A DNA stretch of 64,000 nt, taken from contig OX638340.1 in NCBI GenBank assembly GCA_951812955.1, positions 2,912,001 to 2,976,000 of the forward strand, given 5' to 3'. Origin of the DNA: an uncultured Gemmatimonadota bacterium (GTDB lineage: Bacteria; JAAXHH01). Within the stretch, counting starts at the first letter, position 1, and every line of letters starts with the position of its first letter. Of the stretch, positions 1 through 64,000 are shown one piece after another. The notes under the pieces are model-generated. The model did not search any database. It saw only the letters and a list, made by a program, of their open reading frames with translations, and was not told the origin of the DNA. The position numbers were made by a program, and so were the translations under genes.

Positions 1-96
1 ATGTCACCTCGCGACCTTTCCCGGAGATGACGCTGGGCTTCTCAGCGATCTTCTAGCTACTCCCTTCGTCCACATGACTATCTGAATCTAAAGCAA

Positions 97-1548
97 ATGG
101 ATCACCATATGAACAGAGCGGCCTCGGCGCTGATTATCGCCGGCGGCGCGGGCGTGCGCCTTCAAACGGTAACCGGCCAGGTTCCCAAACCCTTGATGAA
201 GCTTTGCGGCGTGCCACTGATCAAGCGGATCATTTTGACAGCGGCCAGGGCCGGCATTTCGCGTTTCGTGATCGTAACGGGGTACCAGGCGGACCTCTTT
301 CACGAGGTCCTTTCGGACGATCCCGGCCTGGACGGCTGCCGGATCGAGTGGGTGCATAACGAGCGGTGGCACCTGCCCAACGGGGTTTCCGCCCTGGCCG
401 CCCGTTCCCGCCTGGCGGAACCGTTCGCGCTGCTCATGGCGGATCACCTCTTCGAGCAAAGTACGTTGGAGCGTCTGCTCGAGGAACCGGTCGCCGATGG
501 GGAATGTCTGCTCGCCGTCGACCGGAAAATCGATAGCGTGTACGACCTGGACGACGCCACCAAGGTCGAGGTGCGCGGGGACGAAGTTGTTCGCATCGAT
601 AAAGCGCTGCAGGAGTTCAATGCGGTAGACACGGGCATGTTCCTTTGTACGCCGGCACTGTTCGATGCCCTCGATGCCGTGGACGGACCGGAGGGGTGCG
701 CGTTGAGCGACGGCGTCCGGGCGCTGGCGGAAGACGGGAGGATACACGCCTTCGACGTCGGCGATGGATTCTGGCAGGACGTGGATACGCCCGAAATGCT
801 GGCGCACGGCGAAAAGAACCTCCTGGAGCGCCTAGTAAAGCCCACGGATGGCTGGATCGCCCGGTACTTGAACCGGCCGGTTTCGACCCGTCTCAGCCGA
901 TGGCTGGTCCGGACGCCGATCACCCCCAACATGGTGACCCTGGTCACCTTCCTGACCGGCCTGGCCGGAGCGTGGTTCGTGATGGGCGGCACGTACTGGA
1001 CGGTACTTCTTGGCGCCTTTCTTTTCCAGGTTTCGTCCATCCTCGATGGATGCGACGGGGAGGTGGCGGTCCTGACCTTCCGCGAGTCGAAATACGGTTC
1101 ATGGCTCGACACGATCACGGACAACCTGACCTACCTGGCGTTTTTCTCCGCCGTTGTCTGGGCCTATGCGGGCGGTTCCGACGTAACGGCAATCCGGTAC
1201 CTCGGCCTGGTATCCGTCGCCGTGGTGACCGCGTCGATTCTCGCGATGTACTACTACCTGATGCAGACCGGGGGAAGCGGAAGTCTCGTAAGGTTCAACC
1301 GCGCCTTCGAAAGACACGCCGTCGGGCGGCGCCGCAACCTCTCCGCCAGGCTGCTCAATCTGTTTCGGATGATGTGCAAAAGGGATTTCTTTACCTTGTT
1401 GTTGCTGGTTTTTGCCGCAATCGGACTCCTGAACTGGATGTTCTGGACCGTAACGGCCGGCGGCCTGGCCATGGGTCTGGCCATATTCATTTCGACGGGG
1501 CGGCTGTTGGCGCGGGACCGGGCGGTTGAGCAGATGGAGCGCTCATGA
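97..1548 (+). CDS. Bifunctional nucleotidyltransferase / CDP-alcohol phosphatidyltransferase (same fusion order as IPCT-DIPPS enzymes)
   Basis: The N-terminus has the sugar/alcohol-phosphate nucleotidyltransferase signature IIAGGAGVRLQTVTGQVPKPLMKL. The C-terminal multi-TM half has the CDP-alcohol transferase motif DGCDGEVAV-x8-GSWLDTITD (DxxDGxxA(R>V)x8Gx3Dx3D). Its stop overlaps the next start (ATGA at 1545-1548). Confidence 0.8.
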   Translation: MDHHMNRAASALIIAGGAGVRLQTVTGQVPKPLMKLCGVPLIKRIILTAARAGISRFVIVTGYQADLFHEVLSDDPGLDGCRIEWVHNERWHLPNGVSALAARSRLAEPFALLMADHLFEQSTLERLLEEPVADGECLLAVDRKIDSVYDLDDATKVEVRGDEVVRIDKALQEFNAVDTGMFLCTPALFDALDAVDGPEGCALSDGVRALAEDGRIHAFDVGDGFWQDVDTPEMLAHGEKNLLERLVKPTDGWIARYLNRPVSTRLSRWLVRTPITPNMVTLVTFLTGLAGAWFVMGGTYWTVLLGAFLFQVSSILDGCDGEVAVLTFRESKYGSWLDTITDNLTYLAFFSAVVWAYAGGSDVTAIRYLGLVSVAVVTASILAMYYYLMQTGGSGSLVRFNRAFERHAVGRRRNLSARLLNLFRMMCKRDFFTLLLLVFAAIGLLNWMFWTVTAGGLAMGLAIFISTGRLLARDRAVEQMERS

Positions 1549-2318
1549 GCGGATTACTGTACCATGTACGGGGACTTTTTACCCTCCGGATCAGGAAGGA
1601 TCTCAACTTCCGCAGGGTCCAGGAAACGGTCCCGGCGCTGCGCTGGCTGAAGCCGCGCAGGGGCGAGCGGATTCTCGATATAGGCTGCGGAGAAGGGACC
1701 TATGATTACCGGGTCGCCATGCGAGGCGCCGAGGTATTCGGTTTAGATTTGAACCGGCACCAATTGCGGCGTGCCGCGTCCTATCACAAGACCCCTTCGA
1801 CGGGATTCTTCTGTGCCGATGCGGGCGCGTTCCCCGTTCGCTCGGGACAGTTCGACACGGTCATGAGCCTGTGCGTCTTCGAGCACCTGCCGGACGACCG
1901 ACAGACGCTGAGGGAGATGTGGCGCGTATTGCGGCCCGGGGGACGCATCCTGTTGACGCTGGACAGTCTGAGCCTCGGGGGGATCGGCGAGGCGTGGCGC
2001 GACGAGCACCGGGAACGTCACAGCGTCCTTCAATTCTATTCGCATCCGTCGGTCGGCTCGTTGCTGGAGGCGTGTGGGTTCAGACTGATAAGACACCGCT
2101 ACCTGCTTCGTTCGAAGCTGGACCTGGCGCTGATCCGGTTGAGCTATGCTACCGAGCGCATGCACGCGATCCCGGCGGCGCTGGTCCGATTGGGGCTGGT
2201 ATCGATCGGCCGGGCAGTGTCTGCGGTTTTTAACCTGTTCACGAAAAACCACGGGGGATGGACGCTGTTGATCGAAGCAGACAGGAAGACCCCCCGTCCG
2301 GCGAATTCCCCACCATGA
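1545..2318 (+). CDS. Class I SAM-dependent methyltransferase
   Basis: Motif I is ILDIGCGEGTY and the post-I acidic residue is in VFGLDLN. The LRPGGRILLT motif is also present. ATGA overlaps at both ends (1545-1548 and 2315-2318) indicate operon coupling. Confidence 0.8.
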   Translation: MSGLLYHVRGLFTLRIRKDLNFRRVQETVPALRWLKPRRGERILDIGCGEGTYDYRVAMRGAEVFGLDLNRHQLRRAASYHKTPSTGFFCADAGAFPVRSGQFDTVMSLCVFEHLPDDRQTLREMWRVLRPGGRILLTLDSLSLGGIGEAWRDEHRERHSVLQFYSHPSVGSLLEACGFRLIRHRYLLRSKLDLALIRLSYATERMHAIPAALVRLGLVSIGRAVSAVFNLFTKNHGGWTLLIEADRKTPRPANSPP

Positions 2319-3868
2319 AGCGTACCCTTGAGCAAACGGTTCCGGACCGGTCCGACACCGACGCATCGGCGATCGCCCGGGGCGCGGCCGTCAATTTCAT
2401 CGGAACGGTGGCGCGGCTTACCAAGTCCGTGTCGTTCATCGTCCTTACGCGGCTGTTCGGCGCCGAGATTTTCGGCCTGTACATGCTCGGATGGACCATC
2501 GTGGATCTCGTGGGAAAGGTGGCCCAGTTCTCGTTGGACAAGGGCTTGATCAATTTCATCCCGCGTATGCGCGAGGACGGGAAGAAGGACGCCATCCACC
2601 GAATCATCGCGCAGGCCCTGGGCGTGGGCCTGCTGCTGAGCGTTGGGGTCGGCGCCGCGCTATATGTCGGCGCGCCCGCGCTGGCCGAAGGGCTGCTCGA
2701 AAAGCCACGGCTCACCGGCATGCTGCGGTTGTTGGCGATCGGACTGCCGCTAATCGCCCTGACCCACATCATTTTGGGCGTCACCCGGGCTCACAAAGTC
2801 ATGAAGTACGACGCCATGGTCCGGGGCGCGGTCGAGCCGCTGGTGCTATTCGGGGCGGCCTGCGCCTTGTTCTACTGGGGCTGGCGCACCTACGGCATCG
2901 CCGCGGCCCACCTGGCCGCGCTGACCGGCGGCCTGCTGTTCGCCGTTTACGTGTTCACCAGGTTCTATTCCTGGCGTGCCTGTCTCGTCCACCTGCGCGA
3001 ACTGCGTTTCGTCACTCCGCTGACCCGATTCTCGCTGCCGGTAATGGGCTATGAACTGGTCTACATGGCCATGATACGTCTTGACGTGCTCATGGTCGGC
3101 TACTTCCTGCCGGCGGCGCAGGTGGGCATCTACGTGATCGCGGTCGAAATCGCCTTGCTGACCAAGAAGGTCCGCCAGTGGTTCGACCCGATTTTCAGTC
3201 CCATCGTCGCCGAACTGAATCACCGCAACGACCTGCCGCGGCTGGAGCGCAACCTCAGGCTGGTCACCCGGTGGGTCCTGACCATCGGCGTGGGGTTCCT
3301 CTGCGTCATAGCACTGATCGGCAATGAATTGCTGGGGCTGTTCGGTCCGGCATTCGTCACCGGGTTCATGGCGATGGTCGTCCTGGCCATGAGCCAGGTC
3401 GTATATGCCGCCATGGGTTCTGGCGATACCGTGCTCATCATGTCGGGCCGGCCCTATCTGAATCTCATCAACACGGTCGTGGTCGTAGCAGTGAATTTCG
3501 CCCTGAACCTGTGGCTGATACCATCCCTGGGCATCCTGGGCGCCGCCCTGGGAACGCTGGTATCCTTCGGCCTGCTGACACTAACGCGCCTGGTCGAGGT
3601 ATACCACCTGTTCCGGATCCATCCCCTGGACTGGCGCATTTTGAAGCCCTGCGCCGCAGCGGTCGTCGCCTTCGCATGCGCGTACATGGCGGGGGCCTAC
3701 GCGCCTGATGCCCCGTGGTTGCGCATGGCCGCGCTGCCTCTGATTTTCCTGGCCCCCTATCTCGGTGTGCTGTTCCTGATGGGTTTGGAAGAGGATGACC
3801 GGATCGTGCTCCGGCGCCTGCGGGGGCGGTGGGCACGAAGACGTGGGCACCGAGCTTCAGCGCCATGA
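2315..3868 (+). CDS. MOP-superfamily (Wzx-like) polysaccharide/lipid flippase
   Basis: The protein is highly hydrophobic with many predicted TM segments. Its N-terminal pattern (AARGAAVNFIGTVARLTKSVSFIVLTRLFGAEIFGLY) is typical of polysaccharide-biosynthesis flippases. I chose the start at the ATG overlapping the upstream stop, not the track start at 2258. Confidence 0.7.
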   Translation: MKRTLEQTVPDRSDTDASAIARGAAVNFIGTVARLTKSVSFIVLTRLFGAEIFGLYMLGWTIVDLVGKVAQFSLDKGLINFIPRMREDGKKDAIHRIIAQALGVGLLLSVGVGAALYVGAPALAEGLLEKPRLTGMLRLLAIGLPLIALTHIILGVTRAHKVMKYDAMVRGAVEPLVLFGAACALFYWGWRTYGIAAAHLAALTGGLLFAVYVFTRFYSWRACLVHLRELRFVTPLTRFSLPVMGYELVYMAMIRLDVLMVGYFLPAAQVGIYVIAVEIALLTKKVRQWFDPIFSPIVAELNHRNDLPRLERNLRLVTRWVLTIGVGFLCVIALIGNELLGLFGPAFVTGFMAMVVLAMSQVVYAAMGSGDTVLIMSGRPYLNLINTVVVVAVNFALNLWLIPSLGILGAALGTLVSFGLLTLTRLVEVYHLFRIHPLDWRILKPCAAAVVAFACAYMAGAYAPDAPWLRMAALPLIFLAPYLGVLFLMGLEEDDRIVLRRLRGRWARRRGHRASAP

Positions 3869-3940
3869 CGTTAGTGGTCCGGCGCCTGCGGGGCCTGTGC
3901 GGCCCGCCGCCTCTACCCGGTAAGAGGCCAAGCGCAAGCC

Positions 3941-5284
3941 GTGGGATGGAGGGGAGCGCGTACTTGGGACATCTGTCGACGGGGAGACTTGGTTATTTTG
4001 AATTACAGCGTGGTATTGTTCGCCGATACGGATGACATCACAGCCGGCGCCGGTCGATCGGTTTACGGCATTTCTCTGTTGGAACGGCACCTTCGGGTCT
4101 TTGCTTCCCTGGGGGCCCGGCGGGTAACCGTGGTCGGACCTGCACCCGGCCGGGGTTCGAAGGTCCGAGTCGACGGATTCGACGAACGCTGGTTCGCTGA
4201 GCTGCGCGCCGTCGACTGCGTGGGGGCCGAAGAAAGCCCTGCCCGCTGGCTGCCCGGGAAGGACGAAGTGGCCCTGGTGCTGGACGCCCACCACCTGTAT
4301 GACCCGCGTGTCCTGCGGGCCATGGTCGAAGGCGGCCCGAACCGTAAAGCCGCGGACTCGGCAGTCAGGGAATCCTGCAGGCTGCTGGTGGCCGACGCAG
4401 ACCTGCTCGCAAGCCTCACAGCGTGCTGGAACGGCTCCGAATCACTATGGTCATCGCTGGACTCGGCGCGGGAATCGACCTGCCCGGTATTCGATCTCCG
4501 CGAAATGGACCCCTATATCGTGGATCTGCGCCGAAGCCTGCCCCCCTGGTGGGTGGTCCTGGGTTCGGACCGGAAAGCGCGCCGGGCGGAGGCGCTTCTG
4601 ATCAATGCCGCACAGAAGGGAACGCTGGATTTTCCGGCGGAATTCATACATCCACCCCTGGAGAACCTGCTTACAAAGTGGATCTCGGCCGGAACCGTGA
4701 CGCCTAACCAGGTAACCACCCTCACCATATTGCTGGCCTTCCTGACCACCGGCCTGCTGGCCGTGGGGCAATCGGGCCCGGGTTACACGGCCGCCGGACT
4801 GATCATCGCCTTCATCGTCGGAGTACTGGACGGGGTCGACGGCAAGTTGGCCCGTGTTACGGTGCGATGCACGCGGTTCGGGGACCGATTTGAACACATC
4901 CTGGACGTGATCTGGGAGCTGACCTGGTACTGGGCCCTGGGGTGGATGCTCGGCGGCAGTGGCGATGTGGCGGGGCCTTTCGTGCTCGCTTCGGTAATCA
5001 CGCTCTTTTATCTGCTTGACAAGACGGCCACGGGGATGTTCAAGTCACGGCAGGGAATCGAACTGTTTGACTACGAGCCCATGGATCGCTTTTTTCGCCG
5101 TATCGGCGCCCGGCGCAACACGAACGTCCTGCTGCTGCTGGGTGGTACGGCGGCAGGTATGCTGGAGGAAGCGTTTACATGCGTGGCCATCTGGACGGTG
5201 ATTACGGCGGCGTTTCACTGGACGCGGGCGATCTGGGTGCTGTCGAAGCCGACATCGGCCGGCGATGTGAAACGGCTTCCTTAA
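3941..5284 (+). CDS. CDP-alcohol phosphatidyltransferase with a divergent N-terminal nucleotidyltransferase-like domain
   Basis: The C-terminal membrane domain has DGVDGKLARVTVRCTRFGDRFEHILD, i.e. DxxDGxxARx8G with the third Asp replaced by Glu. The roughly 220-aa N-terminal region resembles the partner gene's NTase domain but lacks the GxGxRL/PK signature. The true start is uncertain; alternative TTG codons lie at 3989 and 3998. Confidence 0.7.
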   Translation: MGWRGARTWDICRRGDLVILNYSVVLFADTDDITAGAGRSVYGISLLERHLRVFASLGARRVTVVGPAPGRGSKVRVDGFDERWFAELRAVDCVGAEESPARWLPGKDEVALVLDAHHLYDPRVLRAMVEGGPNRKAADSAVRESCRLLVADADLLASLTACWNGSESLWSSLDSARESTCPVFDLREMDPYIVDLRRSLPPWWVVLGSDRKARRAEALLINAAQKGTLDFPAEFIHPPLENLLTKWISAGTVTPNQVTTLTILLAFLTTGLLAVGQSGPGYTAAGLIIAFIVGVLDGVDGKLARVTVRCTRFGDRFEHILDVIWELTWYWALGWMLGGSGDVAGPFVLASVITLFYLLDKTATGMFKSRQGIELFDYEPMDRFFRRIGARRNTNVLLLLGGTAAGMLEEAFTCVAIWTVITAAFHWTRAIWVLSKPTSAGDVKRLP

Positions 5285-5426
5285 CGCCAGCCACGATTTC
5301 TCCCGGGCATGGGCCGGCCCATGCCCGTTAATTTGGATCAAAAAGTGGAATTGTGCGTCTAATATGCTTGATAATGAGCGAGTCGGCCATGGCTGTGCGT
5401 CGACGCTTGTGCTAAGCGGAGGCATC

Positions 5427-6803
5427 GTGTTTCGTTTCCTGGTCCACATCCTGGCGGTATCTCTGATCACGGGGCCGGCGGTCGCACAGGGATCGGACCG
5501 TCCCGTACAGGCCGTCCAATCCGTCCGGATGACGCTGGAGCAGTGCGTGGACAGGGCGTTGACGGTCAGTCCTGATATCGAGCAGGCGGCCCTTGCCGTC
5601 GAAGGCCTGGAAGCCAGGTTGAGCGAAGCGAAATTTGCGGGCATCGCACCCCGGTTGCAGTGGACCAACATCTTCGGTCCGGCGCCCGGCATAAAAGGCG
5701 ATACAGAACGGGTCGAGACCATCCGGAGCGACCTGTCCGACCTGGGCGTTTTTTCCCGCACGCAGATCGAATTGGTCCAGCCGCTGTATACCTTCGGGAA
5801 GCTCAGCAATGCGAAGAAGGCGGCCGGATACGGTCTCGAGGCGGGCGAGGCCGCCGTGGAATCCAGGAAGCACGACGTGGCCTTCCAGGTTAAGAAACTG
5901 TTCTACGGACTCGTGTTGGCCCGTGAACTCAGGGAAATCATTCTGGAAAGCGAAGAAAGCGTACGTGAAGCCCGGGAGCGCGTCAACGAGATGATCGAGG
6001 AGGATTCGGAAGATGTCGGCCAGAACGACCTGTTGAAAATCGATGTCTTCGAGTATGAAGTGCAACAGAGCCGGGCGCGGGCCGAGAAGTCGATCGAAAT
6101 AGGGAAGGCGGCGCTGAAATCGGTGCTTGAAATCGATCGCTCCAGCGATTTCGATATCGTCGACACGACCGCGGAACCCAGTACGGCAGACCTCGACGGA
6201 CTGGAATTCTACATCGAACAGGCGAAGAACCGGCGGTACGACATCCGGCAGCTCAGGGCCGGCGTGCTGGCCCGCCGCGCGCTGCTGAAGGTAGCCCGGA
6301 GCGACTACTACCCCCAGATCGCCCTTGCGGGGTCCATCCAGTGGGGTATCGCGCCCCACCGGCCGGAACTCGACAATCCGTTCCTCAGGGACGAGTTCAA
6401 TTTCCTGCGGGGGGGCGCGGTGATTACCTTGCGGCAGAACTTCAATTTCGGCCTGACCCGCGCGAAGTACCAGGCCAGGAAAGTGGAGCTGGAAGCGCTG
6501 GTGACCAGGGAATCACAGGCGATGAACGCGATCGAACTGCAGGTGGAATCGACCTACCGGGACGTGATCGAGGCCCGTACCAACGTCGTCAACAGCGACC
6601 GGGCGCTTCGCTCCGCCAGGGCATGGCTGACATCGGCAAAGCTGGGCTTCGACATCACGGGAGACAGTTCGGAATTGCTGGACGCCTTCACCGCGCACGC
6701 GAAAATGCAACATGCACACCGGCAGTCGCTTTTCCAGTACCGGGTTTCGCTGGCCGAACTCGATCACGTAACCGGTAACGGGATTTCAAATGTGCGGCGC
6801 TGA
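5427..6803 (+). CDS. TolC-family outer-membrane efflux protein
   Basis: There is a signal peptide (FLVHILAVSLITGPAVAQ). The TolC-type opening LTLEQCVDRALTVSPDIEQA and repeated coiled-coil halves are present. I chose the GTG start 5 nt after a GGAGG; the track ORF begins at 5364. Confidence 0.8.
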   Translation: MFRFLVHILAVSLITGPAVAQGSDRPVQAVQSVRMTLEQCVDRALTVSPDIEQAALAVEGLEARLSEAKFAGIAPRLQWTNIFGPAPGIKGDTERVETIRSDLSDLGVFSRTQIELVQPLYTFGKLSNAKKAAGYGLEAGEAAVESRKHDVAFQVKKLFYGLVLARELREIILESEESVREARERVNEMIEEDSEDVGQNDLLKIDVFEYEVQQSRARAEKSIEIGKAALKSVLEIDRSSDFDIVDTTAEPSTADLDGLEFYIEQAKNRRYDIRQLRAGVLARRALLKVARSDYYPQIALAGSIQWGIAPHRPELDNPFLRDEFNFLRGGAVITLRQNFNFGLTRAKYQARKVELEALVTRESQAMNAIELQVESTYRDVIEARTNVVNSDRALRSARAWLTSAKLGFDITGDSSELLDAFTAHAKMQHAHRQSLFQYRVSLAELDHVTGNGISNVRR

Positions 6804-6824
6804 CACACGGAACGGAGGATGGTC

Positions 6825-7655
6825 ATGAAGAATCGACGTGCGGGGGCGGGCAGGACGCTCAGTCTGGTGGCTGGCACCGTCCTGTTGCTCATTGCCACGT
6901 TCATCGATCCGTCTTCCGTCCTTCGCACGGACTCAGCGGATAAAGGAACGCCGCCCCGATTTTCCGTGCTGGGGATCGACTCTTTTGTTCCGGCAGCCGC
7001 GCGGGCGGATCATCCTCAACGCCGCGATGATCGTCGTGCGTCCGTCCTCATCGATGGCTTCGACAGTTCGGCCCCGGGCAGCTTCCCCCTGACCTGGAAG
7101 GCCTGGCGGGGAGACGATGACCTGGCTCGAAAAACGTATACGATCCGGGAGGAAAACGGAAACCGGTATCTCCACGCCGCCGACGACGGCTCATCCATCA
7201 TCATTCGCAAGCAGCTTAGCGAATGGGATGCGAACGAATACCCGGTGCTGTCATGGCGCTGGAGGGCGAAGGTCCTGCCCGAAGACGGAGATGAACGCAT
7301 CGGTTCCAGGAACGACAGTTCAGTGGCCGTGTACGTGGTCCTGGATCAGAACTTCATCGGCGTGCCCAAAACCCTGAAGTACGTCTGGAGTACCACCCTG
7401 CCGGTCGGCACCCATCACCGCCGCGACGGTATTGGCCGTCCCCACGTGATCGTGCTCGAAAGCGGTACGGAGAAGCTCGGGGAATGGGTCAAGGAGTCGG
7501 TCGACGTGTATGCGGACTATGTCCGGATCTTCGGGAAAAAGCCGCCCCGGAAAGCCGTAGGGATCGGTATTCTTACGGATGGCAACGCGACGGGAACGGA
7601 CTCGAAGGGGGATTACGACGACTTCATGGTTCATCGCCGGAACACCGGGTCCTGA
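6825..7655 (+). CDS. DUF3047-like secreted protein
   Basis: An N-terminal TM/signal segment is present. The pattern PVLSWRWRAKVLP...NDSSVAVYVVLD...LKYVWSTTLPVG...ILTDGNATG matches my recollection of the DUF3047 family. Confidence 0.6.
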   Translation: MKNRRAGAGRTLSLVAGTVLLLIATFIDPSSVLRTDSADKGTPPRFSVLGIDSFVPAAARADHPQRRDDRRASVLIDGFDSSAPGSFPLTWKAWRGDDDLARKTYTIREENGNRYLHAADDGSSIIIRKQLSEWDANEYPVLSWRWRAKVLPEDGDERIGSRNDSSVAVYVVLDQNFIGVPKTLKYVWSTTLPVGTHHRRDGIGRPHVIVLESGTEKLGEWVKESVDVYADYVRIFGKKPPRKAVGIGILTDGNATGTDSKGDYDDFMVHRRNTGS

Positions 7656-7690
7656 CCCGTCAATTCCGGCCGGAAGGTAGGAGGAAGAAA

Positions 7691-8290
7691 ATGCATGCTA
7701 TTTGCCGCGCACTCCGCCCCTTGGGACCACTTGTCGCCTGGGCGGCGGTGTCGTTGATCGCTTTCGGGAGTAACGCGCAGGAATACTCGCCCATCGAGAC
7801 CCTGAAACAGCGGGACGCCGCGTTACTCGGCCTGGATGGAGCCACCACCGAAGCGGCACGGGACAGTCTCGTGCGCCGGGCCGTCGTCGAGGGGTTCGAT
7901 TTCGTACGACACAGCCGTATCTCGCTCGGCAGGCACTGGCGGGAGAGGACGGACGCGGAACAAGAAGAATTCGTTTCGGTCCTGCGTAAGTGGACGGAAA
8001 ACCGGGCCCTCGACAAGTTGCGCAAGCGGTCGGACAGGACGACTTATGACGGAGAGGAGACCCGGGGCAGCAGGTCGCTGGTGAGAACCACGGTATGGTA
8101 CAAGGGTACCAAAACACTCGTCGACTACAAGATGGAGTTGCAGGAAGGGCACTGGCTCATTTACGACATGGTCATCGACGGGGCGAGCGTCGCGCTGGCC
8201 AACCGGGACGCATTCTACAAGAAGATCAGCAGGACCTCCTACGACGAATTGCTCGATACCCTACTCGCAAAAACCCTTGAAATAGAGTAG
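7691..8290 (+). CDS. MlaC/Ttg2D-like periplasmic phospholipid-binding protein
   Basis: There is a signal peptide (LVAWAAVSLIAFGSNAQ). The family-like block is LGRHWRERTDAEQEEFVSVL...WLIYDMVIDGASVALANRDAFYKKI. An RBS (GGTAGGAGGAAG) precedes the ATG at 7691. Confidence 0.7.
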   Translation: MHAICRALRPLGPLVAWAAVSLIAFGSNAQEYSPIETLKQRDAALLGLDGATTEAARDSLVRRAVVEGFDFVRHSRISLGRHWRERTDAEQEEFVSVLRKWTENRALDKLRKRSDRTTYDGEETRGSRSLVRTTVWYKGTKTLVDYKMELQEGHWLIYDMVIDGASVALANRDAFYKKISRTSYDELLDTLLAKTLEIE

Positions 8291-8370
8291 TATTTCTTGT
8301 ATATTTCCGGGTCTGTGAGATATACTCGTTTCAAGCGGTATATTCATGTCCTAAGTTTTTAGGAGACAGA

Positions 8371-9813
8371 ATGGCGAAGACGGTATACGACCGGTGTATC
8401 TTTTTCCTCGTCGACGGCGCCCGCGAAGACGTCATGCGGGAAATGACCGAGGCGGGCGAACTGCCTGCCCTGCGGCGCTACGTGCTGGACAGGGGAGACT
8501 ACCGAAAGGCGGTGACTTCGTTTCCGTCCACGACCGGTCCGGCCCATGTGCCCTTTCTGACCGGTTGTACGCCCGGTTCGTGCAATCTCCCCGGAATCCG
8601 CTGGTTCGACCGGTCCCAGCCCAATGGTCTCACCCATTTCCGCCAGGCGCGCAGTTACGTGGGTCCGGGAGGCCTGTATATCGACCAGGACCTCAAGGAT
8701 GAAGTCCACACCATCTTCGAGTACTTCGAGCGCCCGGCGGGGGTCTTCAGTTTTGTGAACAGGGGATTGGGCATATTCGAAAACCGGACGCTGCTGACCA
8801 GGGGCTGGTACTGGCTATACGCCCATTACTCCGGCCAGTGGCAGGCCGTGGACGACGCGGCCTGGCGGTACATCGACCGGGCCGTTGACCAGGGCGCCGA
8901 TTTCCTGTCGGTCGTATTCCCCGCGGTGGACGAATACTCGCATTACACCGATCCATTTTCGGACGCCACGTTGAACGCGTACCGGGAATTCGACCGGGGG
9001 CTCGGCAGGTTGGCGGAGCGGCTTCAACGGCAGGACAGACTGGACAGTACGCTTTTCGTGATCTCCAGCGATCATGGCCTGACCTCTACGCACACGCACT
9101 TCGAACTTTGGTCGTTTTTTGACGAATTGGGATTCAACACGCTGTATTATCCCCGGATCCTGCGCAACGGATGCGACGCGGCAACTATGGTCTCGGGCAA
9201 CGGCATGGCGCATATCTACCTCAAGAAAGGCGACTCCTGGGAAGAAAGGCCTTCCTACGAGGAGATCCGCACGCTGGGGGAAACGGACCCGATCGAAGCC
9301 CTGCTGGGGCAGGAGGCGATCGACCTTGTGGCGGCGGTCCAGGATGACTCGGTCATCGTCTGCGGGCGCCGGGGGATCAGTGAAATTAGGGAGACGCCCG
9401 AAGGCATCGCGTACCGGGTTATTGAGGGCCAGGATCCGTTCGGCTATGGAGGCATCCCGGCTGAAGCGTCCGATGAGCAATTGCTCTCCGCCACGTTCGA
9501 CACGGACTATCCCGACGCGCCTTACCAATTGCTGCGTGTCCTCGGTTCTCCGCGGTCGGGCGATTTGATCGTCAGTGCGCGAAAAGGCTACGATCTGAGA
9601 TACCGGTACGAGCATCCTGAGCACAAGTCGACCCATGGTTCACTGCATCGCGACCATATGCACGTTCCCTTGATGATGAATACGGAGATTGCGGCGGACC
9701 ACGTGCGCACCGTGGACCTCTTCCCCGCCATGCTGAACCTGACGGGGCGTTTGGTCGAAGGAACTATTGACGGCAGAGATTCTGTCACCGCCGCTTCGCG
9801 TGCGGTGGCGTAG
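8371..9813 (+). CDS. Alkaline-phosphatase-superfamily enzyme (type I phosphodiesterase/nucleotide pyrophosphatase-like)
   Basis: The N-terminal metal/nucleophile region is FFLVDGAREDV ... FPSTTGPAHVPFLTG. Later blocks SSDHGLT and HGSLHRDHMHVP are present. An RBS (AGGAGA) lies upstream. Confidence 0.75.
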   Translation: MAKTVYDRCIFFLVDGAREDVMREMTEAGELPALRRYVLDRGDYRKAVTSFPSTTGPAHVPFLTGCTPGSCNLPGIRWFDRSQPNGLTHFRQARSYVGPGGLYIDQDLKDEVHTIFEYFERPAGVFSFVNRGLGIFENRTLLTRGWYWLYAHYSGQWQAVDDAAWRYIDRAVDQGADFLSVVFPAVDEYSHYTDPFSDATLNAYREFDRGLGRLAERLQRQDRLDSTLFVISSDHGLTSTHTHFELWSFFDELGFNTLYYPRILRNGCDAATMVSGNGMAHIYLKKGDSWEERPSYEEIRTLGETDPIEALLGQEAIDLVAAVQDDSVIVCGRRGISEIRETPEGIAYRVIEGQDPFGYGGIPAEASDEQLLSATFDTDYPDAPYQLLRVLGSPRSGDLIVSARKGYDLRYRYEHPEHKSTHGSLHRDHMHVPLMMNTEIAADHVRTVDLFPAMLNLTGRLVEGTIDGRDSVTAASRAVA

Positions 9814-9822
9814 GAGTAATCC

Positions 9823-10914
9823 ATGTCCGAGCAGGTCCAGATTGCCCCGGCGCCGGAACCTGTCCCGCCGTCTCCCGCGCTGCCCGTACTGCAACCGGAC
9901 TCGGGCTATCTCGGGTACGACCGGGCGCTGTTGCGGCCCATGTCCCTCGGCACTAAGCTCCGAGCCTTGTTCAAGTACCTCTGGGTACGATTGAAGGGCG
10001 GACCGATGGCGGTGAACATGGAGGTGACCTATCTGTGCAACGCCACCTGCGATTTCTGTGATTACTGGAAGACGAAACGTTCAGGCAAGCTGGGCGATTA
10101 CGACTACATGGAGGCGCTCAGGAAGCTGAACCCCCTGACGGTCACGCTGACCGGCGGGGAACCCATGATCAACAAGCGACTGCCCGAGGCGGTCAGACGC
10201 ATCAAGGATGGCCTGGGATTCGTTTATATCGGCATGGTCACCCACGGATCTCTGCTGACCGTAGAAAAGGCCATGGCCCTGTGGGATGCCGGCGTGGACC
10301 ACATTTCGATCTCGTTGAACTATATCGGCCGCGAACATGACGAGGAACGGGGTATCGCGGGTTTGTACGAGCATATCTCCACGCTCGTTCCCCAGCTGAC
10401 GGCCCGAGGGGTCAACGTGATCTTCAACACGGTGATCATGCGTGAGAACCTGGACCACGTCGTACCCATCGCGCACCTGGCGCGTTCTATGGGCGCGAAG
10501 GTTTCCTACAGTTGCTACAGCGACTACAAGAATGGGAACGAAACCCACCTTGTGGATCCCGGTCACGAGGAGCAGTTGGAATCCGTGATCGAGGATCTGA
10601 TCTACCAGAAATCCCGATTGGGAAACATCGTCAATTCCGCCTGGTACTTGCGCCGGATCCCCGATTACTTCCAGGATGCGCTTCCAAGGTCCTGCACGGC
10701 AGCGGGCAAGTGGCTGGTGCAACTGACTCCCGACGGCAACGTAAAACCCTGTGCGGAACTGCCCGTAATGTCCGGGTATGCCGATTTCAAGCGGGTTTCA
10801 ACGAAGATCGACTGCAACCGGTGCTGGTACAGTTGCCGGGGTGAGACCGAATCTTCGTTGAAGCTTGTAAGGGTGCTGGAAGGCCTGGGCAGGGCCTGGC
10901 GCAGTAGCGCTTAA
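9823..10914 (+). CDS. Radical SAM enzyme with C-terminal Cys-rich (SPASM/twitch-like) region
   Basis: The CxxxCxxC cluster motif is CNATCDFCDYW, followed by the GGEP motif (LTGGEPMI). The C-terminal cysteines are C..(17)..PC and CNRCWYSC. Confidence 0.8.
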   Translation: MSEQVQIAPAPEPVPPSPALPVLQPDSGYLGYDRALLRPMSLGTKLRALFKYLWVRLKGGPMAVNMEVTYLCNATCDFCDYWKTKRSGKLGDYDYMEALRKLNPLTVTLTGGEPMINKRLPEAVRRIKDGLGFVYIGMVTHGSLLTVEKAMALWDAGVDHISISLNYIGREHDEERGIAGLYEHISTLVPQLTARGVNVIFNTVIMRENLDHVVPIAHLARSMGAKVSYSCYSDYKNGNETHLVDPGHEEQLESVIEDLIYQKSRLGNIVNSAWYLRRIPDYFQDALPRSCTAAGKWLVQLTPDGNVKPCAELPVMSGYADFKRVSTKIDCNRCWYSCRGETESSLKLVRVLEGLGRAWRSSA

Positions 10915-13900
10915 ACTACTACCGGCGCCAGTTCCCGGGCGAGGATCTTCCCGGTATGGGACAACAGGGACGCTGCGATATCCTCGGGCGTACCCGCGGC
11001 AACCACGTGACCGCCCCGGTCACCGCCTTCCGGACCTAGATCGACGATCCAGTCGGCCGTCTTGATGACGTCCAGGTTGTGTTCGATGACGAGCACGGTG
11101 TTCCCCTTGTCCACCAGCCTGTTGAGGACGTTCAGCAACTTGCGGATGTCGTCGAAGTGCAGCCCGGTGGTCGGCTCGTCCAGCAGGTAGACGGTCTTGC
11201 CGGTACCCGGCCGCGAGAGCTCCTTCGCCAGCTTGACGCGTTGCGCCTCGCCTCCCGAGAGCGTAATGGCCGACTGGCCGAGCTTGATGTAGTCGAGTCC
11301 CACGTCGTAAAGCGTCTGCAACATACGCCGGATGCGGGGCACGTTCTCGAAGTGCTCCAGGGCTTCGGCCACGGTCATCTCCAGCGTATCCGCGATCGTC
11401 TTACCCTTGTAGGTCACTTCCAGCGTCTCCTTCATGTAGCGCTTGCCGTCGCACACTTCGCAGGTCATCCACACGTCCGCCAGGAAATGCATCTCGATCT
11501 TGCGCACGCCGAGTCCCTGGCAGGCCTCGCACCGTCCAGCGGGCACGTTGAAGCTGAACCGTCGGGGTTCGTAGCCCCGCATCCGAGCCTCCACGGTCCG
11601 GGAGAAGAGCGACCGGATCGGCGCGAAGAGCCCGACGTAGGTGGATGGATCCGACCTGGGGGAATGGCCGATCGGGGTCTGGTCGATGTTTATGACCTTG
11701 TCCACGAACCGCAACCCCTTGATTTCATCGTGGGGTCCAGGGTTTACCTGGGCGCGGTGCAGGGTGGAGGCCAGCACAGGATGAAGGATGTCGTTGACGA
11801 GCGAGCTCTTTCCCGAACCGGACACCCCTGTGACGCAGATGAAAACGCCAAGGGGCAACGTCACGTCGATGTTCTTCAGGTTGTTCTGGCGCGCCCCGAG
11901 GATGCTAAGCCTGTTCCGGCCCGGCTTGCGGCGGTCCCGCGGCACTTCGATGCGAAGCCTGTTTCCCAGGTAACTGCCGGTGAGTGAAGTCTCGAGTTCC
12001 CTGAGGGCGGCGGGGGTGCCTTCGCCCACGATCCGGCCTCCGAACACCCCCGCTCCCGGTCCGAAATCCACCAGGTTGTCGGCATGCTCCAGCGTGTCGC
12101 GGTCGTGTTCGACCATGATCAGCGTATTGCCGAGATCGCGCAGGTTCTCCAGGGCATGGATCAGCCTGAGGTTGTCCCGCGGGTGAAGCCCGATCGTGGG
12201 TTCGTCCAGCACGTAGAGCACGCCGGTCAGCCCCGATCCGATCTGGCTGGCCAAACGGATTCGCTGTGCTTCGCCGCCCGATAGCGAGGGCGCCCGGCGG
12301 TCGAGGGTCAGGTATTCCAGCCCCACGTCGAGGAGGAAGCGCATGCGGTTTCTGATTTCCTTCATCACCTCGCCCACGACTTCCCGCTGCGGCGCCGAGA
12401 GTTTCAGGCCTTCGATGAAGTCCAGGGCACGGTCGGTGGACATGGCGCATAGCGCCGCAATGGACACGCCGTCGATCAGCACGGAAAGGCTTTCGGATCG
12501 GAGCCGTCCGCCTTCACATGCCGAGCAGGGCGTCGGCTGCAGGAGGCGGGCCAGTTCGGGAAAGCGGTTCGCGTAGCGGGCGACCAGTTCCACGGCCGGG
12601 AAGATGCCCCGGAACTGGAAGGACAGGCCGGGGACCCGTTGGTCCTCTATCCACCGGTCGCTGCCATAGAGCAACACCTGGAGCTGTTCTGCCGACAGCG
12701 CTTCAACGGGCGTCTCCAGGTTGAATCCCTGGGTGGACGCCACCAGTTCAAGCAGGTCGAGTATGGACCGTTCGCCCACCGTGCCTTCCTCCCAGATCGC
12801 AGCCGCGGCGTCCCTTATGGATTTCGAACGATCGGGAATCAACAGGTCGAGATCGATGCCGGGCTGGGTTCCGAGTCCCTCGCAATCGGGGCACATGCCC
12901 GCCCGGTGGTTGAATGAGAAGCTCTGGGGCGAGAGTTCGTCGTAACTGACTCCGCAGGCGGGACACGAATAGTACCGGCTGAAGCGGATATCGTGTGGAC
13001 CGGCGGAATCCGGTTCCTGCACCTCGGCGATCAGCAATCCCCCCGATAGGTCCAATGCCGTCTCCACCGAATCGGCCAGGCGCTGTCGGACGTCGCCCTG
13101 CATGACGATCCGGTCTACCACCACGCACAGTTCGTGGCGCCGCCGCCGGTCGATCTGAATGTCCTCTTCGAGCCGCCGCAACACGCCATCGATGCGTACC
13201 CGGATGAACCCGTTCCGGCGGGCCCTGTCCAGAAGGGCATCGTATCCCTCGGCGCCTTCGGGTTCCAGCGGCGCATGCAGCGTGGCGCGGGTCTGCTCCG
13301 GGAGGGTCATGATGCGGTCCACGATCTGGCTGGGCGTCTGCGCGCCGATGGGAACGCGGCAGGCGGGGCAGTGGGGCGCGCCGACCAGGGCGTAGAGTGC
13401 GCGCAGGTACTCGTAGATCTCCGTAATGGTGCCCACCGTGGAGCGTGGGTTCCGGCCCGGCGCCTTCTGTTCGATGGATATGGCCGGGGAAAGGCCGACG
13501 ATATGGTCCACCTTCGGCTTCTGCATCTGCTGGAGGAACTGGCGCGCGTAGGCTGAAAGGGATTCCACGTACCGTCTCTGGCCTTCCGCGTAGATCGTAT
13601 CGAGGGCCAGGGAAGTTTTCCCGGAGCCGGAAACGCCCGTGAACACGGTCATCCGGTCCCGGGGGACAGCCACGGTGAGGTCACGCAGGTTGTGCTCCCG
13701 CGCGCCGCGCACGGTGATCTCCCGTATGTGGCCGTCTCCTGCTGCGTCCTGCCTGACCGGTTTAGGAGCCACGGGGAGCGCCCGGGGCCGAAGCGCCTTC
13801 TCCAGGATCCGGCCCGTGGACGATCCGTCGACGCCCGCCACGGTCTCCGGCGTTCCCTCCGCGATGACGCGGCCGCCCGCGTCGCCGCCCTCCGGGCCCA

Positions 13901-16613
13901 GGTCGATGATCCAGTCGGCCGTCTTGATCACGTCGATGTTATGTTCGATGACAACGACGGTGTTGCCCTTGTCCACGAAGGCGTTCAGCACGGCGAGCAG
14001 ATGGGTGATGTCTTCGAAATGCAGGCCGGTCGTCGGTTCGTCCAGCACGTACATGGTCCGTCCCGTGCTTCGCTTGCACAGTTCACGGCCCAGCTTGATG
14101 CGCTGCGCCTCGCCCCCCGACAGCGTGGGCGCGGGCTGGCCCAGCTTGATATACCCCAGGCCTACGTCGTAGAGCGTCCTCAGCACCCGTGCGATGGACG
14201 GAACGTGCTCGAACAGTTCAAGCGCCTCCTGCACGTCCAGGTCGAGCACGTCGGCAATGGAGCGTCCCTTGTATTTCACCTCCAGGGTTTCCCGGTCGAA
14301 GCGCCTGCCTTCGCAAACGGGACAGGAGACCCACATATCCGCCAGGAAGTCCATCTCCACCCGCGTAGCCCCGTTGCCCTGGCAGGCTTCGCACCGGCCG
14401 CCCCGCACGTTGAAGCTGAACCGTCCCGGCCGGTAACCGCGCAACCTGGCTTCGGGGGTTTCGGCGAAGAGGGAGCGGATCGCGTCGAAGACCTTCGTGT
14501 AGGTTGCCGGATTCGATCTGGGCGTGCGGCCGATGGGGGCCTGGTCGATGTTGATCACCTTGTCCAGGTGCCCGACGCCCTTGAGGCCGTCATGTTCGCC
14601 CGGGTCCGTGCCGGCCTTGTTCAGCAGACGGGCCAGAGCCGCGTACAGGATGTCGTTGATCAGCGAGCTTTTACCGGAACCGGACACGCCCGTTACGCAC
14701 GTAAACCGTCCCACGGGCAGGCGCACGTCCAGGTTCTTGAGGTTGTTCTGACGGGCGCCCTGGATCATCAGCCACTTATCGGCCTCGCCGCGGCGCAAGG
14801 CCGGAATCGGGATCGTCTTCTTCCCGCACAGATACTGCCCGGTCAACGAAGCGGCGCTGGCTGCCACTATGCCGGGGCGGCCTTCGGCCACGATCTCGCC
14901 GCCGTTGACGCCGGCGCCCGGACCAAAATCCACGATGTGGTCGGAAGCCCACATGGTTTCTTCATCGTGCTCGACAATGATGACCGTATTGCCCTGGTCC
15001 CGCAACTGGCCCAGGGTATCCAAAAGCCGCCGGTTGTCCCTGGGATGCAGTCCGATACTCGGTTCGTCGAGCACGTACATCACGCCGACGAGCCCGCGGC
15101 CGATCTGGCTCGCGAGACGTATGCGCTGCGCCTCTCCGCCTGATAGCGTCGGCGCCGTGCGTTCCAGCGAAAGGTATTCGAGGCCCACGTTGAGGAGGAA
15201 GTCGAGCCGGGCGACTATTTCCTTGAGCGCTTCGTCGCCGATCTGGCGTTCGGCATCCGAAAGGGTCAGCTTCCGAAAGAAAGCGCGGATATCCAGTATC
15301 GGCAACCGGCACAGCGCGGCGATGGAGAGGCCGCCCAGGGTGACGGAAAGCGCTTCTGGCTTGAGGCGTTCTCCGCCGCAGCGATCGCATTGGCCTATGG
15401 CCATGTACCGTTCGATCTCGGTCTTGTGCCTGGGGGACTTGAGCGTATGGTACCGTTTTTCTAGGTCGGGAACGACCCCGTTGAACCGGTCCTTGTGCGA
15501 CCACTCGCCGCCCTTCCCGTTGTGGAAGGTGAAGGTGATTCGCTTGTATCCCAGGCCGTACAGCACCACCTTCCGCGCCTCTTCGTCCAACCGTTCCCAT
15601 GGCGTGTCCAGGCTGAAACCCACGTGTTGGGCTATCCCCTCGAAAAAGTGCCGTTTCCACTGGTTGGCGATGGTGCCGAGGGGTTCGATCGCCCCTTCGT
15701 TAATGGACTTCGCCGGATCGGGAATGATGAGCCTGGGTTCGATCCGCATCATGGTGCCCAGGCCGTGACAGTTCGGGCACATGCCCTGGGGGCTGTTGAA
15801 GGAGAACAGTTGCGGCGTGGGCTCCTCGTAACTCAGGTCACACGCGTTGCAGGCGTACCGCGTGCTGAAGAGCAGATCAGAAGTCCGGCCGTCCCCCTCC
15901 ATCTGGACCAACACGGAACCCTGGCTCAGGTGCAACGCGCCTTCCACCGCCTCGACCAGGCGGGTGCGGATGTCCTCCCGCACGACGAGCCTATCCGTCA
16001 CCACTTCGATCGTGTGCCGCATGTTTCGGTCCAGATCCGGATCCTCGGAGAGGTTGACGACGTCGCCGTTCACCCGGGCGCGCAGGTAGCCCTGCCGGCG
16101 CAGGTCCTCGAAGAGGTCCCGGTATTCGCCGCGGCGCCCCTGGATGACCGGCGCCAGTACGAGCAGCCGCGTTCCTTCGGGAAGCGCCAGGATCCGCGCG
16201 ACGATCTGTTCGAGGGTCTGCGCCCCTATCGACCCACCGCATTTCATGCAGTGAGGCGCCCCTACCCGGGCATACAGCACGCGCAGGAAGTCGTAGATCT
16301 CCGTGATCGTCCCGACGGTGGAACGGGGGTTCAGCCCGGCGGTTTTCTGTTCGATGGAGATGGCGGGCGCCAGTCCCGTGATCCGGTCGACGTCGGGTTT
16401 CTGCATCTGGCCGAGGAACTGTCTCGCGTAGGCCGATAGGGATTCGACGTAGCGCCGCTGGCCCTCCGCGTAAAGGGTATCGAAAGCCAGCGAAGACTTG
16501 CCGGATCCGGATACGCCGGTGAAGCAGATCAGTGCGTCTTTCGGCAGATCCAGGCTCACGTTCTTCAGGTTGTGAACGCGGGCCCCTTTGATTTGTATGG
16601 ATGTTGCGGCCAT
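10911..16613 (-). CDS. uvrA: Tandem-fused double UvrA (two complete excinuclease ABC subunit A units in one polypeptide)
   Basis: Four Walker A motifs (GVSGSGK[ST]S), four ABC signatures (LSGGEAQR) and four Walker B motifs (Y[VL]LDEP[ST]xGLH) are present. Zn-module cysteines occur in both halves. Each half is about 940 aa and collinear with canonical UvrA. The halves are joined by the linker RPRALPVAPKPVRQDAAGDGH (about 13728-13790). I chose the start at MAATSIQIKGARVHNL rather than the track start at 16667. Confidence 0.9.
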   Translation of the reverse strand: MAATSIQIKGARVHNLKNVSLDLPKDALICFTGVSGSGKSSLAFDTLYAEGQRRYVESLSAYARQFLGQMQKPDVDRITGLAPAISIEQKTAGLNPRSTVGTITEIYDFLRVLYARVGAPHCMKCGGSIGAQTLEQIVARILALPEGTRLLVLAPVIQGRRGEYRDLFEDLRRQGYLRARVNGDVVNLSEDPDLDRNMRHTIEVVTDRLVVREDIRTRLVEAVEGALHLSQGSVLVQMEGDGRTSDLLFSTRYACNACDLSYEEPTPQLFSFNSPQGMCPNCHGLGTMMRIEPRLIIPDPAKSINEGAIEPLGTIANQWKRHFFEGIAQHVGFSLDTPWERLDEEARKVVLYGLGYKRITFTFHNGKGGEWSHKDRFNGVVPDLEKRYHTLKSPRHKTEIERYMAIGQCDRCGGERLKPEALSVTLGGLSIAALCRLPILDIRAFFRKLTLSDAERQIGDEALKEIVARLDFLLNVGLEYLSLERTAPTLSGGEAQRIRLASQIGRGLVGVMYVLDEPSIGLHPRDNRRLLDTLGQLRDQGNTVIIVEHDEETMWASDHIVDFGPGAGVNGGEIVAEGRPGIVAASAASLTGQYLCGKKTIPIPALRRGEADKWLMIQGARQNNLKNLDVRLPVGRFTCVTGVSGSGKSSLINDILYAALARLLNKAGTDPGEHDGLKGVGHLDKVINIDQAPIGRTPRSNPATYTKVFDAIRSLFAETPEARLRGYRPGRFSFNVRGGRCEACQGNGATRVEMDFLADMWVSCPVCEGRRFDRETLEVKYKGRSIADVLDLDVQEALELFEHVPSIARVLRTLYDVGLGYIKLGQPAPTLSGGEAQRIKLGRELCKRSTGRTMYVLDEPTTGLHFEDITHLLAVLNAFVDKGNTVVVIEHNIDVIKTADWIIDLGPEGGDAGGRVIAEGTPETVAGVDGSSTGRILEKALRPRALPVAPKPVRQDAAGDGHIREITVRGAREHNLRDLTVAVPRDRMTVFTGVSGSGKTSLALDTIYAEGQRRYVESLSAYARQFLQQMQKPKVDHIVGLSPAISIEQKAPGRNPRSTVGTITEIYEYLRALYALVGAPHCPACRVPIGAQTPSQIVDRIMTLPEQTRATLHAPLEPEGAEGYDALLDRARRNGFIRVRIDGVLRRLEEDIQIDRRRRHELCVVVDRIVMQGDVRQRLADSVETALDLSGGLLIAEVQEPDSAGPHDIRFSRYYSCPACGVSYDELSPQSFSFNHRAGMCPDCEGLGTQPGIDLDLLIPDRSKSIRDAAAAIWEEGTVGERSILDLLELVASTQGFNLETPVEALSAEQLQVLLYGSDRWIEDQRVPGLSFQFRGIFPAVELVARYANRFPELARLLQPTPCSACEGGRLRSESLSVLIDGVSIAALCAMSTDRALDFIEGLKLSAPQREVVGEVMKEIRNRMRFLLDVGLEYLTLDRRAPSLSGGEAQRIRLASQIGSGLTGVLYVLDEPTIGLHPRDNLRLIHALENLRDLGNTLIMVEHDRDTLEHADNLVDFGPGAGVFGGRIVGEGTPAALRELETSLTGSYLGNRLRIEVPRDRRKPGRNRLSILGARQNNLKNIDVTLPLGVFICVTGVSGSGKSSLVNDILHPVLASTLHRAQVNPGPHDEIKGLRFVDKVINIDQTPIGHSPRSDPSTYVGLFAPIRSLFSRTVEARMRGYEPRRFSFNVPAGRCEACQGLGVRKIEMHFLADVWMTCEVCDGKRYMKETLEVTYKGKTIADTLEMTVAEALEHFENVPRIRRMLQTLYDVGLDYIKLGQSAITLSGGEAQRVKLAKELSRPGTGKTVYLLDEPTTGLHFDDIRKLLNVLNRLVDKGNTVLVIEHNLDVIKTADWIVDLGPEGGDRGGHVVAAGTPEDIAASLLSHTGKILARELAPVVV

Positions 16614-16844
16614 GGGAATCAAGCCGGATTCAGCGGGTCGTTGGATCAGGGCGAACGGCGGCGGCACAGCAAGCGAAAGATGCTATACGGGTGTTTAGAA
16701 ATCAAGGTATTTTCAAGGTGGACCGTGAATGGCGGAAAAGACGCTTGTTCTATGCCGTTACCGGAGTTAACGTGGTGTCGGCCGGTCCATCAGAATGCGG
16801 CGCGCCGGCCCGCCGCAGCCGATGTCGGAAACGGGACGATCATC

Positions 16845-17570
16845 ATGTCGAACGACTGGTATATCGAATACTTCGACGAAGACTACTACCATTTCGACCA
16901 CCACGAGGATACGGATCTCGAAGTGGACGGACTCGCGCGCCTGTTGGACCGCCGCGAGAGGAAAAGGATACTGGACATTGGCTGCGGCTACGGACGGGTC
17001 AGCACACCGTTGCGGAAACGCGGCTATCGGGTCGTGGGCTACGACCTGTCCCCCGCCCTGCTGAAACGGGCCCGTGAAGGGGATCCCGGGGGAATCTGGG
17101 TCAGGGGAGACATGCGTGAACTGCCCTTTGCCGGAGCATTCGACACGGCCATCAGCCTGTTTAATGCCTTCGGGTACTTCGAAGAAGAAGAAGAAAACTT
17201 CAGGGTCCTGAAGTCTGTTTCGGAGGCATTGCACCCCGGCGGGCTGTTCGTATGCCAACTCGTCAACCGGGACTACCTTGTCCGCCGGTTCGCCGCCCAG
17301 GAAGTCCACCGCCGGGGAGACCTGGTCATACTGGAAGAGCGCGATTTCGATGCGATCGCGAACAGGGTGCTAACCAGGACGACCGTGATCAGTGGCGCGG
17401 ACAGACGGGAGTACGCGTCTTCCATCCGTGTCTACACCGTGACCGAGCTGGACCTGCTCCTGGCCGCTGCCGGCATGACGATACGGGAAGTCCACGGCGG
17501 ACTCGATTTCAGACCCTACGACTGGGATACGAACCAGTTGGTCATCATCGCCGAAAGAACCGATCGGTAG
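16845..17570 (+). CDS. Class I SAM-dependent methyltransferase
   Basis: The motifs ILDIGCGYGRVSTPL and VVGYDLS and the block LHPGGLFV are present. I chose the start at MSNDWYIEYF. The upstream part of the track ORF (from 16572) overlaps the uvrA 5' end and looks non-coding. Confidence 0.75.
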   Translation: MSNDWYIEYFDEDYYHFDHHEDTDLEVDGLARLLDRRERKRILDIGCGYGRVSTPLRKRGYRVVGYDLSPALLKRAREGDPGGIWVRGDMRELPFAGAFDTAISLFNAFGYFEEEEENFRVLKSVSEALHPGGLFVCQLVNRDYLVRRFAAQEVHRRGDLVILEERDFDAIANRVLTRTTVISGADRREYASSIRVYTVTELDLLLAAAGMTIREVHGGLDFRPYDWDTNQLVIIAERTDR

Positions 17571-17680
17571 AGGATCCCGGGTGGCTCCGGTTTCCAATAA
17601 GCTTGACAAGACCCTGGTCCAATCTTAGGATTCAATGTCATTTCATTCTGTCTGAATACGGGAAAAACAAAGGATTCTAC

Positions 17681-18724
17681 ATGGCATCGGATCTGTTGCG
17701 CGTTGGCGTGATCGGATTGGGGTTCGGTCAATATCACATCCGTGGTTACCAGGCCTGTAACGGTGTGACGGTTGAGACGATCTGCAGCCGGACAACGGAA
17801 ACCGCGCAACGCGTGGCGAAGGACTACGGGATAGCCGAGACCCAGACGGATTACCGGGCGGTACTGGATCGCAAGGATATCGATGCCGTCAGTATCTGCA
17901 CGCCGGTGAACCTGCACAAGCAGATGGTCATCGAGGCCCTGGAATCCGGTAAACACGTCCTGTGCGAGAAACCGCTCGGGTTGAATACCGCGGAAGCCGG
18001 GGAAATGCTTGAAAGCGCGCGCCGGAGCGGCATGGTGCACATGACCAACTTCGGCTGGCGGTTCAATGGACCGGCCTTTCGCATGAAATCCCTGCTGGAC
18101 GAGGGTTACATCGGCAAGACCTACCATCTCAATGCCCGGTACATGATGGGTTACCGGGCAAGCCCCCGGAAGGAGCACAGCTGGCGTGAGCGGCGCATGG
18201 CGGCGGGACTCGGCGCCATGGGCGATCTCGGTGTACACCTGATCGATATGACACGGTGGTGGATCGGAGAATTCGAACGGGTATGTTCGCTGATGCACAC
18301 GCTCATCCCGGAACGTCCCGCGCCGGACTCATCCACCATGCGGGAGTCTGAACTGGAGGACGCCTGCGCTTTTATCTCACAGATGCAGGACGGGGTCCAG
18401 GCCGTTTTCCACGTGAGCCGTTGCGCCCTGAGCACGGACTACATCCACATAGATATCCACGGCAGCAATGGAGCCCTGCAGTTCCAGTTCCTGCGTGACA
18501 CCATGCAGGCCAGTCTGAAAGGCGGACAGGGCCTGCGAGGAAACATCCAGCCCCTGTCCGTGCCCGCCCGGAAGGGCGCGTTGTCTCCACAGCGACACTT
18601 TATCGACGCGATACGCTCCGGTGGGGAAGCCAATCCGAGTTTTCACGAAGGCTTCTGCGTGCAGCAGGTCGCTGACGCCATCACCGCTTCCGAGGAGAAA
18701 CAGGCATGGGTATCCCTCTTATGA
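17681..18724 (+). CDS. Gfo/Idh/MocA-family NAD(P)-dependent oxidoreductase
   Basis: The N-terminal Rossmann motif is LRVGVIGLGFGQYH and the EKP motif is VLCEKPL. The C-terminal alpha/beta domain is typical of the family. Confidence 0.85.
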   Translation: MASDLLRVGVIGLGFGQYHIRGYQACNGVTVETICSRTTETAQRVAKDYGIAETQTDYRAVLDRKDIDAVSICTPVNLHKQMVIEALESGKHVLCEKPLGLNTAEAGEMLESARRSGMVHMTNFGWRFNGPAFRMKSLLDEGYIGKTYHLNARYMMGYRASPRKEHSWRERRMAAGLGAMGDLGVHLIDMTRWWIGEFERVCSLMHTLIPERPAPDSSTMRESELEDACAFISQMQDGVQAVFHVSRCALSTDYIHIDIHGSNGALQFQFLRDTMQASLKGGQGLRGNIQPLSVPARKGALSPQRHFIDAIRSGGEANPSFHEGFCVQQVADAITASEEKQAWVSLL

Positions 18725-19626
18725 CATCGCGCTGGACAGCATTTAGGCGTTTTTCATTACTGCCGGTCCTTCTGGTCCTGTGCTGGATCCCTGGCTGTGC
18801 CGATCCCGATTCGGATACGGATTCCGCCGGCGCGGCCCGGGATGAAGCGCGCGTGATTGCGGAAGAGGTGATGGAGGCCATGGGTGGATTGGACAGCTGG
18901 CATGCCACCCGGTATATAGGGTTTTCCTTTTTCGGGTTTCGCACCCACTACTGGGATAAGGACACCGGCCGGTACCGCGTATCCTGGACCGACCGGGAAA
19001 GCGGCCAGTCTCACATCATCCTGATGAACCTGCAAACGGGCGATGGGAGCGTGTACGTGGACGGGGCGGAAGTCACCGACCCCGGGGAGCGGAATGGGTT
19101 TCTGGAGCGCGCACGGGGCGCGTGGATCAACGATACGTACTGGCTGCTGATGCCGTACAAGCTGCAGGATCCGGGCGTGGACCTGGCCTACGCGGGCGAG
19201 GAAGTCGTCGACGGGATAGTCTATGATACGTTACATCTCAGGTTCGATGAGGTGGGTAATACGCCCGGCGACGAATACTGGGCCTATATCAACCGGGACA
19301 CGCGCCTGATGGACAGATGGGTCTATCTCCTGCAGTTGCGGGAGGGACAGGACGAGCGAAGTCGCGGCGAATGGAAGTGGAACGACTGGCGCAAGTACGG
19401 CAAAATCCTGCTGTCCGCCGAGCGCGAAAGGATGGACGGCCAGAAACGCTCCCACGAAGACGTGGCCGTGTACGAACATGTGGCGGATCGGGTATTCACG
19501 TCTCCGGATCCGGTCACTCCTGATATGGTACTGGAACGAACCGATCCGGGCGATCCGGGCGCTTCTGAAGCCTCAGGTGCTTCAGGAGATACCGCCGACA
19601 CCCGGCCCGCCGGACGGTCAGAATGA
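18721..19626 (+). CDS. Hypothetical secreted lipoprotein
   Basis: There is a signal peptide with a lipobox-like LCWIPGCAD. I recognise no catalytic motif. The start overlaps the upstream stop (ATGA); an alternative start lies at 18706. Confidence 0.5.
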   Translation: MTSRWTAFRRFSLLPVLLVLCWIPGCADPDSDTDSAGAARDEARVIAEEVMEAMGGLDSWHATRYIGFSFFGFRTHYWDKDTGRYRVSWTDRESGQSHIILMNLQTGDGSVYVDGAEVTDPGERNGFLERARGAWINDTYWLLMPYKLQDPGVDLAYAGEEVVDGIVYDTLHLRFDEVGNTPGDEYWAYINRDTRLMDRWVYLLQLREGQDERSRGEWKWNDWRKYGKILLSAERERMDGQKRSHEDVAVYEHVADRVFTSPDPVTPDMVLERTDPGDPGASEASGASGDTADTRPAGRSE

Positions 19627-19636
19627 TGGAGCCTTC

Positions 19637-19981
19637 ATGTCCACTGTCCCTCCCGCGCCCGAACACGTGGCCCTCGACCATCCGGAGAAGGGCGCACTGA
19701 CCGTCTTCTGGAATGACGGCAGCGCGAGACAGTATGCGCTGGCCGATCTTCGAAAAGCCTGTCCCTGCGCCACCTGCCGAGATCTGCGCGATCAGTTGTC
19801 CTCCACTGGCGGGTTGACCCTGCTCGCCAACGAATCCCTGGATCCGAGCGTCGAGGTGATCGACATGAGTACCGTGGGCCGGTATGCGCTTCAGTTCACC
19901 TGGAAGGACGGTCACAATACCGGTATCTATACCTACGAGTTTCTCTATGGCGAAGGGCAGGATCTCGAAGCGCCGAGTTGA
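19637..19981 (+). CDS. DUF971 (gamma-butyrobetaine hydroxylase N-terminal-like) protein
   Basis: The pattern LTVFWNDGSARQYALADLRKACPCATC ... YALQFTWKDGHNTGIYTYEFL matches the DUF971 Zn-ribbon-like family. Confidence 0.65.
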   Translation: MSTVPPAPEHVALDHPEKGALTVFWNDGSARQYALADLRKACPCATCRDLRDQLSSTGGLTLLANESLDPSVEVIDMSTVGRYALQFTWKDGHNTGIYTYEFLYGEGQDLEAPS

Positions 19982-20051
19982 TGCCATGGATATGGATCCT
20001 TCCGTGTCTTGAAGCGCACGGAGGTCTATGGTCCGTGAAAGGTGGGATGTC

Positions 20052-21140
20052 ATGAAGGTCAAGGTTGGATTCCTGGGCGTTACCCATCCCCACTCCGGCC
20101 CCCATTTTCGCACCCTGGAGTTGTTGGACGGCGTGTCGGGAATCGTGGCATGGGACGAGGACGAAAATGCCCTGGGTACGTTGAAAAGCGAGGATCATGC
20201 CAAGCTGGAATCCACGGCGGCCACGTTCGATCAGATTATGGAACGGGAAGACATCCCCGTCGTCGTCTCGCTGGCGGCGAACGACCGTAATCCCGACTGG
20301 ATAATCCGGGCGGCAAGGGCGGGAAAGCACATACTTACCGAGAAACCGGTGGCGGCGAGCAGCCGTGACATGGCGCCAGCGCTCGATGCGGTGCGCAGCG
20401 CCGGCGTACACCTGGGGGTATACTACACCTGGCGGTCCAATCCCATTGTAAACGATATCCGTACGTTGATCGATGAGGGCGTTATTGGAAAGCTGATATC
20501 GGTCGAAGGGCGGATGGTCACTTCCCAGGTCCGATTCCGCGATCCCTCGCACTGGCTTTTCAAAAAAGGGATTTCGGGCGGCGGCATCCTGAGCTGGCTG
20601 GCCTGTCACTGGATCGACGCGATCCGGTACATTACCCGGAACGAAGTAGCGGCAGTCTCCGCCATGGTCGATACATTGAACGGACAGGCCATCGACGTCG
20701 AGGACACGGCCGGGATGATTATGCGTCTGGAAGGCGGCGCGATTGCCACGCTTCACGCGGGGTACCTCCTGCCGATCAGCACAGCCGGATACCTGTCCGG
20801 CAGCTACGACACCTACCTGAGTTTCAGGGGTCTCGAGGGCAATGTAACCTGGTATCCCACAGAGGAGGATCGACCGGTCGTCGTCGAGAGTACTTCGGGT
20901 GCCTGGAAAACGACCCCCCGCCGGGAGTTCAAGTACGTCATCGCGGAGACGGGCGCATACGGCGGCCAGTACGGACAGGATTTTGTCGACCGGTTCATCT
21001 CATCGGCCACTGGGGGAGATCCCCCGTCCGATGATGGGGAGAACGCCCTGCGCGTACTGCGGATCATAGAAGCCGCTTACCGGTCCAGCGAAACAGGACG
21101 CATGGTTTCCCTGGACCAGGACCGGTCCGGGGAGGATTAA
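20052..21140 (+). CDS. Gfo/Idh/MocA-family oxidoreductase
   Basis: MKVKVGFLGVTHPHSG opens the protein, ILTEKPV is the EKP motif, and the C-terminal domain fits the family. An RBS (AAGGTGGG) lies upstream. Confidence 0.85.
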   Translation: MKVKVGFLGVTHPHSGPHFRTLELLDGVSGIVAWDEDENALGTLKSEDHAKLESTAATFDQIMEREDIPVVVSLAANDRNPDWIIRAARAGKHILTEKPVAASSRDMAPALDAVRSAGVHLGVYYTWRSNPIVNDIRTLIDEGVIGKLISVEGRMVTSQVRFRDPSHWLFKKGISGGGILSWLACHWIDAIRYITRNEVAAVSAMVDTLNGQAIDVEDTAGMIMRLEGGAIATLHAGYLLPISTAGYLSGSYDTYLSFRGLEGNVTWYPTEEDRPVVVESTSGAWKTTPRREFKYVIAETGAYGGQYGQDFVDRFISSATGGDPPSDDGENALRVLRIIEAAYRSSETGRMVSLDQDRSGED

Positions 21141-21146
21141 GCGCCC

Positions 21147-21974
21147 ATGGATTCAATGAGTGGCAAGATCGTGGTGGTTACCGGCGCATCGACCGGTATC
21201 GGGCAGGCGGCGGCCGAGGCCTTTGCCCGCGATGGCGCAACGGTCGTCCTTGCGGCCCGTTCCGAAGGGAGGCTGGTCCGGATCGCCGCGGATATAGAGA
21301 ATGCGGGTGGGCGGGCGGTTCCCATGGCCGTGGACGTCACGGATCGGACCGCCGTGTTCGAAAAGATGAAAGAGGTCGCGGAAACCCTCGGAAGTATAGA
21401 CGTGCTGGTCAATAATGCGGGAATCGGCCTGCTGAGCCCGGTGGAGGGTATGGATCCGGAGGAACTGAAACGAATCTTCGAGGTGAATTTCTTCGGCCTG
21501 ATCTGGTGCACGCAGGCGGCGCTGCCCTACATGATCAGGCAGAAACGCGGCAGGATCGTCAACATCTCATCCGTCGCGGGCAAGCGGGCGCTGCCCCACA
21601 TATCTGCCTACTGTGCCAGTAAATTCGCCCTGCAGGCTTTCTCGGACAGCCTGCGCATGGAAACGGCCGAACATGGGATCACCGTTACGGTCGTGTGCCC
21701 GCCCCGGGTCGACACGACCTTCCACGACACGCCCCTGATGAGACAGAAGGGACAGCGGATGAGCGCTCCCTCGATCTCCGCCGAATATGTGGCGGCGGAG
21801 ATTGTACGTGCTACCCGCAAAGGAAGCCGGGAAGTCGTGGTATCCTTCTACGGCAAGTTCTTCGTATTCTTCCACTGGCTTTCGCCCCGCCTGCTGGACT
21901 TCATCATGAAACGTCTCTGGATGCGGCTTGCCATGAAAAAGACCAAAAAGGCGGGTACGGAAGACCAGGGATGA
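21147..21974 (+). CDS. Short-chain dehydrogenase/reductase (SDR)
   Basis: The motifs are TGASTGIG, NNAG and the catalytic YCASK. Confidence 0.9.
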   Translation: MDSMSGKIVVVTGASTGIGQAAAEAFARDGATVVLAARSEGRLVRIAADIENAGGRAVPMAVDVTDRTAVFEKMKEVAETLGSIDVLVNNAGIGLLSPVEGMDPEELKRIFEVNFFGLIWCTQAALPYMIRQKRGRIVNISSVAGKRALPHISAYCASKFALQAFSDSLRMETAEHGITVTVVCPPRVDTTFHDTPLMRQKGQRMSAPSISAEYVAAEIVRATRKGSREVVVSFYGKFFVFFHWLSPRLLDFIMKRLWMRLAMKKTKKAGTEDQG

Positions 21975-21986
21975 AGCCTGTTCCGG

Positions 21987-23408
21987 CTACCCGTTCACCG
22001 ATTTTGATATCTCCGCGACTGCGCCGAGGATCTTGTCCACCTCGGCCGCCGTGACCATGATATGCATCGAGGCGCGGTTGGCGTCCCAGTTTACCGCCAT
22101 GTGGGTCACGCTGCGGATGTAGATATTGTAATCTTCCCACAGTTTCGTATTCAGGTCCCGCGTGGGCACGCCCTTGATCCGGAAGGGAACCAGTCCCGCG
22201 TGCAGCCTCGGATCCTCGGAAGCGAATACCTCGACCCCGTCGATATTGCGGAGCCCGTTGGCCAGTTTGGTGGCCAGGTAGCGGATACGGGCCTCGATCC
22301 CCTCGGGGGTCAGGTGGTTGTGGAAGTCGAGCGCCGCGTTTACGGACACCCATTTCGGATAGCTGCTCGAACCCCGGCGTGTATACTTGCCCGCCGAAGC
22401 CATCCGCTCGAGAAAGCGCTCGTTCGTGGAGAGATCATTTCCGTACATGTCCTTGCCTGCGTAAGGCGTGGTCGAGATGACCGGCTCGATCCGGTCGAAC
22501 ATGTCCTCTTTAACGTAGAAGAAGCCGGACTGCATGGAGGCCAGCATCCACTTGTGCGACGGACCGGCGTACATGTCGCATCCCAGGTCGTGCATGTCGA
22601 GCTTGACCATGCCCGGCGGCTGCGCGCCGTCGACCAGCGTGATGACTCCCCTGGACCTGGCCATCTCGCAGATCTCCTTGACCGGCATGAACAACCCGTC
22701 CGTGTAATTCGTGTGGCAGAAGCTGAGCAATTTGGTCTTCGGCGTGATCGCGGCTTCGAAGGCCTTCAGAAGCTCGTCCGGAGAGTCCGGCGGATGAAGC
22801 TTCGGGTCCGACAGGTCGATGATCCCAACGTTCAGCTTGTCCCGGTGCGCGCGATTCAGCACGGGATTGGTTCCCGCGCCATGGTCGTGGTTGGTGTAGA
22901 GAATCTCGTCGCCGGGTTCGAGGACGGGGCCGAAAGTACCCGTGATCATTCCGTCCGTCGTGTTGTTCGCCAGGGCGAGTTCGTTGGGATTGCATCCAAC
23001 GTAATTTGCGAACTTGGCATAGAATGCGTCGGCGAATTCCTCGGTATAGAAATCCCTTCTGAAACTCACGTAATCATTGTTTATGCGGTTCAGCGCGTCG
23101 ATCTGCGCCATGTGTACGCTGCGTGGAGATGGTCCCCGGGTCCCGGTGTTCATGTACGCGATATCGGGGCGGATCAGGAACTGCTTGGTCACCAGTTTCC
23201 AGAATTTCTCGTCATCCGGTGCGGCGGCAGCGCCCATGTCGTTCATGGCTTCCGCGCCATGGGCCGGTTTCGTACCCAGCGAAAGAAGGGCGGAACCTGC
23301 CAGCGCACCGCCGAGAAAGCGTCCCAGAAAACCTCTGCGGCTTAGTGCCGCCAGTTCCTTGGGATTTTCGAATCTTGGATCGAAGTTGAAATCGGGCGAG
23401 GAGTACAT
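21987..23408 (-). CDS. Class V aminotransferase / cysteine-desulfurase-fold PLP enzyme with twin-arginine signal
   Basis: The Tat-like leader is LSRRGFLGRFLGGALAGSALLSLG...AHG. The PLP-lysine region is GPSHKWM. I chose the start at MYSSPDF, which has a GGAGG 7 nt upstream. Confidence 0.8.
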   Translation of the reverse strand: MYSSPDFNFDPRFENPKELAALSRRGFLGRFLGGALAGSALLSLGTKPAHGAEAMNDMGAAAAPDDEKFWKLVTKQFLIRPDIAYMNTGTRGPSPRSVHMAQIDALNRINNDYVSFRRDFYTEEFADAFYAKFANYVGCNPNELALANNTTDGMITGTFGPVLEPGDEILYTNHDHGAGTNPVLNRAHRDKLNVGIIDLSDPKLHPPDSPDELLKAFEAAITPKTKLLSFCHTNYTDGLFMPVKEICEMARSRGVITLVDGAQPPGMVKLDMHDLGCDMYAGPSHKWMLASMQSGFFYVKEDMFDRIEPVISTTPYAGKDMYGNDLSTNERFLERMASAGKYTRRGSSSYPKWVSVNAALDFHNHLTPEGIEARIRYLATKLANGLRNIDGVEVFASEDPRLHAGLVPFRIKGVPTRDLNTKLWEDYNIYIRSVTHMAVNWDANRASMHIMVTAAEVDKILGAVAEISKSVNG

Positions 23409-23579
23409 GGGAGTACCTCCGGTTCGGCAGCCTGTCACCGGGCAAGTGTACCACGGCACAGGTCGTGTGACCGCATCCGGTCGAAGTGGCTGTGATGCGA
23501 TGGGGAATGGTTACTTGAAAATATGTGCCATTGGGCGATTCGGGTCAACCTGTATTTAGCCAGAAGCCCAAGAATTCAC

Positions 23580-23607
23580 TTGACAAACCACCCCTTTTCC
23601 GTATATT
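23580..23607 (+). promoter_or_regulatory. Sigma70-type promoter of the cold-shock gene
   Basis: TTGACA (23580-23585), a 16-nt spacer, then TATATT (23602-23607). This implies a 5' UTR of about 140 nt. Confidence 0.5.
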
Positions 23608-23754
23608 TGCCACGAAGGTCCATATCTCTTCAATCTCTCCCCGACAATCCATGCGCAACCGCGAACCAGAGTATCTCGCCGACTTTGTCGGTGCCGTGTA
23701 TTCATTTGGATCGTCAGGGAAACCATTTCTTCCTAGAAGGGTAGGAGTGTCAGT

Positions 23755-23961
23755 ATGGAACGCGGCACGGTAAAGTGGTTTAACGAACGCAAGGGGTTCG
23801 GATTCATCGCGCGCGACGACGGAGACGACGTGTTCGTCCACTACTCGGCGATTGTCGCTCAGGGATTCAAGACGCTGAACGAAGGCGATGAAGTCACCTT
23901 CGAGATCACGGAAGGTCCCAAGGGACTCCAGGCCGCAAATGTAACCAAGGTGTCCAGTTAG
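23755..23961 (+). CDS. Cold-shock protein (CspA family)
   Basis: [18 protein letters not shown] (RNP1) and DVFVHYSAI (RNP2) are present in a 68-aa protein. An RBS (GGAG) lies upstream. Confidence 0.95.
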
Positions 23962-23994
23962 AGGACACCTTCCATAGTGCAGAACAGATCAGAT

Positions 23995-24038
23995 AGCCCG
24001 TGGGCCGATTGACACCGTCTCACGGGCTATTTTGTTTC
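23995..24038 (+). terminator. Rho-independent terminator after csp
   Basis: The stem AGCCCGTG (23995-24002) pairs with CACGGGCT (24021-24028) and is followed by ATTTTGTTT. Confidence 0.7.
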
Positions 24039-24129
24039 AAATACCGCAACCGCGACTGCAGACATCAGCATCCCGTCCGCGGCAGGCATCAGGAGCCGCC
24101 CGAATGTCGGGTGATAAGGAGTTCATCAA

Positions 24130-25032
24130 ATGCCCGGCGAAATCACGCCCTTACCGTTGACCGGTTTCTCTACGTCCTGCTTCGAGTTCCACTTCCCCCG
24201 CCTCAGCATTGGCATTGCCGAATACGACGAAGGCCCAACGGGATGTACGGTATTCATTTTCGACCAGGGCGCCGTCACCGCCGTCGACATACGGGGAGGC
24301 ATGCCCGGTGTCGTCGAATCTGAGTACCGGTTCCACCACGCCATTTGTTTCGCTGGCGGGTCGTTGCACGGACTTGAAGCTGTTTCCGGTGTGCGGTCCG
24401 TCCTGACCGCCAAAGAAACCCCCAGTAATCCACCACCGCTGCCCCTGGTCGCTGGCGCGATCATTTTCGACTGGTTTAAACGAAAGGGCTTCATCTACCC
24501 GGACAAGGCGCTCGGCGCGGCCGCTGCGGAAGCGGCGTCCAAGGGTCGTTTCTACAATGGCCGTCGCGGCGCGGGACGCTGGGCGGGCGTGGGGCAGGGC
24601 GGCGCATACAGGGAGATCGGACCGACGAAGATTGCCGTTTTCACCGTGGTGAACGCTCTGGGCGATATCGTCGACCGAGATGGCCGGGTGCGTACACGGG
24701 ATCACATCCATCCCTGTGAAAAACTCGAGGCCCGTCTCGCCAGGGGAGGGAGGTCATCAGCCGACCAGGTGGGACAACACACTACCCTGACGCTCGTCGT
24801 GACCAACCAGAAATGGGATCACGGCGAACTGAGCCAGATCGGAAGACAGGTTCACGCCTCCATGGCCCGCGCGATCCAACCCTTCCACACGATGCGGGAC
24901 GGGGACGTACTCTTTACGGCTACGACCGGCGAAGTGGAGAACAAGCGACTCAAGAGCTCGATGGACTTCGGGATGATCGCCTCGGAACTGGCGTGGGATG
25001 CCGTGCTAAACAGCCTGGGGGAAGAGGACTGA
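24130..25032 (+). CDS. P1/S58-family (DmpA-like) aminopeptidase
   Basis: The blocks are GPTGCTVFIF, AVDIRGG, HTTLTLVVTNQ (putative self-processing/nucleophile Thr) and DGDVLFTATTGE. Confidence 0.8.
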   Translation: MPGEITPLPLTGFSTSCFEFHFPRLSIGIAEYDEGPTGCTVFIFDQGAVTAVDIRGGMPGVVESEYRFHHAICFAGGSLHGLEAVSGVRSVLTAKETPSNPPPLPLVAGAIIFDWFKRKGFIYPDKALGAAAAEAASKGRFYNGRRGAGRWAGVGQGGAYREIGPTKIAVFTVVNALGDIVDRDGRVRTRDHIHPCEKLEARLARGGRSSADQVGQHTTLTLVVTNQKWDHGELSQIGRQVHASMARAIQPFHTMRDGDVLFTATTGEVENKRLKSSMDFGMIASELAWDAVLNSLGEED

Positions 25033-25075
25033 AGGGACGAGGGCGCCGGGATTGAAGATCAGGTCAAGCCGCTTT

Positions 25076-25165
25076 GGAGCGGACGCCGCTGGCACGGATC
25101 GAATCGGAGCGGACGCCGTTGACAAGGCTCCAATCGGGGCGACCGCCGCTGACAAGGCTCGAAAT
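25076..25165. repeat. 30-bp tandem repeat x3 in a convergent intergenic region
   Basis: The units are GGAGCGGACGCCGCTGGCACGGATCGAATC, GGAGCGGACGCCGTTGACAAGGCTCCAATC and GGGGCGACCGCCGCTGACAAGGCTCGAAAT. Confidence 0.8.
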
Positions 25166-25179
25166 TGACAACGCCTGGA

Positions 25180-27717
25180 TTACCGCGCGAGGTTTTCGTA
25201 GACCGCTTGCGCTTCACGGAACTGGCCGATCACGTGGTCTATCTCTTCCTGTGAGCGCCAGCCCGGGTGCGCTTCGGCCATTTCGATGAGCCGGTCGATC
25301 CACCGGACGAAATACCCGGCGGATTCCCGGTTGCGGATCGGATCATCTCCCACGTAGATCCGTATGGGTTGTGTCGTGGCCAGCGGAAAACGGTCGTCGA
25401 TGGGGTGGGTCCAGGGGGCACCTTCTGCCTGGAAGGTGTACCATCCGCTCTCACGAACCGTCCACTCTTCCTCGAAGACCGCACGCTTTCCGTCTTCGGC
25501 CAGGGGTATTTCCTTCACAATCTGCCCATTCCTGTAGACCAATACCTTCTCGAGCGGGACGATGCTGTGCATTTCGCCGGCGAGCGAGATCGCACCGCCC
25601 TCTTCAGGTAGATGGATGGTCTCGCCGGGTCCCATGCCGTTGATGGTAAACCCCAGGAGCGGTCCGTTGGTGGCAAAAGTCCGACCGGCCTTCAGTCCCG
25701 CCAGCCAGGCGTCCCAGGACAGGGATTCGTCGCCCAGGTGGACATAGGACCGGACCTGTCCCACGATTGCGGTCCGGTACATGCTGCTGATCGAATCCTC
25801 ACCGCCGGTCAGGACGATGTTGAAGTCGTTGTTGAGCAAATGGTGCCATACGCTGAGGACGGCATGGCCGGCCCCGGAGATCTCGAGTGCTTCCACGGTT
25901 CCCAGTGCCGCGTCGACGGGAAAAGCCTTGGCGCCGCCCAGCGTCGGGTTGTCTCCCCCCAGCGGATCCGCATCGCCGAAAAAGGGATGGACGTATCCGC
26001 GGAAGGCGCCCTGTTCTCCGGCCAGCCGCAACATGTCCGTGTTCGATGGGTAGAGGCTGTGTATTGCGGTTCCCTCGTAGCCGGACGCAAAGGGCGACAG
26101 CAGAAAGTCCGAAAGGTCGATGAAGTAGACGTGACCGTGAAAGGCCGGCCGGTATTCCTCGCCCACGTGCAGGATGCGGTCCGGCGTGGACAGGGCGTCC
26201 GGCCTGCCCGTGAAAAACTGGTAGTCCAGCACGCGGTTGTCCTTGTTTGCCACGAGTTCGTTGACCACGGCCTGATCTTCCGCGTCCGACATGTGCATCA
26301 GGTTCTCCAGGGTGTTATGCAGGTCGCCTGCGTAGTTCATATGCACGTGGGTGCTGCCGCTGTACCAGCCCCTGGAGGGCATGTCCACCATGCGTGAGAG
26401 CGTAAGGGCAACAGCGGTGGTCTTGCCTTCCTCGATCTCTACTGTAGTGCTCACGGGATGATATTCAAAGCCCCGCATGGCTTCCACCGTCAAGGGTCCG
26501 GACGGAACATCGAGGACGAACGAACCGGCACCATGAAAGAAATGCTCGCGGAGACGGCCGACGCGGTGGTAGGCGCCCTCCGGGGCATAGGATTTCCCGT
26601 CTTCGGCTTTTACATAGACACGGGCCGCGGTCGGCTTTCCCGTTTCACCGTCCAGCACGGTGACCGCAGCGCGACCGTGGGAACCGCGCCAGCGCTTTTC
26701 GTTGATCTTGACGTCAGTCAGTCTGCCTCCGACGGTTTCCATGACTCGCATCACGGGCAAACCGGGTTGATTTGAGATAAAGGCGATTTTGGAACCGTCC
26801 GGCGACCAGCGGGGGTAGAAGTCGTCCCATTCGCCGAAGGTGATTTTATATGGGTGCCCCCCGTCTGCCGGCAGGAGGTAGAGTTTCGTGTACTGGCCGC
26901 CGCTGTGGGAGGCATAGACAAAGCGTGAGCCGTCCGGAGACCAGTGCGGACGCGTCCGGTACAGGGTCTGTTCTTCGTGGACGATCCAAGCTTTGTCGAT
27001 ACCGTCCGGTTCGACCGGCATGCGCCATACGGCACCCGATCCAAGTGGGATGCCCCGGTTGCTGACGAACATGAGTTCCTTGCCGTCGGGCGACCAGTGC
27101 GGTTCGATGTGCAGGTCGTACGCGCCGAAATACAGGCGGCGCTTACCGTAGTCATTGTCCCGCGTCAGCTGAATCGGATCTCCGGAGGCGAGGCCGTCTT
27201 TCATGTCCTGAACGAAGATGTTGAAATAGCCGCCGGGTTCCGTGGACACGTAGGCCAGCCTGGAGCCATCGGGCGACCACGCAGGGTCGAGATACAGGTG
27301 GTCTCCGGTAGTCAGCGGCGTGGATGCTCCCGTTTCCACGTCCAGGACCATGAGATCGATCGTCCTGTTGTCGGTTTCAGCCGTGTATACGATCCACCTG
27401 CCGTTGGGCGACCAGGCCGGCGAGGAATCGTAGGTTTCGTTATCGGTAAGTTCGTATGCGATGTTTTCGCCCAGCCCGATACGCCATATGGAACCGTGCA
27501 GGCCAAAGGCCAGTTCGTTTCCTTCGGGCGACCACGCCGGCCGCCGGGGCGTAGTCGTCGAGGGCGGCGGCAGGTAGAAGTTGTGCATGTAGTTGCCGCC
27601 GGTCAGGGCGGCCTGGTACGCCGTGGGAGGGGGTTGCTGGGACACCGAGCGATCTGTCGCCGCCAGGCAGCAGAAGGCCAGCACCAGTCGCAGGGAACCG
27701 GGTAGTCTCGTCATCAT
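25180..27717 (-). CDS. Secreted PD40/TolB-like beta-propeller protein fused to a CehA/McbA-type (PHP-like) metallohydrolase domain
   Basis: A signal peptide is present. WSPDG/WSPNG repeats recur through the N-terminal half. The C-terminal half has GSTHVHMNY and later His/Asp-rich blocks. Confidence 0.7.
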   Translation of the reverse strand: MMTRLPGSLRLVLAFCCLAATDRSVSQQPPPTAYQAALTGGNYMHNFYLPPPSTTTPRRPAWSPEGNELAFGLHGSIWRIGLGENIAYELTDNETYDSSPAWSPNGRWIVYTAETDNRTIDLMVLDVETGASTPLTTGDHLYLDPAWSPDGSRLAYVSTEPGGYFNIFVQDMKDGLASGDPIQLTRDNDYGKRRLYFGAYDLHIEPHWSPDGKELMFVSNRGIPLGSGAVWRMPVEPDGIDKAWIVHEEQTLYRTRPHWSPDGSRFVYASHSGGQYTKLYLLPADGGHPYKITFGEWDDFYPRWSPDGSKIAFISNQPGLPVMRVMETVGGRLTDVKINEKRWRGSHGRAAVTVLDGETGKPTAARVYVKAEDGKSYAPEGAYHRVGRLREHFFHGAGSFVLDVPSGPLTVEAMRGFEYHPVSTTVEIEEGKTTAVALTLSRMVDMPSRGWYSGSTHVHMNYAGDLHNTLENLMHMSDAEDQAVVNELVANKDNRVLDYQFFTGRPDALSTPDRILHVGEEYRPAFHGHVYFIDLSDFLLSPFASGYEGTAIHSLYPSNTDMLRLAGEQGAFRGYVHPFFGDADPLGGDNPTLGGAKAFPVDAALGTVEALEISGAGHAVLSVWHHLLNNDFNIVLTGGEDSISSMYRTAIVGQVRSYVHLGDESLSWDAWLAGLKAGRTFATNGPLLGFTINGMGPGETIHLPEEGGAISLAGEMHSIVPLEKVLVYRNGQIVKEIPLAEDGKRAVFEEEWTVRESGWYTFQAEGAPWTHPIDDRFPLATTQPIRIYVGDDPIRNRESAGYFVRWIDRLIEMAEAHPGWRSQEEIDHVIGQFREAQAVYENLAR

Positions 27718-27854
27718 GTCACTCCGCGGTTATGTAGATGGCTTTCCATTCAAGTCCGCTCTTATGGGATGGGCAGCGAACGGTGGAATATTGAGGCTTT
27801 CGTACGCGAACCGCGTATCCATGTTGGACTTGCGGGTGGGACCTACGCCACGAA

Positions 27855-28664
27855 TCAGTTCCGTTCCAACGCTTTTTCGACTTCGGAATCCCAGGTGCCG
27901 TCCACGCGTATCCCATATTCGGCTACGCCCCCAGTGGCCCGTGGTCCGGTGATATAGGGCCGGTAGTCGCGGCCGTCCTCAATGAGGCGGTCCGGCGCGT
28001 AGTCCGCGCGGAGGAAGTGGAAGGCGATGCCGGCCCGGGCCTTATTCGTACTGTTATGACCCGTGCAGTGCGCGGTGCCATAGCAGAAGAACAGCGCGCC
28101 GCCTGCCTTCAGCTCGATGATATCCGCTTGTTCCTCCGGCGGGTAGCAGCGTATGTGGTGGTCGCTGTACTGGTCCCGGCTATGCTCGTAGGCTGTCCGG
28201 TAGCTGTCCGGGATCACCTGCATGGTGCCGTTTTCGACGTTCGCGTCGTGCACGGCAATCCAGACGGCCGTTCCCATAAGGGGATCGCTGATCTTGAAAT
28301 AGGCGTTGTCCTGGTGCCAGTGGGTGCCCATGCCGTCTCCGCCCGGTTTGAGGAAGACCTGGTCCAGTTGGAGAATATAGGGGTCTCCGATCAACTGGGA
28401 GATGGCGGCGATCACGTCGGGCTGGAACGGAAGGGCCCTGAACAGGTCGCTGTGGCTGAACATAGGGCACAACTGCAGGTTGCGCCGCGTCGTGGACTTC
28501 GTCTCTCCATCGCCCTCCGTGGCCACGTTGCGCAAGGCGCCTTCTTCCATGAGACGATCGATTTCGGCCTGAAGCGCCCGGGTATCCTCGTCGGAGAAGA
28601 ACCCGGGTTTAGCCACGTAGCCATGAGATTTGAAATGGTCGACTTCTTCCTTTGTCAATACCAT
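27855..28664 (-). CDS. Phytanoyl-CoA dioxygenase (PhyH) family Fe(II)/2-oxoglutarate oxygenase
   Basis: The blocks are FKSHGYVAKPGFFS, the HxD motif WHQDNAYF, and a distal His in GTAHCTGHN. Confidence 0.8.
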   Translation of the reverse strand: MVLTKEEVDHFKSHGYVAKPGFFSDEDTRALQAEIDRLMEEGALRNVATEGDGETKSTTRRNLQLCPMFSHSDLFRALPFQPDVIAAISQLIGDPYILQLDQVFLKPGGDGMGTHWHQDNAYFKISDPLMGTAVWIAVHDANVENGTMQVIPDSYRTAYEHSRDQYSDHHIRCYPPEEQADIIELKAGGALFFCYGTAHCTGHNSTNKARAGIAFHFLRADYAPDRLIEDGRDYRPYITGPRATGGVAEYGIRVDGTWDSEVEKALERN

Positions 28665-28796
28665 CGTCCTTCGTCCTTTGCCCGGTCCGGCCGGCCGGAA
28701 TGCCCAGGTTCATCCTGCACAAGGTCCGGCGTGGACCTGTTCATGCGCAGAGCCAGCCCATGGTGTCGGCGCCCGGCTCAACACGGTGCCGTCGTG

Positions 28797-31700
28797 TCAG
28801 AAGCTCATGCGAGCCAGCAGGCCGATTCGGTGATCGGACGCGCTGCCATGCCGCTCGAGTCGCATACCGGAGAGTTCCAGGGATGCGCCGCTGGCGCGAG
28901 AACCCGATTGGGAGAGTCTGGCGCCCAGCCGCATCCGCCGCCGGTCGTCTCCGAGGAGATACATTTCGCCGAAAGGCGTCATCAACATGCCAATGGACGG
29001 ATACGCGAGCCCGTAACCGACCTCGGCCTTGAACGCACGGGTGTTGTCCCGGCCGTTCACGGATGTACCGGCAAGCGGTCTGTCACGCCACATCATGCCC
29101 GAGTCTCCCGTACCGGCGCCAATACGCGGCGCGATGGACATGGATAGACCGGTCCCGCCCGCACCGGGATTGAGGTAGGCGGCAACGGAGAACCCGTTTT
29201 CGCTGTATCCATCGGCGGTGTGCACCGCCAGGAACCTGCCCTGCGCGTTTACGCCCACCCGGCCGCCTGACAGGCGCAAGCCTCCCGAGACCTCCAGACC
29301 CTGGCCCGTCTGGCCGGTGCCGCCGTCATAACGTCCGGCAACCTGGGCATAGGGCGTGATCGTGGTTCCGCCGGCAAGCGTCGACGTACGTGACCCTTCC
29401 AGGCCGATCCGGACCCGCTGCACGTCGCTTTCGATGTCGCTCAACGACGGGGATTCGCTGTCGGCGGTCGAAAGACGCAACAGGCCGGCGTCCCCGATTA
29501 CATCGAGACCCGTGCCGCCCGTCCCCGCCACCCGCATGCGCGTGCCCACCATGGCCATGCGCATGGAGAGATCGCTCGCAGCATCCTCCACATCGACTTC
29601 GCCGGTGCCGAGACCCACAATCGACCACACTTCCGTAAGACAGGTGCTGCTTGCCCATCGCAGGTATGGCAGCACACTGGTAAGGCGCGATTCCAGGCTG
29701 CCGCTCGCGACCGTTACGTCGTAATCGGACTGGCCCGCCGCGTGCGAAAGGGCAATACCCGCCATCCAGTTGCGCTCCGTGGCCACATCAAAACCGACGT
29801 AAGCCGTCTTCATGTCGCCATCGTAGCTGGTATTCACGTCGGGTTCGCCCTGGAAGTTCTGCAAATCGCCGGCGCCCCAGACAGACCATCGGAGACCTCC
29901 GTTGGCCGTGCCATCCTCCAGCGCGTACGAGAACGAACTCGTGCTCAACAGGTATCCGCTGTTAACGTAGCGCCGGTTTTCGCCGTCGTTCAACAGCGCC
30001 AGGTGTTTCGCCGAAACCTGGCGTCCGTGGCCGGTAAGTCTGGCCAGGGCCGCCACACTGGACGCGAATCCGTCTATCCTGCGACCTCCCACGGTGAATC
30101 CCTGTCCGCCCGTTCCATCGGAGAAGCGGCCGCCGATCGTTGAGGAGACGCTGGACAGCATGTTCCGGCCCATGGCGCTCAGGATGTTCTCGTAGACCAT
30201 CCGTTCCGCCGCGATGGCCGTAACCGTCACGCCGACGGTAAGGCTGGCCTCGCCGGCCGCGTTCCGGGCGGTGACCGTCACTGTGGCGGAACCCTTGCGA
30301 ACGCCTGTTACGGTCAGCGTGGCCGCCGACATAACGGCCGTTGCCACGCTGTTATCGGATGTGGACGCGGTTAAACTCAGATCTGTACCGCTGAACAGCG
30401 CACCCGCGTTGATTGTCTCGCTTTCACCCGAGTCCAGTGATACCGAAGGCGGACTGCCCACGATTGCCGGGGCATCGTAGGAGTCGGTTATTGTGACCGT
30501 CGCGGAATCCAGGTCCTGGCCATCGTAACTCGCCGTGACGATGATCGTCTCTCCTCCGGACTCGTACACATCGTCGTTGATGACCGTGATGGCAAGCTCG
30601 GAAGAACCTTCCGTGGCCTCGCCTGGAATCGTAATACTCAGGTTGCCACGGACGCTGTAGTCATCGCTGCTGGCCGTACCGGATAGCGCAAGCGGGATTA
30701 CCGTCGTGATCGGTATGGCCCCGCTCGTCTGCGTCGCCGTCACGTTCACGGTCTGCGTACCGCCGTCTTCGGACACAGCCTCGGGGGTAACAGAAAGCGT
30801 AATCTCCGGGACGTAGCCGGTCAGATCGAAATAGAATCCTGACCCGATTACGAGTTCCGTCCCGTCGACCATGACGGTTTCCGTGTAACTCACCTTGGGC
30901 GAGCCCGTATCTTCGTCGCCGTCCACAGCCGGGTTGTCGAAGTAATACTCTACATAACCTCCCCCGGCCTGCGCTGCCGCGATAAGCTCACGAGTGTAAT
31001 AGACCCCATTCAGGTCCTGGTCATCGAAAATGTTCATGTTCTCGATCGATGGGTTGGCACCGTTGAAAACGAGCAGGCCGTCTGTTTGCAGGAAAAAAAT
31101 GTAGATCTCACCCAGCCGCCAGTTTCCGTCCTCGACCCGGAAGGCCTCGACGACGTCACTGTGAAGATCGAATCCCACTTCATCGATGGCGCCTTTGTAG
31201 GCTGCTTTGGCCGCCTGGACAAATGACCTGAGGCTTGCCCGGTCCATCACGTCCGCCGCGGTTACGTCTCCAACAGGAAGAGGAGGTACGAGAACGTCCA
31301 GCACCGTGATCGTCGACGACCCGATATCCTCTCCCTCGTAAGTGGCCTTAACCACGATGGTCTCGCCGTCTTCCTCGGCTACGTCGTCGATCACATCGAA
31401 GGTAAGCGTCGTGGAAGCCGACGTGGCATCCCTTGGAATGATGATTTCGAGCGTTCCGTCCGAGGTATAGTCATCGCTTGTGGCCGTACCCTCGAGTGTC
31501 AGGTCGATGATCGTAGCCACCGGCACCGGGTCGTCGGTGAGCGTGGCCGTCACGGTCACCTCCTGGCCGTCTTCGCCTTCGACGAGGGTTTCACGGTCCA
31601 CCTCCAATGTGATCGCCGGGACGTCGTCCACGGGTCTTCGGTAAAAACCGGCGCCCACGACGAAGGTCTGGCCGGGATAAAAATCCGGATATTCAATAGT

Positions 31701-34700
31701 CTCAGCGTAACTCACCTTGGGCGAACCGAGCTCTTCGTCTCCCATGACCGACGGGTCGTCATAGTGGTACTCGACAAATCCACCGCCCCCAATCGCGACG
31801 TTGATGAGGTCTTCAATGAAGCGCTTGCCGTTCAAGTCTTCCAGGTCGATCCGAATGGCGCCTTCCTGCGTTATGTCCGCCCCGTGGAAGAACACGAACC
31901 CTTGCGTTGTCAGGACGAACAGGTAGATGGCGCCTTCCCTGAACGGTCCTCCTTCTTCCCTCAATGCGGCTTTCAGCCTCCCGACCTCCACGCCGCGCGT
32001 TTCGAAGGCCTCAAAAGTCCAGTCTACGGTGCCTCGCACGAAGGCCTTCAGCGTTTCCTTGTCCACCACGTCCTGCGCACGCACAGCTGGCGGATCCGGA
32101 AGCGTGACTTCTGAAACAGCATCGGGGATATCCATGTTGAAGCCGCCTACCAGGATGAAATCACCCACGCCGAACCCGGATGCGTACGAAGTGGCGTAGG
32201 CCACGCGGTTGGGATCGTCATTGGGATCGTTCGGATCATCCCAGGTGAATTCGACGAAACCCCCTCCTGAATTGGCCGCCGCGAGGATCTTCTGAACGAC
32301 TTTTTCTCCTTTGTCGTCTTCCAGGTCGCTAATGTCAATGCCGTCGCGGGTCGGGTCGTCGCCGTGGAAGAACATCTCGCCTGCAATCGTCAGGACCGAA
32401 AGGTACAGGTCTCCTTGTTTCCAATCGCCTTCGGAACGGAACGCGACACCCAGGGCCGGGAGTTCGTTGGCGTCGGTAATGCGTTCCAGGGAATCGGCCA
32501 CAGTTTCGACAAATCCCTTCAGCGTCTCGCGGTCTACTACTTCGCTGGCCACGATCGTTGTTTTTTCCTTCACCGTGATCGTCGCCGACCCGATATCCTC
32601 TCCCTCGTAAGTGGCCTTAACCACGATGGTCTCATTGGCGCCGTCGATCACATCATCCACCACGTCGAAGGTGAGCGTGGTGGAAGCCGCGGTGGCATTC
32701 CTTGGGATAATGACCTCCAGCGTTCCTTCCACGGTGTAGTCATCGGAAGTGGCCGTACCGTCAAGAGACAGGTTGATGATCGTCGCCACCGGCACCGGGT
32801 CATCGGTCAGCGTGGCAGTTACCGTCACTTCCTGGCCGTCACGGCCTTCGACTACGGATTCCGGATCCACGGCCAGCGTGATCTCCGGTACGTCGTCCAC
32901 AGGTCTTCGGTAGAAGCCTGCGCCTACGACGAAGGTCTGCCCGGGATAATAATGCGGGAATTCAACCGTTTCGGCATAACTCACCTTGGGCGAACCCAGC
33001 TCTTCATCACCCATAACCGAAGGATCGTCATAGAAGTACTCGACAAAACCACCACCTGCTACCGCGGTATTTATGAGATCTTCGATAAAGCGCTTGCCGT
33101 TCAGGTCTTCGAGATCGATCCGGATCGCACCTTCCTGCGTCATGTCCGCCCCGTGAAAGAACACGTACCCATTCGTTGTAAGAATAAACAGGTAGATGGA
33201 GCCTTCTCTAAATGGTCCGTCTTCTTGCCTCAAAACGGCTGTCAGTGTCCCGGCCTCGACACCATGCGTCTCGAAAGCGGTAAAGGACCATTCGATCGCG
33301 CTTTTCACGAAAGCCTTAAGACTCTCCTTGTCCACCACGTCCCGTGCCTGGACAGCGGGCAAATCGGGCAGCATACCCTCTTCCGGATCGGGAATGTCCA
33401 TGTTGAAGCCGCCCACCAGGATGAAATCACCCGACCCAACAAAACCGGATGTATATCGGACCGCGTAAGCCAGCCGGTTCGGATCATCATTGGGATCATT
33501 CGGATCATCCCAGGCAAAATCTACGAACGCTCCCTCGGCGTCCGCTGAGATGATATCCTGAACTACTTTATTGGCGTTGTCGTCTTCCACATCGCTTATA
33601 TCGAACCCGTCCCGGGTGGGATCGTCACCGTGGAAAATCAATACGCCTTCAGGGGTGAGCACCGAAAGGTACAGGTCTTCATGTTTCCAATCGCCTTCTT
33701 CTCGGAGGACACCCCACAATCGAGGGACCTCGTTGATATCGGTAACCCGTTCGAGAGAATCCGCCACCATGTCGACGAATGCCTTCAATGTCACATCATC
33801 CTCCACGTCAGCGGCCGTAATACGTCCAGTAGCGTCAAGAATCGACAGCGTGTCGGCCGCCACTTCCTCCAGGTCGTGGTTGGCAGTGACGATGATGGTT
33901 TCGCCGTCCGCTTCCGCTACTTCGTTGTCCGCCACGTCGAACGTCAGTTCCGTGGTCCCTTCCGTCATCTCGGCGGGTATCGTGACGACCATCTCGCCGG
34001 TTACTGTGTAGTCGGTGTTCTCCACGGCCGTGCCCGACAGGGTCAGCGGCATTCGAACCGATACGGGCAATGCACCATCGGCCCGGGTTTGCGTAGCCGT
34101 CACGGTCACGGTCGCGGTCTCGCCCTCGGTCAACACATCGGGGTCTGCGGCCAGCTCGATCGTACCCACATGATCTTCAAGTTCGTCGAAGTATAAACCG
34201 GAGCCAATGATGTAATCGTTGCCATGAAACACAAACTCTTCGGCGTAGCTCAACTTCGGCGAACCGGTATCTTCGTCTCCCATGACATCCGGATCGTCAT
34301 AGTGATATTCGACAAAACCGCCACCTGCCTGTGCCGCGGCGATGAGATCCTGGATGAAGTACTTCCCGTTTACGTCCTGTTCATCCCATGCAGACATGTT
34401 CTGCAGGCTGGCGTTGGCTCCATGGAAGAACCAGTCTCCCTCGGTGGTCAAAACGAACAGGTAGGTGTGTTCGTGCCTCCAGGGGCTGCCTTCCTGCCTG
34501 AAAATATCCAGGTTCGCTGACAAGATGTCGAAACCGTATTGTTCGAGGGCTGTCTGGTAAGTGGTGATGGATCCCTCTACGAACTTTACGAGGGTACCCC
34601 GGTCCATCACCTCGGAAGCCGTGACCTCCGGGTGGGGAAGCTCATCCGGATTTATCGTGGGTGTGGGAGGGCTCGAACCGGAAAGATTCTGGCGGAATCC

Positions 34701-35240
34701 GCCGACCATGATCACCTTCTGTCCGGTTATACCTGAAGTGTAGCTCACGGCATAGGCAGTTTTAGCGGTATCTTCGTCCCCCTGCTCGTCCGGATCATCC
34801 CAGTAGTAATCGACGAAGTCGCCACCCTCCACGTCCGCGGCCGTTAAGAGCGCTTGCACCACCTTTGTGCCCATCGCATCTTCGACATCAGAGATATTTG
34901 CTGTATTTACCGAGTGGTCATTGGCATGAAGCCATACAATACCGCCCGGCAAAAGGATGATGAGGAAGGTGGTGCCGTCATTCCAGTCTTCCTCGTCGCT
35001 GATTTTGTGGATCCATCCGCTGATATCGTTCGGATTGGTAACCGCTTCCGCATCGGCCTTCGCATACAGCACGAACTGCTTGAGGGTCGCGTCGTCCATT
35101 ACCTGGCCGGCCGTAATCGGTTCGACCTGGGCAGCAGCCGGCCCTGCTCCAATGAGTAGGCTTACCACACCCATCATTACCCCTAAAACCAGAGTTGATA
35201 ACATCAATCTATCAGAAATAGAGGAACTCATAATTGGCAT
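28797..35240 (-). CDS. Giant surface protein: 7 Cache-like + 4 Calx-beta-like modules, a Big_2 domain and an autotransporter beta-barrel
   Basis: There is a Sec signal (...LLIGAGPAAAQ). Modules of about 140 aa repeat with YLFVLTTxGxxFFHGA ... DxNGKxFIxDLIxxAxxGGGFVEYxYDDP ... SPKxSYAE ... VGxGFY, the single-Cache pattern. The Calx-beta-like pattern is VTVTATxT...LxGTAxxxDYT...TLTFDVxDDxxxExxETIVV. The Big_2-like region is SDNSVATAV...TVTGVRKGSATVTVTARN (about 30214-30480). The C-terminal barrel (about 28797-30200) ends ...LLARMSF. Confidence 0.85.
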   Translation of the reverse strand: MPIMSSSISDRLMLSTLVLGVMMGVVSLLIGAGPAAAQVEPITAGQVMDDATLKQFVLYAKADAEAVTNPNDISGWIHKISDEEDWNDGTTFLIILLPGGIVWLHANDHSVNTANISDVEDAMGTKVVQALLTAADVEGGDFVDYYWDDPDEQGDEDTAKTAYAVSYTSGITGQKVIMVGGFRQNLSGSSPPTPTINPDELPHPEVTASEVMDRGTLVKFVEGSITTYQTALEQYGFDILSANLDIFRQEGSPWRHEHTYLFVLTTEGDWFFHGANASLQNMSAWDEQDVNGKYFIQDLIAAAQAGGGFVEYHYDDPDVMGDEDTGSPKLSYAEEFVFHGNDYIIGSGLYFDELEDHVGTIELAADPDVLTEGETATVTVTATQTRADGALPVSVRMPLTLSGTAVENTDYTVTGEMVVTIPAEMTEGTTELTFDVADNEVAEADGETIIVTANHDLEEVAADTLSILDATGRITAADVEDDVTLKAFVDMVADSLERVTDINEVPRLWGVLREEGDWKHEDLYLSVLTPEGVLIFHGDDPTRDGFDISDVEDDNANKVVQDIISADAEGAFVDFAWDDPNDPNDDPNRLAYAVRYTSGFVGSGDFILVGGFNMDIPDPEEGMLPDLPAVQARDVVDKESLKAFVKSAIEWSFTAFETHGVEAGTLTAVLRQEDGPFREGSIYLFILTTNGYVFFHGADMTQEGAIRIDLEDLNGKRFIEDLINTAVAGGGFVEYFYDDPSVMGDEELGSPKVSYAETVEFPHYYPGQTFVVGAGFYRRPVDDVPEITLAVDPESVVEGRDGQEVTVTATLTDDPVPVATIINLSLDGTATSDDYTVEGTLEVIIPRNATAASTTLTFDVVDDVIDGANETIVVKATYEGEDIGSATITVKEKTTIVASEVVDRETLKGFVETVADSLERITDANELPALGVAFRSEGDWKQGDLYLSVLTIAGEMFFHGDDPTRDGIDISDLEDDKGEKVVQKILAAANSGGGFVEFTWDDPNDPNDDPNRVAYATSYASGFGVGDFILVGGFNMDIPDAVSEVTLPDPPAVRAQDVVDKETLKAFVRGTVDWTFEAFETRGVEVGRLKAALREEGGPFREGAIYLFVLTTQGFVFFHGADITQEGAIRIDLEDLNGKRFIEDLINVAIGGGGFVEYHYDDPSVMGDEELGSPKVSYAETIEYPDFYPGQTFVVGAGFYRRPVDDVPAITLEVDRETLVEGEDGQEVTVTATLTDDPVPVATIIDLTLEGTATSDDYTSDGTLEIIIPRDATSASTTLTFDVIDDVAEEDGETIVVKATYEGEDIGSSTITVLDVLVPPLPVGDVTAADVMDRASLRSFVQAAKAAYKGAIDEVGFDLHSDVVEAFRVEDGNWRLGEIYIFFLQTDGLLVFNGANPSIENMNIFDDQDLNGVYYTRELIAAAQAGGGYVEYYFDNPAVDGDEDTGSPKVSYTETVMVDGTELVIGSGFYFDLTGYVPEITLSVTPEAVSEDGGTQTVNVTATQTSGAIPITTVIPLALSGTASSDDYSVRGNLSITIPGEATEGSSELAITVINDDVYESGGETIIVTASYDGQDLDSATVTITDSYDAPAIVGSPPSVSLDSGESETINAGALFSGTDLSLTASTSDNSVATAVMSAATLTVTGVRKGSATVTVTARNAAGEASLTVGVTVTAIAAERMVYENILSAMGRNMLSSVSSTIGGRFSDGTGGQGFTVGGRRIDGFASSVAALARLTGHGRQVSAKHLALLNDGENRRYVNSGYLLSTSSFSYALEDGTANGGLRWSVWGAGDLQNFQGEPDVNTSYDGDMKTAYVGFDVATERNWMAGIALSHAAGQSDYDVTVASGSLESRLTSVLPYLRWASSTCLTEVWSIVGLGTGEVDVEDAASDLSMRMAMVGTRMRVAGTGGTGLDVIGDAGLLRLSTADSESPSLSDIESDVQRVRIGLEGSRTSTLAGGTTITPYAQVAGRYDGGTGQTGQGLEVSGGLRLSGGRVGVNAQGRFLAVHTADGYSENGFSVAAYLNPGAGGTGLSMSIAPRIGAGTGDSGMMWRDRPLAGTSVNGRDNTRAFKAEVGYGLAYPSIGMLMTPFGEMYLLGDDRRRMRLGARLSQSGSRASGASLELSGMRLERHGSASDHRIGLLARMSF
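31302..33794 (-). repeat. Intragenic tandem duplication, period 1269 bp (423 codons)
   Basis: Copy A spans about 31302-32525 and copy B about 32571-33794. They are collinear at an exact 1269-nt offset. For example, CACCGTGATCGTCG[A/C]CGACCCGATATCCTCTCCCTCGTAAGTGGCCTTAACCACGATGGTCTC occurs at 31302 and 32571. Each copy encodes Cache-A, Cache-B and Calx-beta. Confidence 0.85.
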
Positions 35241-35396
35241 CTCCCATCTTTGGATGGAATTTAAGATTCGAAAGTACGATTAAAGTCTGGTTTATGTAGC
35301 AATTGCAGTATGAAATTTCACTTTCTTTCTACGTCAAGTCAAAGTTCGACCTTCATTCAGATTCCATTAGATAGAAATGTAATTTTAATAACTGCT

Positions 35397-36798
35397 TCAA
35401 TCAGGTAACGCCTCGTTGCCGAACCGCTCGATGGCATCCAGGGTCTCCAGGACATCGTCCCATGAAGTGGTGTAGTTTACAATACAGAGTCTCAACGAGA
35501 ACTTCTCCCAGAGATTGGTAGAGGATATGAACGCACGGTCTTCCCAGAAGATGCGGACGAGGACCTTCTTGTTGATTGCGTCCAGGGCGGACTCGTCGAG
35601 GTCTGCATGACCGGGATTGACGCGGAAGCATACGATGCCCAGCGACCCTGGTAACAACATCTCCAAGGTATTGCTGTTCCTGATGTAATCCTCAGCTTGG
35701 GCAGCCAGTTCAAGTCCTTTGGAAACGGCTCGACGGAAGGCCGCCATGCCGAAGATCTGCACGGACATCCAAATCTTCAATGCCCGTACGGACCTGCTGA
35801 GTTGCAGACCTCGGTCGGAGAAATTCGGATGATTCGCCCCCCACACCGTGTCCTGCAGGATATCGTGCCGCACCGCGAAGGCGCGCTCCAGCGTACCGAG
35901 GTCCTTTACCATCAGGCACCCGGCTTCGTATGGCTGGTAAAACAACTTATGCGCGTCCAGGCCGATCGAATCGGCGCGCCCGATGCCTCGCAGAAGAGGT
36001 TTCCCCCGTTCGGTAATGACCGCGAAACCGCCGTAGGCGGCGTCGACGTGGAACCAGATGCCTTCCGCTTCGCATAGATCCGCCATCGTTTCAAGCGGGT
36101 CGATCGCGCCCGTGCTGCTCGCTCCGGCGTTGGCGCATACGGCGACCGGTTTATACCCTGCCGATCGATCCTGTTCTATCGCGTGCTTCAGCGCTTCCGA
36201 ATCAAGACGGTAGCGCGCGTCGGTCTGTATCAGCCGTGCGTTCTCGTCGGGAATGCCGATGATCCTGGCTGCCCGGACCAGTGCGCTGTGACTCTGGTCG
36301 CTCATGTACACGGTAGCGTTGTCGGGATTGCCTGCCGCTTCCCGCGCCGCGACCAGGGCTTCCAGACTGGCCGCAGATCCCCCGCTTGTCATGAGCCCTC
36401 CCGCGGTCTCCGGGTATTCAAGCCATCGCCTGAACCAGTCGATAACGACCAGTTCCATCTGGCTGGCCCCGCTAGAGGTCAACCAGGTGCACTGGTTCAC
36501 CTGGTGCGCGGACACCATGAAGTCGGCGAAGCACCCCGGGCCAGGTCGGCGAAGACGGCATGAACGCAAAAAAACGGGGATGGTCGTTACGGGCGCCGAG
36601 GGGCAGGATCTCCTTCGCCGCCCTTTCAAGGACCTCCGTCGCGGAGCTTCCCTGTTCGGGCGGTTCCTCCATGAGCTGGTCTTCGAGCTCCTTCTTGAAT
36701 TCACCGTCCCAGGCATGTTCTTCAGGGAGCTTCTTGATGCGTTCAACGATCAACTCCGCCGTCTTGTTGGCGAGTTCAAGCATGGTCTCGGGCGACAT
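35397..36798 (-). pseudogene. Group II PLP-dependent (aromatic-amino-acid/glutamate-type) decarboxylase, interrupted by a +1 frameshift
   Basis: The N-terminal 90 codons (MSPETMLEL...HPRFFAFMPSSPTWPGVL) are in one frame. The remainder (ADFMVSAHQVN...LDAHKLFYQPYEAG PLP-Lys motif...) is in another. The junction is at about 36528, where one extra base sits in CTT-C-GCC. The joined length would be about 466 aa. Confidence 0.7.
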
Positions 36799-37012
36799 CT
36801 GAAGGTCGCCGTTCGATTCAGCGGAAGTGCCTGTGCCATGCCCGCAGCCGGGTTTGGACGGATCGTGTGGAACGGCTATTTTGCCAGGATCGGATCGCAC
36901 GACGATAAATACCCGGGGATTTAGTGAAGCTGGTGTGAAGGTGTTAAAGGGTTGGTAAATCCAAGTATATATATACGAATTCTTGCCAAATAAAACATTT
37001 AAATATCTGTAC

Positions 37013-38260
37013 TTATTCCCACGAATCAAGGTACTCCTTCTGATCCGATGTCATCTTGTCACACGACAAGCCCATGCTTTCGAGTTTCATACCCGCGATA
37101 TCCCTGTCAATTTCTTCGGGAAGCACGTGAATACCCGGGGTCAGATCCTCGTGGCGTTTTACCAGGAACTCGGCGGCAAGCGCCTGGTTGGCGAAGGAAA
37201 GGTCCATCACGGCCGCCGGATGTCCCTCGCCCGCAACGAGATTGACCAAGCGTCCCTCTCCGAGAACGTGCAGTCTCCGGTTGTTTTCGAGCGTGTACTC
37301 CTCGACAAAAGGCCTTGCGGGACGTCGTGCTACCGCCAACTCGTCAAGTGCTTCCAGGTCGATCTCCACGTCGAAATGACCGGCGTTGGCCAGTACCGCG
37401 CCATCTTTCATGGCGGCCAGGTGGTCGCGGTTCACGACGCTTCGATTACCCGTCACGGTAATGAACAGGTCGCCCACTACGGCTGCTTCTTCCATCGGCA
37501 TGACGCGATATCCTTCCATGGCCGCTTCCAGCGCCGGAACGGGATCCACTTCCGTAATGACAACATGCCCACCCAGGCCCCGCACCCGCGAAGCCACGCC
37601 GCGGCCGCACCAGCCGTACCCGCACACCACAACGGTTTTGCCTGCAATCAGAAGGTTTGTTGCCCGTATGACACCGTCCAGCGCGCTCTGTCCCGTTCCA
37701 AAGCGGTTGTCGAACAGGTGCTTGGTTCTTGAATCGTTGACCGCAATCACCGGAAAGGTCAACGCTCCTTCGCGCGCCATGCTTCGCAATCGGCTTATTC
37801 CCGTCGTGGTCTCTTCCGTTCCTCCAATAACCCGTTCCAAGTGCTGTCGGTGACTAAGGTGTGCGGTCGTTACCAGGTCCGCCCCGTCGTCGAGCAGTAT
37901 ATCCGGTTTCGCCTCCAGCACGGTGTGCAGGTGTCTTCTGAAGGTGTCGGCGTCTTCACCCCTTTTTGCGAAAACTGGAATCTCGTGGTGCACGACCAGA
38001 CTGGCCGCTACATCGTCCTGGGTGCTCAGGGGATTGGAAGCGCATACGATCGGTTCCGCTCCACCCGCCTTTATCGCGGTGACCAGATTCGCCGTCTTGG
38101 TCGATATGTGCAGGCACACGCCTATACGCAGGTCTTCGAAAGGCTTTTCATGACAAAAACGGTCTTTAATGGACTGCAACACCGGCATCTGCCGGGCATC
38201 CCACTCCATTCGCGTTGCGCCGGCTTCAGCAAGATTCGGATCGCGGATATCAGGTTTCAT
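37013..38260 (-). CDS. ahcY: Adenosylhomocysteinase (S-adenosyl-L-homocysteine hydrolase), short ~415-aa type
   Basis: Blocks seen are EWDARQMPVL, the CLHISTKTANL-type block, SNPLSTQDDVAA, the NAD-binding VVCGYGWCGRG, and GHFDVEID. Confidence 0.95.
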   Translation of the reverse strand: MKPDIRDPNLAEAGATRMEWDARQMPVLQSIKDRFCHEKPFEDLRIGVCLHISTKTANLVTAIKAGGAEPIVCASNPLSTQDDVAASLVVHHEIPVFAKRGEDADTFRRHLHTVLEAKPDILLDDGADLVTTAHLSHRQHLERVIGGTEETTTGISRLRSMAREGALTFPVIAVNDSRTKHLFDNRFGTGQSALDGVIRATNLLIAGKTVVVCGYGWCGRGVASRVRGLGGHVVITEVDPVPALEAAMEGYRVMPMEEAAVVGDLFITVTGNRSVVNRDHLAAMKDGAVLANAGHFDVEIDLEALDELAVARRPARPFVEEYTLENNRRLHVLGEGRLVNLVAGEGHPAAVMDLSFANQALAAEFLVKRHEDLTPGIHVLPEEIDRDIAGMKLESMGLSCDKMTSDQKEYLDSWE

Positions 38261-38478
38261 GTTTTGGTTTCGTTATGGGTTGGTCAGCGATTGCCGCCGC
38301 ACGCAACCGCACCCACAAATCATGAAGTCGAGCGTATGGAAAAGTGTTACAACGGTTTAGGGAATATATGACTTCTGTTTTGAAACGCGTCAAGGTATAT
38401 GCAGCGGGTTGTAACGCTGGACCAGTTCCGCTCGGTGAATCAGAGATGCACACGCTTAAATGAATACCTTATATGATC

Positions 38479-38508
38479 TTGACATCCCCGGGCTGCGACG
38501 ACTAACAT
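38479..38508 (+). promoter_or_regulatory. Candidate sigma70-type promoter for the MATE gene
   Basis: TTGACA (38479-38484), an 18-nt spacer, then TAACAT (38503-38508). Confidence 0.35.
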
Positions 38509-38594
38509 GGTGGGGCAAATGCTCAGGTTAAATTACTGATTTTCCGGGTCTTACACTGACCGCTCTTCCAGCCCTCCGATAGTTCGGACACCCC

Positions 38595-39938
38595 ATGCTC
38601 GACCTCTCCAGAAAACGCATCAACCGCACCATCCTAACCCTTGCGTGGCCGGCCATTCTGGAAAACCTGATGCACACGTCGGTCTATATCGTCGACAGCA
38701 TCTTCATCGGCTCCCTGGGCACGCTGGCCTTCGCCGCCGTCGGCCAGAGTTCCATGATCCTCTTTACCGTGGTTTTCGTGTTCTACGGGGTCGGGGTGGC
38801 CACGGGCGCCGTCGTGGCGAGGAACCTGGGCCGCAACGACAAGAAGACCGCCGCCGAAGCCGCCGGGCAGGGGATCATTCTGGGCACGACCATCGGGCTC
38901 ATGGTGGCATCGCTGGGGTTGATGTTCGGCGAGGACCTGATGGTGTTTCTGGGGACCGAGCCCGACGTCGTTGCGCGGGCCCAGGAGTACATGCCCATCG
39001 TCTTCGCCTTCAGCGTGCTGAGATTGTTCATCTACACCAGCAGCGGCATCCTGCGGGCGGCCGGCGACACCAAGACGCCCATGTGGATCACGGGCATCAT
39101 GAACATATACAACATTCTCGCAGACTGGGTGCTGATCTTCGGAATCGGACCCTTCCCGGAACTGGGCATTACCGGCGCGGCCCTGGCTACGGGTACGGCC
39201 TATGCGCTGGGCGCCGCTTTGCTGGTATTCAAGCTGTTTCGCCGTCACGCGAAATTCAGGCTGCAGGGCAGCGACCTGGGGCGGATCAGACCGGATCAAA
39301 TGCGGACCATCTTTCGGATCGCCGTACCGAATCTCGGGGAACAGATGGTCATGCAAAGCGCTTATTTCTCGTTCATGTGGATCGTGACCAGCCTGGGCAC
39401 GACGGCCCTGACCGCGCATTTCATGACCATACGGGTGGAGATGGTGTCCTTCATGCCCGTATTCGGGCTTTCCATGGCCGTGGCCACCGTGGTCGGTCAA
39501 AGCCTGGGGGCGGAACGCCCGGAGATCGCGGAGCTCGCCGTGAAGAAAGCCGCTCGAATCGGCCTGCTCGCCATGAGTGCGCTCGGTCTCGTCTTCGTCG
39601 CCGTACCCGGTCTGCTCGTAGGTATCTACAGTCCGTCGCCGGAAGTGTATGAACTGGCCGTGCTCTGCGTGCGTATCGCCGCCCTCGAATTGCCGACATC
39701 GGCCCTGCTGATGATCTACACCGGCGCCATGCGAGGCGCGGGAGACACCGTGAGCCCCATGCTGATCAGCATCTTCGGGGCGATCTTCCTGCGGATCGGC
39801 ATGATGTACGTGTTGGTGATCGAGCTGGGATTGGGATTGCCGGGGGTATGGTACGGTACGGCGCTTGACTGGGGCATCCGCCTGGTGATCGCCTGGTTCC
39901 TTTTCCGTAGGGGACGCTGGAAAAGGATCGCGATCTAG
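38595..39938 (+). CDS. MATE-family efflux transporter
   Basis: The protein appears to have about 12 TM segments. Family-typical blocks are LAWPAILENL, ARNLGRND, RAAGDTKTPMW and MRGAGDTVSPM, the duplicated MATE half-motifs. Confidence 0.85.
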   Translation: MLDLSRKRINRTILTLAWPAILENLMHTSVYIVDSIFIGSLGTLAFAAVGQSSMILFTVVFVFYGVGVATGAVVARNLGRNDKKTAAEAAGQGIILGTTIGLMVASLGLMFGEDLMVFLGTEPDVVARAQEYMPIVFAFSVLRLFIYTSSGILRAAGDTKTPMWITGIMNIYNILADWVLIFGIGPFPELGITGAALATGTAYALGAALLVFKLFRRHAKFRLQGSDLGRIRPDQMRTIFRIAVPNLGEQMVMQSAYFSFMWIVTSLGTTALTAHFMTIRVEMVSFMPVFGLSMAVATVVGQSLGAERPEIAELAVKKAARIGLLAMSALGLVFVAVPGLLVGIYSPSPEVYELAVLCVRIAALELPTSALLMIYTGAMRGAGDTVSPMLISIFGAIFLRIGMMYVLVIELGLGLPGVWYGTALDWGIRLVIAWFLFRRGRWKRIAI

Positions 39939-39964
39939 TGGGCAGATCCCTGCCCGTATACGGT

Positions 39965-40041
39965 TTGACAGCGAGCAAGCGGGCGACTACCATTAGATGC
40001 CCGCTTGCCTGTCAACTAGATGTCCGATTGCCTGTCGACGC
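39965..40041. repeat. Intergenic hairpin plus a 23-bp direct repeat between the MATE gene and dtd
   Basis: The inverted repeat is TTGACAG-CGA-GCAAGCGGGC (39965-39984) against GCCCGCTTGC-CTGTCAA (39999-40015), giving 17 bp of pairing with a 3-nt bulge. The direct repeats are GATGCCCGCTTGCCTGTCAACTA (39996-40018) and GATGTCCGATTGCCTGTCGACGC (40019-40041). Confidence 0.5.
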
Positions 40042-40068
40042 ATGGCGTTTCCGGGAGATTCGTATCAA

Positions 40069-40512
40069 ATGAGAGTCGTATTACAGCGCGTCTCGAGCGC
40101 TTCGGTCACGATCGATGGCGCCGTAACCGGAGAAATCGGTCCCGGTCTCGTGCTGCTCCTCGGCATTGCCAGGGATGATGGGCCGGAGGACGTGGAGTAC
40201 GTCGTAAGCAAGTGTGTCGGACTGAGGATCTTCGGAGACGATCAGGGAAAGATGAATCGATCCCTGTTAGACGCGGGGGGCGAGGTACTGGCGATTTCGC
40301 AGTTTACTTTGTTCGGTGATACCCGCAAGGGTCGCAGGCCCAGTTTCGATGGCGCCGCGCCTCCGGAACACGCCGAACCGCTGTACGAACTGGCCGTTGA
40401 ACGCCTCAGGGAACATGGCCTACGGGTCGCTACCGGCCGTTTCGGCGCCTACATGGAAGTGTCGCTGGTCAACGACGGACCCGTGACCTTAACCGTCGAG
40501 TCCCGCCGATGA
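40069..40512 (+). CDS. dtd: D-aminoacyl-tRNA deacylase
   Basis: MRVVLQRV opens the protein, followed by the [17 protein letters not shown] and NDGPVTL motifs. I chose the start at the internal ATG of the track ORF. Confidence 0.9.
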
Positions 40513-41108
40513 AGCAGATCGTCCTGGCCTCCTCCTCACCCAGGCGGTCCGCCCTGCTCAGGCAGATTGGGATGACTTTCGAAGTGGTGCCGCCGGATGT
40601 CGACGAATCCCGGTTTTCCTTTGACGACGACCCTCCTGGCACGGTGGAAAGACTTGCCCTGGAGAAGGCTCGCAGCACGGCCCGCAGGGTCGACGCCCGT
40701 GGCCGCCTGGTGCTTGGCGCGGACACGGTGGTCCTATTCGAAGGCCAGGTGCTCGGAAAGCCGGTGGACGCGGATGATGCGTTCAGCATGCTGGGCAGGC
40801 TGACCGGCCGCACCCACCGGGTCCTGACCGGGTTTGCCCTGCTCGAGCCCGAAACGACGCGTTCCGTGACGGCGCACGAGTGGACGACCGTCTACATGCG
40901 TGACTGCACCCACCAGGATATTCGCGCATACGTGGATACCGGCGAGCCCCTGGACAAAGCGGGTTCCTATGGCGCCAACGCGCTGGGCGCCGGACTGATT
41001 ACCCGGGTCGAAGGCTGTTTCTATAACGTGATCGGCCTTCCCCTTTCCCGGCTGCTGATTGCGCTTGAAACCTTCGACGGCGCCGCGGCCGGCCGAAGGA
41101 CGGAATAA
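40509..41108 (+). CDS. maf: Maf-family nucleoside-triphosphate pyrophosphatase
   Basis: The blocks are [20 protein letters not shown] and NVIGLP. The start overlaps the dtd stop (ATGA). Confidence 0.9.
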
Positions 41109-41116
41109 CCTCGCCC

Positions 41117-41635
41117 ATGGCCGATTTCCGAGGACATGTATGGGGAGGCCTGGTAGCCACGCTCCTTTCTCTGGCGCTCTGTGTCGCCGGACTGTGGTGG
41201 ACGGAACTTCTCGGTCCCTACCTGACCCTGGAAGTTTGGCCCAGGGTGCTTCTGCTGCTTTCGATCGGATTGTTGTCGGCCTGTTTTCCGGACGTGGATA
41301 CCGAGAGCAAATCGCAGCGGCTGTTCTACCGTCTGTTGATTCTGCTCGATATCTGGTTTATCTTGATCGGGGACTACCGGACAGCGGCCCTGCTGGGTCT
41401 CGGCGCCATGCTTCCGCTGCTCGGCAAGCACAGGGGGTGGACCCATACCTGGCTGGCCATGTTGCTGGTGCCCGCGCTGTTCCTGCTCGTCCCCATGTAT
41501 CTGAGAGGAACTGTTGAGTCCTTTCCGATAGTCTGTTACGTTGTATCGGTTTCGGCCTATGCCAGCCACCTGGTGCTCGATGGATATATCGAACACACGG
41601 GCAGGCGTATCCGCCGCCTGGTCGGGGCAAACTGA
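41117..41635 (+). CDS. Membrane-bound metal-dependent hydrolase (YdjM/DUF457-like)
   Basis: It is a multi-TM protein with FPDVD and HRGWTHTW motifs and a C-terminal SHLVLDG. Confidence 0.55.
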   Translation: MADFRGHVWGGLVATLLSLALCVAGLWWTELLGPYLTLEVWPRVLLLLSIGLLSACFPDVDTESKSQRLFYRLLILLDIWFILIGDYRTAALLGLGAMLPLLGKHRGWTHTWLAMLLVPALFLLVPMYLRGTVESFPIVCYVVSVSAYASHLVLDGYIEHTGRRIRRLVGAN

Positions 41636-41664
41636 ACTGCGGTTGAAGTCATCCTGGAGGAATC

Positions 41665-41958
41665 ATGAAAAGCGCACTGGAAATCGCCATGGAAAAGACC
41701 GCCGGCGCACAGGAAGGCGGCAAGTTGACGGACGAGCAACGTACCGGGATCGCCGACCTGGAAAAGGAATACCAGGCCAAGATCGCGGAACAGGAGATCA
41801 TGAACGAATCGAAAATCAAGGCGTTGGCGGTTCAGACGCAGGGTCCCGAGTTTCAGGAGCAGGTACACGCCCTGCGGGAACAGTTGGTCCAGGAGCGGGA
41901 ACGTCTGGAAGAGGAAAAGAAGGCGAAAATACAGGCGGTTCGCGACCAGGCCTCCTAG
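41665..41958 (+). CDS. Hypothetical charged coiled-coil protein
   Basis: A strong RBS (GGAGG) lies 5 nt upstream. The composition is Glu/Lys/Gln-rich and heptad-like. I recognise no family. The antisense track ORF 41557..42303 is rejected. Confidence 0.5.
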   Translation: MKSALEIAMEKTAGAQEGGKLTDEQRTGIADLEKEYQAKIAEQEIMNESKIKALAVQTQGPEFQEQVHALREQLVQERERLEEEKKAKIQAVRDQAS

Positions 41959-42018
41959 GATTACCTCTCCCGGTACCGGGTGTTCTACGCACTCAACATG
42001 CGCATCGGAGAATTTGAC

Positions 42019-43011
42019 ATGGCAAAAAAGCGTTTGCGCATCGCCTTGATCGGATGCGGAGGCAATATGCGGGGCGCCCACGTGCCGCGCATCCAGGCCG
42101 ACGGCGGCGTCGAGCTTGCCGCGGTCGCGGATACTTCGGAAGAAGCCGCCCTGGCATTGCTGGACAGGTGGGGCAGCCCGGTGCCCTGCTACGCCGATTA
42201 CCGGGAGATGATCCAGGATCAAAAAATCGACGCGGTGATGGTCAGTTCGCCTCACGCCTTGCATTACGAGCAGGTGGACTACGCCCTGGATCAGAATCTG
42301 CACGCCCTCGTCGAGAAGCCGCTCACCATTTCATCGCGGCATACGCGCGCTCTAATCAAGAAAGCGAAGGAAGAGAACCGGATTCTCATGGTCAGCTACC
42401 AGCGCAATTTCATGGCGCCGCATGCCTACGCACGGGAGTTGATTCGAAAGGGCACGATCGGCGAAGTGCGCGGCGTCGTAGCCTACGTCACGCAGAACTG
42501 GGGCGGTACCCGCGGATGGAGACTGGACCCGGCCCTGTCCGGCGGCGGCATGTTTCTCGATACGGGCAGTCATCTCGTGGCTTCCACGCTGTGGATTACG
42601 GATCTCAAACCTCTTGAGGTGAGCGCTTTCCTGGATCTGGCGGGCAGGGACGTGGATATCAACATGGTCGTGGCGGTTCGGTTCGAGGGCGGCGCGTACG
42701 GCACGCTGAACACCTTTGGAAACGCTTCCCGGCATGACGAACGCATCGCGATCCATGGCAGCGAAGGCAGCCTGGTGTTCCACCTGCACCAGTGGCGCGT
42801 CCAATCGGTGCTCTTGAACGACCAGCCCCTGAGCATACCCAAAAGGATCCGGGAGGATACGCCGGACGCGGCGTTCTTTCGCACGATTCGAAACGGCGGG
42901 AAGGGATATGAACTCCCGCACTTCGCGCTCGCCGTATCCCAGGTCAGCGAGGCGGCATACCGTTCGGTGGAGGAAGGAAAGCCCGCCCAGGTCGCGGGAC
43001 GGACCGCCTGA
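42019..43011 (+). CDS. Gfo/Idh/MocA-family oxidoreductase
   Basis: The blocks are LRIALIGCGGNMRGAH and the EKP motif LVEKPL. Confidence 0.85.
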   Translation: MAKKRLRIALIGCGGNMRGAHVPRIQADGGVELAAVADTSEEAALALLDRWGSPVPCYADYREMIQDQKIDAVMVSSPHALHYEQVDYALDQNLHALVEKPLTISSRHTRALIKKAKEENRILMVSYQRNFMAPHAYARELIRKGTIGEVRGVVAYVTQNWGGTRGWRLDPALSGGGMFLDTGSHLVASTLWITDLKPLEVSAFLDLAGRDVDINMVVAVRFEGGAYGTLNTFGNASRHDERIAIHGSEGSLVFHLHQWRVQSVLLNDQPLSIPKRIREDTPDAAFFRTIRNGGKGYELPHFALAVSQVSEAAYRSVEEGKPAQVAGRTA

Positions 43012-43033
43012 GCAACGGAACCAGGAGAATCCC

Positions 43034-43825
43034 ATGAGCGAAAAGGGACGGTTGGCCGGCAAGAAGGCGGTCGTCACCGGAGCGGGACGTGGCATCGGCC
43101 AGGCCATCGCGCTGAGACTCGCACAGGAAGGCGCCCATGTCGCCGCCGTGGACATCGACCGCGACAGCGCGGAAGCGACGGCCGGCCTGATCCGGGACGG
43201 CGGAGGCGCCGCCGCAGCGTTGACGGTTGACCTGGTCCGCGTCGACCTCATCGAACCCATGATCGAAGAAGCCGTATCGACGTTGGGCAGGCTGGATATC
43301 CTGGTCAACAACGCGGGAAGGGTGGAGATCAAACCGTTTCTCGACGTAACCGAAACGGAATGGGACCAGATCATGGATCTCAATCTGAAAGGGACGTATT
43401 TCTGCATGCAGGCGGGGGCCCGCAGGATGATCCGGCAGGGGGACGGCGGTCGCATCATCAACATGTCCTCCATTTCGGGCAGGCACGGCCGGGCCGATTC
43501 GAGCGTGTACGCAGCCAGCAAGATGGGGATCATCAGCATCACGCAGTCCGCCGCGCTTGCCTTCGCGGATCACGGGATCCTGGTCAACGCACTGTGCCCG
43601 GGCGTCGTGGCCACGCCCATGTGGGACCACATCGACGAGGACCGTGCCCGCCTGTTCGGCTACGAGCGGGGAACGGCCCGTGCGCGGCTCGTGGAGAAGA
43701 TTCCCCTCAAACGAGTCGCCCAGACCGAGGAGATTGCCGCCGCGGCTGTCTTCATCGCTTCCGATGAAAACACGCTGATTACCGGTCAGGCGATTAATGT
43801 AGACGGCGGCATGGAAATGAACTGA
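43034..43825 (+). CDS. SDR-family oxidoreductase
   Basis: The motifs are TGAGRGIG, NNAG, YAASK and a PG block. I chose the start at MSEKGRLAGK. Confidence 0.9.
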   Translation: MSEKGRLAGKKAVVTGAGRGIGQAIALRLAQEGAHVAAVDIDRDSAEATAGLIRDGGGAAAALTVDLVRVDLIEPMIEEAVSTLGRLDILVNNAGRVEIKPFLDVTETEWDQIMDLNLKGTYFCMQAGARRMIRQGDGGRIINMSSISGRHGRADSSVYAASKMGIISITQSAALAFADHGILVNALCPGVVATPMWDHIDEDRARLFGYERGTARARLVEKIPLKRVAQTEEIAAAAVFIASDENTLITGQAINVDGGMEMN

Positions 43826-43878
43826 ATCCACGGGTGGCGCGTTAGAGCAAACCCAGACGCGGCCGTTCGGGATTGACC

Positions 43879-43907
43879 TTGACAGTGCTGAGCGTCCGCC
43901 GTATACT
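43879..43907 (+). promoter_or_regulatory. Near-consensus sigma70-type promoter upstream of kptA
   Basis: TTGACA (43879-43884), a 17-nt spacer, then TATACT (43902-43907). This lies about 70 nt upstream of the ATG. Confidence 0.55.
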
Positions 43908-43976
43908 CGGTAGGTTCCAGATCTAAAGGCTGATCCCACCACTTCGTACTGGCCAGGCACAGGAAAGACACTATCA

Positions 43977-44579
43977 ATGGATCCAATAAGACGCGAGAGA
44001 CTTTCCAAGCTCCTTTCCCTGATACTCCGGCATAAACCCGAAAGATTCTCCATATCCCTCGATGAAAGGGGATTCGCACTGATCGACGACATCGTCGAGG
44101 CCATCCAGGAGAAGTTCGATCATCTGTCGACGGATGAAATCCTTGAGATAGCCGACGGCGCCGAGAAGAGAAGGTTCGAAGTGGACGGGGACCGCATACG
44201 GGCGCGGTACGGACACAGTTTCCCCATCGATCTGGGGCTGCCTCCCGCGGACCCGCCCGAGTTTCTCTACTACGCGACGGTACCCGCGCGGGCCTCGGTC
44301 ATAACCAATGGCGGCCTGTCCCCGAGCGACCGCCAGTATGTCCATCTTTCCCTGTCCGAAGAAATCGCGACGCAGGTAGCCATGAACCAGACGGATTCGC
44401 CGGTTGTTTTCCGCATCAACGCCCGGCAGGCAACCGAGGCCGGCGTGAACTTCTACGATCGCTCGCCAGTCATCCTGACGTCGGGCGTGCCCTCGGAGTT
44501 TATCGACGTGCTGAAGGAAGCGGCGCCTCCTCCCGCCGTATTTGGCCGCCGCAGGCGGAAGGCTCCTCCGCGCAGATAG
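43977..44579 (+). CDS. kptA: RNA 2'-phosphotransferase (Tpt1/KptA family)
   Basis: LSKLLSLILRHKPERF..LDERGF opens the protein. The later blocks RFEVDGDRIRARYGHS and YVHLS follow the family R-H-R-R catalytic pattern. Confidence 0.85.
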   Translation: MDPIRRERLSKLLSLILRHKPERFSISLDERGFALIDDIVEAIQEKFDHLSTDEILEIADGAEKRRFEVDGDRIRARYGHSFPIDLGLPPADPPEFLYYATVPARASVITNGGLSPSDRQYVHLSLSEEIATQVAMNQTDSPVVFRINARQATEAGVNFYDRSPVILTSGVPSEFIDVLKEAAPPPAVFGRRRRKAPPRR

Positions 44580-44580
44580 C

Positions 44581-45696
44581 ATGCGCCGCCTCGTCCTCCC
44601 CTTACTGGGCCTGCTGCTTGCGATTAGCCTGCTATTGTTCGACCTGACCATCCTGTGGTCGGGCCGCACCGCCATACGTCCCGTGATGCAGAAAGGCGTC
44701 GCCCTGGGGGTATTCAAAGCCTCCAAGGGAATGTCCTACTACCAGTCCTCCCTGGAAGACATCGCGGCCCTGGGCGCATCCCACCTTTCCGTACCTGTTT
44801 TCATCCTGCAGGATTCCGTAGATTCCGTCACCCATTTCTCCCGCCCGTCGGACGGCGCCACGCGGGAACAGCACGAACGCGTCGTCCGGGAAGTCATCGA
44901 CTACGCCCACCGGATGGGCTTGAAGGTCCTGCTCACGCCCATCGTCAACCTGGATCGCCCCGGCAAGAATGAATGGCGCGGGACCATAGCTCCGCGAGAC
45001 GTAGACGCATGGTTTGAGAGTTACCGGGGTCAGATCCGTCATTACGCCCTGCTGGCGGCGGAAATGGACGTTGAGTATCTGAGCGTCGGTACCGAACTCG
45101 TATCGACCGAAAGGTTCACCGGGCAGTGGCGGGAGATCATCGCCGAGGTGCGTGGGGTCTTTCCGGGACAACTCACCTATTCCGCGAACTGGGACCGGAT
45201 CGACCAGGTCGCCTTCTGGGACGAACTCGACTACGTGGGGATATCGGCGTACTACGAGTTGTCGGAATCTGAGGACCCCACCGTGGAAGAACTGGTCTCC
45301 GCGTGGAGCCCGGTCAAGGCGGGGTTGTTGCGCTGGCAGGCCCGGTGGAACAAACCCCTGCTGTTCACCGAGATCGGTTACATGAGCCAGTCCGGGGTCG
45401 CCGGCCATCCCTGGAACTATGTGTCGGAGGCCCCCCTCGACCTGGAGGCTCAGCGGATATGCTACGAGGCGCTGCGGCTGGCCTGGGAAGGGGAGGAACG
45501 GTTTGCAGGCCTGTACCTGTGGATATGGGAACCGGACAAACGGGGTGAATTGGACCGGGGTTACAATTTCGCGGGGAAACCCGCGGAAACCGTCGTGCGC
45601 GACTGGTTCCACAGCCTGCCGGACAATGCCAACGTCCTCGATTACGCCGTCAACGGCATGGAGAGGTTTCTGCGTTCCCTGCGAACGGGACTGTGA
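44581..45696 (+). CDS. Secreted TIM-barrel glycoside hydrolase-like protein (GH5/GH113-like clan)
   Basis: An N-terminal signal/TM segment is present. YLSVGTELVS is a candidate acid/base Glu and LLFTEIGY is a candidate nucleophile Glu. The family assignment is tentative. Confidence 0.5.
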   Translation: MRRLVLPLLGLLLAISLLLFDLTILWSGRTAIRPVMQKGVALGVFKASKGMSYYQSSLEDIAALGASHLSVPVFILQDSVDSVTHFSRPSDGATREQHERVVREVIDYAHRMGLKVLLTPIVNLDRPGKNEWRGTIAPRDVDAWFESYRGQIRHYALLAAEMDVEYLSVGTELVSTERFTGQWREIIAEVRGVFPGQLTYSANWDRIDQVAFWDELDYVGISAYYELSESEDPTVEELVSAWSPVKAGLLRWQARWNKPLLFTEIGYMSQSGVAGHPWNYVSEAPLDLEAQRICYEALRLAWEGEERFAGLYLWIWEPDKRGELDRGYNFAGKPAETVVRDWFHSLPDNANVLDYAVNGMERFLRSLRTGL

Positions 45697-45758
45697 GGTA
45701 ACCGGCGCGCGCCGCTCTCGGACCGCCGCTCTCGGGACGCCTGGCCAGCCTGGACCGT

Positions 45759-47687
45759 CTAAACGGACACCGGCGCCTCGTGACCACCGTAGCCGAGTGC
45801 TTTCACGTCCCGATGCAGCCGATCGAGCACCCTGGTCCGTACCTCTTCGAACATCTCCCGGGTCAGGAAACTCACGCCGGGCAGGTCGCCCTTGGGCTGA
45901 CCCACGAAAACGTCGGACGGCAGATCGTATTCGGACTCCGTGATCCCCTGTTTCTGTTCGAGGGAAAACCCCAGGATGTGGGCCCGGTAGGTGGCGTCCA
46001 GCACCCGCTCGGCTGAGAAGGGCACGCCGAAAACGGACTCGATGCCTTCGCTGACCTGGTCCGGCGGGGCCATGGTGAACAAACATCCGCCATGCAGGTC
46101 CTTGTTGACCATCTTCCACCCTTCCTCGGTGATGTTGTGGACCCAGTAGTCCGCCGAATCGGGCTTGCAGTCCGGGTCCATCACGTATAGCAGGAAGGTG
46201 CGCATGGACATGTGGCCGCCGGCCACGGCGAAGGGGTAGCCCGGATTGGTCTGTCCCAGATAGGCGGAGAACTCGACCCCTTTGGCATGCATCGCGAAGC
46301 CCTCGCCACCGATCTCTTCGGCAATCACCCGGACACCCTTTCCGAATAGGGGTTCGCGGCCATAGGCGATATCCTCTTTAAGTCGGCGCGCACCTTCCGC
46401 GTCCCCGAAGGTTACGCCGCCCGCAACGGTGCCGTTACCACGGGAATTGTAGTCCATCAGGAAGGAGAGCACGACGTTGGCCGATATGGTATCGAACCCC
46501 AGGTCGTCGTCCAGCCGGGCGAGTTCCAGGTTGTCATGTGGATCCAGGATGCCGAGGTTGGCGCCGGACAGTTCCATGGGCTCGAACTCGAACCGGCCGA
46601 GGTAATCTCCATGGTTCCTCCGGGCCTTGCGCCAATCGGGATCCTTGCCGCCTTCCGGGATGTCGTAGAAGTCCTGGTGGCACGTTATCTGGCAGCCGTA
46701 GCAGCTCTTGTCGATGACGATGAAATCGTCCGATTCCCGCATGGTTTCCAGGTGTACCGGAACGGCCACGTTCTCGCCGGGCGGTTCGAAGTTCCGGTAG
46801 GGCAGCACGCCGAATCCATCGAGGATCTTGCTGTTCTTGCCCGTTCCGCCCAGTCCGTTCCGGTTGTGTGGATGGCGGTAACCCCGGCTCTGCTCGCCCC
46901 GCCCGATCTCGTTGTTGATGACCTTGAGCCGGTCGTCGCCCTTTCGGTAATAGTCCGTTTCCGACCTGGCCACAATGCCGATGATGTTCTTGGAACCGAG
47001 CACCGAGCCCATGCCGAGCCGGCCCGCGAACCGCCACTTGTCTTCCCCGCTCATCAACTGTTCCTGCGTCGATCCGACAATGGCCGCGTACCAGACCGTT
47101 TTCCAGTTTTCACCGGCCGGTCCGACGACGGCGAAATGGGCGTGGTATTCCTTGTCTTCATCGTTGTACTGCTCATCCAGATAGACCATCTTGTCCCGTA
47201 CCCGCGCGCCGACAAGATGTGCCGGGGCTTCGATCAGGGAAATATAGGGGCCGTCACTGGTCTGCTTTATAACCAGGAAGCTGGGACGATCCGCGCGGCC
47301 GGTGAGTATCAGGTCGCCGATGCCGGTATAGGAGAACTTGCGTCCGAAACTCCCGCTCATGGCCGACCAGACGGGCATGGGCTTTCCCGCCCGGGTACGT
47401 TTCAACGGGGAAAAACCCGAGAAATACGCCCGCAGCCCGGTCATGAACTGCGTGCCGGTGAAGCAGCCGGTGTTGATGACCAGCGGGGCATCCGGCGCGA
47501 AGGGATCGCTCACTTCATAGCCCGAGAGGATCTTGAACGACCGGCCGATGCCCCCGAGGAAGTCCATGTCGTCCTTGACCCGAAGGTCGTCGCTTCGGAC
47601 CTCGCGACCGGCGGACAGGTCGTATTCGATGCGGGTGTAGGTATAGTCGGTCACGTCTCCCGGCGTGCCGTTTCCAGGTTTCAGCAC
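45759..47687 (-). CDS. Aldehyde:ferredoxin oxidoreductase (AOR) family tungsto/molybdopterin enzyme
   Basis: An AOR N-domain pattern is present (GGIGRSFKIL...DPFAPDAPLVINTGCFTG). The blocks RFAGRLGMGSVLGSKNIIGIVA, the 4Fe-4S cysteines CYGCQITC, and GFDTIS also match. Confidence 0.8.
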   Translation of the reverse strand: MLKPGNGTPGDVTDYTYTRIEYDLSAGREVRSDDLRVKDDMDFLGGIGRSFKILSGYEVSDPFAPDAPLVINTGCFTGTQFMTGLRAYFSGFSPLKRTRAGKPMPVWSAMSGSFGRKFSYTGIGDLILTGRADRPSFLVIKQTSDGPYISLIEAPAHLVGARVRDKMVYLDEQYNDEDKEYHAHFAVVGPAGENWKTVWYAAIVGSTQEQLMSGEDKWRFAGRLGMGSVLGSKNIIGIVARSETDYYRKGDDRLKVINNEIGRGEQSRGYRHPHNRNGLGGTGKNSKILDGFGVLPYRNFEPPGENVAVPVHLETMRESDDFIVIDKSCYGCQITCHQDFYDIPEGGKDPDWRKARRNHGDYLGRFEFEPMELSGANLGILDPHDNLELARLDDDLGFDTISANVVLSFLMDYNSRGNGTVAGGVTFGDAEGARRLKEDIAYGREPLFGKGVRVIAEEIGGEGFAMHAKGVEFSAYLGQTNPGYPFAVAGGHMSMRTFLLYVMDPDCKPDSADYWVHNITEEGWKMVNKDLHGGCLFTMAPPDQVSEGIESVFGVPFSAERVLDATYRAHILGFSLEQKQGITESEYDLPSDVFVGQPKGDLPGVSFLTREMFEEVRTRVLDRLHRDVKALGYGGHEAPVSV

Positions 47688-47838
47688 GATATCCCCCTCG
47701 CTGTTGTACGGGTATCTGTTAACATCGTCATCGTTTTGGTATTCAAACGGGACCGCGCTGCATCACCACGCGGTCACGTATAATATATCAGGATTACGCA
47801 TACGAAAACAGCAATAATCCCTGCGGGGCAATGGGCGG

Positions 47839-47867
47839 TTGACAATTCCCCTGTATTTCATTAAAAA
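47839..47867 (+). promoter_or_regulatory. Candidate sigma70-type promoter for the PhyH gene
   Basis: TTGACA (47839-47844), a 17-nt spacer, then TAAAAA (47862-47867). Confidence 0.4.
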
Positions 47868-47987
47868 TAACTGAAATCCACCACCAGGAACCATACGCAG
47901 GCGTGATTCACGAAATACGCGGATAACTCGACACCCCGACCGCGCCAACCACACACCACTTCGAGCTACGCCAAGCCGAGGACATCG

Positions 47988-48911
47988 ATGACAGACCTTT
48001 CCCAGCAGACCGAACCCGCGATCGAGGTCCCCCGGATCGTGGACGATGAACAGATCCAGTTCTACGTGGATAACGGGTATCTCGTCGTGCCCGACTTGAT
48101 GACCGGCGACGAACTGCAGGAACTGAAGGACGACCTGGTCGACGTGGCCCGGGGAAAGTATCCCTGCAGGGGGCTTGACCCGCCGGCGCCCGATGACACC
48201 GACGACGACGTGTTGCAGCGCATCCTGTGTATCCACCAGCCCCACTTCGTCAGCCAGGTGATCGAGCAGTACGTGCGCCATCCGAAGATCTGCGGGGTGC
48301 TGAGCCAGATTACCGCGGCCCATCTGCCCTACTGGGACGGGAGCGTAAAGTGCATGCAGTCCATGTACTTCATCAAGCCGCCCCGGTTCCAGGGCCAGGC
48401 CTGGCACCAGGACGAGATCTTCATCCCCACGCGGGACCGGTCCCTGATCGGCGCGTGGATCGCCGTGGACGACGCCACGATCGAGAACGGTTGCCTGTAT
48501 GTCGTGCCCGGTTCACACCGGAACGGTTATCTCTATCCGCAGCGGCAGCACGAGAACCCCGACGAGTTCGACTTTGCGCCCGAGAGCTACGGATTCGACG
48601 AGTCCGTGGAAGTGCCGGTCGAAGTCCGCGCCGGAGCCCTGGTCTTCTTCAACGGCTATCTCCTGCATCGGTCCTACAAGAACCGCAGCGATCAGCCCCG
48701 CCGCGTGCTGGTGAACCACTACTGCAACGCGTGGAGCCTGCTGCCCTGGGGCATCGAAGAGGGCGAGCGTCCCGCCACGGCCGACCGTCGCACGATCGTT
48801 CCGGTTTCCGGCACCGACCCCTACGCCTGGAAGGGCTACGAACCCACGCAGGACACGATCTGGATACGCAACTGCAAGGCGGCGGATGATATGAAGGAGG
48901 AGGCGGAGTAG
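47988..48911 (+). CDS. Phytanoyl-CoA dioxygenase (PhyH) family oxygenase
   Basis: The blocks are FYVDNGYLVVPDL, the HxD motif WHQDEIFI, and a distal His in LLHRSYKN. Confidence 0.8.
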   Translation: MTDLSQQTEPAIEVPRIVDDEQIQFYVDNGYLVVPDLMTGDELQELKDDLVDVARGKYPCRGLDPPAPDDTDDDVLQRILCIHQPHFVSQVIEQYVRHPKICGVLSQITAAHLPYWDGSVKCMQSMYFIKPPRFQGQAWHQDEIFIPTRDRSLIGAWIAVDDATIENGCLYVVPGSHRNGYLYPQRQHENPDEFDFAPESYGFDESVEVPVEVRAGALVFFNGYLLHRSYKNRSDQPRRVLVNHYCNAWSLLPWGIEEGERPATADRRTIVPVSGTDPYAWKGYEPTQDTIWIRNCKAADDMKEEAE

Positions 48912-48995
48912 ACGGGGCCCGGCGAGAGATAGCTATTATCAAACTCGCACCGGGTAACGTCGTCGATTGCGAACCTGTAGACTTTAAGGGCGCCG

Positions 48996-49055
48996 TCGTT
49001 CGGCGTACTTTTGACCAGCGTCCTCTCAACCGGTGTTCTTTCGGCCGGCGTCCTC
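48996..49055 (-). repeat. 30-bp periodic repeat x2 related to the 25076-25165 repeat
   Basis: Read on the minus strand the units are GAGGACGCCGGCCGAAAGAACACCGGTTGA and GAGGACGCTGGTCAAAAGTACGCCGAACGA. The core GAG(C)GGACGC[CT]G-TGaCAAaG is shared with the 25.1-kb repeat. Confidence 0.4.
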
Positions 49056-49170
49056 GTATTCTCCTCTAACCCAGCCTGCGTGTCCATCCTGATCAGCCCG
49101 CAAATCCGTTGACGTAACGGCCTCTTCCCCTTAGCTTCCGCTTTGCTTGTAATACCTAAACGCCTTATCA

Positions 49171-50664
49171 ATGTATCATCCCGTTTCCCGCGGAGCCCCC
49201 GTGAACGTCATCTGCATCTGCCTGGACACCTTTCGCGCCGACATCATCGGCCCGGGCAGGAAGTTCAGCCACGCGCACACGCCCAATCTCGACGCTTTCC
49301 ACGGCGGCAGCATCCGGTTCAACCGAGCGTATGGCGAAGGGCAGCCCACGCTGCAGGTCCGCCGCGCGCTGTTCACCGGGATGCGCAGTTTCCCCTGGCG
49401 TTACAACTTCGACCGGCGCGGACACTGGCATCATGCTCCAGGCTGGCACAAGATTCCCCCGGAGCAGGACACGATCGCCGAGGTGCTGCTGGAACGAGGG
49501 TACCTGACGGCCCTCATCGCCGACACCTATCATATGTTCAAGCCCACCATGAACTTTGCCCGGGGATTCGCGCACCTGGATTTTGTGCGGGGGCAGGAAT
49601 CGGACAACTGGAAAAGCGGTGACCCCCGGCTGGTGGAGGCGCAGCTCGCCCGGCACGTCCGGTCGCCCGTGGACATGGCCCGGCACGTGGGACTTGTGAA
49701 CTACCTGCTCAACCAGCGACACCGGAGGGAAAAGGACGACTACCAGTGCGCCCGGGTATTCAATTCGGCCTGCGAGTGGCTGGCCGACAACCATACGGCG
49801 GGGCCCTTCTTCCTGTGGGTAGACAGCTTCGATCCCCACGAGCCATGGGATCCGCCGCCGGAATATGCGGACCGGTACTGCGAGCATGACGGCCTCGATT
49901 TCATCCAGCCCGGCCCCGCTTACAGTAGAGGCGGGCCAGGCGGGGGCGGCCCGGGCGGACCATCGGAAGCGGAACTCAGGCGCATCGAGGCGCTGTACCT
50001 CGGCGAGGTCACCCTCGTGGACGAGTATGTGGGCCGGTTGCTGAACGCGGCCGCGGACCTGAACCTGCTCGATGAGACCATGGTCGTGATTCTGTCGGAC
50101 CACGGCACACAACTGCTGGACCAGGGGAAGTTCGGCAAGGGGCCTGATGAACTGCATCCCTTCAATACCCAGCTCAACCTCATGATGCGGGTACCTGGCG
50201 GGCCCGCGGACCTCGACGTGGACGCCTTCGTGCAAAACCACGACCTCATGCCCACGCTGCTCGGACGGCTCGGGATGCGGGCGGAGTGGACGGACGGGGA
50301 GGACCTGTGGCCGTTGGTCACGGGCGAAAAGGCATCGGTTCGCGACCGCGTGGTGACCGGATGGGCGGGCTTTGTCACGGGGAACGCCGTGGGCAGGGCC
50401 AGCGTCCGAGACGATCGCTGGAACTACTGCACGGCGGTGGGGTACGAGGACGAGGCTGGCGATGAACTCTTCGACCTGGAGGCTGATCCGGAAGAGCGGC
50501 GAAACGTGGCCGGTCTCCATCCAGAGATCGTCGCGGATCGCCGTACCGACGTGGAGGCCGTGATCGGCCAGCCTCTCCCCGGACAGATGGTGGAGGTGTG
50601 CGATGCGGCCCCCGGGCCCATGTCGCACTGGCTGGGACAGTTGCTGAAGAAGAGACAGGGTTGA
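49171..50664 (+). CDS. Sulfatase-fold (alkaline phosphatase superfamily) hydrolase lacking the Cys/Ser-x-Pro-x-Arg formylglycine motif
   Basis: The N-terminal metal site is ICICLDTFRAD. The position of CxPxR reads GQPTLQVRRALFTG. Later blocks SDHG and PTLL are present. I see no signal peptide. Confidence 0.7.
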   Translation: MYHPVSRGAPVNVICICLDTFRADIIGPGRKFSHAHTPNLDAFHGGSIRFNRAYGEGQPTLQVRRALFTGMRSFPWRYNFDRRGHWHHAPGWHKIPPEQDTIAEVLLERGYLTALIADTYHMFKPTMNFARGFAHLDFVRGQESDNWKSGDPRLVEAQLARHVRSPVDMARHVGLVNYLLNQRHRREKDDYQCARVFNSACEWLADNHTAGPFFLWVDSFDPHEPWDPPPEYADRYCEHDGLDFIQPGPAYSRGGPGGGGPGGPSEAELRRIEALYLGEVTLVDEYVGRLLNAAADLNLLDETMVVILSDHGTQLLDQGKFGKGPDELHPFNTQLNLMMRVPGGPADLDVDAFVQNHDLMPTLLGRLGMRAEWTDGEDLWPLVTGEKASVRDRVVTGWAGFVTGNAVGRASVRDDRWNYCTAVGYEDEAGDELFDLEADPEERRNVAGLHPEIVADRRTDVEAVIGQPLPGQMVEVCDAAPGPMSHWLGQLLKKRQG

Positions 50665-50815
50665 ATCGTGGGTGGGCGGCGTGTAGGCGGCGTGTAAGCC
50701 GATCGCGCCCAACGCCGAAGCCATGCGCGCACCGAACCGCGCATAAACGATGGTCTGAAATAGCGGTCTGAAATAGCCATGAAGAAGAGTATGCAATCCA
50801 AACCTTTTATTGAGT

Positions 50816-50829
50816 TGTACAATTGTACA
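50816..50829. promoter_or_regulatory. Perfect 14-bp palindrome (candidate operator) upstream of an SDR gene
   Basis: TGTACAATTGTACA is its own reverse complement. It lies 36 nt upstream of the ATG at 50865. A perfect 13-bp tandem repeat, GGTCTGAAATAGC x2, sits at 50752-50777. Confidence 0.4.
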
Positions 50830-50864
50830 TCTGATGTGGTCTTCATGCAACAGGAGTATTCAGC

Positions 50865-51647
50865 ATGCGGTTAGCAGGCAGGGCGGCCATCGTGACCGGC
50901 GCGGGGGACGGGATAGGGCGCGGGATCGCGCTGGCGCTTGCCCGGGAAGGCGCTTCGGTGGCGGTGTGCGACGTGAACGCCGACACGGTGACGGAGACCG
51001 GACGGCTGGTCGCCGAGACGGGACGGCCCGTCCTGGCGGAATCTCTGGACATCACCGACCACGGCGGGGTCAGGTCCTTCGTAGAGAGGGCGGCGTCCCG
51101 GATGGGGCGGATCGACATCCTGGTTAATAACGCCGCCATCATGCCCGTGTCCCCCGTCGAAGAGCAGGACGAAGCGGTGATGGCCCGCATCCTCTCCGTC
51201 AACCTGCTGGCCCCCGCCGTCTTCAGCAAGTATTGTATCCCGCACATGCGAGCCGCGGGCGGCGGATCGATCATTCACATGGCGAGTGTCACGGGCCACA
51301 ATGGGCATCCGGGGGTCGCGGTCTACGGGGCGACGAAGGGTGGACTGATCGCGCTGGCCCGGGGACAGGCCATGGAACTCGCCGTGGACAGGATCAGGGT
51401 GAATACAGTCTCTCCCGGCACGGTGGATTCCCCCATGTTGCACAACTTCGTGAATGAGAACGCCGAGGATCCGGAAGCCGCGCTCAGGGCCTTCGATCGG
51501 CTGCACCCCATCGGCCGGATTGCCACCATCGAGGAGGTCGCCAACGTCTTCGTGTTCCTGGCGAGCGACGAATCCAGCGATATCACGGCGGCGGATATCC
51601 GCTGCGACGGCGGCTACGCGGTCCAGGGCCGGCAGCCGACGGAATAA
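50865..51647 (+). CDS. SDR-family oxidoreductase
   Basis: The motifs are TGAGDGIG, NNAA, YGATK and a PG block. Confidence 0.9.
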   Translation: MRLAGRAAIVTGAGDGIGRGIALALAREGASVAVCDVNADTVTETGRLVAETGRPVLAESLDITDHGGVRSFVERAASRMGRIDILVNNAAIMPVSPVEEQDEAVMARILSVNLLAPAVFSKYCIPHMRAAGGGSIIHMASVTGHNGHPGVAVYGATKGGLIALARGQAMELAVDRIRVNTVSPGTVDSPMLHNFVNENAEDPEAALRAFDRLHPIGRIATIEEVANVFVFLASDESSDITAADIRCDGGYAVQGRQPTE

Positions 51648-51720
51648 CGGCAAGGAGAAGATCCGCTCATCTGCGACGGCGGCTACGCGGTCCAGGGCCG
51701 GCAGCCGACGGAATGACGGC
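51597..51720 (+). repeat. 69-bp tandem duplication spanning the SDR stop codon
   Basis: A 44-nt perfect repeat, CTGCGACGGCGGCTACGCGGTCCAGGGCCGGCAGCCGACGGAAT, occurs at 51602-51645 and 51671-51714. The flanking ATCCGCT is also repeated. The offset is 69 nt, i.e. 23 codons, in frame. Confidence 0.85.
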
Positions 51721-51759
51721 TAGATTTCATCGGCCAGGAAACAGCTGCAAGGAGAACAT

Positions 51760-52743
51760 ATGTCAGTAGGAGTTTGCGCCTATTCATTCAATACGGGTCC
51801 CGACGCCTTCGAGCTCATGGACATGGCCGTCGAACACGGACTGGCCGGCGTGGAGTTCCCCCCGGACGACTGCTTGCCCGACCTGGCGCCGGCCACGCTG
51901 GAATCGGCCCGCGCCTGTGCGGAGGAACGCGGACTGTTCGTCGTGGCCGACGGCGGTCAGGTGGAGCGGGAGATGCTGGAGCGTCTCATCCCCGCGGCCT
52001 CCGGCCTCGGCGCGTCGACGTTGCGGGTGGTCATGAGCGGCGTACTCGGCGGGGACCGGCGTCCGCTGGCGGGACGGTGGAATGCCCATCTCGCGGATTG
52101 CAGGGATATTTTGCGCGAAGTCCTGCCGAAGGCGGAAGAGCATGGCGTGACCATCGCGGTGGAAAATCACTCCGACGCCACGTCCCACGACATGGCCTGG
52201 CTGTGCGAGGAATTGGACAGCCCGTACGTCGGCATTACGCTCGACGTGGGCAACGTGCTGGCGGTGTGTGAAGAACCCTTCGGGTACACGGAACGGCTGC
52301 TGCCCCATCTCCGTCATATCCACCTCAAGGACTATACGCTGCATCCTTCCAACGAGGGATTCCGCATAGCGCGATGCCCGCTGGGAGCAGGCGTGGTCGA
52401 CTATCCCGCCCTGCTGTCCCTGATCGACGGTTACCACGGCACGCGGGACCAGGGGGGCGGGATCGCGAAGACCATCGAACTGGGCGCCATATACGCCCGT
52501 CACGTGCGCATGCTCATGGCCGATTACTGGGCGGAGTATCCGGAACGGGACGTTAAAGAACTGTTGCCCTTTCTGCGGTTGTACTGGGCCCATGTTCGAC
52601 CGAAGGAAGAAGACTGGCGAACGCCCAGAGAGAAGGACGAACCGGTCGAGGTGCTGAAGGCATACGAGAATCGGCAATTCGAAGATAGCGTGTCCTATCT
52701 GAAGGAAATCGGGGCCGTCCAATCGAACTCCGTTACAACCTGA
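51760..52743 (+). CDS. Sugar phosphate isomerase/epimerase (xylose-isomerase-like TIM barrel)
   Basis: The family pattern includes AVENH, LDVGN, HIHLKD and a conserved Glu/His/Asp metal-ligand spacing. Confidence 0.75.
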   Translation: MSVGVCAYSFNTGPDAFELMDMAVEHGLAGVEFPPDDCLPDLAPATLESARACAEERGLFVVADGGQVEREMLERLIPAASGLGASTLRVVMSGVLGGDRRPLAGRWNAHLADCRDILREVLPKAEEHGVTIAVENHSDATSHDMAWLCEELDSPYVGITLDVGNVLAVCEEPFGYTERLLPHLRHIHLKDYTLHPSNEGFRIARCPLGAGVVDYPALLSLIDGYHGTRDQGGGIAKTIELGAIYARHVRMLMADYWAEYPERDVKELLPFLRLYWAHVRPKEEDWRTPREKDEPVEVLKAYENRQFEDSVSYLKEIGAVQSNSVTT

Positions 52744-52760
52744 ACAAGGCGGGTCGGCAA

Positions 52761-53855
52761 ATGAGCTTTTCCGTTAATTCCGGTGACCACCTTGAAACGA
52801 AGGCGGTCGAAATGAAGATGGAACGCCTCGACCAGTCCGACATGCATGGTTCCATCGGTTCGATACCCGACCAGGTGGAAGCGGCCTGGGGGGATATGAC
52901 GGGGCGCGTTTTCCCCGACGCCTGCCGCGACGTGGACCACGTCGTGGTAGCCGGGATGGGTGGATCGGCCCTGGGCGCGCATCTGATAATGGACGTATTC
53001 CGCGACAGGCTGTCCGTACCGGTGACCGTGGTTTCAGATTACCAGGCGCCCGCGTGGATCGACGAACGGACACTCATCGTGTTGTCCAGTTATTCCGGGG
53101 GCACGGAGGAGGTGCTGAACATGGCGCAGCAGGGCGCGTCCCGTAACATTCCCATGATCGCGCTGACTACCGGAGGCGAACTGGCGGCGCTCGCCGAAGG
53201 AAATCGCTGGCCGGCCGTAGTGTTCGGCAGCGAACTGAATACGTGCGGGCAGCCTCGGATCGGCCTGGGTTACGCGGTGACGTACCTACTCGGGATTTTC
53301 CGGCAACTGGGCTTCGTAGACCTCGCCGCGACGGAGATTACCCGGGCCATCATGCTGCTACGTGAGACGAATCAGGATTACAGGGAACCGGGAGAGGAAA
53401 ACCCCGCCTTCGAGCTGGCGCGATCGACGCAGGGCAAAACGGTGATGATCATGGCCTCCGAGCATCTCACCGGCAATGCCCACATCATGGCCAACCAGTG
53501 GAACGAGAATGCCAAGAACATGGCGGCGTGGTTCGCCATACCCGAGCTCAACCACCATCTGCTCGAAGGGATGACCTACCCCCGGGAAAACCAAAACGGG
53601 CTCGTCGCCGTGCTGGTCCAGTCCGACCTCTACGATCCGCGCAACCGCCGCCGACACGAGATCACCCGCGCCTTGCTCGAGGAACAGGAGATCGCCTGCC
53701 CGGTCATCAAGCCACGGGGAGATACGGCCCTGGAACAGGCTTTCGACCTGCTCCTGCTCGGCACCTATGCCAGTTTCTACCAGGCGGTCTTAAACGCAAC
53801 CGATCCATCCCCCATTCCCTGGGTCGATCAGTTCAAGCGTCGCATGGCCGGCTAA
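52761..53855 (+). CDS. Bifunctional phosphoglucose/phosphomannose isomerase (SIS-domain, archaeal/bacterial PGI-PMI type)
   Basis: The blocks are VVAGMGGSALG, SSYSGGTEE, GQPRIGLGY and ELNHHLLEG. The real start may be the internal Met at 52812 or 52818. Confidence 0.8.
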   Translation: MSFSVNSGDHLETKAVEMKMERLDQSDMHGSIGSIPDQVEAAWGDMTGRVFPDACRDVDHVVVAGMGGSALGAHLIMDVFRDRLSVPVTVVSDYQAPAWIDERTLIVLSSYSGGTEEVLNMAQQGASRNIPMIALTTGGELAALAEGNRWPAVVFGSELNTCGQPRIGLGYAVTYLLGIFRQLGFVDLAATEITRAIMLLRETNQDYREPGEENPAFELARSTQGKTVMIMASEHLTGNAHIMANQWNENAKNMAAWFAIPELNHHLLEGMTYPRENQNGLVAVLVQSDLYDPRNRRRHEITRALLEEQEIACPVIKPRGDTALEQAFDLLLLGTYASFYQAVLNATDPSPIPWVDQFKRRMAG

Positions 53856-53914
53856 AGGCACCACCCGCCACGATGTAGATCCCTTCCGGGTCACGCATCG
53901 AAAGACGGTACGGC

Positions 53915-56900
53915 ATGAGTGAAATCGTTACATACCTTGGTGGAAAGACGCTGCTGATTACCGGCGCCACGGGATTCCTCGCGAAAGCGGTCGTGGAAAA
54001 GATCCTGCGGTGCGCGCCGGAGGTCGGCCGCGTATACCTTGTCGTCAGGCCCCGCCGCAAGAAGGACGGCACTACGCTGTCGGCGGCGGAGCGCGTGGAG
54101 GATGAAATACTCCAGTCCGCCGCTTTCGCCCGTTTGCGCGAGATGCACGGCGACCGATTCGCACCATTCATGGCGGAGAAGGTTCATGCTGTCGAGGGGG
54201 ATCTGACCCTGGACCACCTGGGATTGGAGCCGGAACTGTACCGGCTTCTTTCCGAAGAGGTCAATGTCGTAATGACCTGTGCCGCTTCCGTTACCTTCGA
54301 CGAAGAAATCGACGCCGCCCTGCAGCTGAACGCTCTGGGCGCCAGGCGGATGATGGAATTCGCCAGAACGTGCAACCGCGCCATACTCGTCCACGTATCC
54401 ACGGCCTATGTCAATGGCCAGCTCAAGGGGCGCATCCCGGAAGTTCCACCACGGCCGGACTGGTCCATGGCCCAGGAAATGGGGATCAGCGACGCGCCAT
54501 TCGACCTGGAAAAGGAAATCCGGGGTATTTTGGCGAGGGCCGAAGAAATCCATGTTGCGTCACGATCGGCTGTCCAGCAGAAACGGTTCCGTAGGTCAGC
54601 CCTTCAACAGAACGCGCGGCCCACGCAGCGCTGGCTTGACGCCCAGATGGAGACCTTCCGTAAACGCTGGCTGAAGGAACAGCTTATCGAAGAAGGGATG
54701 CGCCGGGGACAGCAGTGGGGCTGGCACGACAGCTACACCTTGACGAAGGCCATGGGCGAACAACTGATCGTCAAGCATCGGGGCGAACTGCCCACGGTCA
54801 TCATTCGTCCGTCCATCGTGGAAAGCAGTCTCGTCGAGCCGGAACCGGGATGGATAGAAGGGCTCAAGGTCGCCGACCCGCTGATCGACGCGGTGAGCAA
54901 GGGCCGCCTGCCGGATTTTCCCGGCGATAAGGACATGATCGTGGACATCATCCCGGTGGACATGGTGGTAAACTCCATGCTGGCCGCCATGGAGCACACG
55001 GTCCGGGAGGGCGGAATCAGCGTGTACCACGTGTCTACGGGCGACCGGAATCCAATCCGATTCCAACAGGCCTTCGAACTTTCCTACGAGTACTTCCTGC
55101 AGCATCCACGCCTGAACCGGAACAACGAACCCATACCCATCCGGCGCTGGACCTATCCGACCCTCGCCCAGTTCAGACGGCGGTACAACCTGCGCTACGT
55201 CTATCCACTGAACACCGCGCTCTGGGTGTTCAACCGCTTCAGCCGCATCACCTTCCTGAATAACTGGAAGCGCAGAATAACCGTGCTGAAATCGGCGATC
55301 TCCCGCATGCTCTACTACGCTTCGATCTACAGTCCCTACACGTCCCTGGAATGCACCTTCGAAACCGGTCGGACGGTCGGCCTGCACGAACGGCTCGGGC
55401 CCGATGACCGGCTGCTGTTCAACGGCGACGTATCCAGAATACAATGGAAGACCTACTTCCAGGATATTCATATTCCAGGGTTGAAGCGCCACGTGTTGAA
55501 GACCGACGAACCCAGGCCCACGGTTACAGAAGAGGAGGAGGTTGCGGAGCGGTCGGGGTTTACCCAGGCGGAGGATGACCCCCTGCCCCACCTCGACACG
55601 TTGACGGATATATTGGCCAAGAGCGCGGATATGTACGGAGACAAGACCGCGATGCAGATGGAGCGTGAGGGGGTATGGGTCCGGTATTCTTTCAAGGACG
55701 TGCACGACCTGGCCGGCCACATGGGCTGGCAATGGCGGTCCGGCGGGCTGCACCCGGGCGACCGCGTCCTGCTGTTTTCGGAAAACAAGCCCGAATGGGG
55801 GATCGCCTGTTTTGCGGGTCTGGTGGCCGGAGCGGTGATCGTGCCCGTAGACCGGCGGTCATCGGCGCAGGAAGTGTGGCGCATTGCCCGGTTCACCGGT
55901 TCGAAGGCTGTCCTGTGTTCGGAAAGCGGTTTCGAGATGCTGAAAGCCTCGGAAGCACCGGACCTGGAGGTCGCTTTCTGGAATATCGACAACTACGGCC
56001 TCCCTTTCGATGCCTCGCGGCCGTCGGCGTCGCCGGTCGCCTTGAACGAGGAACCGCCCGCCTGGGCGCCGGTTCAACCCGATGCGCCGGCCGCCATCAT
56101 GTTTACACGGGGCATGGCTGCGGAGTCGCACGGCGTGGTGCTGTCCCATCGGAATTTCGTATCGAACCTGCTGTCTCTTGCCGAGATTCTGCGCGCCTAC
56201 CGGACCGACCATTTCCTCTCTCTGCTGCCCATGAGCCAGGCCCTCGAGTTCACCGGGGGATTCCTCATGCCCTTCTACGCGGGAGCGACCATTACCTATA
56301 CCGCTTCGGTACGTCCTCGATCCCTGGTCGCCCTGATGGTTGAATCCGAAATCAACTGCCTGATCGCGGCGCCCCGGATTTTCGGACTGATGCACCGGCC
56401 GCTGCAGCGTGCGGCCCGTGAATCGGATACGGACGTGGTTTCCCGCATGCGACTGCTGGTCAGCGGCGGCGGTACGCTCGCGTCGGATCTCTACCACGCC
56501 TACCGCGATTTCGGCCTCACCATACACGAGGGATACGGGCTCACGGAAGCGGCGCCGGTCGTGGCCGTGAACCCCATGGACCGAAGCAAACCGTCCTCCG
56601 TCGGCATCGCCCTTCCGGAGGTCGACGTGCGTATCGCAAATCCCGATGAGGATGGGAAGGGAGAAATCGTCGTGCGCGGGTCGAACGTCATGCTGGGATA
56701 TTTCGAGAACCCGTCGGCGACGGAGCATCGCATCCGCGACGGCTGGCTTCACACGGGGGACATCGGTTACATCGACCGGGACGGCTACTTGTACATCGCC
56801 GACCGCATGGAGCGCAGCCGCGGATCGAAGGATGTACCGGATGGTCGTCCGGGGAACGGCAAGTCCCGCAGCGCCACCGCCTTCTTCGACGTGGACGGAA

Positions 56901-57535
56901 CCATCGTCGACGCCACGATCGTACACTACTACGCCTTTTACAGGACCTGGGGTTATTCCGTTCCGAAGCGTCTGCTTTGGACCCTGGGCTTTCTGCCGAA
57001 GGTCGTCTATTACATGGTGCTGGACAAAATCAGCAGAAGCCGTTTCAACCAGGTCTTCTACAGGCAATACCGGGGATTCGAGCGCGGCGAGTGCGTATCC
57101 CGCAGCGAACGCCTCTTCAACGAAGTCATGCGGCCGCGCATGTTCACCGGCGCCGTCGAACGCATTCGGGAGCATCAGCAAAGAGGCGAGCGCGTGGTCC
57201 TGGTCACCGGATCCCTCGATTTTATCGTGGAACCCCTCGCGGAGTACACCAAGGCCGACGATCTCATCGCCCTGTCCATGAAGGAGGAGAACGGCCGGCT
57301 GACGGGAGAGCCGGAAGGGCCGCCGATCGGCGACGAGGAGAAGGCCCGTATCGTCCGGGATTACGCCGAACGGCGCGGCATCGACCTGGACCGAAGTTAC
57401 GCCTATGCCGACAGCAGATCGGACCGGCCCATGCTGGACCTGGTGGGACACGCCGTCGTGGTGAACCCGGGCGGGAAACTCAGAAAGGCTGCGGAAGCCG
57501 GCGGCTGGGAAGTCGTTAGCTGGACCCACGTATGA
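53915..57535 (+). CDS. Three-domain fusion: fatty acyl-CoA reductase (NAD_binding_4 + sterile domain), truncated adenylate-forming (ANL) domain, HAD-IB phosphatase
   Basis: The reductase part has LITGATGFLAK, YTLTKAMGE (YxxxK), and a C-terminal sterile-domain pattern ending ...WKTYFQDIHIPGLKRHVL. The ANL part (about 55590-56820) has GYGLTEA, GEIVVRGSNVMLGYF and WLHTGDIGYIDRDGYLYIADR. Its P-loop reads MFTRGMAAESHG and nothing follows the hinge. The HAD part (about 56875-57532) has FFDVDGT, VTGS and YADSRSD. Confidence 0.85.
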   Translation: MSEIVTYLGGKTLLITGATGFLAKAVVEKILRCAPEVGRVYLVVRPRRKKDGTTLSAAERVEDEILQSAAFARLREMHGDRFAPFMAEKVHAVEGDLTLDHLGLEPELYRLLSEEVNVVMTCAASVTFDEEIDAALQLNALGARRMMEFARTCNRAILVHVSTAYVNGQLKGRIPEVPPRPDWSMAQEMGISDAPFDLEKEIRGILARAEEIHVASRSAVQQKRFRRSALQQNARPTQRWLDAQMETFRKRWLKEQLIEEGMRRGQQWGWHDSYTLTKAMGEQLIVKHRGELPTVIIRPSIVESSLVEPEPGWIEGLKVADPLIDAVSKGRLPDFPGDKDMIVDIIPVDMVVNSMLAAMEHTVREGGISVYHVSTGDRNPIRFQQAFELSYEYFLQHPRLNRNNEPIPIRRWTYPTLAQFRRRYNLRYVYPLNTALWVFNRFSRITFLNNWKRRITVLKSAISRMLYYASIYSPYTSLECTFETGRTVGLHERLGPDDRLLFNGDVSRIQWKTYFQDIHIPGLKRHVLKTDEPRPTVTEEEEVAERSGFTQAEDDPLPHLDTLTDILAKSADMYGDKTAMQMEREGVWVRYSFKDVHDLAGHMGWQWRSGGLHPGDRVLLFSENKPEWGIACFAGLVAGAVIVPVDRRSSAQEVWRIARFTGSKAVLCSESGFEMLKASEAPDLEVAFWNIDNYGLPFDASRPSASPVALNEEPPAWAPVQPDAPAAIMFTRGMAAESHGVVLSHRNFVSNLLSLAEILRAYRTDHFLSLLPMSQALEFTGGFLMPFYAGATITYTASVRPRSLVALMVESEINCLIAAPRIFGLMHRPLQRAARESDTDVVSRMRLLVSGGGTLASDLYHAYRDFGLTIHEGYGLTEAAPVVAVNPMDRSKPSSVGIALPEVDVRIANPDEDGKGEIVVRGSNVMLGYFENPSATEHRIRDGWLHTGDIGYIDRDGYLYIADRMERSRGSKDVPDGRPGNGKSRSATAFFDVDGTIVDATIVHYYAFYRTWGYSVPKRLLWTLGFLPKVVYYMVLDKISRSRFNQVFYRQYRGFERGECVSRSERLFNEVMRPRMFTGAVERIREHQQRGERVVLVTGSLDFIVEPLAEYTKADDLIALSMKEENGRLTGEPEGPPIGDEEKARIVRDYAERRGIDLDRSYAYADSRSDRPMLDLVGHAVVVNPGGKLRKAAEAGGWEVVSWTHV

Positions 57536-58767
57536 AAGCGGTTCAATACATCAAAAGCGTACCCAGGTACCTGTTCGTACGGACGATCGGCCATCGCAGC
57601 CCCGTTTTGGCGACCGGCGCCCTGTCGTGCATACGCATGGTAGACGTCGATCCCCCGGTGCTTCCGACTCCGGCATGGGTGCGCATCAGACCGCGCTTGA
57701 CCGGCATATGCGGATCAGACCTCTCCACCATCAAGGCCGGCGGAAGCCCTTACTTTTCCCCCCTGATATCCTCGCCTTTTGTCCTTGGACACGAAGTGGT
57801 GGGCGAGGTCCTGGAGACCGGTCCCGAATCAGGGGGCGTGTCCCGGGGGGACCGCGTGGCCATCGAACCCGGTCTGTGCTGCCCTGTTCGGGGCATCGAC
57901 CCGCCGTGCCCGTCGTGCCGGGAGGGAGATTTCGGCCTGTGTGAGATGGTTATGCACGGCGATATTTCCCCTGGCATTCAGACGGGGTATTGCAGGGACA
58001 CGGGCGGCGGATGGAGCACATCCCTGGTCGCACACCCCTTCCAGGTCCATCCGGTGCCCGAGCGGCTGACCGATGAGGAAGCGGTCCTGATAGAACCATT
58101 CAGCTGTTGCCTGCACGCCGTGATGAAATCCTTTCCCTCCGATGATGAGACGGTGCTCGTAATCGGGTGCGGTGCGATCGGGTTGCTTACTATCGCATCC
58201 ATACGGGCCCTGGGAGCCAAATGCCGGATTCTCGCCGCCGCCCGTTATGGCCATCAGGAGACCCTGGCGGCTGAACTGGGCGCCGACCGGGTCATCGGCC
58301 GGGGCGACGGCCTATACGAAAGCTTGAGCGAGGTGACCGGGGCGGAAATCCATCGTCCGGAGATCGGGCGGCCCGTATTCATCGGCGGCGCAAACCGGAC
58401 CTTCGATTGTGTCGGTTCCTCCCGCTCCATCGACGACGCCCTTCGACTGACCGGATCCGGTGGATGCGTCACCGTCGTAGGCATGCCGGGTATACCTTCC
58501 GGCATCGACTGGACAGCCGTCTGGTACAAGGAATTGAAAGTCCAGGGCGCGTATGCGTACGGGACGGAAAAATATGAAAACCGATCCGTGCGGACCTTCG
58601 ACCTTGCCATGCGGTTGCTGGAGGAGGGCAAGGTCGATCTGAAACCCCTGTTAACGGACCTTTATCCTCTGAAGGACTACCGGAAGGCGATCGGCCGGGC
58701 GCTGAAAGCCGGAAGCCAGGGCGCGGTCAAGGTGGCCTTCGACCTGCGAGACGAACCGGCGCGGTAG
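57532..58767 (+). CDS. Zinc-dependent medium-chain alcohol dehydrogenase
   Basis: The blocks are GICGSDLS, GHEVVGEV, the structural-Zn cysteines CCPVRGIDPPCPSC, and the Rossmann motif VIGCGAIG. The start overlaps the upstream stop (ATGA). Confidence 0.85.
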   Translation: MKAVQYIKSVPRYLFVRTIGHRSPVLATGALSCIRMVDVDPPVLPTPAWVRIRPRLTGICGSDLSTIKAGGSPYFSPLISSPFVLGHEVVGEVLETGPESGGVSRGDRVAIEPGLCCPVRGIDPPCPSCREGDFGLCEMVMHGDISPGIQTGYCRDTGGGWSTSLVAHPFQVHPVPERLTDEEAVLIEPFSCCLHAVMKSFPSDDETVLVIGCGAIGLLTIASIRALGAKCRILAAARYGHQETLAAELGADRVIGRGDGLYESLSEVTGAEIHRPEIGRPVFIGGANRTFDCVGSSRSIDDALRLTGSGGCVTVVGMPGIPSGIDWTAVWYKELKVQGAYAYGTEKYENRSVRTFDLAMRLLEEGKVDLKPLLTDLYPLKDYRKAIGRALKAGSQGAVKVAFDLRDEPAR

Positions 58768-58805
58768 CCCGGATTCATTGAGAAAACGCAAAACGGAGTT
58801 CCCCC

Positions 58806-60491
58806 GTGCCCTACCTGAAGATTCTGCGCGCGGAAGTTCCGCAAGTGCATGTCCTCTCAAAGGATGTCACTACCCTGGGCCGTTCCGGGGAAGTCGATAT
58901 GCCCATCAGAGGGGACCGCGGTGTCTCCAAACTCCACGCGCGGATCGAAAGCGAGGCTGCGGGCTACGTGATCACGGACCTGGGCAGCCGGAACGGTACG
59001 TATGTCAACGATCATCCGGTCGCCGGGGAACCCGCCCCGCTGCTTTCAGGCGATCATATCAGGGTCGGACAGACTGTCCTGGTATTTGAAGGGGGAGAAC
59101 CGGATGGGACGCATTCCGCGGGCACGGGAACCGCGGATGCGGAGGCCGTGGCGAGTAAGGACGATCCGCAGGCGCCGGCGTCGCTGTTCCGGGCGGATCA
59201 ACTGCCCTATACGCAGGCTGGCCGCCCGCCCGTCCGTCAGCGTGCAGGCGCGGACAACCACCTGCTGAAGCTGACGGATCTGAGCAAGGCCGTCATGACG
59301 GTGCGCAGCGAAGCGGAACTGGGAGATCTCGTTACCCGGCGCCTGCTCGAGTGGCTGGAGGCCGACTGCTGTGCGATCGTCCATCCCCTGGACACCGAGG
59401 ATGGTTACGACCTCGAGATAAGGTCGCTGGTATCCCGTACCGGAAGAGAAGCCGGCGGCATCTCAATCAGCACCACCGCGGTGAAACAGGCCCTGGAAAA
59501 CCGGATGGCCTCCATCACCACGAATGCCCTGGGGGATGAACGGTTCAGGGACCAGCACAGCGTCATCCTCCGCGGGCTGGCGTCCATTCTGTGCGTACCC
59601 CTGTGGCATGAAGACCGGGTATTCGGTCTGCTGTACCTCGATTCATCGGATCCCGCCGCGCAGTTTACCGTGGATCACCTCGGTCTCGTCAGCGCGGCCG
59701 CCAACCTGGCCGCCATCAAGACCGACAACCTGCGCCTGTTCGACGCGGCCGTCGCCAAGAGCGCGCTGGACAAGGAACTGGCCCTGGCCGGGGAGATTCA
59801 GGCGGGCCTGCTGCCCGGAGAGCGCTACGTGTTCCAACGTCTTGCCTGCGCGGGAAAGCTCCAGTCCTGCGCGGCGATCGGTGGCGACTACTACGATTTT
59901 ATTCCTATTGGCGAGAACGTCCTGACGGTGACGATCGCCGACGTTACCGGACACGGTCCCTCCAGCGCGATGCTCATGGTCGCCTGCAAGACCATGCTGA
60001 CCACCCTCATAGAGATCCGGGTTCCCCTGACGGAACGGGTGACGCGGTTGAATGAATACATGGTCCACCACGCTGCATCCAACCAGTTCATTACTTTCTT
60101 CCACGCCGAAATCGACCTGGAGCACCGGTCGCTGAACTATTGCAACGCCGGCCACAATCCCCCCATGCTCCTGCCGCCCGGCGACGCGCCGCCTGCGAGA
60201 CTGCATTCCGCAGGCCCGCCGTTGGGGATCGTTTCCTGTCCCTTTGACCTGGAGACCGTGGATTTTCCGCCAGGGTCCAGGCTGGTCATGTACACGGACG
60301 GAATCACCGAGGCCTCAGACCCGGAAGGGGTGCTTTACGAGGAAGACCGGCTGGAATCGCTGCTGACAAGGTGTCGCCGGCAGGACGCGGACGCGTTGAA
60401 AAACAGCATCCTGGCGGAACTTCTGGAATTCACCGCGGGACGGGAACAGGATGACGACGTTACCCTGGCCGTAGTGGAATACACCACCTAG
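58806..60491 (+). CDS. FHA - GAF - PP2C/SpoIIE-family protein phosphatase
   Basis: The FHA part has TLGRSGEVDMPI...VSKLHARI...DLGSRNGTYVN. A GAF-like middle region contains GLLYLDS. The PP2C part has GGDYYDF, DVTGHG and YTDGITE. The start codon is GTG. Confidence 0.85.
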   Translation: MPYLKILRAEVPQVHVLSKDVTTLGRSGEVDMPIRGDRGVSKLHARIESEAAGYVITDLGSRNGTYVNDHPVAGEPAPLLSGDHIRVGQTVLVFEGGEPDGTHSAGTGTADAEAVASKDDPQAPASLFRADQLPYTQAGRPPVRQRAGADNHLLKLTDLSKAVMTVRSEAELGDLVTRRLLEWLEADCCAIVHPLDTEDGYDLEIRSLVSRTGREAGGISISTTAVKQALENRMASITTNALGDERFRDQHSVILRGLASILCVPLWHEDRVFGLLYLDSSDPAAQFTVDHLGLVSAAANLAAIKTDNLRLFDAAVAKSALDKELALAGEIQAGLLPGERYVFQRLACAGKLQSCAAIGGDYYDFIPIGENVLTVTIADVTGHGPSSAMLMVACKTMLTTLIEIRVPLTERVTRLNEYMVHHAASNQFITFFHAEIDLEHRSLNYCNAGHNPPMLLPPGDAPPARLHSAGPPLGIVSCPFDLETVDFPPGSRLVMYTDGITEASDPEGVLYEEDRLESLLTRCRRQDADALKNSILAELLEFTAGREQDDDVTLAVVEYTT

Positions 60492-60589
60492 CCAGACCTC
60501 CGGGTGAACGCCGCCCGCGGCGTGACCCGCGGTTCCGACCCGCATGTCCTCCGCCCGCCTCAGAACAGTCGCCCGGCCAAGGCGCCAGT

Positions 60590-61642
60590 CTATATCCAAC
60601 CGTGATCGATGCTTACCGGCGTGCCGGACTGCTGATGCGTCCACTGTCCCCCGCTGGCCAGCGGTACCTCCCGGCCGGAAATGGACGACTGTTCGGCGGC
60701 GAACAGGATCTCCATGACGTGACGGCCCCATTCACCGGGCGTGGGCGGTTCGATGTCCTTGCGGATGGACTCGACAAACCCCTTCCACTCGTTGTACATG
60801 GGATGGGGCGGGTCGTCGAAGGGCACGTCCTCCCACTTGTTGTCCTTGCCGACCCTGACGTACTTCTCGCCCGATTCGCTGAAGCGCAGCGAGCCGTTCG
60901 CGCAGATCACCTGGCATTCGTGGTTGGGCCCGCCGTCGGCGTAACCCACGGCCACCGCCACGCCCGCCGTGCCGTTCTTGTACCGGATGAAGGCCGTGGA
61001 GGAGTCGTCCGCGGCCTGGTAGTGCGCCCGGTTGCCAATGGAGGCGGAGACCGATATTGCCTGGGAAGCCATGACCCAGGAGAGGCGGTCCACCACGTGG
61101 ACGCCGTTGGTCATCCACATGCCGCCGCCGTGGAACCTGCTGCGGTACTGGGGCCTGCGGCCGCCGTGCCCCCACTGCTTGGACATGTAGCATACTGCCG
61201 TGATAGCAGGGCCAAGCGCTCCGGAGTCCAGGATTTCCTTCGCCTTGACGCTGGTGCCGTAGAAATGCTGCGTCAGGCCCACCATGAGCTTGACGCGATT
61301 GGCCGCGGCTGCGGCGATCATGTCGTCGCACTGGTCCAGGCTGATTGCCATGGGTTTCTCCACCAGGACGTGCTTGCCGGCGTTGCAGGCGTCCACGGTA
61401 AGGCGGTGGTGAAGCTGGTGGCCAAGGACGATGGCCACGGCTTCGACCTCGTCGTCCGCCAACAGCTCCGTGTGGGTTTCGTAACCCCTGGGGATATCGT
61501 ACTTTTCCATGTATTCACGTCGCTTTTCTTCGAGCAGGTCCGCGACCGCGACGATCTCCACGCCAACCTGGTTGGTGATGGCCTCGCAGTGCGGACGGGC
61601 GATGCCGCCCAGGCCGATTATACCGACGCGCAGATTAGACAC
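60590..61642 (-). CDS. Gfo/Idh/MocA-family oxidoreductase
   Basis: The blocks are LRVGIIGLGGIARPH and the EKP motif VLVEKPM. Confidence 0.85.
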   Translation of the reverse strand: MSNLRVGIIGLGGIARPHCEAITNQVGVEIVAVADLLEEKRREYMEKYDIPRGYETHTELLADDEVEAVAIVLGHQLHHRLTVDACNAGKHVLVEKPMAISLDQCDDMIAAAAANRVKLMVGLTQHFYGTSVKAKEILDSGALGPAITAVCYMSKQWGHGGRRPQYRSRFHGGGMWMTNGVHVVDRLSWVMASQAISVSASIGNRAHYQAADDSSTAFIRYKNGTAGVAVAVGYADGGPNHECQVICANGSLRFSESGEKYVRVGKDNKWEDVPFDDPPHPMYNEWKGFVESIRKDIEPPTPGEWGRHVMEILFAAEQSSISGREVPLASGGQWTHQQSGTPVSIDHGWI

Positions 61643-62180
61643 AGGTAACGCTCCTTTGATGGGTGCATGGAAGTGGGCTGGCGGGGGTGGTTCAGATCAC
61701 GCCACCGCCGCGATCATATTCTGCTATCAGCTTCCTTCGGAATCTGTACGCTACTATCTGAATATAAAAGACGGCAGATCTTCTGCAGGCAATGGATTTA
61801 ACAACGCGAAACTTCAACATACCATCGCCCATCAGCATCGCCTTATACCGGTCACAGGTTGTTTCAGTCCGGATTATCGGCCTGAGTTCAAATATTCTGT
61901 ATAGATGAAGGTCATGTCATTATATTAGCGATCGTCTGTCAGCGCAGACATCATCTGCGCTGTAGTAAAGTGATCAGTAATACACCCCCGCCAAGAATTT
62001 CTCGTAGCGTGCATTTTATTCCACATATCATCAATTACGCCCGCGATCCCAGGTCTGTGTTCAAAGCCTTGCCGGGTTCAGTCGCAATGGCGTTTGCAAC
62101 AATAGAGCTTGTTAAGTAAGAAGCACCTGTTTTTCTGGTTGGATAACACGTGGATCTATGGAACAGAATGGAATCTCAGG

Positions 62181-64000
62181 ATGGTTAATCTAGTACAGTC
62201 GTTTACGAGCCAGTGGAAGCAGGCGACGTTTGCCAGTGTGATCATGACATTGATCCTCATTCCTTATAGCTTCGCACTCTCGGCACTGATATTCCACGGT
62301 CCGCTTCAATCATTCACCTTGCCCGGGACCGGCCTACTGATATACGGCGCATTGATCTCCTGCTTATTGTTTGCCCTGGCCGGCAGCCACCGTGGTGTGC
62401 TCGCCGGGCCACACGAAATCGCCGCCGCGGCGTTCGCAACGATGAGCGCCGCCGTTGGAGTGAGTATGGTGAACGCGCCTGCCGAAGCGACTTTCATGAC
62501 CATGATCACTCTGTTCATACTCACCAGTGTGATTACAGGCCTGATCTTCTTTGGGATCGGTATCAGCCGGCTGTCCTACTTGCTGCGTTTCATCCCCTAT
62601 CCGGTTGCGGCCGGGTGTTTCGCCGGTTTCGGCTGGATTCTCTGCGTGGCCGCCCTGTCTATGATGAGTTCGATGTCACTTGAATGGCATACACTTCCTC
62701 GCCTTTTCGATGCCGATACAGTTTGGAAATGGATACCTGGTATCGCATTCGGAGTCATTCTATTGGTTGTCACGCGACGCGGAAACGCCATTCCCGTTCT
62801 AATTTGGAGTTTCCTGATCCTCACCGGAGTTTTTCATCTGGTTCTTTACGTTTTTGGCATTTCGATTGAAACGGCCAAGTCGGCCAATCTCCTTTGGTCC
62901 GGAAGCGGCGTTACCGGCGGCTTATGGCCCGTGTTCGGCCTTGATGATTTCAGCCTCGTGGACTGGAACGTGGTTGGGGAGCAGATTCCAGCGGTCATGG
63001 TCGTTGTATTGCTCATGGTACTGTGCTTGCTATTGAATTCGAACATAATGGAGGTGGCCTCCGGCGAGGAAATCAATCTTGACAAGGAATTCCGCGTGGC
63101 CGGCGCGGCGGGCATAATTGCCGGGGCGGGAGGCAGTCTCCCGGGGATACACTTCCCGGTATTGTCATCGACATCGCAAAAGCTGGGCGCCGACACGCCG
63201 TGGACGGGAGTCCTGACCTCACTGTGGTTAGGGTTGACCCTGATCTTCGGCAGCGCGGTACTGGAACTGATCCCGATATCATTAACAGGTGGGTTGCTGT
63301 TCTTCATTGGCGTTGACCTGCTGAACAACTGGTTGATTAAAGTCCGCCGGAGGGTCAGTGGAATCGAACACGGCGTCATCATCCTCATGGCACTGGGTAT
63401 TGTCGTCTTCGGATTTGTCGAAGGCATAGGCATCGGGATGCTTGCCAGCCTTTGTCCTTTGGCCGTTCATCTCCTACGGCTGGAACCGGTTGTGTCGTTG
63501 GAGACTGGAACGGACCATCGCAGCGCCAGGGTCAGGTCCGTACCCGACCGGGGCATTCTCCTTGCGCATGCTGAGCGGATCAAGATCGTCCGGTTGTGCG
63601 GCTATATGTACTTCGTCATAAATTACCGGTTGATGAATCACCTTAAGAAACTTATGGGACAGTCGCCTTCTCCGAAGTTCATCGTGCTCGACTGCTCGGA
63701 GGTCAAGTGGTTCGATGCATCTGCGATCAGTACGTTATGCATGTTTCTCTATACCACCGGATCCAGCGGGGTACGGGTCTTGTTTGCAGCCCCTCCAGCT
63801 CAGCTTCAGTCAAGTCTGGCTCATGATCTTCCAGACGCGTTGCGGAGCAGGATCTGGTTTGAAAAGAATCTGGACCATGCGCTGGAACGATGTGAAGACG
63901 CAATCATCGCGTCTGAAATCCGAAAACACGACGTTTCTTCGGAGGACGACCGGACAAACCTGCTGGATCTCGTGGGCGATGTAATGGAAGACCATCTTGA
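62181..64000 (+). CDS. SulP (SLC26) family anion transporter with C-terminal STAS domain, 3'-partial at the window edge
   Basis: I translated this by hand from the ATG at 62181. The frame stays open to the window end, so it is absent from the ORF track. The multi-TM core includes FIPYPVAAGCFAGFGW, EQIPAVMVVVL and GGLLFFIGVDL. It is followed by a STAS-like block, IKIVRLCGYMYFVINYRL...FIVLDCSEVKWFDASAIS. Confidence 0.8.
   Translation, partial: MVNLVQSFTSQWKQATFASVIMTLILIPYSFALSALIFHGPLQSFTLPGTGLLIYGALISCLLFALAGSHRGVLAGPHEIAAAAFATMSAAVGVSMVNAPAEATFMTMITLFILTSVITGLIFFGIGISRLSYLLRFIPYPVAAGCFAGFGWILCVAALSMMSSMSLEWHTLPRLFDADTVWKWIPGIAFGVILLVVTRRGNAIPVLIWSFLILTGVFHLVLYVFGISIETAKSANLLWSGSGVTGGLWPVFGLDDFSLVDWNVVGEQIPAVMVVVLLMVLCLLLNSNIMEVASGEEINLDKEFRVAGAAGIIAGAGGSLPGIHFPVLSSTSQKLGADTPWTGVLTSLWLGLTLIFGSAVLELIPISLTGGLLFFIGVDLLNNWLIKVRRRVSGIEHGVIILMALGIVVFGFVEGIGIGMLASLCPLAVHLLRLEPVVSLETGTDHRSARVRSVPDRGILLAHAERIKIVRLCGYMYFVINYRLMNHLKKLMGQSPSPKFIVLDCSEVKWFDASAISTLCMFLYTTGSSGVRVLFAAPPAQLQSSLAHDLPDALRSRIWFEKNLDHALERCEDAIIASEIRKHDVSSEDDRTNLLDLVGDVMEDHL

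What the first reader, a model, noticed from the sequence alone, without database searches (positions are those of the whole stretch)
97..10914. Nine-gene cluster combining CDP-alcohol head-group chemistry with a flippase and envelope lipid-trafficking proteins
Seen in sequence: nine co-directional genes, with ATGA start/stop overlaps linking the first three. The genes are:
- an NTase/CDP-alcohol transferase fusion;
- a SAM methyltransferase;
- a MOP flippase;
- a second CDP-alcohol transferase fusion;
- a TolC-like outer-membrane protein;
- a DUF3047-like secreted protein;
- an MlaC-like periplasmic lipid carrier;
- an alkaline-phosphatase-superfamily phospho(di)esterase or transferase;
- a radical SAM enzyme.

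Established knowledge:
- NTase plus CDP-alcohol transferase fusions make CDP-activated polyols and transfer them, as in di-myo-inositol phosphate synthesis and an alternative CDP-inositol route to inositol lipids.
- MOP proteins flip lipid-linked intermediates.
- MlaC shuttles phospholipids across the periplasm.

Inference: the cluster may form a complete pathway. It would activate an alcohol phosphate, attach and methylate it on a lipid or polyol acceptor, flip it, and deliver or modify it in the outer envelope. That implies an uncharacterised phospho-headgroup lipid or phosphodiester-linked envelope polymer. The substrate cannot be read from the sequence.
Basis: inference. Interest (0 to 1): 0.65.

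Follow-up and report, generated by a model that had tools for sequence, protein, structure and literature searches.

The report
Inositol-type envelope lipid synthesis and export cluster
Nine co-directional genes in a Gemmatimonadota-like genome look like one conserved, uncharacterised unit that activates an inositol-type phosphate, attaches it to a membrane acceptor with two paralogous transferases, flips the product and passes it to outer-membrane carriers.

Summary
All nine genes, their domain assignments and both ATGA overlaps are present.

- **Synteny:** it holds at 63-96% identity. The core recurs in other arrangements in at least six phyla.
- **Transferase clade:** the enzymes are not PgsA/PssA. 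They form a separate "long" clade of IPCT/DIPPS-like proteins.
- **Flippase:** the MOP flippase travels with them and has no glycosyltransferases beside it.

Refinements:
- g4 is a full-length paralogue of g1 with a degenerate nucleotidyltransferase domain. One relative fuses g1 and g4.
- Both transferases lack the Arg/Lys that binds the phosphate of an inositol-phosphate acceptor. They are therefore probably not di-inositol-phosphate synthases and probably use an unphosphorylated, likely lipid, acceptor.
- DUF3047 has a lectin-like beta-sandwich fold and occurs fused to MlaC.
- Inositol is inferred from family-level linkage to inositol-phosphate synthase. No such gene lies in the window or within 10 kb upstream in close relatives.
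- Relatives carry an 11-gene version with two extra genes.

The product, the acceptor, and the roles of the methyltransferase, the phosphodiesterase and the radical SAM enzyme remain unknown.

The parts
3..56 (+). 3' end of a BlaR1-like sensor gene (Peptidase_M56), the second gene of a BlaI/BlaR1-like pair directly upstream of g1
   Evidence: The translation VTSRPFPEMTLGFSAIF* matches the C-terminus of the Peptidase_M56 gene upstream of g1 in L001, L002 and L003. The gap to g1 is 40 nt, on the same strand.
97..1548 (+). g1: bifunctional IPCT-like nucleotidyltransferase plus CDP-alcohol phosphotransferase. It is the proposed CDP-inositol synthase and first phospho-alcohol transferase.
   Evidence: Pfam NTP_transferase/NTP_transf_3 plus CDP-OH_P_transf. 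PDB 4mnd IPCT/DIPPS E 4e-48 over both domains. NF041135 scores 237 bits, below the 580 cut-off. The motif is DGCDGEVAV-x8-G-x3-D-x3-D followed by N343. It belongs to the long clade.
1545..2318 (+). g2: class I SAM-dependent methyltransferase, substrate unknown
   Evidence: Methyltransf_11 scores 78 bits. The nearest NCBIfam family, DVU_1556, scores 78 bits, below the 155 cut-off. It shares ATGA overlaps with g1 and g3. It is also present in L003, L012, L013 and L095-L100.
2315..3868 (+). g3: MOP-superfamily flippase (Polysacc_synt)
   Evidence: PF01943 scores 68.7 bits and PF13440 scores 62.9 bits. About 12-14 hydrophobic segments are predicted. No NCBIfam equivalog is reached. It co-occurs with g1 or g4 across phyla.
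3941..5284 (+). g4: paralogue of g1 with a degenerate nucleotidyltransferase domain and an intact CDP-alcohol phosphotransferase domain. It is the proposed second phospho-alcohol transferase. The true start may be about 19 codons downstream.
   Evidence: PF01066 scores 38.4 bits. The motif is DGVDGKLAR-x8-G-x3-E-x3-D followed by V. hhalign against the g1 family gives probability 99.6%, E 7e-25, over 363 columns. The N-domain against the g1 NTase gives probability 80%, E 1.5e-5, and the GxGxRL and PKPL motifs are lost. A g1-g4 fusion ORF of 937 aa occurs in L013.
5304..5327 (+). G+C-rich hairpin between g4 and g5. It may be a terminator or attenuator separating a synthesis half from an export half.
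   Evidence: The stem has 10 bp, 8 of them G-C. The 79-nt spacer folds at -30.9 kcal/mol with z -2.96. The hairpin is identical in L001 and degenerate in L002; a block downstream of it is conserved.
5364..6803 (+). g5: TolC-like outer-membrane factor (OEP)
   Evidence: PF02321 scores 135.7 bits with two repeats. An N-terminal hydrophobic signal is predicted. TIGR01844 scores 50.6 bits, below the 225 cut-off. An OEP gene lies next to g1-like genes in L005, L014-L026, L033, L047, L035 and L105.
6819..7655 (+). g6: DUF3047 protein with an N-terminal signal or anchor, a disordered linker and a lectin-like beta-sandwich. It is the proposed periplasmic head-group-binding partner of MlaC.
7691..8290 (+). 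g7: MlaC-family periplasmic lipid-binding protein
   Evidence: PF05494 scores 98 bits. HpnM TIGR03481 scores 54 bits, below the 160 cut-off. A signal-like N-terminus is predicted. In relatives it lies next to an HpnN-like MMPL.
8371..9813 (+). g8: cytoplasmic NPP-type phosphodiesterase or phosphatase of the alkaline-phosphatase superfamily
   Evidence: PF01663 scores 102.5 bits over residues 10-424. No signal peptide or TM segment is predicted. By my reading, the catalytic residues are present: D14, the Thr nucleophile in FPSTTGPAH, DEYSH, SDHG and HG. PDB matches are weak, to NPP and ENPP7.
9823..10914 (+). g9: radical SAM enzyme with a twitch/SPASM-like C-terminal cysteine cluster

Best explanation
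The nine genes are one conserved unit, probably preceded by a BlaI/BlaR1-like regulator pair. The unit makes an envelope lipid with a CDP-activated, inositol-type phosphate head group and moves it to the outer membrane.

**Proposed steps**
1. The N-terminal domain of g1 converts an inositol phosphate and CTP into CDP-inositol (inferred from homology).
2. The membrane domain of g1 and its paralogue g4 each transfer the phospho-alcohol to a hydroxyl of an unphosphorylated acceptor. g4 has lost its own nucleotidyltransferase motifs and depends on g1's product.
   - The acceptor is most likely a membrane lipid alcohol, and then a position on the growing head group.
   - This is inferred from the missing phosphate-binding Arg/Lys, the g1-g4 fusion and the lipid-transport neighbours.
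3. The g2 methyltransferase, the g9 radical SAM enzyme (fold nearest to a sugar-modifying twitch enzyme) and the g8 cytoplasmic NPP-type phosphodiesterase/phosphatase tailor or trim the head group. Their order and chemistry are unknown.
4. The g3 MOP flippase moves the polar lipid to the periplasmic leaflet.
5. The g7 MlaC-like carrier, working with the g6 lectin-like DUF3047 protein, carries the lipid across the periplasm to the g5 TolC-like outer-membrane protein.

**Shown here**
- The domain identities.
- The g1/g4 paralogy.
- The intact catalytic motifs.
- The clade separation.
- The synteny.
- The two gene fusions.
- The predicted folds.

**Inferred**
- The substrate, the acceptor, the order of steps and the destination.
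For: **Architecture and homology**
- g1 aligns with A. fulgidus IPCT/DIPPS over both domains (E 4e-48).

**A distinct clade**
- The tree of 88 g1-like proteins splits into a long clade (about 480-497 aa, with a conserved C-terminal KRDFF region) and canonical IPCT/DIPPS (about 440-460 aa).
- 24 of the 49 canonical genes lie next to MIPS, and none lies next to an envelope gene.
- 27 of the 38 long-clade genes lie next to OEP, MlaC, MMPL or DUF3047. Counting MOP and LPG_synthase_TM as well, the figure is 33 of 38.

**Same donor chemistry, different acceptor**
- 45 of the 49 canonically invariant positions in the nucleotidyltransferase domain are kept in the long clade.
- Only 23 of 34 are kept in the membrane domain.
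- The residue after the fourth motif Asp is Arg in 49 of 49 canonical proteins and in the PIP-synthase-like gene of L007.
- The same residue is never Arg or Lys in the 38 long-clade proteins (33 have Asn) or in the 27 g4-family proteins.
- In M. tuberculosis PgsA1 this residue (R94) is critical for binding inositol phosphate and is conserved in enzymes that use that substrate (PMC6506517).

**g1 and g4 work together**
- hhalign gives probability 99.6%.
- The nucleotidyltransferase domain of g4 is degenerate.
- A single 937-aa g1-g4 ORF occurs in Latescibacterota L013.

**Link to inositol**
- MIPS, a PIP-synthase-like gene, a g1-like gene and an MMPL lie together in Nitrospirota L007 and L008.
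- 14 of the 21 soil g4-like loci with at least 8 kb of upstream sequence carry MIPS.
- L169 confirms PF01658.

**Link to export**
- Relatives pair g1 with an HpnN/BstA-like MMPL (321 and 217 bits), MlaC and OEP.
- Cytophagia L033 carries OEP, MlaC, g1, rSAM, g4, MOP, MMPL and DUF3047, all on one strand.
- L105 has the same set in a different order.
- MlaC-DUF3047 fusion proteins exist.
- DUF3047 has a carbohydrate-binding-module-like fold.

**Precedent**
- Rhodothermus marinus uses CDP-inositol, made by an IPCT, with a membrane transferase (BEPIS) to make an ether inositol phospholipid. This is Jorge et al. 2015, as described in PMC4587543 and PMC9246714.
Against: - No inositol-phosphate synthase lies in the 64-kb window or within 10 kb upstream in close relatives. 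The alcohol is therefore inferred only from homology and from more distant loci.
- No gene for making the lipid acceptor is in the cluster.
- No inner-membrane extractor (MMPL or MlaFEDB) is in the cluster, although most distant relatives have an MMPL.
- MOP proteins usually flip polyprenyl-linked glycans, not phospholipids.
- The missing Arg is a negative signature taken from a related enzyme, not a demonstrated specificity determinant for this clade.
- The R. marinus BEPIS sequence could not be obtained for comparison.
- The g9-type radical SAM family is broad. Its distant members are not always next to g1-like genes: L092 and L094 have none.
- Synteny counts include many related genomes and are not independent events.
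- Nothing here is experimental.
Confidence: 0.55

Rival explanations
1. **Carrier-lipid route.** The transferases load phospho-inositol (or another phospho-polyol) onto a polyprenol-type carrier and the MOP flippase flips it. The group is then transferred in the periplasm onto LPS, a capsule or another envelope glycan, as undecaprenyl-phosphate-Ara4N is used by ArnT. Alternatively it is polymerised into a teichoic-acid-like phosphodiester polymer.
For: - MOP (Polysacc_synt) proteins typically flip polyprenyl-linked units (established knowledge of the family; g3 assignment).
- The 11-gene relatives (L003, L098, L100) and the soil loci add a roughly 500-aa membrane protein, x521.
- The soil homologue of x521 matches PMT_2, a GT-C fold glycosyltransferase family.
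- L169 also carries GT9 and GT2 enzymes and an OEP-OEP-HlyD-MacB exporter next to MIPS, a g4-like gene and MOP.
Against: - The window cluster has no GT-C protein, ligase, polymerase or glycosyltransferase.
- Its periplasmic partners are a MlaC-family lipid carrier and, in relatives, HpnN-like lipid exporters. These fit transport of a finished lipid.
- The x521 protein of L003 has no Pfam hit of its own.
Confidence: 0.2
2. **Same machinery, different alcohol.** The activated head group is not myo-inositol phosphate. It is another polyol or amino-alcohol phosphate, for example a modified cyclitol produced with help from the radical SAM enzyme and the methyltransferase, or glycerol or choline phosphate.
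For: - No MIPS lies in the window or in the 10-kb flanks of close relatives.
- g1 scores far below the IPCT/DIPPS equivalog cut-off.
- Some database sources name homologues "choline kinase/phosphatidylglycerophosphate synthase".
- The radical SAM enzyme's nearest fold is a sugar-modifying enzyme.
Against: - 45 of the 49 positions that are invariant in MIPS-linked IPCT domains are kept in the long clade.
- The best structural relatives of the N-domain are inositol-1-phosphate cytidylyltransferases (4mnd, 2xme, 4jd0).
- Long-clade g1 in Nitrospirota, and two thirds of well-flanked g4-like soil loci, sit beside MIPS.
Confidence: 0.15
3. **Two unrelated modules.** A head-group synthesis module (g1-g4) and a generic efflux or lipid-maintenance module (g5-g9) are adjacent only by descent within this lineage.
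For: - A strong hairpin and a 79-nt gap separate g4 from g5.
- Minimal versions elsewhere contain only g1 plus rSAM, or g1 plus MOP.
Against: - OEP, MlaC, DUF3047 or MMPL lie next to g1-like genes, in different gene orders, in Gemmatimonadota, Latescibacterota, Cytophagia, KSB1, Methylomirabilota, Thermodesulfobacteriota and Nitrospirota.
- They are absent from all 49 canonical IPCT/DIPPS neighbourhoods.
Confidence: 0.05
4. **Ordinary compatible-solute synthesis.** g1 is a standard IPCT/DIPPS that makes the compatible solute di-myo-inositol phosphate, and g8 is the final phosphatase.
For: - The best named hits of g1 are IPCT/DIPPS.
- A phosphatase-type enzyme is present in the cluster.
Against: - g1 lies outside the canonical clade.
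- It lacks the Arg after the fourth Asp, and the motif Arg, both invariant in the 49 canonical enzymes.
- MIPS is not adjacent.
- A second transferase, a flippase and periplasmic and outer-membrane proteins have no role in solute synthesis.
Confidence: 0.03

Closest known systems
IPCT/DIPPS of hyperthermophiles (A. fulgidus AF0263, PDB 4mnd; NCBIfam NF041135), which makes di-myo-inositol phosphate
   Same: - It has the same two-domain architecture: a cytidylyltransferase fused to a CDP-alcohol phosphotransferase.
- It is alignable over both domains (E 4e-48).
- The four metal-binding Asp residues are conserved.
- 45 of 49 invariant nucleotidyltransferase positions are conserved.
   Different: - g1 lies in a separate clade with a C-terminal extension of about 40 aa.
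- It scores 237 bits against a cut-off of 580.
- The motif Arg is Val. The Arg after the fourth Asp is Asn, and two further canonical invariant charged residues are changed.
- It is not next to MIPS, and it sits among envelope genes.
CDP-inositol-dependent ether inositol-phospholipid synthesis in Rhodothermus marinus (IPCT + BEPIS; Jorge et al. 2015, as described in PMC4587543 and PMC9246714), and the putative "alternative" NTP-transferase / CDP-alcohol transferase cluster of Bacteroides vulgatus and Prevotella
   Same: - An IPCT-type enzyme supplies CDP-inositol.
- A membrane CDP-alcohol phosphotransferase places phospho-inositol on a lipid alcohol rather than on inositol phosphate.
- An MprF-type (LPG_synthase_TM) gene is a neighbour both in the Bacteroides clusters and in deltaproteobacterial g1 loci.
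   Different: - The known systems sit in an operon with MIPS. They have one transferase and no flippase, OEP, MlaC, DUF3047, radical SAM, methyltransferase or NPP enzyme.
Hopanoid and sterol outer-membrane trafficking (HpnN/HpnM; BstA/B/C) and the Mla pathway
   Same: - It uses a MlaC-family periplasmic carrier.
- In relatives this carrier is paired with an HpnN/BstA-like MMPL transporter, encoded beside the genes that make a specialised lipid.
   Different: - g7 is below the HpnM cut-off (54 bits against 160).
- The window has no MMPL or MlaFEDB genes.
- A TolC-like OEP and DUF3047 are present instead.
- No hopanoid or sterol genes are present.
Mycobacterial PI/PIM/LAM pathway
   Same: In both, an inositol phospholipid would be built on the cytoplasmic face and flipped. 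In the 11-gene and soil relatives it could then be handled by a GT-C-type membrane enzyme in the periplasm.
   Different: - Mycobacteria use CDP-diacylglycerol plus inositol phosphate (PgsA1, with the Arg present) rather than CDP-inositol.
- The flippase and the carriers are not homologous to known mycobacterial components.
- The window cluster has no mannosyltransferases.

Membership tests
Bifunctional IPCT/DIPPS (di-myo-inositol phosphate synthase) | N-terminal cytidylyltransferase fused to a CDP-alcohol phosphotransferase membrane domain | tested here: met
   Pfam finds both domains in g1. The alignment to 4mnd covers residues 10-378.
Bifunctional IPCT/DIPPS (di-myo-inositol phosphate synthase) | Score above the curated equivalog cut-off (NF041135, 580 bits) | tested here: not met
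   g1 scores 237.3 bits and g4 scores 50.8 bits.
Bifunctional IPCT/DIPPS (di-myo-inositol phosphate synthase) | Arg/Lys immediately after the fourth motif Asp, which binds the phosphate of the inositol-phosphate acceptor | tested here: not met
   The residue is N343 in g1 and V in g4. None of the 38 long-clade proteins or the 27 g4-family proteins has R or K, against 49 of 49 canonical proteins with R. The role of this residue is described in PMC6506517.
Bifunctional IPCT/DIPPS (di-myo-inositol phosphate synthase) | Genomic linkage to myo-inositol-1-phosphate synthase | tested here: not met
   No MIPS lies in the window or in the 10 kb upstream in L001 and L002. 24 of the 49 canonical genes are next to MIPS.
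CDP-alcohol phosphotransferase family (PF01066) | Signature D-x2-D-G-x2-A-R-x8-G-x3-D-x3-D and a Pfam score above the gathering threshold | tested here: met
   g1 scores 30.3 bits and g4 scores 38.4 bits, both above the threshold of 22. All four acidic positions are present: D/D/D/D in g1, and D/D/E/D in g4 (D in L032 and L033). The motif Arg is Val in g1 and is variable across its clade.
CDP-inositol:lipid-alcohol phosphoinositol transferase (BEPIS-type pathway) | Orthology to the characterised R. marinus enzyme, and demonstrated transfer from CDP-inositol to a lipid alcohol | not testable with these tools
   The reference sequence and paper are not held.
CDP-inositol:lipid-alcohol phosphoinositol transferase (BEPIS-type pathway) | A functional inositol-1-phosphate cytidylyltransferase partner | tested here: inconclusive
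   45 of 49 canonical invariant positions in the nucleotidyltransferase domain are retained, and the best PDB relatives are IPCTs. Substrate specificity has not been shown.
MlaC family / Mla pathway | MlaC fold family membership | tested here: met
   PF05494 scores 98.2 bits, above the threshold of 26.
MlaC family / Mla pathway | Partner MlaFEDB inner-membrane complex encoded alongside | tested here: not met
   None of the nine cluster genes is MlaD, MlaE, MlaF or MlaB-like. The rest of the genome was not searched.
HpnM/HpnN hopanoid transport | HpnM and HpnN equivalog scores | tested here: not met
   g7 scores 54 bits against TIGR03481, below the 160 cut-off. No MMPL is in the window. The MMPLs of relatives score 270-321 bits, below the 752 cut-off.
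MOP flippase superfamily (Polysacc_synt) | Pfam membership and a multi-spanning topology | tested here: met
   PF01943 scores 68.7 bits, above the threshold of 28.2. About 12-14 hydrophobic segments are predicted.
Wzx O-unit flippase within an O-antigen or EPS locus | Wzx-type family score and adjacent glycosyltransferases or a polymerase | tested here: not met
   NF041503 scores 21 bits, below the 300 cut-off. No glycosyltransferase is in the cluster.
TolC-type outer-membrane factor | Two OEP repeats and a signal sequence | tested here: met
   PF02321 scores 135.7 bits with two repeats. An N-terminal hydrophobic segment is predicted. The TolC subfamily TIGR01844 scores 50.6 bits, below its 225 cut-off.
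NPP-type alkaline-phosphatase-superfamily hydrolase | PF01663 membership with the metal ligands and the Thr nucleophile | tested here: met
   PF01663 scores 102.5 bits. D14, T54/T55 in FPSTTGPAH, DEYSH, SDHG and HG are read directly from the translation. Assigning these as the catalytic residues rests on my knowledge of NPP motifs.
Radical SAM, twitch/SPASM class | A CX3CX2C cluster plus C-terminal auxiliary-cluster cysteines | tested here: met

The most novel reading that the evidence does not exclude
The cluster may represent an unrecognised, multi-phylum class of bacterial outer-membrane inositol (glyco)phospholipid.

- A pair of CDP-inositol-dependent transferases, one catalytic twice over and one with a dead nucleotidyltransferase domain, would build a head group with two phospho-inositol or phospho-cyclitol units.
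- That head group would be methylated and modified by the radical SAM enzyme.
- It would be flipped by a MOP protein acting on a phospholipid rather than on a polyprenyl glycan.
- It would be carried to a TolC-like protein by a new two-part carrier: MlaC for the tails and the lectin-like DUF3047 for the head group.

In function this would be a Gram-negative counterpart of mycobacterial PIM/LAM or of eukaryotic GIPC/GPI lipids.
Probability: 0.25. Interest if true: 0.8.

Novelty: new variant of a known kind. Interest (0 to 1): 0.6.

Why it matters
- Inositol lipids are regarded as rare in bacteria, and the CDP-inositol route has been shown in a single organism.
- This clade of g1-like enzymes and the g4 family are widespread. 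They occur in largely uncultured phyla (Gemmatimonadota, Latescibacterota, KSB1, Methylomirabilota, Nitrospirota, some Bacteroidota) and in soil metagenomes, always beside flippases and lipid-export proteins.
- If the prediction holds, it would define three things:
  - a new envelope lipid class;
  - the first functional context for DUF3047, as a partner of MlaC;
  - a case of a MOP flippase and a TolC-like protein serving lipid delivery.
- It would also offer candidate genes for unassigned phospho-hexose or inositol polar lipids seen in environmental lipidomics.

Tried and rejected
- **Exact-sequence look-up of g1.** It found nothing, so relatives were used instead.
- **Literature.** Searches for this gene combination, for DUF3047 function and for Gemmatimonadota inositol lipids found nothing relevant. 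The Jorge et al. 2015 paper is not held.
- **Hopanoid link.** It was considered because of the HpnM, HpnN and HpnH hits. It was rejected because all scores are far below the cut-offs and no hopanoid genes are nearby.
- **DUF3047 as an LptA-like lipid bridge.** It was rejected because the fold is a lectin or carbohydrate-binding-module-type beta-sandwich.
- **Radical SAM as an obligate partner of g1.** It was rejected because distant family members occur without g1.
- **Promoter and terminator scan of the cluster.** Hits were no more frequent than in shuffled sequence.
- **Rest of the window.** It holds no MIPS, MMPL or lipid-synthesis genes.
- **Horizontal transfer.** Base composition gives no sign of a foreign island.

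Full report
**1. Observation**

The window carries nine co-directional ORFs between 97 and 10914.

- g1 is a nucleotidyltransferase fused to a CDP-alcohol phosphotransferase.
- g2 is a class I methyltransferase.
- g3 is a MOP/Polysacc_synt flippase.
- g4 is a CDP-alcohol phosphotransferase behind an unassigned 240-aa N-terminus.
- g5 is an OEP (TolC-like) protein.
- g6 is a DUF3047 protein.
- g7 is an MlaC-family protein.
- g8 is a Phosphodiest/NPP-type alkaline-phosphatase-superfamily enzyme.
- g9 is a radical SAM enzyme.

The ATGA overlaps lie at 1545-1548 and 2315-2318. The real starts of g3 (2315) and g7 (7691) are downstream of the longest-ORF starts, and they agree with gene calls in relatives.

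Simple hydropathy analysis gives the expected locations:
- g1, g3 and g4 are membrane proteins.
- g5, g6 and g7 have an N-terminal signal or anchor.
- g8 and g9 are cytoplasmic.

Base composition is uniform with the surroundings. Homologues carry Gemmatimonadota labels.

**2. Surroundings**

- Window bases 3-56 encode the C-terminus of a BlaR1-like Peptidase_M56 protein. In relatives this gene follows a BlaI-like repressor and directly precedes g1.
- Downstream, a double-length UvrA gene converges on g9.
- The rest of the window is general metabolism. It contains no inositol-phosphate synthase (MIPS), no MMPL transporter and no lipid-synthesis genes.
- A 10-bp G+C-rich hairpin (5304-5327; the spacer folds with z -2.96) separates g4 from g5. 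It may split the cluster into a synthesis half and an export half.

**3. Is the cluster a unit?**

Close relatives keep it:
- Relatives with g1 at 84-96% identity keep all nine genes in order.
- At about 52-63% identity the same set carries two extra genes between g4 and g5 (L003, L004, L098, L100). These are a second radical SAM/SPASM enzyme and a roughly 520-aa membrane protein, x521.

A genome-wide scan shows two clades:
- The scan found more than 576 g1 relatives.
- A tree of the 88 distinct sequences retrieved separates two groups.
- The canonical IPCT/DIPPS group has 49 sequences of about 440-460 aa, from many bacterial and archaeal phyla. 24 lie next to MIPS and none lies next to an envelope gene.
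- The long clade has 38 sequences of about 480-497 aa and contains g1. 27 lie next to OEP, MlaC, an MMPL or DUF3047. Counting MOP and MprF-type LPG_synthase_TM genes as well, the figure is 33.

The arrangements differ between phyla, which argues against simple inheritance of an accidental adjacency:

| Locus | Lineage | Gene order |
|---|---|---|
| L033 | Cytophagia | OEP-MlaC-g1-rSAM-g4-MOP-MMPL-DUF3047, one strand |
| L105 | metagenome contig | g1, MOP, DUF3047, OEP, MlaC, MMPL, g4 |
| L047 | KSB1 | g1-DUF3047-OEP-MlaC |
| L035 | Methylomirabilota | OEP-MlaC-MMPL-MlaC ... g1-rSAM |
| L005, L014-L026 | Latescibacterota / Gemmatimonadota | OEP-g1-MlaC-MMPL |
| L089, L091 | deltaproteobacterial MAGs | LPG_synthase_TM, then g1-rSAM |
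| L090 | unnamed MAG contig | g1-MOP |

The MMPLs are HpnN/BstA-like lipid exporters (321 and 217 bits).

Two natural fusions tie components together:
- A 937-aa g1-g4 ORF occurs in L013.
- MlaC-DUF3047 proteins P0205-P0209 exist.

**4. The two transferases**

- g1 aligns with A. fulgidus IPCT/DIPPS (4mnd) over both domains, but it scores 237 bits against an equivalog cut-off of 580.
- g4 is a full-length paralogue of g1 (hhalign probability 99.6%, E 7e-25).
- The N-terminal domain of g4 is homologous to the g1 nucleotidyltransferase domain (probability 80%) but has lost the GxGxRL and PKPL motifs. g4 therefore probably depends on the CDP-alcohol that g1 makes.
- This N-domain is rare. Only 67 representative clusters match it among 1.84 billion proteins in a single-sequence search.
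- Both proteins keep the four acidic metal ligands of the family motif.

Comparing the clades shows where they differ:
- 45 of 49 canonically invariant nucleotidyltransferase positions are kept.
- Only 23 of 34 membrane-domain positions are kept.
- The changed positions include the motif Arg, which is Val in g1.
- They also include the residue after the fourth Asp. This residue is Arg in 49 of 49 canonical enzymes and in the PIP-synthase-like gene of L007. It is never Arg or Lys in the 38 long-clade proteins or the 27 g4-family proteins.
- In M. tuberculosis PgsA1 that residue (R94) is critical for activity. It contacts the phosphate of inositol phosphate and is conserved in enzymes that use that substrate (PMC6506517).

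My inference is that g1 and g4 do not take inositol phosphate as acceptor. They are not DIPP or PIP synthases, and an uncharged alcohol, most simply a lipid, is the likelier acceptor.

The precedent is Rhodothermus marinus. There an IPCT supplies CDP-inositol to a membrane transferase (BEPIS) that makes an ether inositol phospholipid (Jorge et al. 2015, as summarised in PMC4587543 and PMC9246714).

**5. Which alcohol?**

The evidence for inositol is indirect:
- The nucleotidyltransferase domain is conserved with the MIPS-linked enzymes.
- A long-clade g1 in Nitrospirota lies in the order MIPS, PIP-synthase-like gene, g1, MMPL.
- 14 of the 21 soil g4-like loci with enough upstream sequence carry MIPS.

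One of those soil loci, L169, also encodes:
- an IPCT-like nucleotidyltransferase;
- a small CDP-alcohol transferase;
- MOP;
- a radical SAM enzyme;
- a PMT_2 (GT-C) protein homologous to x521;
- GT9 and GT2 enzymes;
- an OEP-OEP-HlyD-MacB exporter.

Against this, no MIPS lies in the window or within 10 kb upstream in L001 and L002. I could not search the rest of the genome.

**6. Accessory enzymes and carriers**

- **g8** keeps the NPP catalytic residues and has no export signal. It is a cytoplasmic phosphodiesterase or phosphatase acting on an intermediate or on the nucleotide-activated donor.
- **g6** folds as a lectin or carbohydrate-binding-module-like beta-sandwich behind a disordered linker. 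Together with the MlaC fusions, this suggests a division of labour: MlaC holds the acyl or alkyl tails and DUF3047 recognises the polyol head group. This is inference only.

**7. Verdict**

- The best-supported reading is a conserved system for making and exporting an inositol-type phospho-headgroup envelope lipid, built by a paralogous transferase pair (confidence about 0.55).
- The main rival is a carrier-lipid route that decorates or polymerises an envelope glycan (about 0.2). It is suggested by the GT-C protein in the 11-gene and soil versions, but that protein is absent here.
- Every component family is known, and CDP-inositol lipid synthesis has a precedent. I therefore rate this as a new variant of a known kind. 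Interest is moderate to high because the system is widespread, uncharacterised and directly testable.

Noticed in passing
window 3-56 (+); L001 7674-9948, L002 7659-9960, L003 7555-9890: A BlaI-like repressor (Penicillinase_R) and a BlaR1-like sensor protease (Peptidase_M56) lie directly upstream of g1 on the same strand, 40-110 nt away. The pair is conserved from 63% to 96% g1 identity. It may place the cluster under envelope-stress control.
   Followed up: partly
L013 9983-12793 (+): A single uninterrupted 937-aa ORF in a Latescibacterota genome joins a g1-like protein (residues 7-471) to a g4-like protein (residues 527-925). It is followed by a methyltransferase, a radical SAM gene and MOP. 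I did not check whether this is a real fusion or an assembly error.
   Followed up: partly
proteins P0205-P0209 (403-441 aa): Natural fusion proteins carry an N-terminal MlaC-like domain and a C-terminal DUF3047 domain. P0207 has both Pfam domains on record.
   Followed up: partly
L169 1-21170 and about 14 similar soil metagenome loci (L118, L124, L132, L160, L166 and others): Soil contigs place a g4-like gene at about 30% identity beside MIPS, two OEP genes, HlyD, a MacB-type ABC exporter and a radical SAM enzyme. They also carry a PMT_2 (GT-C) protein, GT9, GT2, MOP, an IPCT-like nucleotidyltransferase and a small CDP-alcohol transferase. This looks like a larger, glycosylated relative of the system. 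The source organisms are unknown.
   Followed up: partly
L003 15251-17837; L098 and L100: Relatives at 52-63% identity have an 11-gene version with an extra radical SAM/SPASM gene and a roughly 520-aa membrane protein (x521) between g4 and the OEP gene. x521 has no Pfam hit itself, but it is homologous to PMT_2 proteins in the soil loci. The window lineage lacks both genes.
   Followed up: partly
window 5304-5327 and 5328-5370: A 10-bp G+C-rich hairpin lies in the g4-g5 spacer (fold z -2.96). It is followed by a sequence block conserved in L001 and L002, while the hairpin itself is degenerate in L002. This may be an internal terminator plus promoter.
   Followed up: partly
window 10911-16667 (-): A 1918-aa double-length UvrA (two complete UvrA units; PRK00349 scores 2756 bits with two stretches) converges on g9. 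The two genes overlap by 4 nt at their 3' ends.
   Followed up: no
L089 8857-9834 (-), L091 8853-9872 (-), and L014-L021: An MprF-type LPG_synthase_TM gene (a flippase-like membrane domain) lies next to g1-like genes in deltaproteobacterial and Latescibacterota loci. A homologous neighbour (BT_1521) was noted beside Bacteroides inositol-lipid clusters in PMC9246714.
   Followed up: no
L093 8001-11223 and L094 8001-11896: Distant g9-type radical SAM genes (about 42% identity) sit beside cysS and a short-chain dehydrogenase in two unrelated MAGs, away from any g1-like gene. The family therefore has a wider, unknown role.
   Followed up: no
window 17252-18724, 20028-21140, 41980-43011 (+) and 60590-61642 (-); 27855-28664 (-) and 47988-48911 (+): The window holds four GFO/IDH/MocA oxidoreductases. 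Inositol 2-dehydrogenase is among the top two NCBIfam hits of each (102-135 bits, below the 355 cut-off). There are also two PhyH-family dioxygenases. No link to the cluster was established.
   Followed up: partly
window 28797-35240 (-): A 2147-aa ORF has repeated sensor-domain matches (MctS-like and chemoreceptor-like). It was not examined further.
   Followed up: no

Follow-up and report, generated by a model that had tools for sequence, protein, structure and literature searches.

The canonical class I UvrA (as in E. coli; G. stearothermophilus, 2R6F/3UWX; C. thermocellum, 9GXK; M. tuberculosis, 3ZQJ) is a homodimer of chains of about 940 aa. The window analysed here, a 64,000-nt (64-kb) stretch of DNA from an uncultured Gemmatimonadota bacterium, carries a single gene of about twice the corresponding length, in which two UvrA units follow each other head to tail. 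This raises the question of whether one polypeptide may here stand in for both protomers of the dimer and, if so, whether its two halves still do the same work.

The double-length gene and its two units

The list of open reading frames gives a single ORF at 10911..16667 on the minus strand, 1918 aa when counted from the first GTG. The true start is likely the ATG at 16613, as the sequence CCCATGGCC at this codon is kept in three of four aligned close relatives. An invariant element further upstream (Table 1) is identical in the window and in four relatives with about 90% protein identity, while its flanks are variable. It is presumed to be a promoter or operator; no match to the sigma-70 consensus and no terminator was found upstream of the fused uvrA, this element included.

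Table 1. Coordinates of the fused uvrA gene and of the features discussed in the text (positions within the window).
Feature	Position	Strand	Details
Fused double UvrA gene	10911..16613	-	1900 aa, 208.8 kDa (translation)
Start codon (likely)	16613	-	ATG
Stop codon	10911-10913	-
N unit	13791..16613	-	aa 1-941; complete, canonical-looking class I UvrA
C unit	10914..13727	-	aa 963-1900; complete, faster-evolving UvrA unit
Inter-unit linker	13728..13790	-	RPRALPVAPKPVRQDAAGDGH, 21 aa; 4 Pro, 4 Ala
KPDVD segment, N unit	16386-16400	-	unchanged
KPKVD segment, C unit	13506..13520	-	D72->K (E. coli numbering), in ATP-binding-I interface segment
UvrB-binding domain, N unit	15900..16220	-	aa 132-238; PF17760, 129.9 bits
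UvrB-binding domain, C unit	13017..13340	-	aa 1092-1199; PF17760, 107.3 bits
Basic loop, N unit	16122-16148	-	VIQGRRGEY, aa 156-164
Acidic replacement of basic loop, C unit	13242-13268	-	LEPEGAEGY, aa 1116-1124
Insertion (DNA-binding) domain, N unit	15408..15737	-	PF17755, 110 bits, profile 2-110 of 110
Insertion (DNA-binding) domain, C unit	12594..12854	-	PF17755, 50.4 bits, profile 1-91 of 110 (partial); diverged
Invariant upstream element	16688..16720 (approximate)	-	AAAATACCTTGATTTCTAAACACnCGTATAGCA, about 33 nt, upstream of start

The two halves of the protein are collinear and share 56% identity across 950 columns. Each of them scores above the cut-off of the NCBIfam UvrA equivalog model NF001503 (1147 bits), with 1439.8 bits for the N half and 1320.5 bits for the C half, and either half covers approximately positions 3-941 of the 943 in the profile; over the entire protein the model reaches a total of 2756.5 bits in two stretches. 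The same holds for TIGR00630 (cut-off 729.8), where the N unit obtains 1385.8 bits and the C unit 1276 bits. When the PDB was searched, the best matches of both units were class I UvrAs over their full length (1221 bits for the N unit with C. thermocellum UvrA, 9gxk; 1108 bits for the C unit with G. stearothermophilus UvrA, 2r6f). Two isolated UvrB/Mfd-interaction domains, 4dfc_B and 3fpn_A, were further matches of the N unit, and neither was matched by the C unit at E<=1e-20.

All the catalytic motifs are present in duplicate. Walker A motifs are located at aa 33-40, 642-649, 993-1000 and 1596-1603, and they are accompanied by four LSGGE signatures, four Walker B motifs of the form LDEP and four H-loops (EH(D/N)). 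Cysteines occupy 12 of 12 positions of the zinc modules in either unit, including the one that corresponds to His123 of E. coli, and the wedge tyrosine and the DNA-binding arginines are retained by N and C units alike. Among 135 homologues, K37, K646, the signatures, the Walker B motifs and the H-loops have a conservation of about 100% in either unit, as do G502, Y60, the 12 zinc cysteines and R712/R724/R730; for the zinc-ligand positions, conservation across the family is 90-100%. Purifying selection on both halves is thereby shown at the level of sequence conservation. A degenerate ATP site in the style of heterodimeric ABC proteins was considered and rejected, as four of four sites are intact family-wide. 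The original prediction had described an uninterrupted ORF of about 1900 aa with two complete collinear UvrA halves, intact sets of four Walker A, signature and Walker B motifs, zinc-module cysteines in both halves and a Pro/Ala-rich linker of 21 aa, and on all these points it was accurate.

Judged from its sequence, the protein is a class I UvrA, in a fused variant rather than the canonical homodimer form. Sequence identity with E. coli UvrA amounts to 52-56% in either unit, and there is no difference in catalytic, DNA-binding, dimer-interface and UvrB-contact residues; what differs is the presence of two non-identical units in one chain, connected by a short tether. Another double-length model annotated as ‘excinuclease ABC subunit A’ exists (NF001885 / PRK00635, 1809 positions), so that curated annotation resources already include fused UvrAs; we take it to represent a chlamydial UvrA with a length of about 1786 aa. 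Membership of the window protein in that group was rejected, as its score of 1399.3 bits lies below the cut-off (3054), and five other fused representatives likewise remain below the cut-off. Class II proteins (D. radiodurans UvrA2, 2VF7; Ecm16, 7SH1; DrrC) share the tandem ABC core and are matched by both halves. However, class II UvrA-like proteins such as UvrA2 and Ecm16 lack the UvrB-binding domain (PMC3167621), whereas both fused units have it, and membership in class II was therefore rejected.

Differences between the two units

The linker between the units is unconserved in sequence among the 135 homologues, being rich in A, R, G, P and K, while its length has a minimum of 18 and a median of 23 aa and is mostly in the range of 20-32 aa. 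On this comparison, linker length is constrained and linker sequence is unconstrained. The dimer interface has been assigned to a segment of ATP-binding domain I (PMC12796330), and the interface residues named there (R54, Y55, S58, F66, G80, L81, P83, L507 and V510 of the C. thermocellum protein) show little or no variation in either unit. Position 72, which is located in the same segment, behaves differently: it is D in 100% of the single UvrAs and D or E in about 100% of the N units, but K, R or H in 96% of the C units.

Both UvrB-binding domains score well above the PF17760 cut-off of 23.3 bits. Mutagenesis has identified R216/E222 of E. coli UvrA as the UvrB-contact surface (PMC3025350), and this pair is kept as R218/E224 in the N unit and as R1178/E1184 in the C unit. 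R216 is present in N and C units of 136 out of 136 family members; E222 is found in 97% of the C units, and the N units have D or E at this position. Within-group conservation of the domain is 0.49 for the C units, compared to 0.48 for single UvrAs. A degenerate second UvrB-binding domain is thus unsupported here, as the contact pair is still present and selection acts on the domain. The UvrB-binding segment had been predicted to be retained in both halves and to be more diverged in the second, and both statements are correct, the divergence being evident from the two loop sequences given in Table 1. The further suggestion that the protein might recruit only one UvrB finds no support as it was stated, given the contact residues and the conservation values of the C units; it does fit some fused relatives, where R216 occurs in one unit only (36 of 81).

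The clearest difference within this domain concerns the basic loop around K159-G160, which is kept by all 63 sampled single UvrAs and absent from 135 of 135 C units. Among 217 fused proteins with two UvrB-binding domains, the alignment shows K159-G160 in both units of just one, and an alignment-free motif scan found no fused protein of this kind. The corresponding loop of M. tuberculosis UvrA, when no ligand is bound, is in contact with the other protomer beside the C-terminal zinc finger (PMC3167621). In the fused family, the charges of the loop (155-164) and of positions 749/754 at the C-terminal zinc finger fit a pairing of like units from two chains (N:N' and C:C') as well as a pairing of N with C.

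The C unit thus departs from the single UvrAs, in which K159-G160 and D72 are invariant, at both of these sites, and its insertion domain has diverged too. With a PF17755 cut-off of 23.2 bits the domain is recognised in both units, and its identity to the single-UvrA consensus is 0.32 in C units versus 0.40 in N units. Divergence of the C unit is greater in the insertion domain than in the UvrB-binding domain, an observation that is absent from the original prediction. Charge changes in the C unit affect positions 195, 226, 375, 548/552, 695, 749 and 847, and its UvrB/Mfd-binding domain differs on the surface at 195, at 226 and in the loop. Overall, C units have evolved about 1.2 times as fast as N units. 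The description of the protein as covalently linked and asymmetric is borne out by these data: the fusion is genuine and the units are consistently non-equivalent, with the C unit evolving faster, lacking the loop, carrying the exchange at D72 and having a weaker insertion domain.

Pairing and role of the two units

We favour, with reasonable though not strong confidence, a reading in which the protein is a single-chain, built-in asymmetric UvrA ‘dimer’ that senses damage for nucleotide excision repair. A single polypeptide would supply both protomers of the UvrA2 homodimer, in the order N unit, flexible tether of about 21 aa and C unit, and the units would pair via their conserved ATP-binding-I surfaces to give an intramolecular pseudo-dimer. 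This pseudo-dimer would scan DNA, probe it by ATP-driven conformational changes and load UvrB much as the canonical UvrA2 does. The covalent link would make dimerisation independent of concentration, and by fixing a 1:1 ‘heterodimer’ it would leave the halves free to specialise. The N unit would have remained canonical, while the C unit would have given up the basic loop, exchanged D72 for K, changed its surface charges and allowed its insertion domain to degenerate; these changes suggest that the two UvrB-loading sides are probably non-equivalent.

Other fused UvrAs, which fall into over 100 clusters at the 50% identity level and have lengths of 1550-2340 aa, provide a useful comparison. Like the window protein they have head-to-tail units, short linkers and intact ATPase sites in both units, the latter without exception, and the K159-G160 loop is found in only one unit. 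Unlike the window family, which has retained the UvrB-binding and the insertion domain in either unit, they have in 42 cases lost the insertion domain from the C unit only, or have retained R216 in a single unit (the 36 of 81 cases mentioned above), and 27 lack the UvrB-binding domain in both units and so resemble a doubled class II protein. The commonest pattern of loss in these families (30 cases) is an N unit that has R216 and lacks the KG loop, combined with a C unit that lacks R216 and has the loop. From such complementary losses we infer that the functional unit of a fused UvrA contains one N and one C unit.

A different arrangement, in which two polypeptides assemble by swapping chains (N:N' with C:C', or N:C') into the equivalent of four protomers with two DNA-binding grooves, we consider unlikely. 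Any pairing is sterically conceivable, because both units keep the full canonical dimerisation surface, and the charges may even be read as self-complementary, since in N units a basic loop goes with an acidic position 754, and in C units an acidic loop with a basic position 749; this reading assumes that the loop meets the zinc-finger region of the opposing protomer, as it does in M. tuberculosis UvrA. However, in the related fused families that have lost complementary features (R216 versus the KG loop, or the insertion domain on one side), homotypic C:C' dimers would miss a required element entirely. The tether is also short and has a narrow range of lengths, as intramolecular closure would predict.

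The fused protein could also be a specialised paralogue that has a side role in a genome which encodes an ordinary uvrA as well, for example in removing intercalators or drugs from DNA (compare Ecm16 and DrrC) or in a transcription-coupled branch where one unit binds Mfd. The gene neighbourhood is compatible with this proposal: tblastn searches with the E. coli proteins found no uvrB, uvrC or mfd in the 64-kb window, in agreement with the prediction that uvrB and uvrC are missing from the vicinity, and, among the matches listed, none at 17 other double-uvrA loci with full-length matches. By comparison, uvrB is located directly upstream in about 21 of 62 single-uvrA loci. In addition, some MAGs named Planctomycetia or Kiritimatiellia contain a single-length uvrA, and the surface of the C-unit UvrB/Mfd-binding domain is altered as described above. 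Nevertheless, we regard such a side role as unlikely. The drug-resistance proteins UvrA2 and Ecm16 belong to class II, without a UvrB-binding domain (PMC3167621), whereas R216/E222 are intact in this domain of both fused units, and both score as UvrA equivalogs. Moreover, several phyla conserve the fused protein, all its repair-relevant motifs are under strong purifying selection, and no biosynthetic or resistance genes were found to flank it. The proposal that the protein might function outside canonical nucleotide excision repair is without positive support; both units score as UvrA equivalogs and have a UvrB-binding domain.

Distribution and meaning of the fused form

At least 135 complete homologues have the same double-UvrA architecture, their source labels being Latescibacterota/Gemmatimonadota, Zixibacteria, Planctomycetota, Poribacteria or Armatimonadota. 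Nearly all of the best 120 database matches are 1880-2350 aa long with 99-100% coverage (one is a fragment of 1229 aa), and the respective clusters are 58-98% identical to the window protein. It is extremely unlikely that the gene is an artefact, with two neighbouring uvrA genes made to look like one by the loss of a stop codon, by a frameshift or by assembly of a chimera, and we reject this for practical purposes, as the same uninterrupted ORF recurs in the 23 members of its 90%-identity cluster, which stem from independent assemblies (including contigs of 3.85-3.92 Mb), in nearly all of these 120 clusters and in at least 17 other genome loci from MAGs named as several phyla, while the N and C units co-diverge and their junction shows no terminator or promoter consensus.

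The N units of the window family, its C units and the single UvrAs form separate clades with a bootstrap of 100/100 each, and N-N and C-C distances are closely correlated (r = 0.966, slope 1.20). The separate clades and the co-divergence point to one old fusion that has since been inherited as a unit. A neighbour-joining tree of all fused families is compatible with N and C as sister lineages or not, and with one origin of the fusions or several; when divergent representatives are added, support falls to 22-57%. The planctomycete-named relatives carry a C-terminal extension, for which a Pfam search gave no match.

The original prediction had implied that such a protein is rare, and this was wrong, as fused forms occur routinely in several phyla and are annotated in databases as “excinuclease ABC subunit UvrA”. 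Reviews define further UvrA classes, duplicated forms among them. Full-text searches gave no paper that deals with UvrA in fused or duplicated form. Of the caveat that such fusions might be routine and already characterised, the first part is true; as to the second, the fused architecture is already known from databases, and no study of the mechanism of the fused form was found in the literature. For annotation this means that a uvrA product of about 1900 aa is normal in these phyla, and neither splitting of the gene nor an error flag is warranted.

A further idea, which we put forward tentatively and consider possible rather than probable, is that fused UvrAs are obligately asymmetric machines in which certain elements are each needed on only one side of the dimer. 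It is prompted by the K159-G160 loop, which is invariant in single UvrAs and almost never found in both fused units, and by the relatives that show complementary loss of the R216 contact or have lost one insertion domain. If it is true, the two sides of the window protein would differ in their job, one being for productive UvrB loading and the other for regulation or locking, or alternatively one side would serve UvrB and the other Mfd.

Experiments on UvrA2 are limited where they ask what use is made of the four ATP sites, or how a protein with two UvrB-binding domains comes to leave one UvrB on the damaged strand, because any mutation in a homodimer affects both protomers; the UvrB stoichiometry is a matter of long-standing debate (PMC3458569). 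A natural covalent pseudo-dimer with diverged halves permits mutagenesis of a single protomer and, if the asymmetry is obligate, would be a natural single-chain tool to tell apart what either protomer and each of the four ATP sites does. The fused UvrAs themselves suggest which elements matter on both sides: the ATPase sites are kept twice, but a single copy may suffice for the K159-G160 loop and, in certain families, for R216 or the insertion domain.

Architecture and setting of a double-length UvrA

The original prediction of one uninterrupted reading frame holding two complete, collinear UvrA halves is borne out by the ORF list and by the translation, in which two UvrA-like sequences follow each other. 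The likely start is the ATG at 16613, as its CCCATGGCC context is conserved in 3 of 4 aligned close relatives (double-uvrA loci L003, L004 and L017). Taken alone, each half exceeds the cut-off of 1147 bits for the UvrA equivalog profile NF001503 and covers nearly the whole profile (N unit, 1439.8 bits; C unit, 1320.5 bits), and the two align collinearly with 56% identity; the linker is as had been described. Walker A, signature, Walker B and H-loop are intact at each of the four ATPase sites, as are the Zn cysteines in both units. Pfam recognises two copies each of PF17760 (UvrB-interaction domain) and PF17755 (UvrA DNA-binding/insertion domain), so that a UvrB-binding segment is indeed present in both halves. 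The original description thus holds on every point.

Features of the window (coordinates in nt)
Feature	Position	Strand	Description
Open reading frame	10911-16667	-	Contains both UvrA units
Fused uvrA, from ATG	10911-16613	-	1900 aa, 208.8 kDa
Inter-unit linker RPRALPVAPKPVRQDAAGDGH	13728-13790	-	21 aa
Invariant element AAAATACCTTGATTTCTAAACACnCGTATAGCA	about 16688-16720	-	~33 nt, upstream of uvrA start
Cache-domain ORF	28797-35240	-	2147 aa
Fatty-acyl reductase ORF	53915-57535	+	1206 aa

The gene stands alone: the radical-SAM gene at its 3' side is convergent with it, and upstream lies a divergent gene for a GFO/IDH/MocA oxidoreductase. As stated originally, uvrB and uvrC are not nearby: neither these nor mfd were found in the 64-kb window, nor in the flanks of 17 related double-uvrA loci. 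In about a third of the single-uvrA loci (~21 of 62), uvrB lies directly upstream of uvrA; these are mostly Firmicutes or Actinobacteria by name, and several have uvrC downstream. The upstream element AAAATACCTTGATTTCTAAACACnCGTATAGCA is common to the window and four relatives (90% identical in protein) while its flanks vary; it contains no sigma-70 consensus, and may be a lineage-specific promoter or damage-response operator.

Two other ORFs combine several domains. In the Cache-domain ORF, seven tandem sensor domains (sCache_2/dCache_2) are accompanied by Big_2 and by a weak match to the autotransporter beta-domain, an unusual combination in a large protein of the surface or outer membrane. 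The other combines in one chain a fatty-acyl reductase (NAD_binding_4 plus Sterile), an AMP-binding adenylation domain and a HAD-like hydrolase domain.

Conserved machinery and unit-specific changes

Across the family of 135 complete fused homologues (E. coli numbering), K37, K646, G502, the wedge Tyr60, both signatures, both Walker B motifs, both H-loops, the 12 Zn-ligand cysteines and the DNA-binding arginines R712, R724 and R730 are essentially invariant in N and C units alike. The ATP-binding-I dimer-interface residues, as defined in cryo-EM structures of the C. thermocellum protein (PMC12796330), are invariant in both units. In our view the protein probably serves the cell as its UvrA damage sensor, in the form of a single-chain pseudo-dimer: its N and C units would pair within the chain via these conserved surfaces, fusion would make dimerisation independent of concentration, and it would have let the halves specialise. 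A higher-order assembly with swapped chains seems unlikely.

Mutagenesis (R216A/E222A; PMC3025350) has defined a surface for UvrB interaction, which by alignment both units retain. R216 is present in 100% of them, E222 is found in 97% of C units and is D/E in N units, and the contact-residue alignment that had been proposed places the pair at R218/E224 and R1178/E1184 in the present protein. Within-group conservation of the UvrB-binding domain is the same in C units as in 63 single UvrAs (0.49 vs 0.48), so the C-unit domain is under selection and not decaying. By every sequence test each unit qualifies as class I, and the presence of a UvrB-binding domain in both rules out class II. A role in nucleotide excision repair is probable; a specialised paralogue acting beside a normal uvrA is quite improbable. 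Reviews define further UvrA classes.

The divergence noted earlier in the C-half UvrB-binding segment proved to be family-wide. The loop V-R-G-R-K-G-E (155-161), whose K159 and G160 are both 100% conserved in the single UvrAs, is E-P-x-x-x-E-G in C units. D72, within a dimer-interface segment and likewise 100% in single UvrAs, is K/R/H in 96% of C units. Further C-unit changes are N195 to R, K/R226 to E/D, E375 to R/K, loss of R384 and R695, swapped charges at E548/R552, R/K at position 749, and R847 to P. N units have changes of their own, all to D/E (position 164, H754 and T792). PF17755 is much weaker in the C unit (50.4 vs 110 bits). These asymmetries may reflect a division of labour. A lead on what the loop does comes from ligand-free M. 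tuberculosis UvrA, whose equivalent loop (K160-D165) touches the opposing protomer beside the C-terminal Zn finger (PMC3167621).

Spread and origin of the fusion

A search of 5.8 billion proteins gave, as its best 120 matches, nearly exclusively proteins of 1880-2350 aa with 99-100% coverage and 50-98% identity, one match being a 1229-aa fragment (P0039); those with a name are 'excinuclease ABC subunit UvrA', and come from MAGs of Gemmatimonadota, Latescibacterota, Armatimonadota and Planctomycetota. In a set with a single genome for each GTDB species, loci of double length occur at least in Latescibacterota-named MAGs (90% identity) and in Zixibacteria, Pirellulaceae, Planctomycetaceae, Gemmataceae, Poribacteria and Verrucomicrobia MAGs, all taxon names being the depositors' own. 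When 1.84 billion 50%-identity representatives were scanned with filter-free HMMER, over 100 of the 150 top matches were fused UvrAs (1550-2340 aa).

Together with these matches, the nearest 90%-identity cluster excludes a lost stop codon or chimeric assembly: its 23 members (full-length, 1898-1918 aa; three truncated fragments, 1122-1521 aa) come from independent assemblies, some on contigs of 2.5-3.9 Mb. The original prediction had held the fusion noteworthy unless routine and already characterised in this lineage; in these lineages it is routine. As many fused UvrAs are already annotated in public databases, the protein is one more case of a known kind, and our literature search found no paper characterising any of them. 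NCBIfam even has a model of double length, NF001885 ('excinuclease ABC subunit A', 1809 positions), but the protein does not belong to it, scoring 1399 bits vs a cut-off of 3054.

In a neighbour-joining tree of the 135 fused proteins, cut into units, and the 63 single UvrAs, N units, C units and single UvrAs form three clades, all three at a bootstrap of 100/100. Between the same pairs of proteins, N-N distances correlate with C-C distances (r = 0.966, slope 1.20), so the halves have been inherited together, the C unit evolving ~20% faster. We claim a single fusion origin within this family only, because adding fused families of greater divergence leaves the deep nodes unresolved at 22-57% support. 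The linker has no conserved sequence (it is rich in A/R/G/P/K) but is constrained in length (minimum 18, median 23, mostly 20-32 aa).

About 29 fused UvrAs (including P0029, P0075, P0031 and P0034, and loci L006, L008, L009 and L010) extend beyond unit 2, by 340-385 aa in ~25 of them; named sources are Planctomycetes, Gemmataceae or Armatimonadota. Two modules of ~170 aa in tandem make up this extension, in which certain motifs recur (PWxxDGRxWH ... ELDTPxFRxFL) and which no Pfam family matches.

One loop per fusion

Of the fused proteins that have two UvrB-binding domains (217), alignment shows the K159-G160 loop kept in both units of one only, and an alignment-free motif scan of none. Within the family studied here it is found in the N unit of 135 of 136 proteins and in no C unit. 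Elsewhere among fused families the losses are often complementary: in 30 cases the N unit has R216 without the loop and the C unit the loop without R216. The arrangement of the present protein (R216 in both units, loop in N only) is seen in 27 cases. Of the 252 fused proteins, nearly all have retained the ATPase sites of both units.

The insertion domain (E. coli 290-400) is absent from the C unit in 42 50%-identity clusters (e.g. P0124, P0130, P0141, P0144) and in Poribacteria loci L015 and L016, which takes further the C-unit divergence of the present protein; five clusters are reversed, lacking it in the N unit. Twenty-seven clusters (e.g. P0220, P0233, P0236, P0242; ~1590-1650 aa) lack the UvrB-binding domain in both units and look like doubled class II proteins.

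As far as we have checked, neither the one-loop regularity nor the complementary losses, both computational observations, have been described before. The complementary losses argue that the working particle holds one N and one C unit, and that certain elements may be needed only once per UvrA 'dimer'.

Follow-up and report, generated by a model that had tools for sequence, protein, structure and literature searches.

A probably old, selectively maintained tandem duplication of a three-domain Cache unit in an autotransporter-like protein of a Gemmatimonadota bacterium

The window analyzed here is a 64,000-nucleotide stretch from an uncultured Gemmatimonadota bacterium. The region of interest within it is occupied by a single minus-strand gene (Table 1), whose 2147-residue product comprises a signal peptide, three full repeat units (M1 to M3), one short unit (M4), a Big_2 domain and an autotransporter domain. 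The reading frame is unbroken over all 2147 codons, and the protein is 100% identical to the database protein P0001, which is located on a 3.81-Mb contig. The signal peptide was recognized by inspection from a hydrophobic core and a cleavage-like site (AAA/Q). The host is a Gemmatimonadota-type bacterium with relatives from marine-sponge metagenomes. Scanning 28.5-35.7 kb for promoters and terminators returned nothing exceeding shuffled expectation, and an Rfam scan of the whole window returned no match. Two plus-strand ORFs within the gene (32364-33548 and 33630-34196) have no separate signal and were set aside as presumed antisense shadow ORFs of a GC-rich gene.

Table 1. Features of the repeat-bearing gene, in window coordinates
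Feature	Position	Strand	Basis and remarks
Whole gene	28797..35240	-	2147 codons + stop codon; ORF list, translation
Signal peptide (predicted), N-terminal, aa 1-37	35130..35240	-	By eye from translation; ends ...GAGPAAA/QVEP
Unit M1 (type A), Cache-Cache-Calx, aa 39-470	33831..35126	-	Unit HMM match
Unit M2 (type C), upstream duplicate copy, aa 471-892	32565..33830	-	Alignment, unit HMM
M2 Cache A	~33411-33815	-	Within unit M2
M2 Cache B	~32907-33344	-	Within unit M2
M2 Calx-fold domain	~32568-32882	-	Within unit M2
Unit M3 (type C), downstream duplicate copy, aa 893-1315	31296..32564	-	AF2 model, Foldseek, orthologues
M3 Cache A	32145-32549	-	Within unit M3
M3 Cache B	31641-32078	-	Within unit M3
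M3 Calx-fold domain	31299-31613	-	Within unit M3
Unit M4, short, terminal, aa 1316-1586	30483..31295	-	One Cache + one Calx-fold domain; unit HMM positions 160-424
Big_2 Ig-like domain, aa 1596-1669	30234..30455	-	Pfam PF02368, 31.2 bits vs cutoff 22.8
C-terminal region, aa 1671-2147 (~477 aa)	28800..30230	-	Pfam PF03797; predicted long helix, then beta-rich autotransporter domain; ends ...ARMSF
Apparent gene-conversion tract in M3, copied from M2	31302..31364	-	Partner block 32571-32633; M2-type diagnostic sites 31307-31353
Donor block in M2	32571..32633	-	Block comparison; encodes ETIVVKATYEGEDIGSATITV
Crossover point of the one-unit-shorter relative P0005 (L001), M2 side	33753..33756	-	Base-by-base comparison; M3-side partner ~32487-32490

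The Pfam sCache_2 profile (PF17200) matches seven stretches of the protein (E = 4.6e-87), with single domains scoring 39-50 bits against a cutoff of 25. Foldseek searches with an AF2 model of M3 (pLDDT 86.5) recovered both sCache_2 sensors (4exo, 4k08, 2qhk, 3ub6-3ub9 and 5g4y; TM-score on target 0.59-0.70) and the Calx-beta domain CBD1 (2dpk, 3e9t, 3ead and 3gin; probability 1.00, E = 3e-4 to 3e-3, TM-score on target 0.53-0.62). The Pfam Calx-beta model (PF03160) gave no match to the isolated third domain up to E = 1, so the Calx-beta label is one of fold. This third domain contains an acidic stretch, D-D-x-x-E-E-D-G-E, presumably positioned where Calx-beta domains bind Ca2+; such domains (CBD1 of NCX1, CALX) also occur in bacterial giant surface proteins. 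The original prediction had described a Cache-Cache-Calx unit: both Caches hold by Pfam and by fold, and the Calx-beta domain by fold and not by its Pfam model. At the level of these models, the composition of each unit as two sCache_2 domains and one Calx-beta-fold domain is confirmed.

The C-terminal end matches the Pfam Autotransporter domain (PF03797) with 33.7 bits in the whole protein and 35.9 bits when the C-terminal region is searched alone (cutoff 26), the best stretch covering model positions 1-76 of 255 only. An AF2 model of these 477 residues, built with 10 sequences, is unreliable (pLDDT 37.5) and was kept out of the fold search; with that low confidence it displays a long helix and then many strands, as would a pore-spanning linker helix leading into a 12-stranded barrel. 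A profile search of PDB sequences with the C-terminal region gave no match. The last residue is aromatic, and one homologue is named 'autotransporter domain-containing protein' by NCBI.

Within the gene, a scan of all offsets between 30 and 3500 nt, the self-alignment that had been called for, reveals one outstanding value, 1269 nt, at which the best 600-nt segment (starting at 31302) is 82.5% identical, against 37-44% at the best unrelated offsets. An independent repeat search recovered blocks spaced by 1269 and 1266 nt at 78-93% identity. The offset described beforehand as exactly 1269 nt is thus the dominant one, and the register passes from 1269 to 1266 and back to 1269 across three single-codon indels, all in frame, the 1266 spacing lying between two of them; because of these indels the ungapped identity at the fixed 1269 offset is merely 65%. 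In a codon alignment of 416-421 codons, M2 and M3 are 77% identical in DNA, in keeping with the predicted three quarters or more, and 76% identical in protein. By codon position (1, 2, 3) their identity is 84%, 87% and 59%; the third-position value compares with 37-40% for pairs involving M1 and 29% expected by chance from composition, which argues against similarity merely at the level of a domain family. M1 is only 41-43% identical to M2 or M3 in protein and 54% in DNA, and M4 is 43% identical to the second (Cache-Calx) half of M3, so that both modules are indeed as diverged as had been proposed. Of all unit pairs in the gene, M2/M3 is the closest by a wide margin; its collinear similarity extends over the whole unit and exceeds that of other unit pairs at synonymous sites too. 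The proposed in-frame tandem duplication of an entire three-domain unit therefore stands; it postdates the other units (77% against 54% DNA identity for M1 pairs), and its bounds of 31302-33794 are better replaced by those of M3 and M2 in Table 1, which reach slightly past the claimed end. Tandem Repeats Finder, with a longest period of 500 nt, did not report the M2/M3 repeat, and a blastp search of the whole protein against itself gave the trivial match alone, after which the units were queried one by one.

The age of this duplication was gauged from synonymous divergence. Nei-Gojobori estimates, which are rough and at ~0.9 close to saturation, place M2 and M3 at dS ~0.89 and dN 0.15-0.16. 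The resulting dN/dS between the copies, a calculation suggested at the outset, is 0.17-0.18, and it stays below 0.35 in every 40-codon window with estimable dS; both M2 and M3 are under purifying selection. Within P0002 the same pair is separated by a dS of 0.97, and M1 is separated from M2 or M3 by a dS greater than 1.8. By comparison, orthologues and flanks differ by 0.05-0.07 for P0002 (M2 0.064, M4 0.068, PhyH 0.046) and by 0.19-0.23 for the flanking genes of the L002 genome, the range for flanking genes across relatives being 0.05-0.23; against a relative with ~90% identical flanks, synonymous divergence is smaller than the M2/M3 value by a factor of 4-5. M2 has orthologues solely in P0002 (96% identical) and P0003 (94%), and M3 has them in ten other proteins. 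Consistent with this, in a tree of 49 units M3 groups with the units of ten other proteins and M2 (from P0001, P0002 and P0003 only) branches outside, with both copies near-equally distant from outgroup units (65% and 66%). M2 and M3 are paralogues set apart by dS ~0.9, each with its own orthologues in related genomes, and the "relatively recent" expansion envisaged in the original prediction does not survive this comparison.

A short block of near-identity bears directly on this question. The segments 31302-31364 and 32571-32633 match at 62 of 63 positions, including a 48-nt exact run, whereas all other exact runs between M2 and M3 are no longer than 20 nt. The near-identity claimed for the first ~60 nt of each copy is therefore real, and since the gene is on the minus strand these nucleotides encode the last codons of each unit. 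Such a block, together with the closeness of M2 and M3 relative to all other pairs in the gene, could be taken as the leftover of original identity after a recent duplication. This is very unlikely in view of the synonymous divergence, the third-position identity of just 59% and the separate conservation of M2 and M3 in P0002 and P0003. Moreover, the M3 orthologues in the close relatives L001 and L003 differ from the window M3 at ~15 sites inside the block and are identical to it on both sides; the identical block is absent from them and is therefore secondary. In the tract, 13 diagnostic sites in a row (of 230 in all) are of M2 type. As judged from these site patterns, the near-identical 60 nt are a lineage-specific M2-to-M3 gene-conversion tract rather than a sign of youth.

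Relatives of the protein vary in the number and kind of their units. The family spans 0 to 5 full units, in line with the variable module counts that had been anticipated, and protein lengths form a ladder of ~423 aa per step. Unit order and type vary freely (D-B-C, B-C-B', B-B-C-D and A-B), M4 is kept in nearly all close family members, and the M1-M2-M3-M4 layout is found on three separately assembled contigs (P0001, P0002 and P0003). Related cassettes are also seen on other export devices in sponge symbionts. In L001 the sequence tracks M2 up to gene nt 1419 and M3 from nt 1422, which means that exactly one unit was lost, in frame. This M2/M3 hybrid (P0005) lies at a syntenic locus with flanks 95-98% identical and dS of 0.00-0.05 in neighbouring sequence; its junction has no exact shared run longer than 8 nt, and the product is found on two contigs. 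The recombination-driven copy-number variation that had been forecast is thus borne out by a near-identical strain with one unit fewer. L002 contains a 1287-nt unit of another type four times, 100% identical in DNA. Among relatives, adjacent repeats are highly identical in P0004 (100%), P0022 (100% in protein) and P0006 (91% in protein). Metagenome assemblies alone are the source of the P0005 and P0004 variants. Same-type unit pairs inside single proteins show 100%, 91%, 75% and 63% identity. Together these observations show a birth-and-death mode of evolution acting on entire units: one was lost by M2/M3 crossover in the near-identical strain, a short M2/M3 gene conversion took place in the window genome, and the other unit type was freshly amplified in a relative. 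A further gain or loss of a unit is now likeliest to occur at the 48-nt identical block, and the unit count of the gene is not to be assumed from one assembly.

In light of the above, the best explanation of the locus is very probably that a 423-codon sCache_2+sCache_2+Calx-beta-fold unit was duplicated long ago, in tandem and in frame, and that selection has since maintained both copies; the unit lies in the passenger of a predicted type-V autotransporter-like outer-membrane protein. Counting against this explanation, duplication in situ needs the loss of M2 in many lineages. M2 might instead have been imported, if homologous recombination between unit arrays placed beside M3 a type-C unit that originated in a divergent allele or lineage. 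Its restriction to P0001, P0002 and P0003, its position outside all M3-type units, those of distant genomes included, and the free variation of unit order and type between relatives would all agree with such an origin. So would the mosaic of dS along the gene between the window and P0002 (0.26, 0.064, 0.21 and 0.068 from M1 to M4), which points to allelic exchange. We nevertheless regard import as improbable: when M2 alone was used to look for an external donor, the new matches were no more than 49% identical, a weak argument as the known family was not re-listed in that search, and frequent unit loss, as in P0005, can account for the patchy distribution equally well.

The duplication could also be an assembly artefact, with one unit falsely expanded to two or two haplotypes joined in tandem. 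A metagenome-assembled chromosome is the probable source of the window, and repeats are classic sites of assembly error. This alternative is nonetheless unlikely in the extreme, as 23% of positions and three codon indels distinguish the copies, the frame remains intact across the gene, and the four-module layout has been assembled independently three times; strain-level divergence amounts to dS 0.00-0.26, so the copies are not two strain variants. The original warning that the locus is prone to assembly collapse or expansion translates into a small risk for the M2/M3 pair (77% identity, one 48-nt exact run). An exact search of JGI metagenome contigs for the 38-nt M2/M3 junction gave 0 matches, which carries no weight either way.

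With regard to function, we tentatively propose a picture that, taken as a whole, we consider possible rather than probable. The protein would be exported by the Sec pathway and its passenger anchored at the cell surface by the predicted C-terminal barrel. This passenger might then constitute a Ca2+-stiffened string of small-ligand-binding Cache domains, acting as a multivalent adhesin or ligand-capturing stalk, with the number and type of units determining its reach and binding repertoire. A wider and somewhat more speculative reading places the protein in an as yet undescribed class of exported Cache proteins that have no signalling role and are common among sponge-associated bacteria of several phyla. 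In this class, one and the same di-Cache cassette would reach the cell surface or the exterior by varied routes (autotransporter fusion, type IX secretion C-terminal sorting domains, or stand-alone Sec- or Tat-exported proteins). In the autotransporter form the "stalk" itself might be an array of small-ligand-binding pockets, and recombination, by making unit number and type differ from strain to strain, could yield a variable multivalent device that binds host or matrix molecules. Should the Cache domains bind host-derived metabolites or matrix components, the family would become a candidate for a role in sponge symbiosis, through attachment or the capture of nutrients.

For surface proteins a duplication of this kind is nothing unusual, and the locus adds one more, unusually well-resolved example of length change by whole-module recombination. 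It displays an old duplicate pair kept by selection and a dated conversion tract, and also a natural one-unit deletion with its crossover mapped within a few bases and a fresh four-fold amplification in a relative. A passenger of sensor-type Cache domains appears to be undescribed: we found no description of a Cache and autotransporter architecture in the literature, sponge-related literature included.

Compared to known systems, the protein shares with type Va autotransporters (PF03797) a signal peptide, a long passenger, a C-terminal beta-domain above the Pfam cutoff and an aromatic last residue; it differs in a passenger of Cache, Calx-fold and Big_2 domains in place of a beta-helix, and in a partial beta-domain match within a C-terminal region of ~477 aa. 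With the sCache_2 sensors of chemoreceptors and histidine kinases (4exo/2qhk, 4k08, 3ub6, 5g4y; MctS, CtpM) it shares the fold and a recognizable signature, Y.F...H...D.NG...GGGF..Y.W/Y..P...K..Y. Unlike those sensors, in which a Cache domain lies between two transmembrane helices and is joined to an output domain, the window protein has no such helix pair; Pfam and NCBIfam searches found no signalling output domain in it, the NCBIfam MctS and CtpM matches covering sensor parts only with scores far below cutoff, and its seven Cache copies are strung along a predicted secreted protein. According to Upadhyay et al. 2016 (PMC4822843), no proteins other than those with a signalling output domain had been found to contain Cache domains; a subsequent survey by these authors, covering every Cache-containing protein, notes a single exception, the SMP_2 family. 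Here, domains described as sensors wired to signalling outputs occur on a predicted outer-membrane-anchored protein devoid of one. Each unit's third domain shares the fold of Calx-beta domains, and differs from them in lacking the PF03160 match. Finally, periscope proteins and fibrillar adhesins are bacterial surface proteins of variable length in which folded domains are repeated in tandem, periscope repeats being typically 82-100% identical in DNA (Whelan et al. 2021, PMC8201768). The present protein departs from them in its repeat, a 423-aa three-domain module and not a single domain, in its mixture of several diverged unit types whose order varies, in showing no separate adhesive head domain at the N-terminus, and in repeats that are ligand-binding sensor folds rather than inert stalk domains; the window M2/M3 pair, just 77% DNA-identical with one 48-nt exact run, falls below the ~80-100% identity of adjacent periscope repeats. 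In common with them, it has a tandem folded-domain array in a (predicted) cell-surface protein whose repeat number varies between close strains, in frame, by recombination, and the four 100% identical units of a relative resemble typical periscope stalks.

Scanning the giant gene against itself at every offset from 30 to 3500 nt showed that the 1269-nt offset alone stands out, with the best 600-nt window (start 31302) being 82.5% identical and unrelated offsets reaching 37-44% at most. A separate repeat search likewise recovered matching blocks spaced by 1269 and 1266 nt. The switch between these spacings stems from three single-codon indels between the second and third units (M2 and M3), and because each indel is a single codon the reading frame is kept throughout the pair. 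Codon alignment over about 420 codons places M2 and M3 at 77% identity in DNA and 76% in protein, with 84%, 87% and 59% at the first, second and third codon positions, the last against 29% expected from composition alone. The first unit (M1) is 41-43% identical to M2 and M3, and the short terminal unit (M4) 43% over the shared half. The offset peak, the long alignment and the in-frame indels establish a real, in-frame tandem duplication that covers the whole Cache-Cache-Calx unit, as the original prediction held; its estimate of about three quarters of positions matching and its view of modules 1 and 4 as much more diverged also agree with the self-alignment, while its exact 1269-nt offset applies to the 1269-nt blocks and gives way to 1266 nt between the indels. 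Collapse or expansion of the assembly had been raised as a concern, and such an artefact is improbable: the divergence between M2 and M3, at 23% of positions plus the indels, is far above local strain-level differences, the frame is intact across the gene, and an identical four-module layout is present in three separately assembled contigs. Two antisense ORFs lie within the duplicated region (Table) and are regarded as the shadow ORFs of a gene rich in GC.

Table. Coordinates of the features discussed (positions in the window unless a locus is named)
Feature	Position	Strand	Remarks
Giant gene	28797-35240	-	one long ORF, 2147 aa
M3	31296-32564	-	aa 893-1315, best unit placement
M2	32565-33830	-	aa 471-892, best unit placement
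Near-identical block, M3 copy	31302-31364	-	compared with M2 copy
Near-identical block, M2 copy	32571-32633	-	compared with M3 copy
Antisense ORF	32364-33548	+	394 aa
Antisense ORF	33630-34196	+	188 aa
Neighbourhood gene	25180-27717	-	
Neighbourhood gene	27855-28664	-	
Neighbourhood gene	35397-36746	-	
Neighbourhood gene	37013-38260	-	
UvrA-like ORF	10911-16667	-	1918 aa
Type-B unit array	L002 6121-11265 (gene nt 121-5265)		four tandem copies

In Pfam searches the gene product has sCache_2 in seven stretches (E 4.6e-87), a single Big_2 domain and, at the C-terminus, a partial match to the Autotransporter beta-domain, scoring 33.7 bits where the cutoff is 26. Neither Pfam nor NCBIfam detected a signalling output domain; the NCBIfam matches to MctS and CtpM, both carboxylate sensors, are restricted to their sensor parts. 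A structure model of M3 built from a 16-unit alignment (mean pLDDT 86.5) displays two alpha/beta domains and one beta-sandwich. In Foldseek searches of the PDB it matched the sCache_2 sensors 4exo, 4k08, 2qhk, 3ub6-3ub9 and 5g4y (TM on target 0.59-0.70, E about 1e-5 to 7e-5), which were also recovered by a sequence profile of the units, and the Calx-beta CBD1 structures 2dpk, 3e9t and 3ead (TM on target 0.53-0.62, probability 1.00). On these matches the Cache-Cache-Calx label is correct at the fold level, although the third domain finds no match at all to the Pfam Calx-beta model. By eye, the N-terminus resembles a Sec signal peptide and the C-terminal residues read ...ARMSF. As the C-terminal 477 aa are poorly modeled (pLDDT 37.5) and have no relative among PDB sequences, the putative autotransporter assignment draws on the Pfam match and the NCBI name of one homologue.

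The block described as the near-identical first ~60 nt of each copy is indeed identical at 62 of 63 positions, but, with the gene running on the minus strand, it codes for the end of the unit. It contains an exact run of 48 nt, every other exact run between M2 and M3 being at most 20 nt. We compared the window M3 with its orthologues in a near-identical, syntenic strain (L001, protein P0005) and in a relative with the same four-module layout (L003, P0002), and with the M2 units of the window and L003. On either side of the block the window M3 is identical to these orthologues, whereas within the block about 15 of its sites depart from the orthologues and all positions but one agree with M2. 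Across the unit, 230 diagnostic sites distinguish the M3 orthologues from M2; the window M3 shows the M3-type base at 212 of these and has 13 M2-type sites from 31353 to 31307 (11 and 2, with one novel base between), as well as two extra ones at 31381 and 31377. The block is thus no remnant of the original duplication identity but a short M2-to-M3 gene-conversion tract, which arose in the window lineage after its split from L001 and L003.

The proposal of a relatively recent duplication fares less well. By the Nei-Gojobori method M2 and M3 of the window show a dS of 0.89 and a dN of 0.15-0.16, and P0002's own M2/M3 pair a dS of 0.97. Between the window and P0002, in contrast, dS forms a mosaic along the gene of 0.26 in M1, 0.064 in M2, 0.21 in M3 and 0.068 in M4, with 0.046 in the neighboring PhyH gene; against the more distant L002 genome, with flanks about 90% identical in DNA, it is 0.19-0.23 for the flanking genes and 0.47 for M3. 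Set against the 0.046-0.23 of the M2, M4 and flanking orthologues, the within-gene value shows that the M2/M3 split long predates the separation of the window, P0002 and L002 genomes. An old split is also what the tree of 49 full units (23 proteins) supports: it places the M2 clade outside all M3-type units, with M3 orthologues in ten other proteins (80-94% identity) and M2 orthologues in P0002 (96%) and P0003 (94%) only, and the outgroup units are nearly equidistant from M2 and M3 (65% and 66%). The duplication is recent only when set beside the remaining modules of the gene, and old in relation to genome divergence. The dN/dS of 0.17-0.18 places both copies under purifying selection, with no more than 0.31 in any 40-codon window with a defined dS (one window is dS-saturated).

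Homologue lengths of about 1222-1300, 1720, 2144, 2565 and 3005 aa form a ladder with one-unit steps, and a unit HMM counts 1-5 full units per protein in database proteins and 0-4 in GTDB species representatives. The P0005 gene has the same neighborhood as the window gene, with flanks 95-98% identical and dS of 0.000 in M1 and 0.006 in PhyH. It tracks M1 and then the beginning of M2 of the window until nt 1419 (99.6% identical) and M3 from nt 1422 (98.3%), so that exactly one unit is gone, in frame. The switch falls in a 37-nt patch where the window M2 and M3 differ at 5 sites; as no exact run there exceeds 8 nt, a k-mer collapse is unlikely, and the product is on record from two contigs. Since P0002 and P0003 retain both units, the P0005 form is the derived state, a deletion through unequal crossing-over. 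P0004, on a 3.92-Mb contig of L002, contains a unit of another type (B), 1287 nt long, in 4.0 copies that are 100% identical in DNA; they stem either from very recent amplification or from an error in long-read assembly. Same-type pairs inside one protein are a continuum of ages, ranging from 100% identity (P0004, P0022) through 91% (P0006) and ~75% (the window gene) to 63% (P0008), and the order of unit types is A-C-C in the window gene and D-B-C, B-C-B', B-B-C-D or A-B in relatives. P0022, with two identical units and an abrupt end without Big_2 or the autotransporter region, and P0029, with an out-of-frame-looking stretch in the linker region, have the look of assembly errors or of alleles that are frameshifted or truncated. 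The mosaic dS relative to P0002 suggests that whole units may have been exchanged between alleles. As the ladder, P0005, P0004, the pair ages, the unit orders and the mosaic all fit it, we favor birth-and-death evolution of the units plus exchange between alleles. The recombination-driven copy-number variation anticipated in the original prediction is thus seen among relatives, with one unit fewer in P0005 and 0-5 full units across the family.

The gene neighborhood is conserved in L001, L002 and L003, with a PhyH-family dioxygenase and a Tricorn/PD40-like protein on one side of the surface gene and a PLP-dependent decarboxylase, AdoHcy hydrolase and MatE on the other; no functional link between these genes and the surface protein is evident. 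Elsewhere in the window, an ORF with two UvrA_inter and two UvrA_DNA-bind matches and ABC ATPase motifs looks like a fused double-length UvrA.

A search with M2 alone recovered many more exported di-Cache proteins without an output domain (P0125-P0231), in which the cassette is 37-47% identical to the unit and the Calx part is absent. These include stand-alone forms of 330-370 aa with a Sec (P0145) or Tat (P0214) signal, and type IX secretion forms of 528-710 aa with FlgD_ig and Por_Secre_tail/CHU_C sorting domains (P0156, P0125, P0132). Furthermore, tblastn detected ~850-aa proteins, 28-36% identical to the window family, in sponge-associated MAGs of other phyla (L033-L080), including Alphaproteobacteria/Paracoccaceae, Nitrospirales, Nitrospinota, Arenicellales, Thermodesulfobacteriota and Binatia. 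Eight ORFs from these MAGs were scanned with Pfam (L034, L037, L049, L052, L064, L079, L045, L039): four have an Autotransporter match and three weak, below-cutoff Cache matches, both being found in L052 only; the L039 ORF (1561 aa) has strong Cache matches only, and that of L037 has neither. In several of them the signal peptide is followed by a 'CPLP.GV.PP' motif. These proteins may have spread laterally within sponge microbiomes.

Members of the window family are labelled Gemmatimonadetes/Gemmatimonadota, with some records given as 'Candidatus Latescibacterota' or just 'bacterium'. The species-level relatives are almost all MAGs with isolate tags matching the sponge hosts of Robbins et al. 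2021 (PMC8163846), which include Aplysina, Ircinia, Coscinoderma and Rhopaloeides; that study found attachment-type domains to be enriched in sponge symbionts. Protein identity between M2 and M3 is 68% in Cache A, 81% in Cache B and 79% in the Calx-fold domain, and the greater divergence of Cache A would permit a difference in specificity between the two units. We tentatively propose, as a reading somewhat short of even likelihood, that the protein might be exported by the Sec pathway and anchored at the surface by a C-terminal barrel. Its passenger would be a series of Cache domains that bind small ligands, with Calx-fold domains that bind Ca2+ as spacers, and could serve as a ligand-capturing stalk or a multivalent adhesin. 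We count the purifying selection on both copies, along with the Cache A divergence, as support for a ligand-binding surface role.

In its copy-number behavior the family is closest to the periscope proteins, or fibrillar adhesins (PMC8201768), surface proteins in which repeat number likewise varies at the strain level through intragenic recombination. It departs from periscopes in repeating a module of three domains and 423 aa, in mixing several diverged unit types, in the identity of the window M2/M3 pair, which lies under the usual repeat value, and in having sensor folds as its repeated domains. With regard to export, the protein most resembles the type Va autotransporters, although the beta-domain match is partial and the barrel model poor. 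According to Upadhyay et al. 2016 (PMC4822843), Cache domains had been known only from proteins that also carry an output signalling domain; when these authors later surveyed all proteins containing Cache, they noted a single exception, the SMP_2 family. The giant protein has no output domain. A full-text literature search found no paper describing Cache domains in an autotransporter passenger. The duplication as such is commonplace for a surface protein; the greater novelty lies in the architecture and in the exported Cache family that underlies it.
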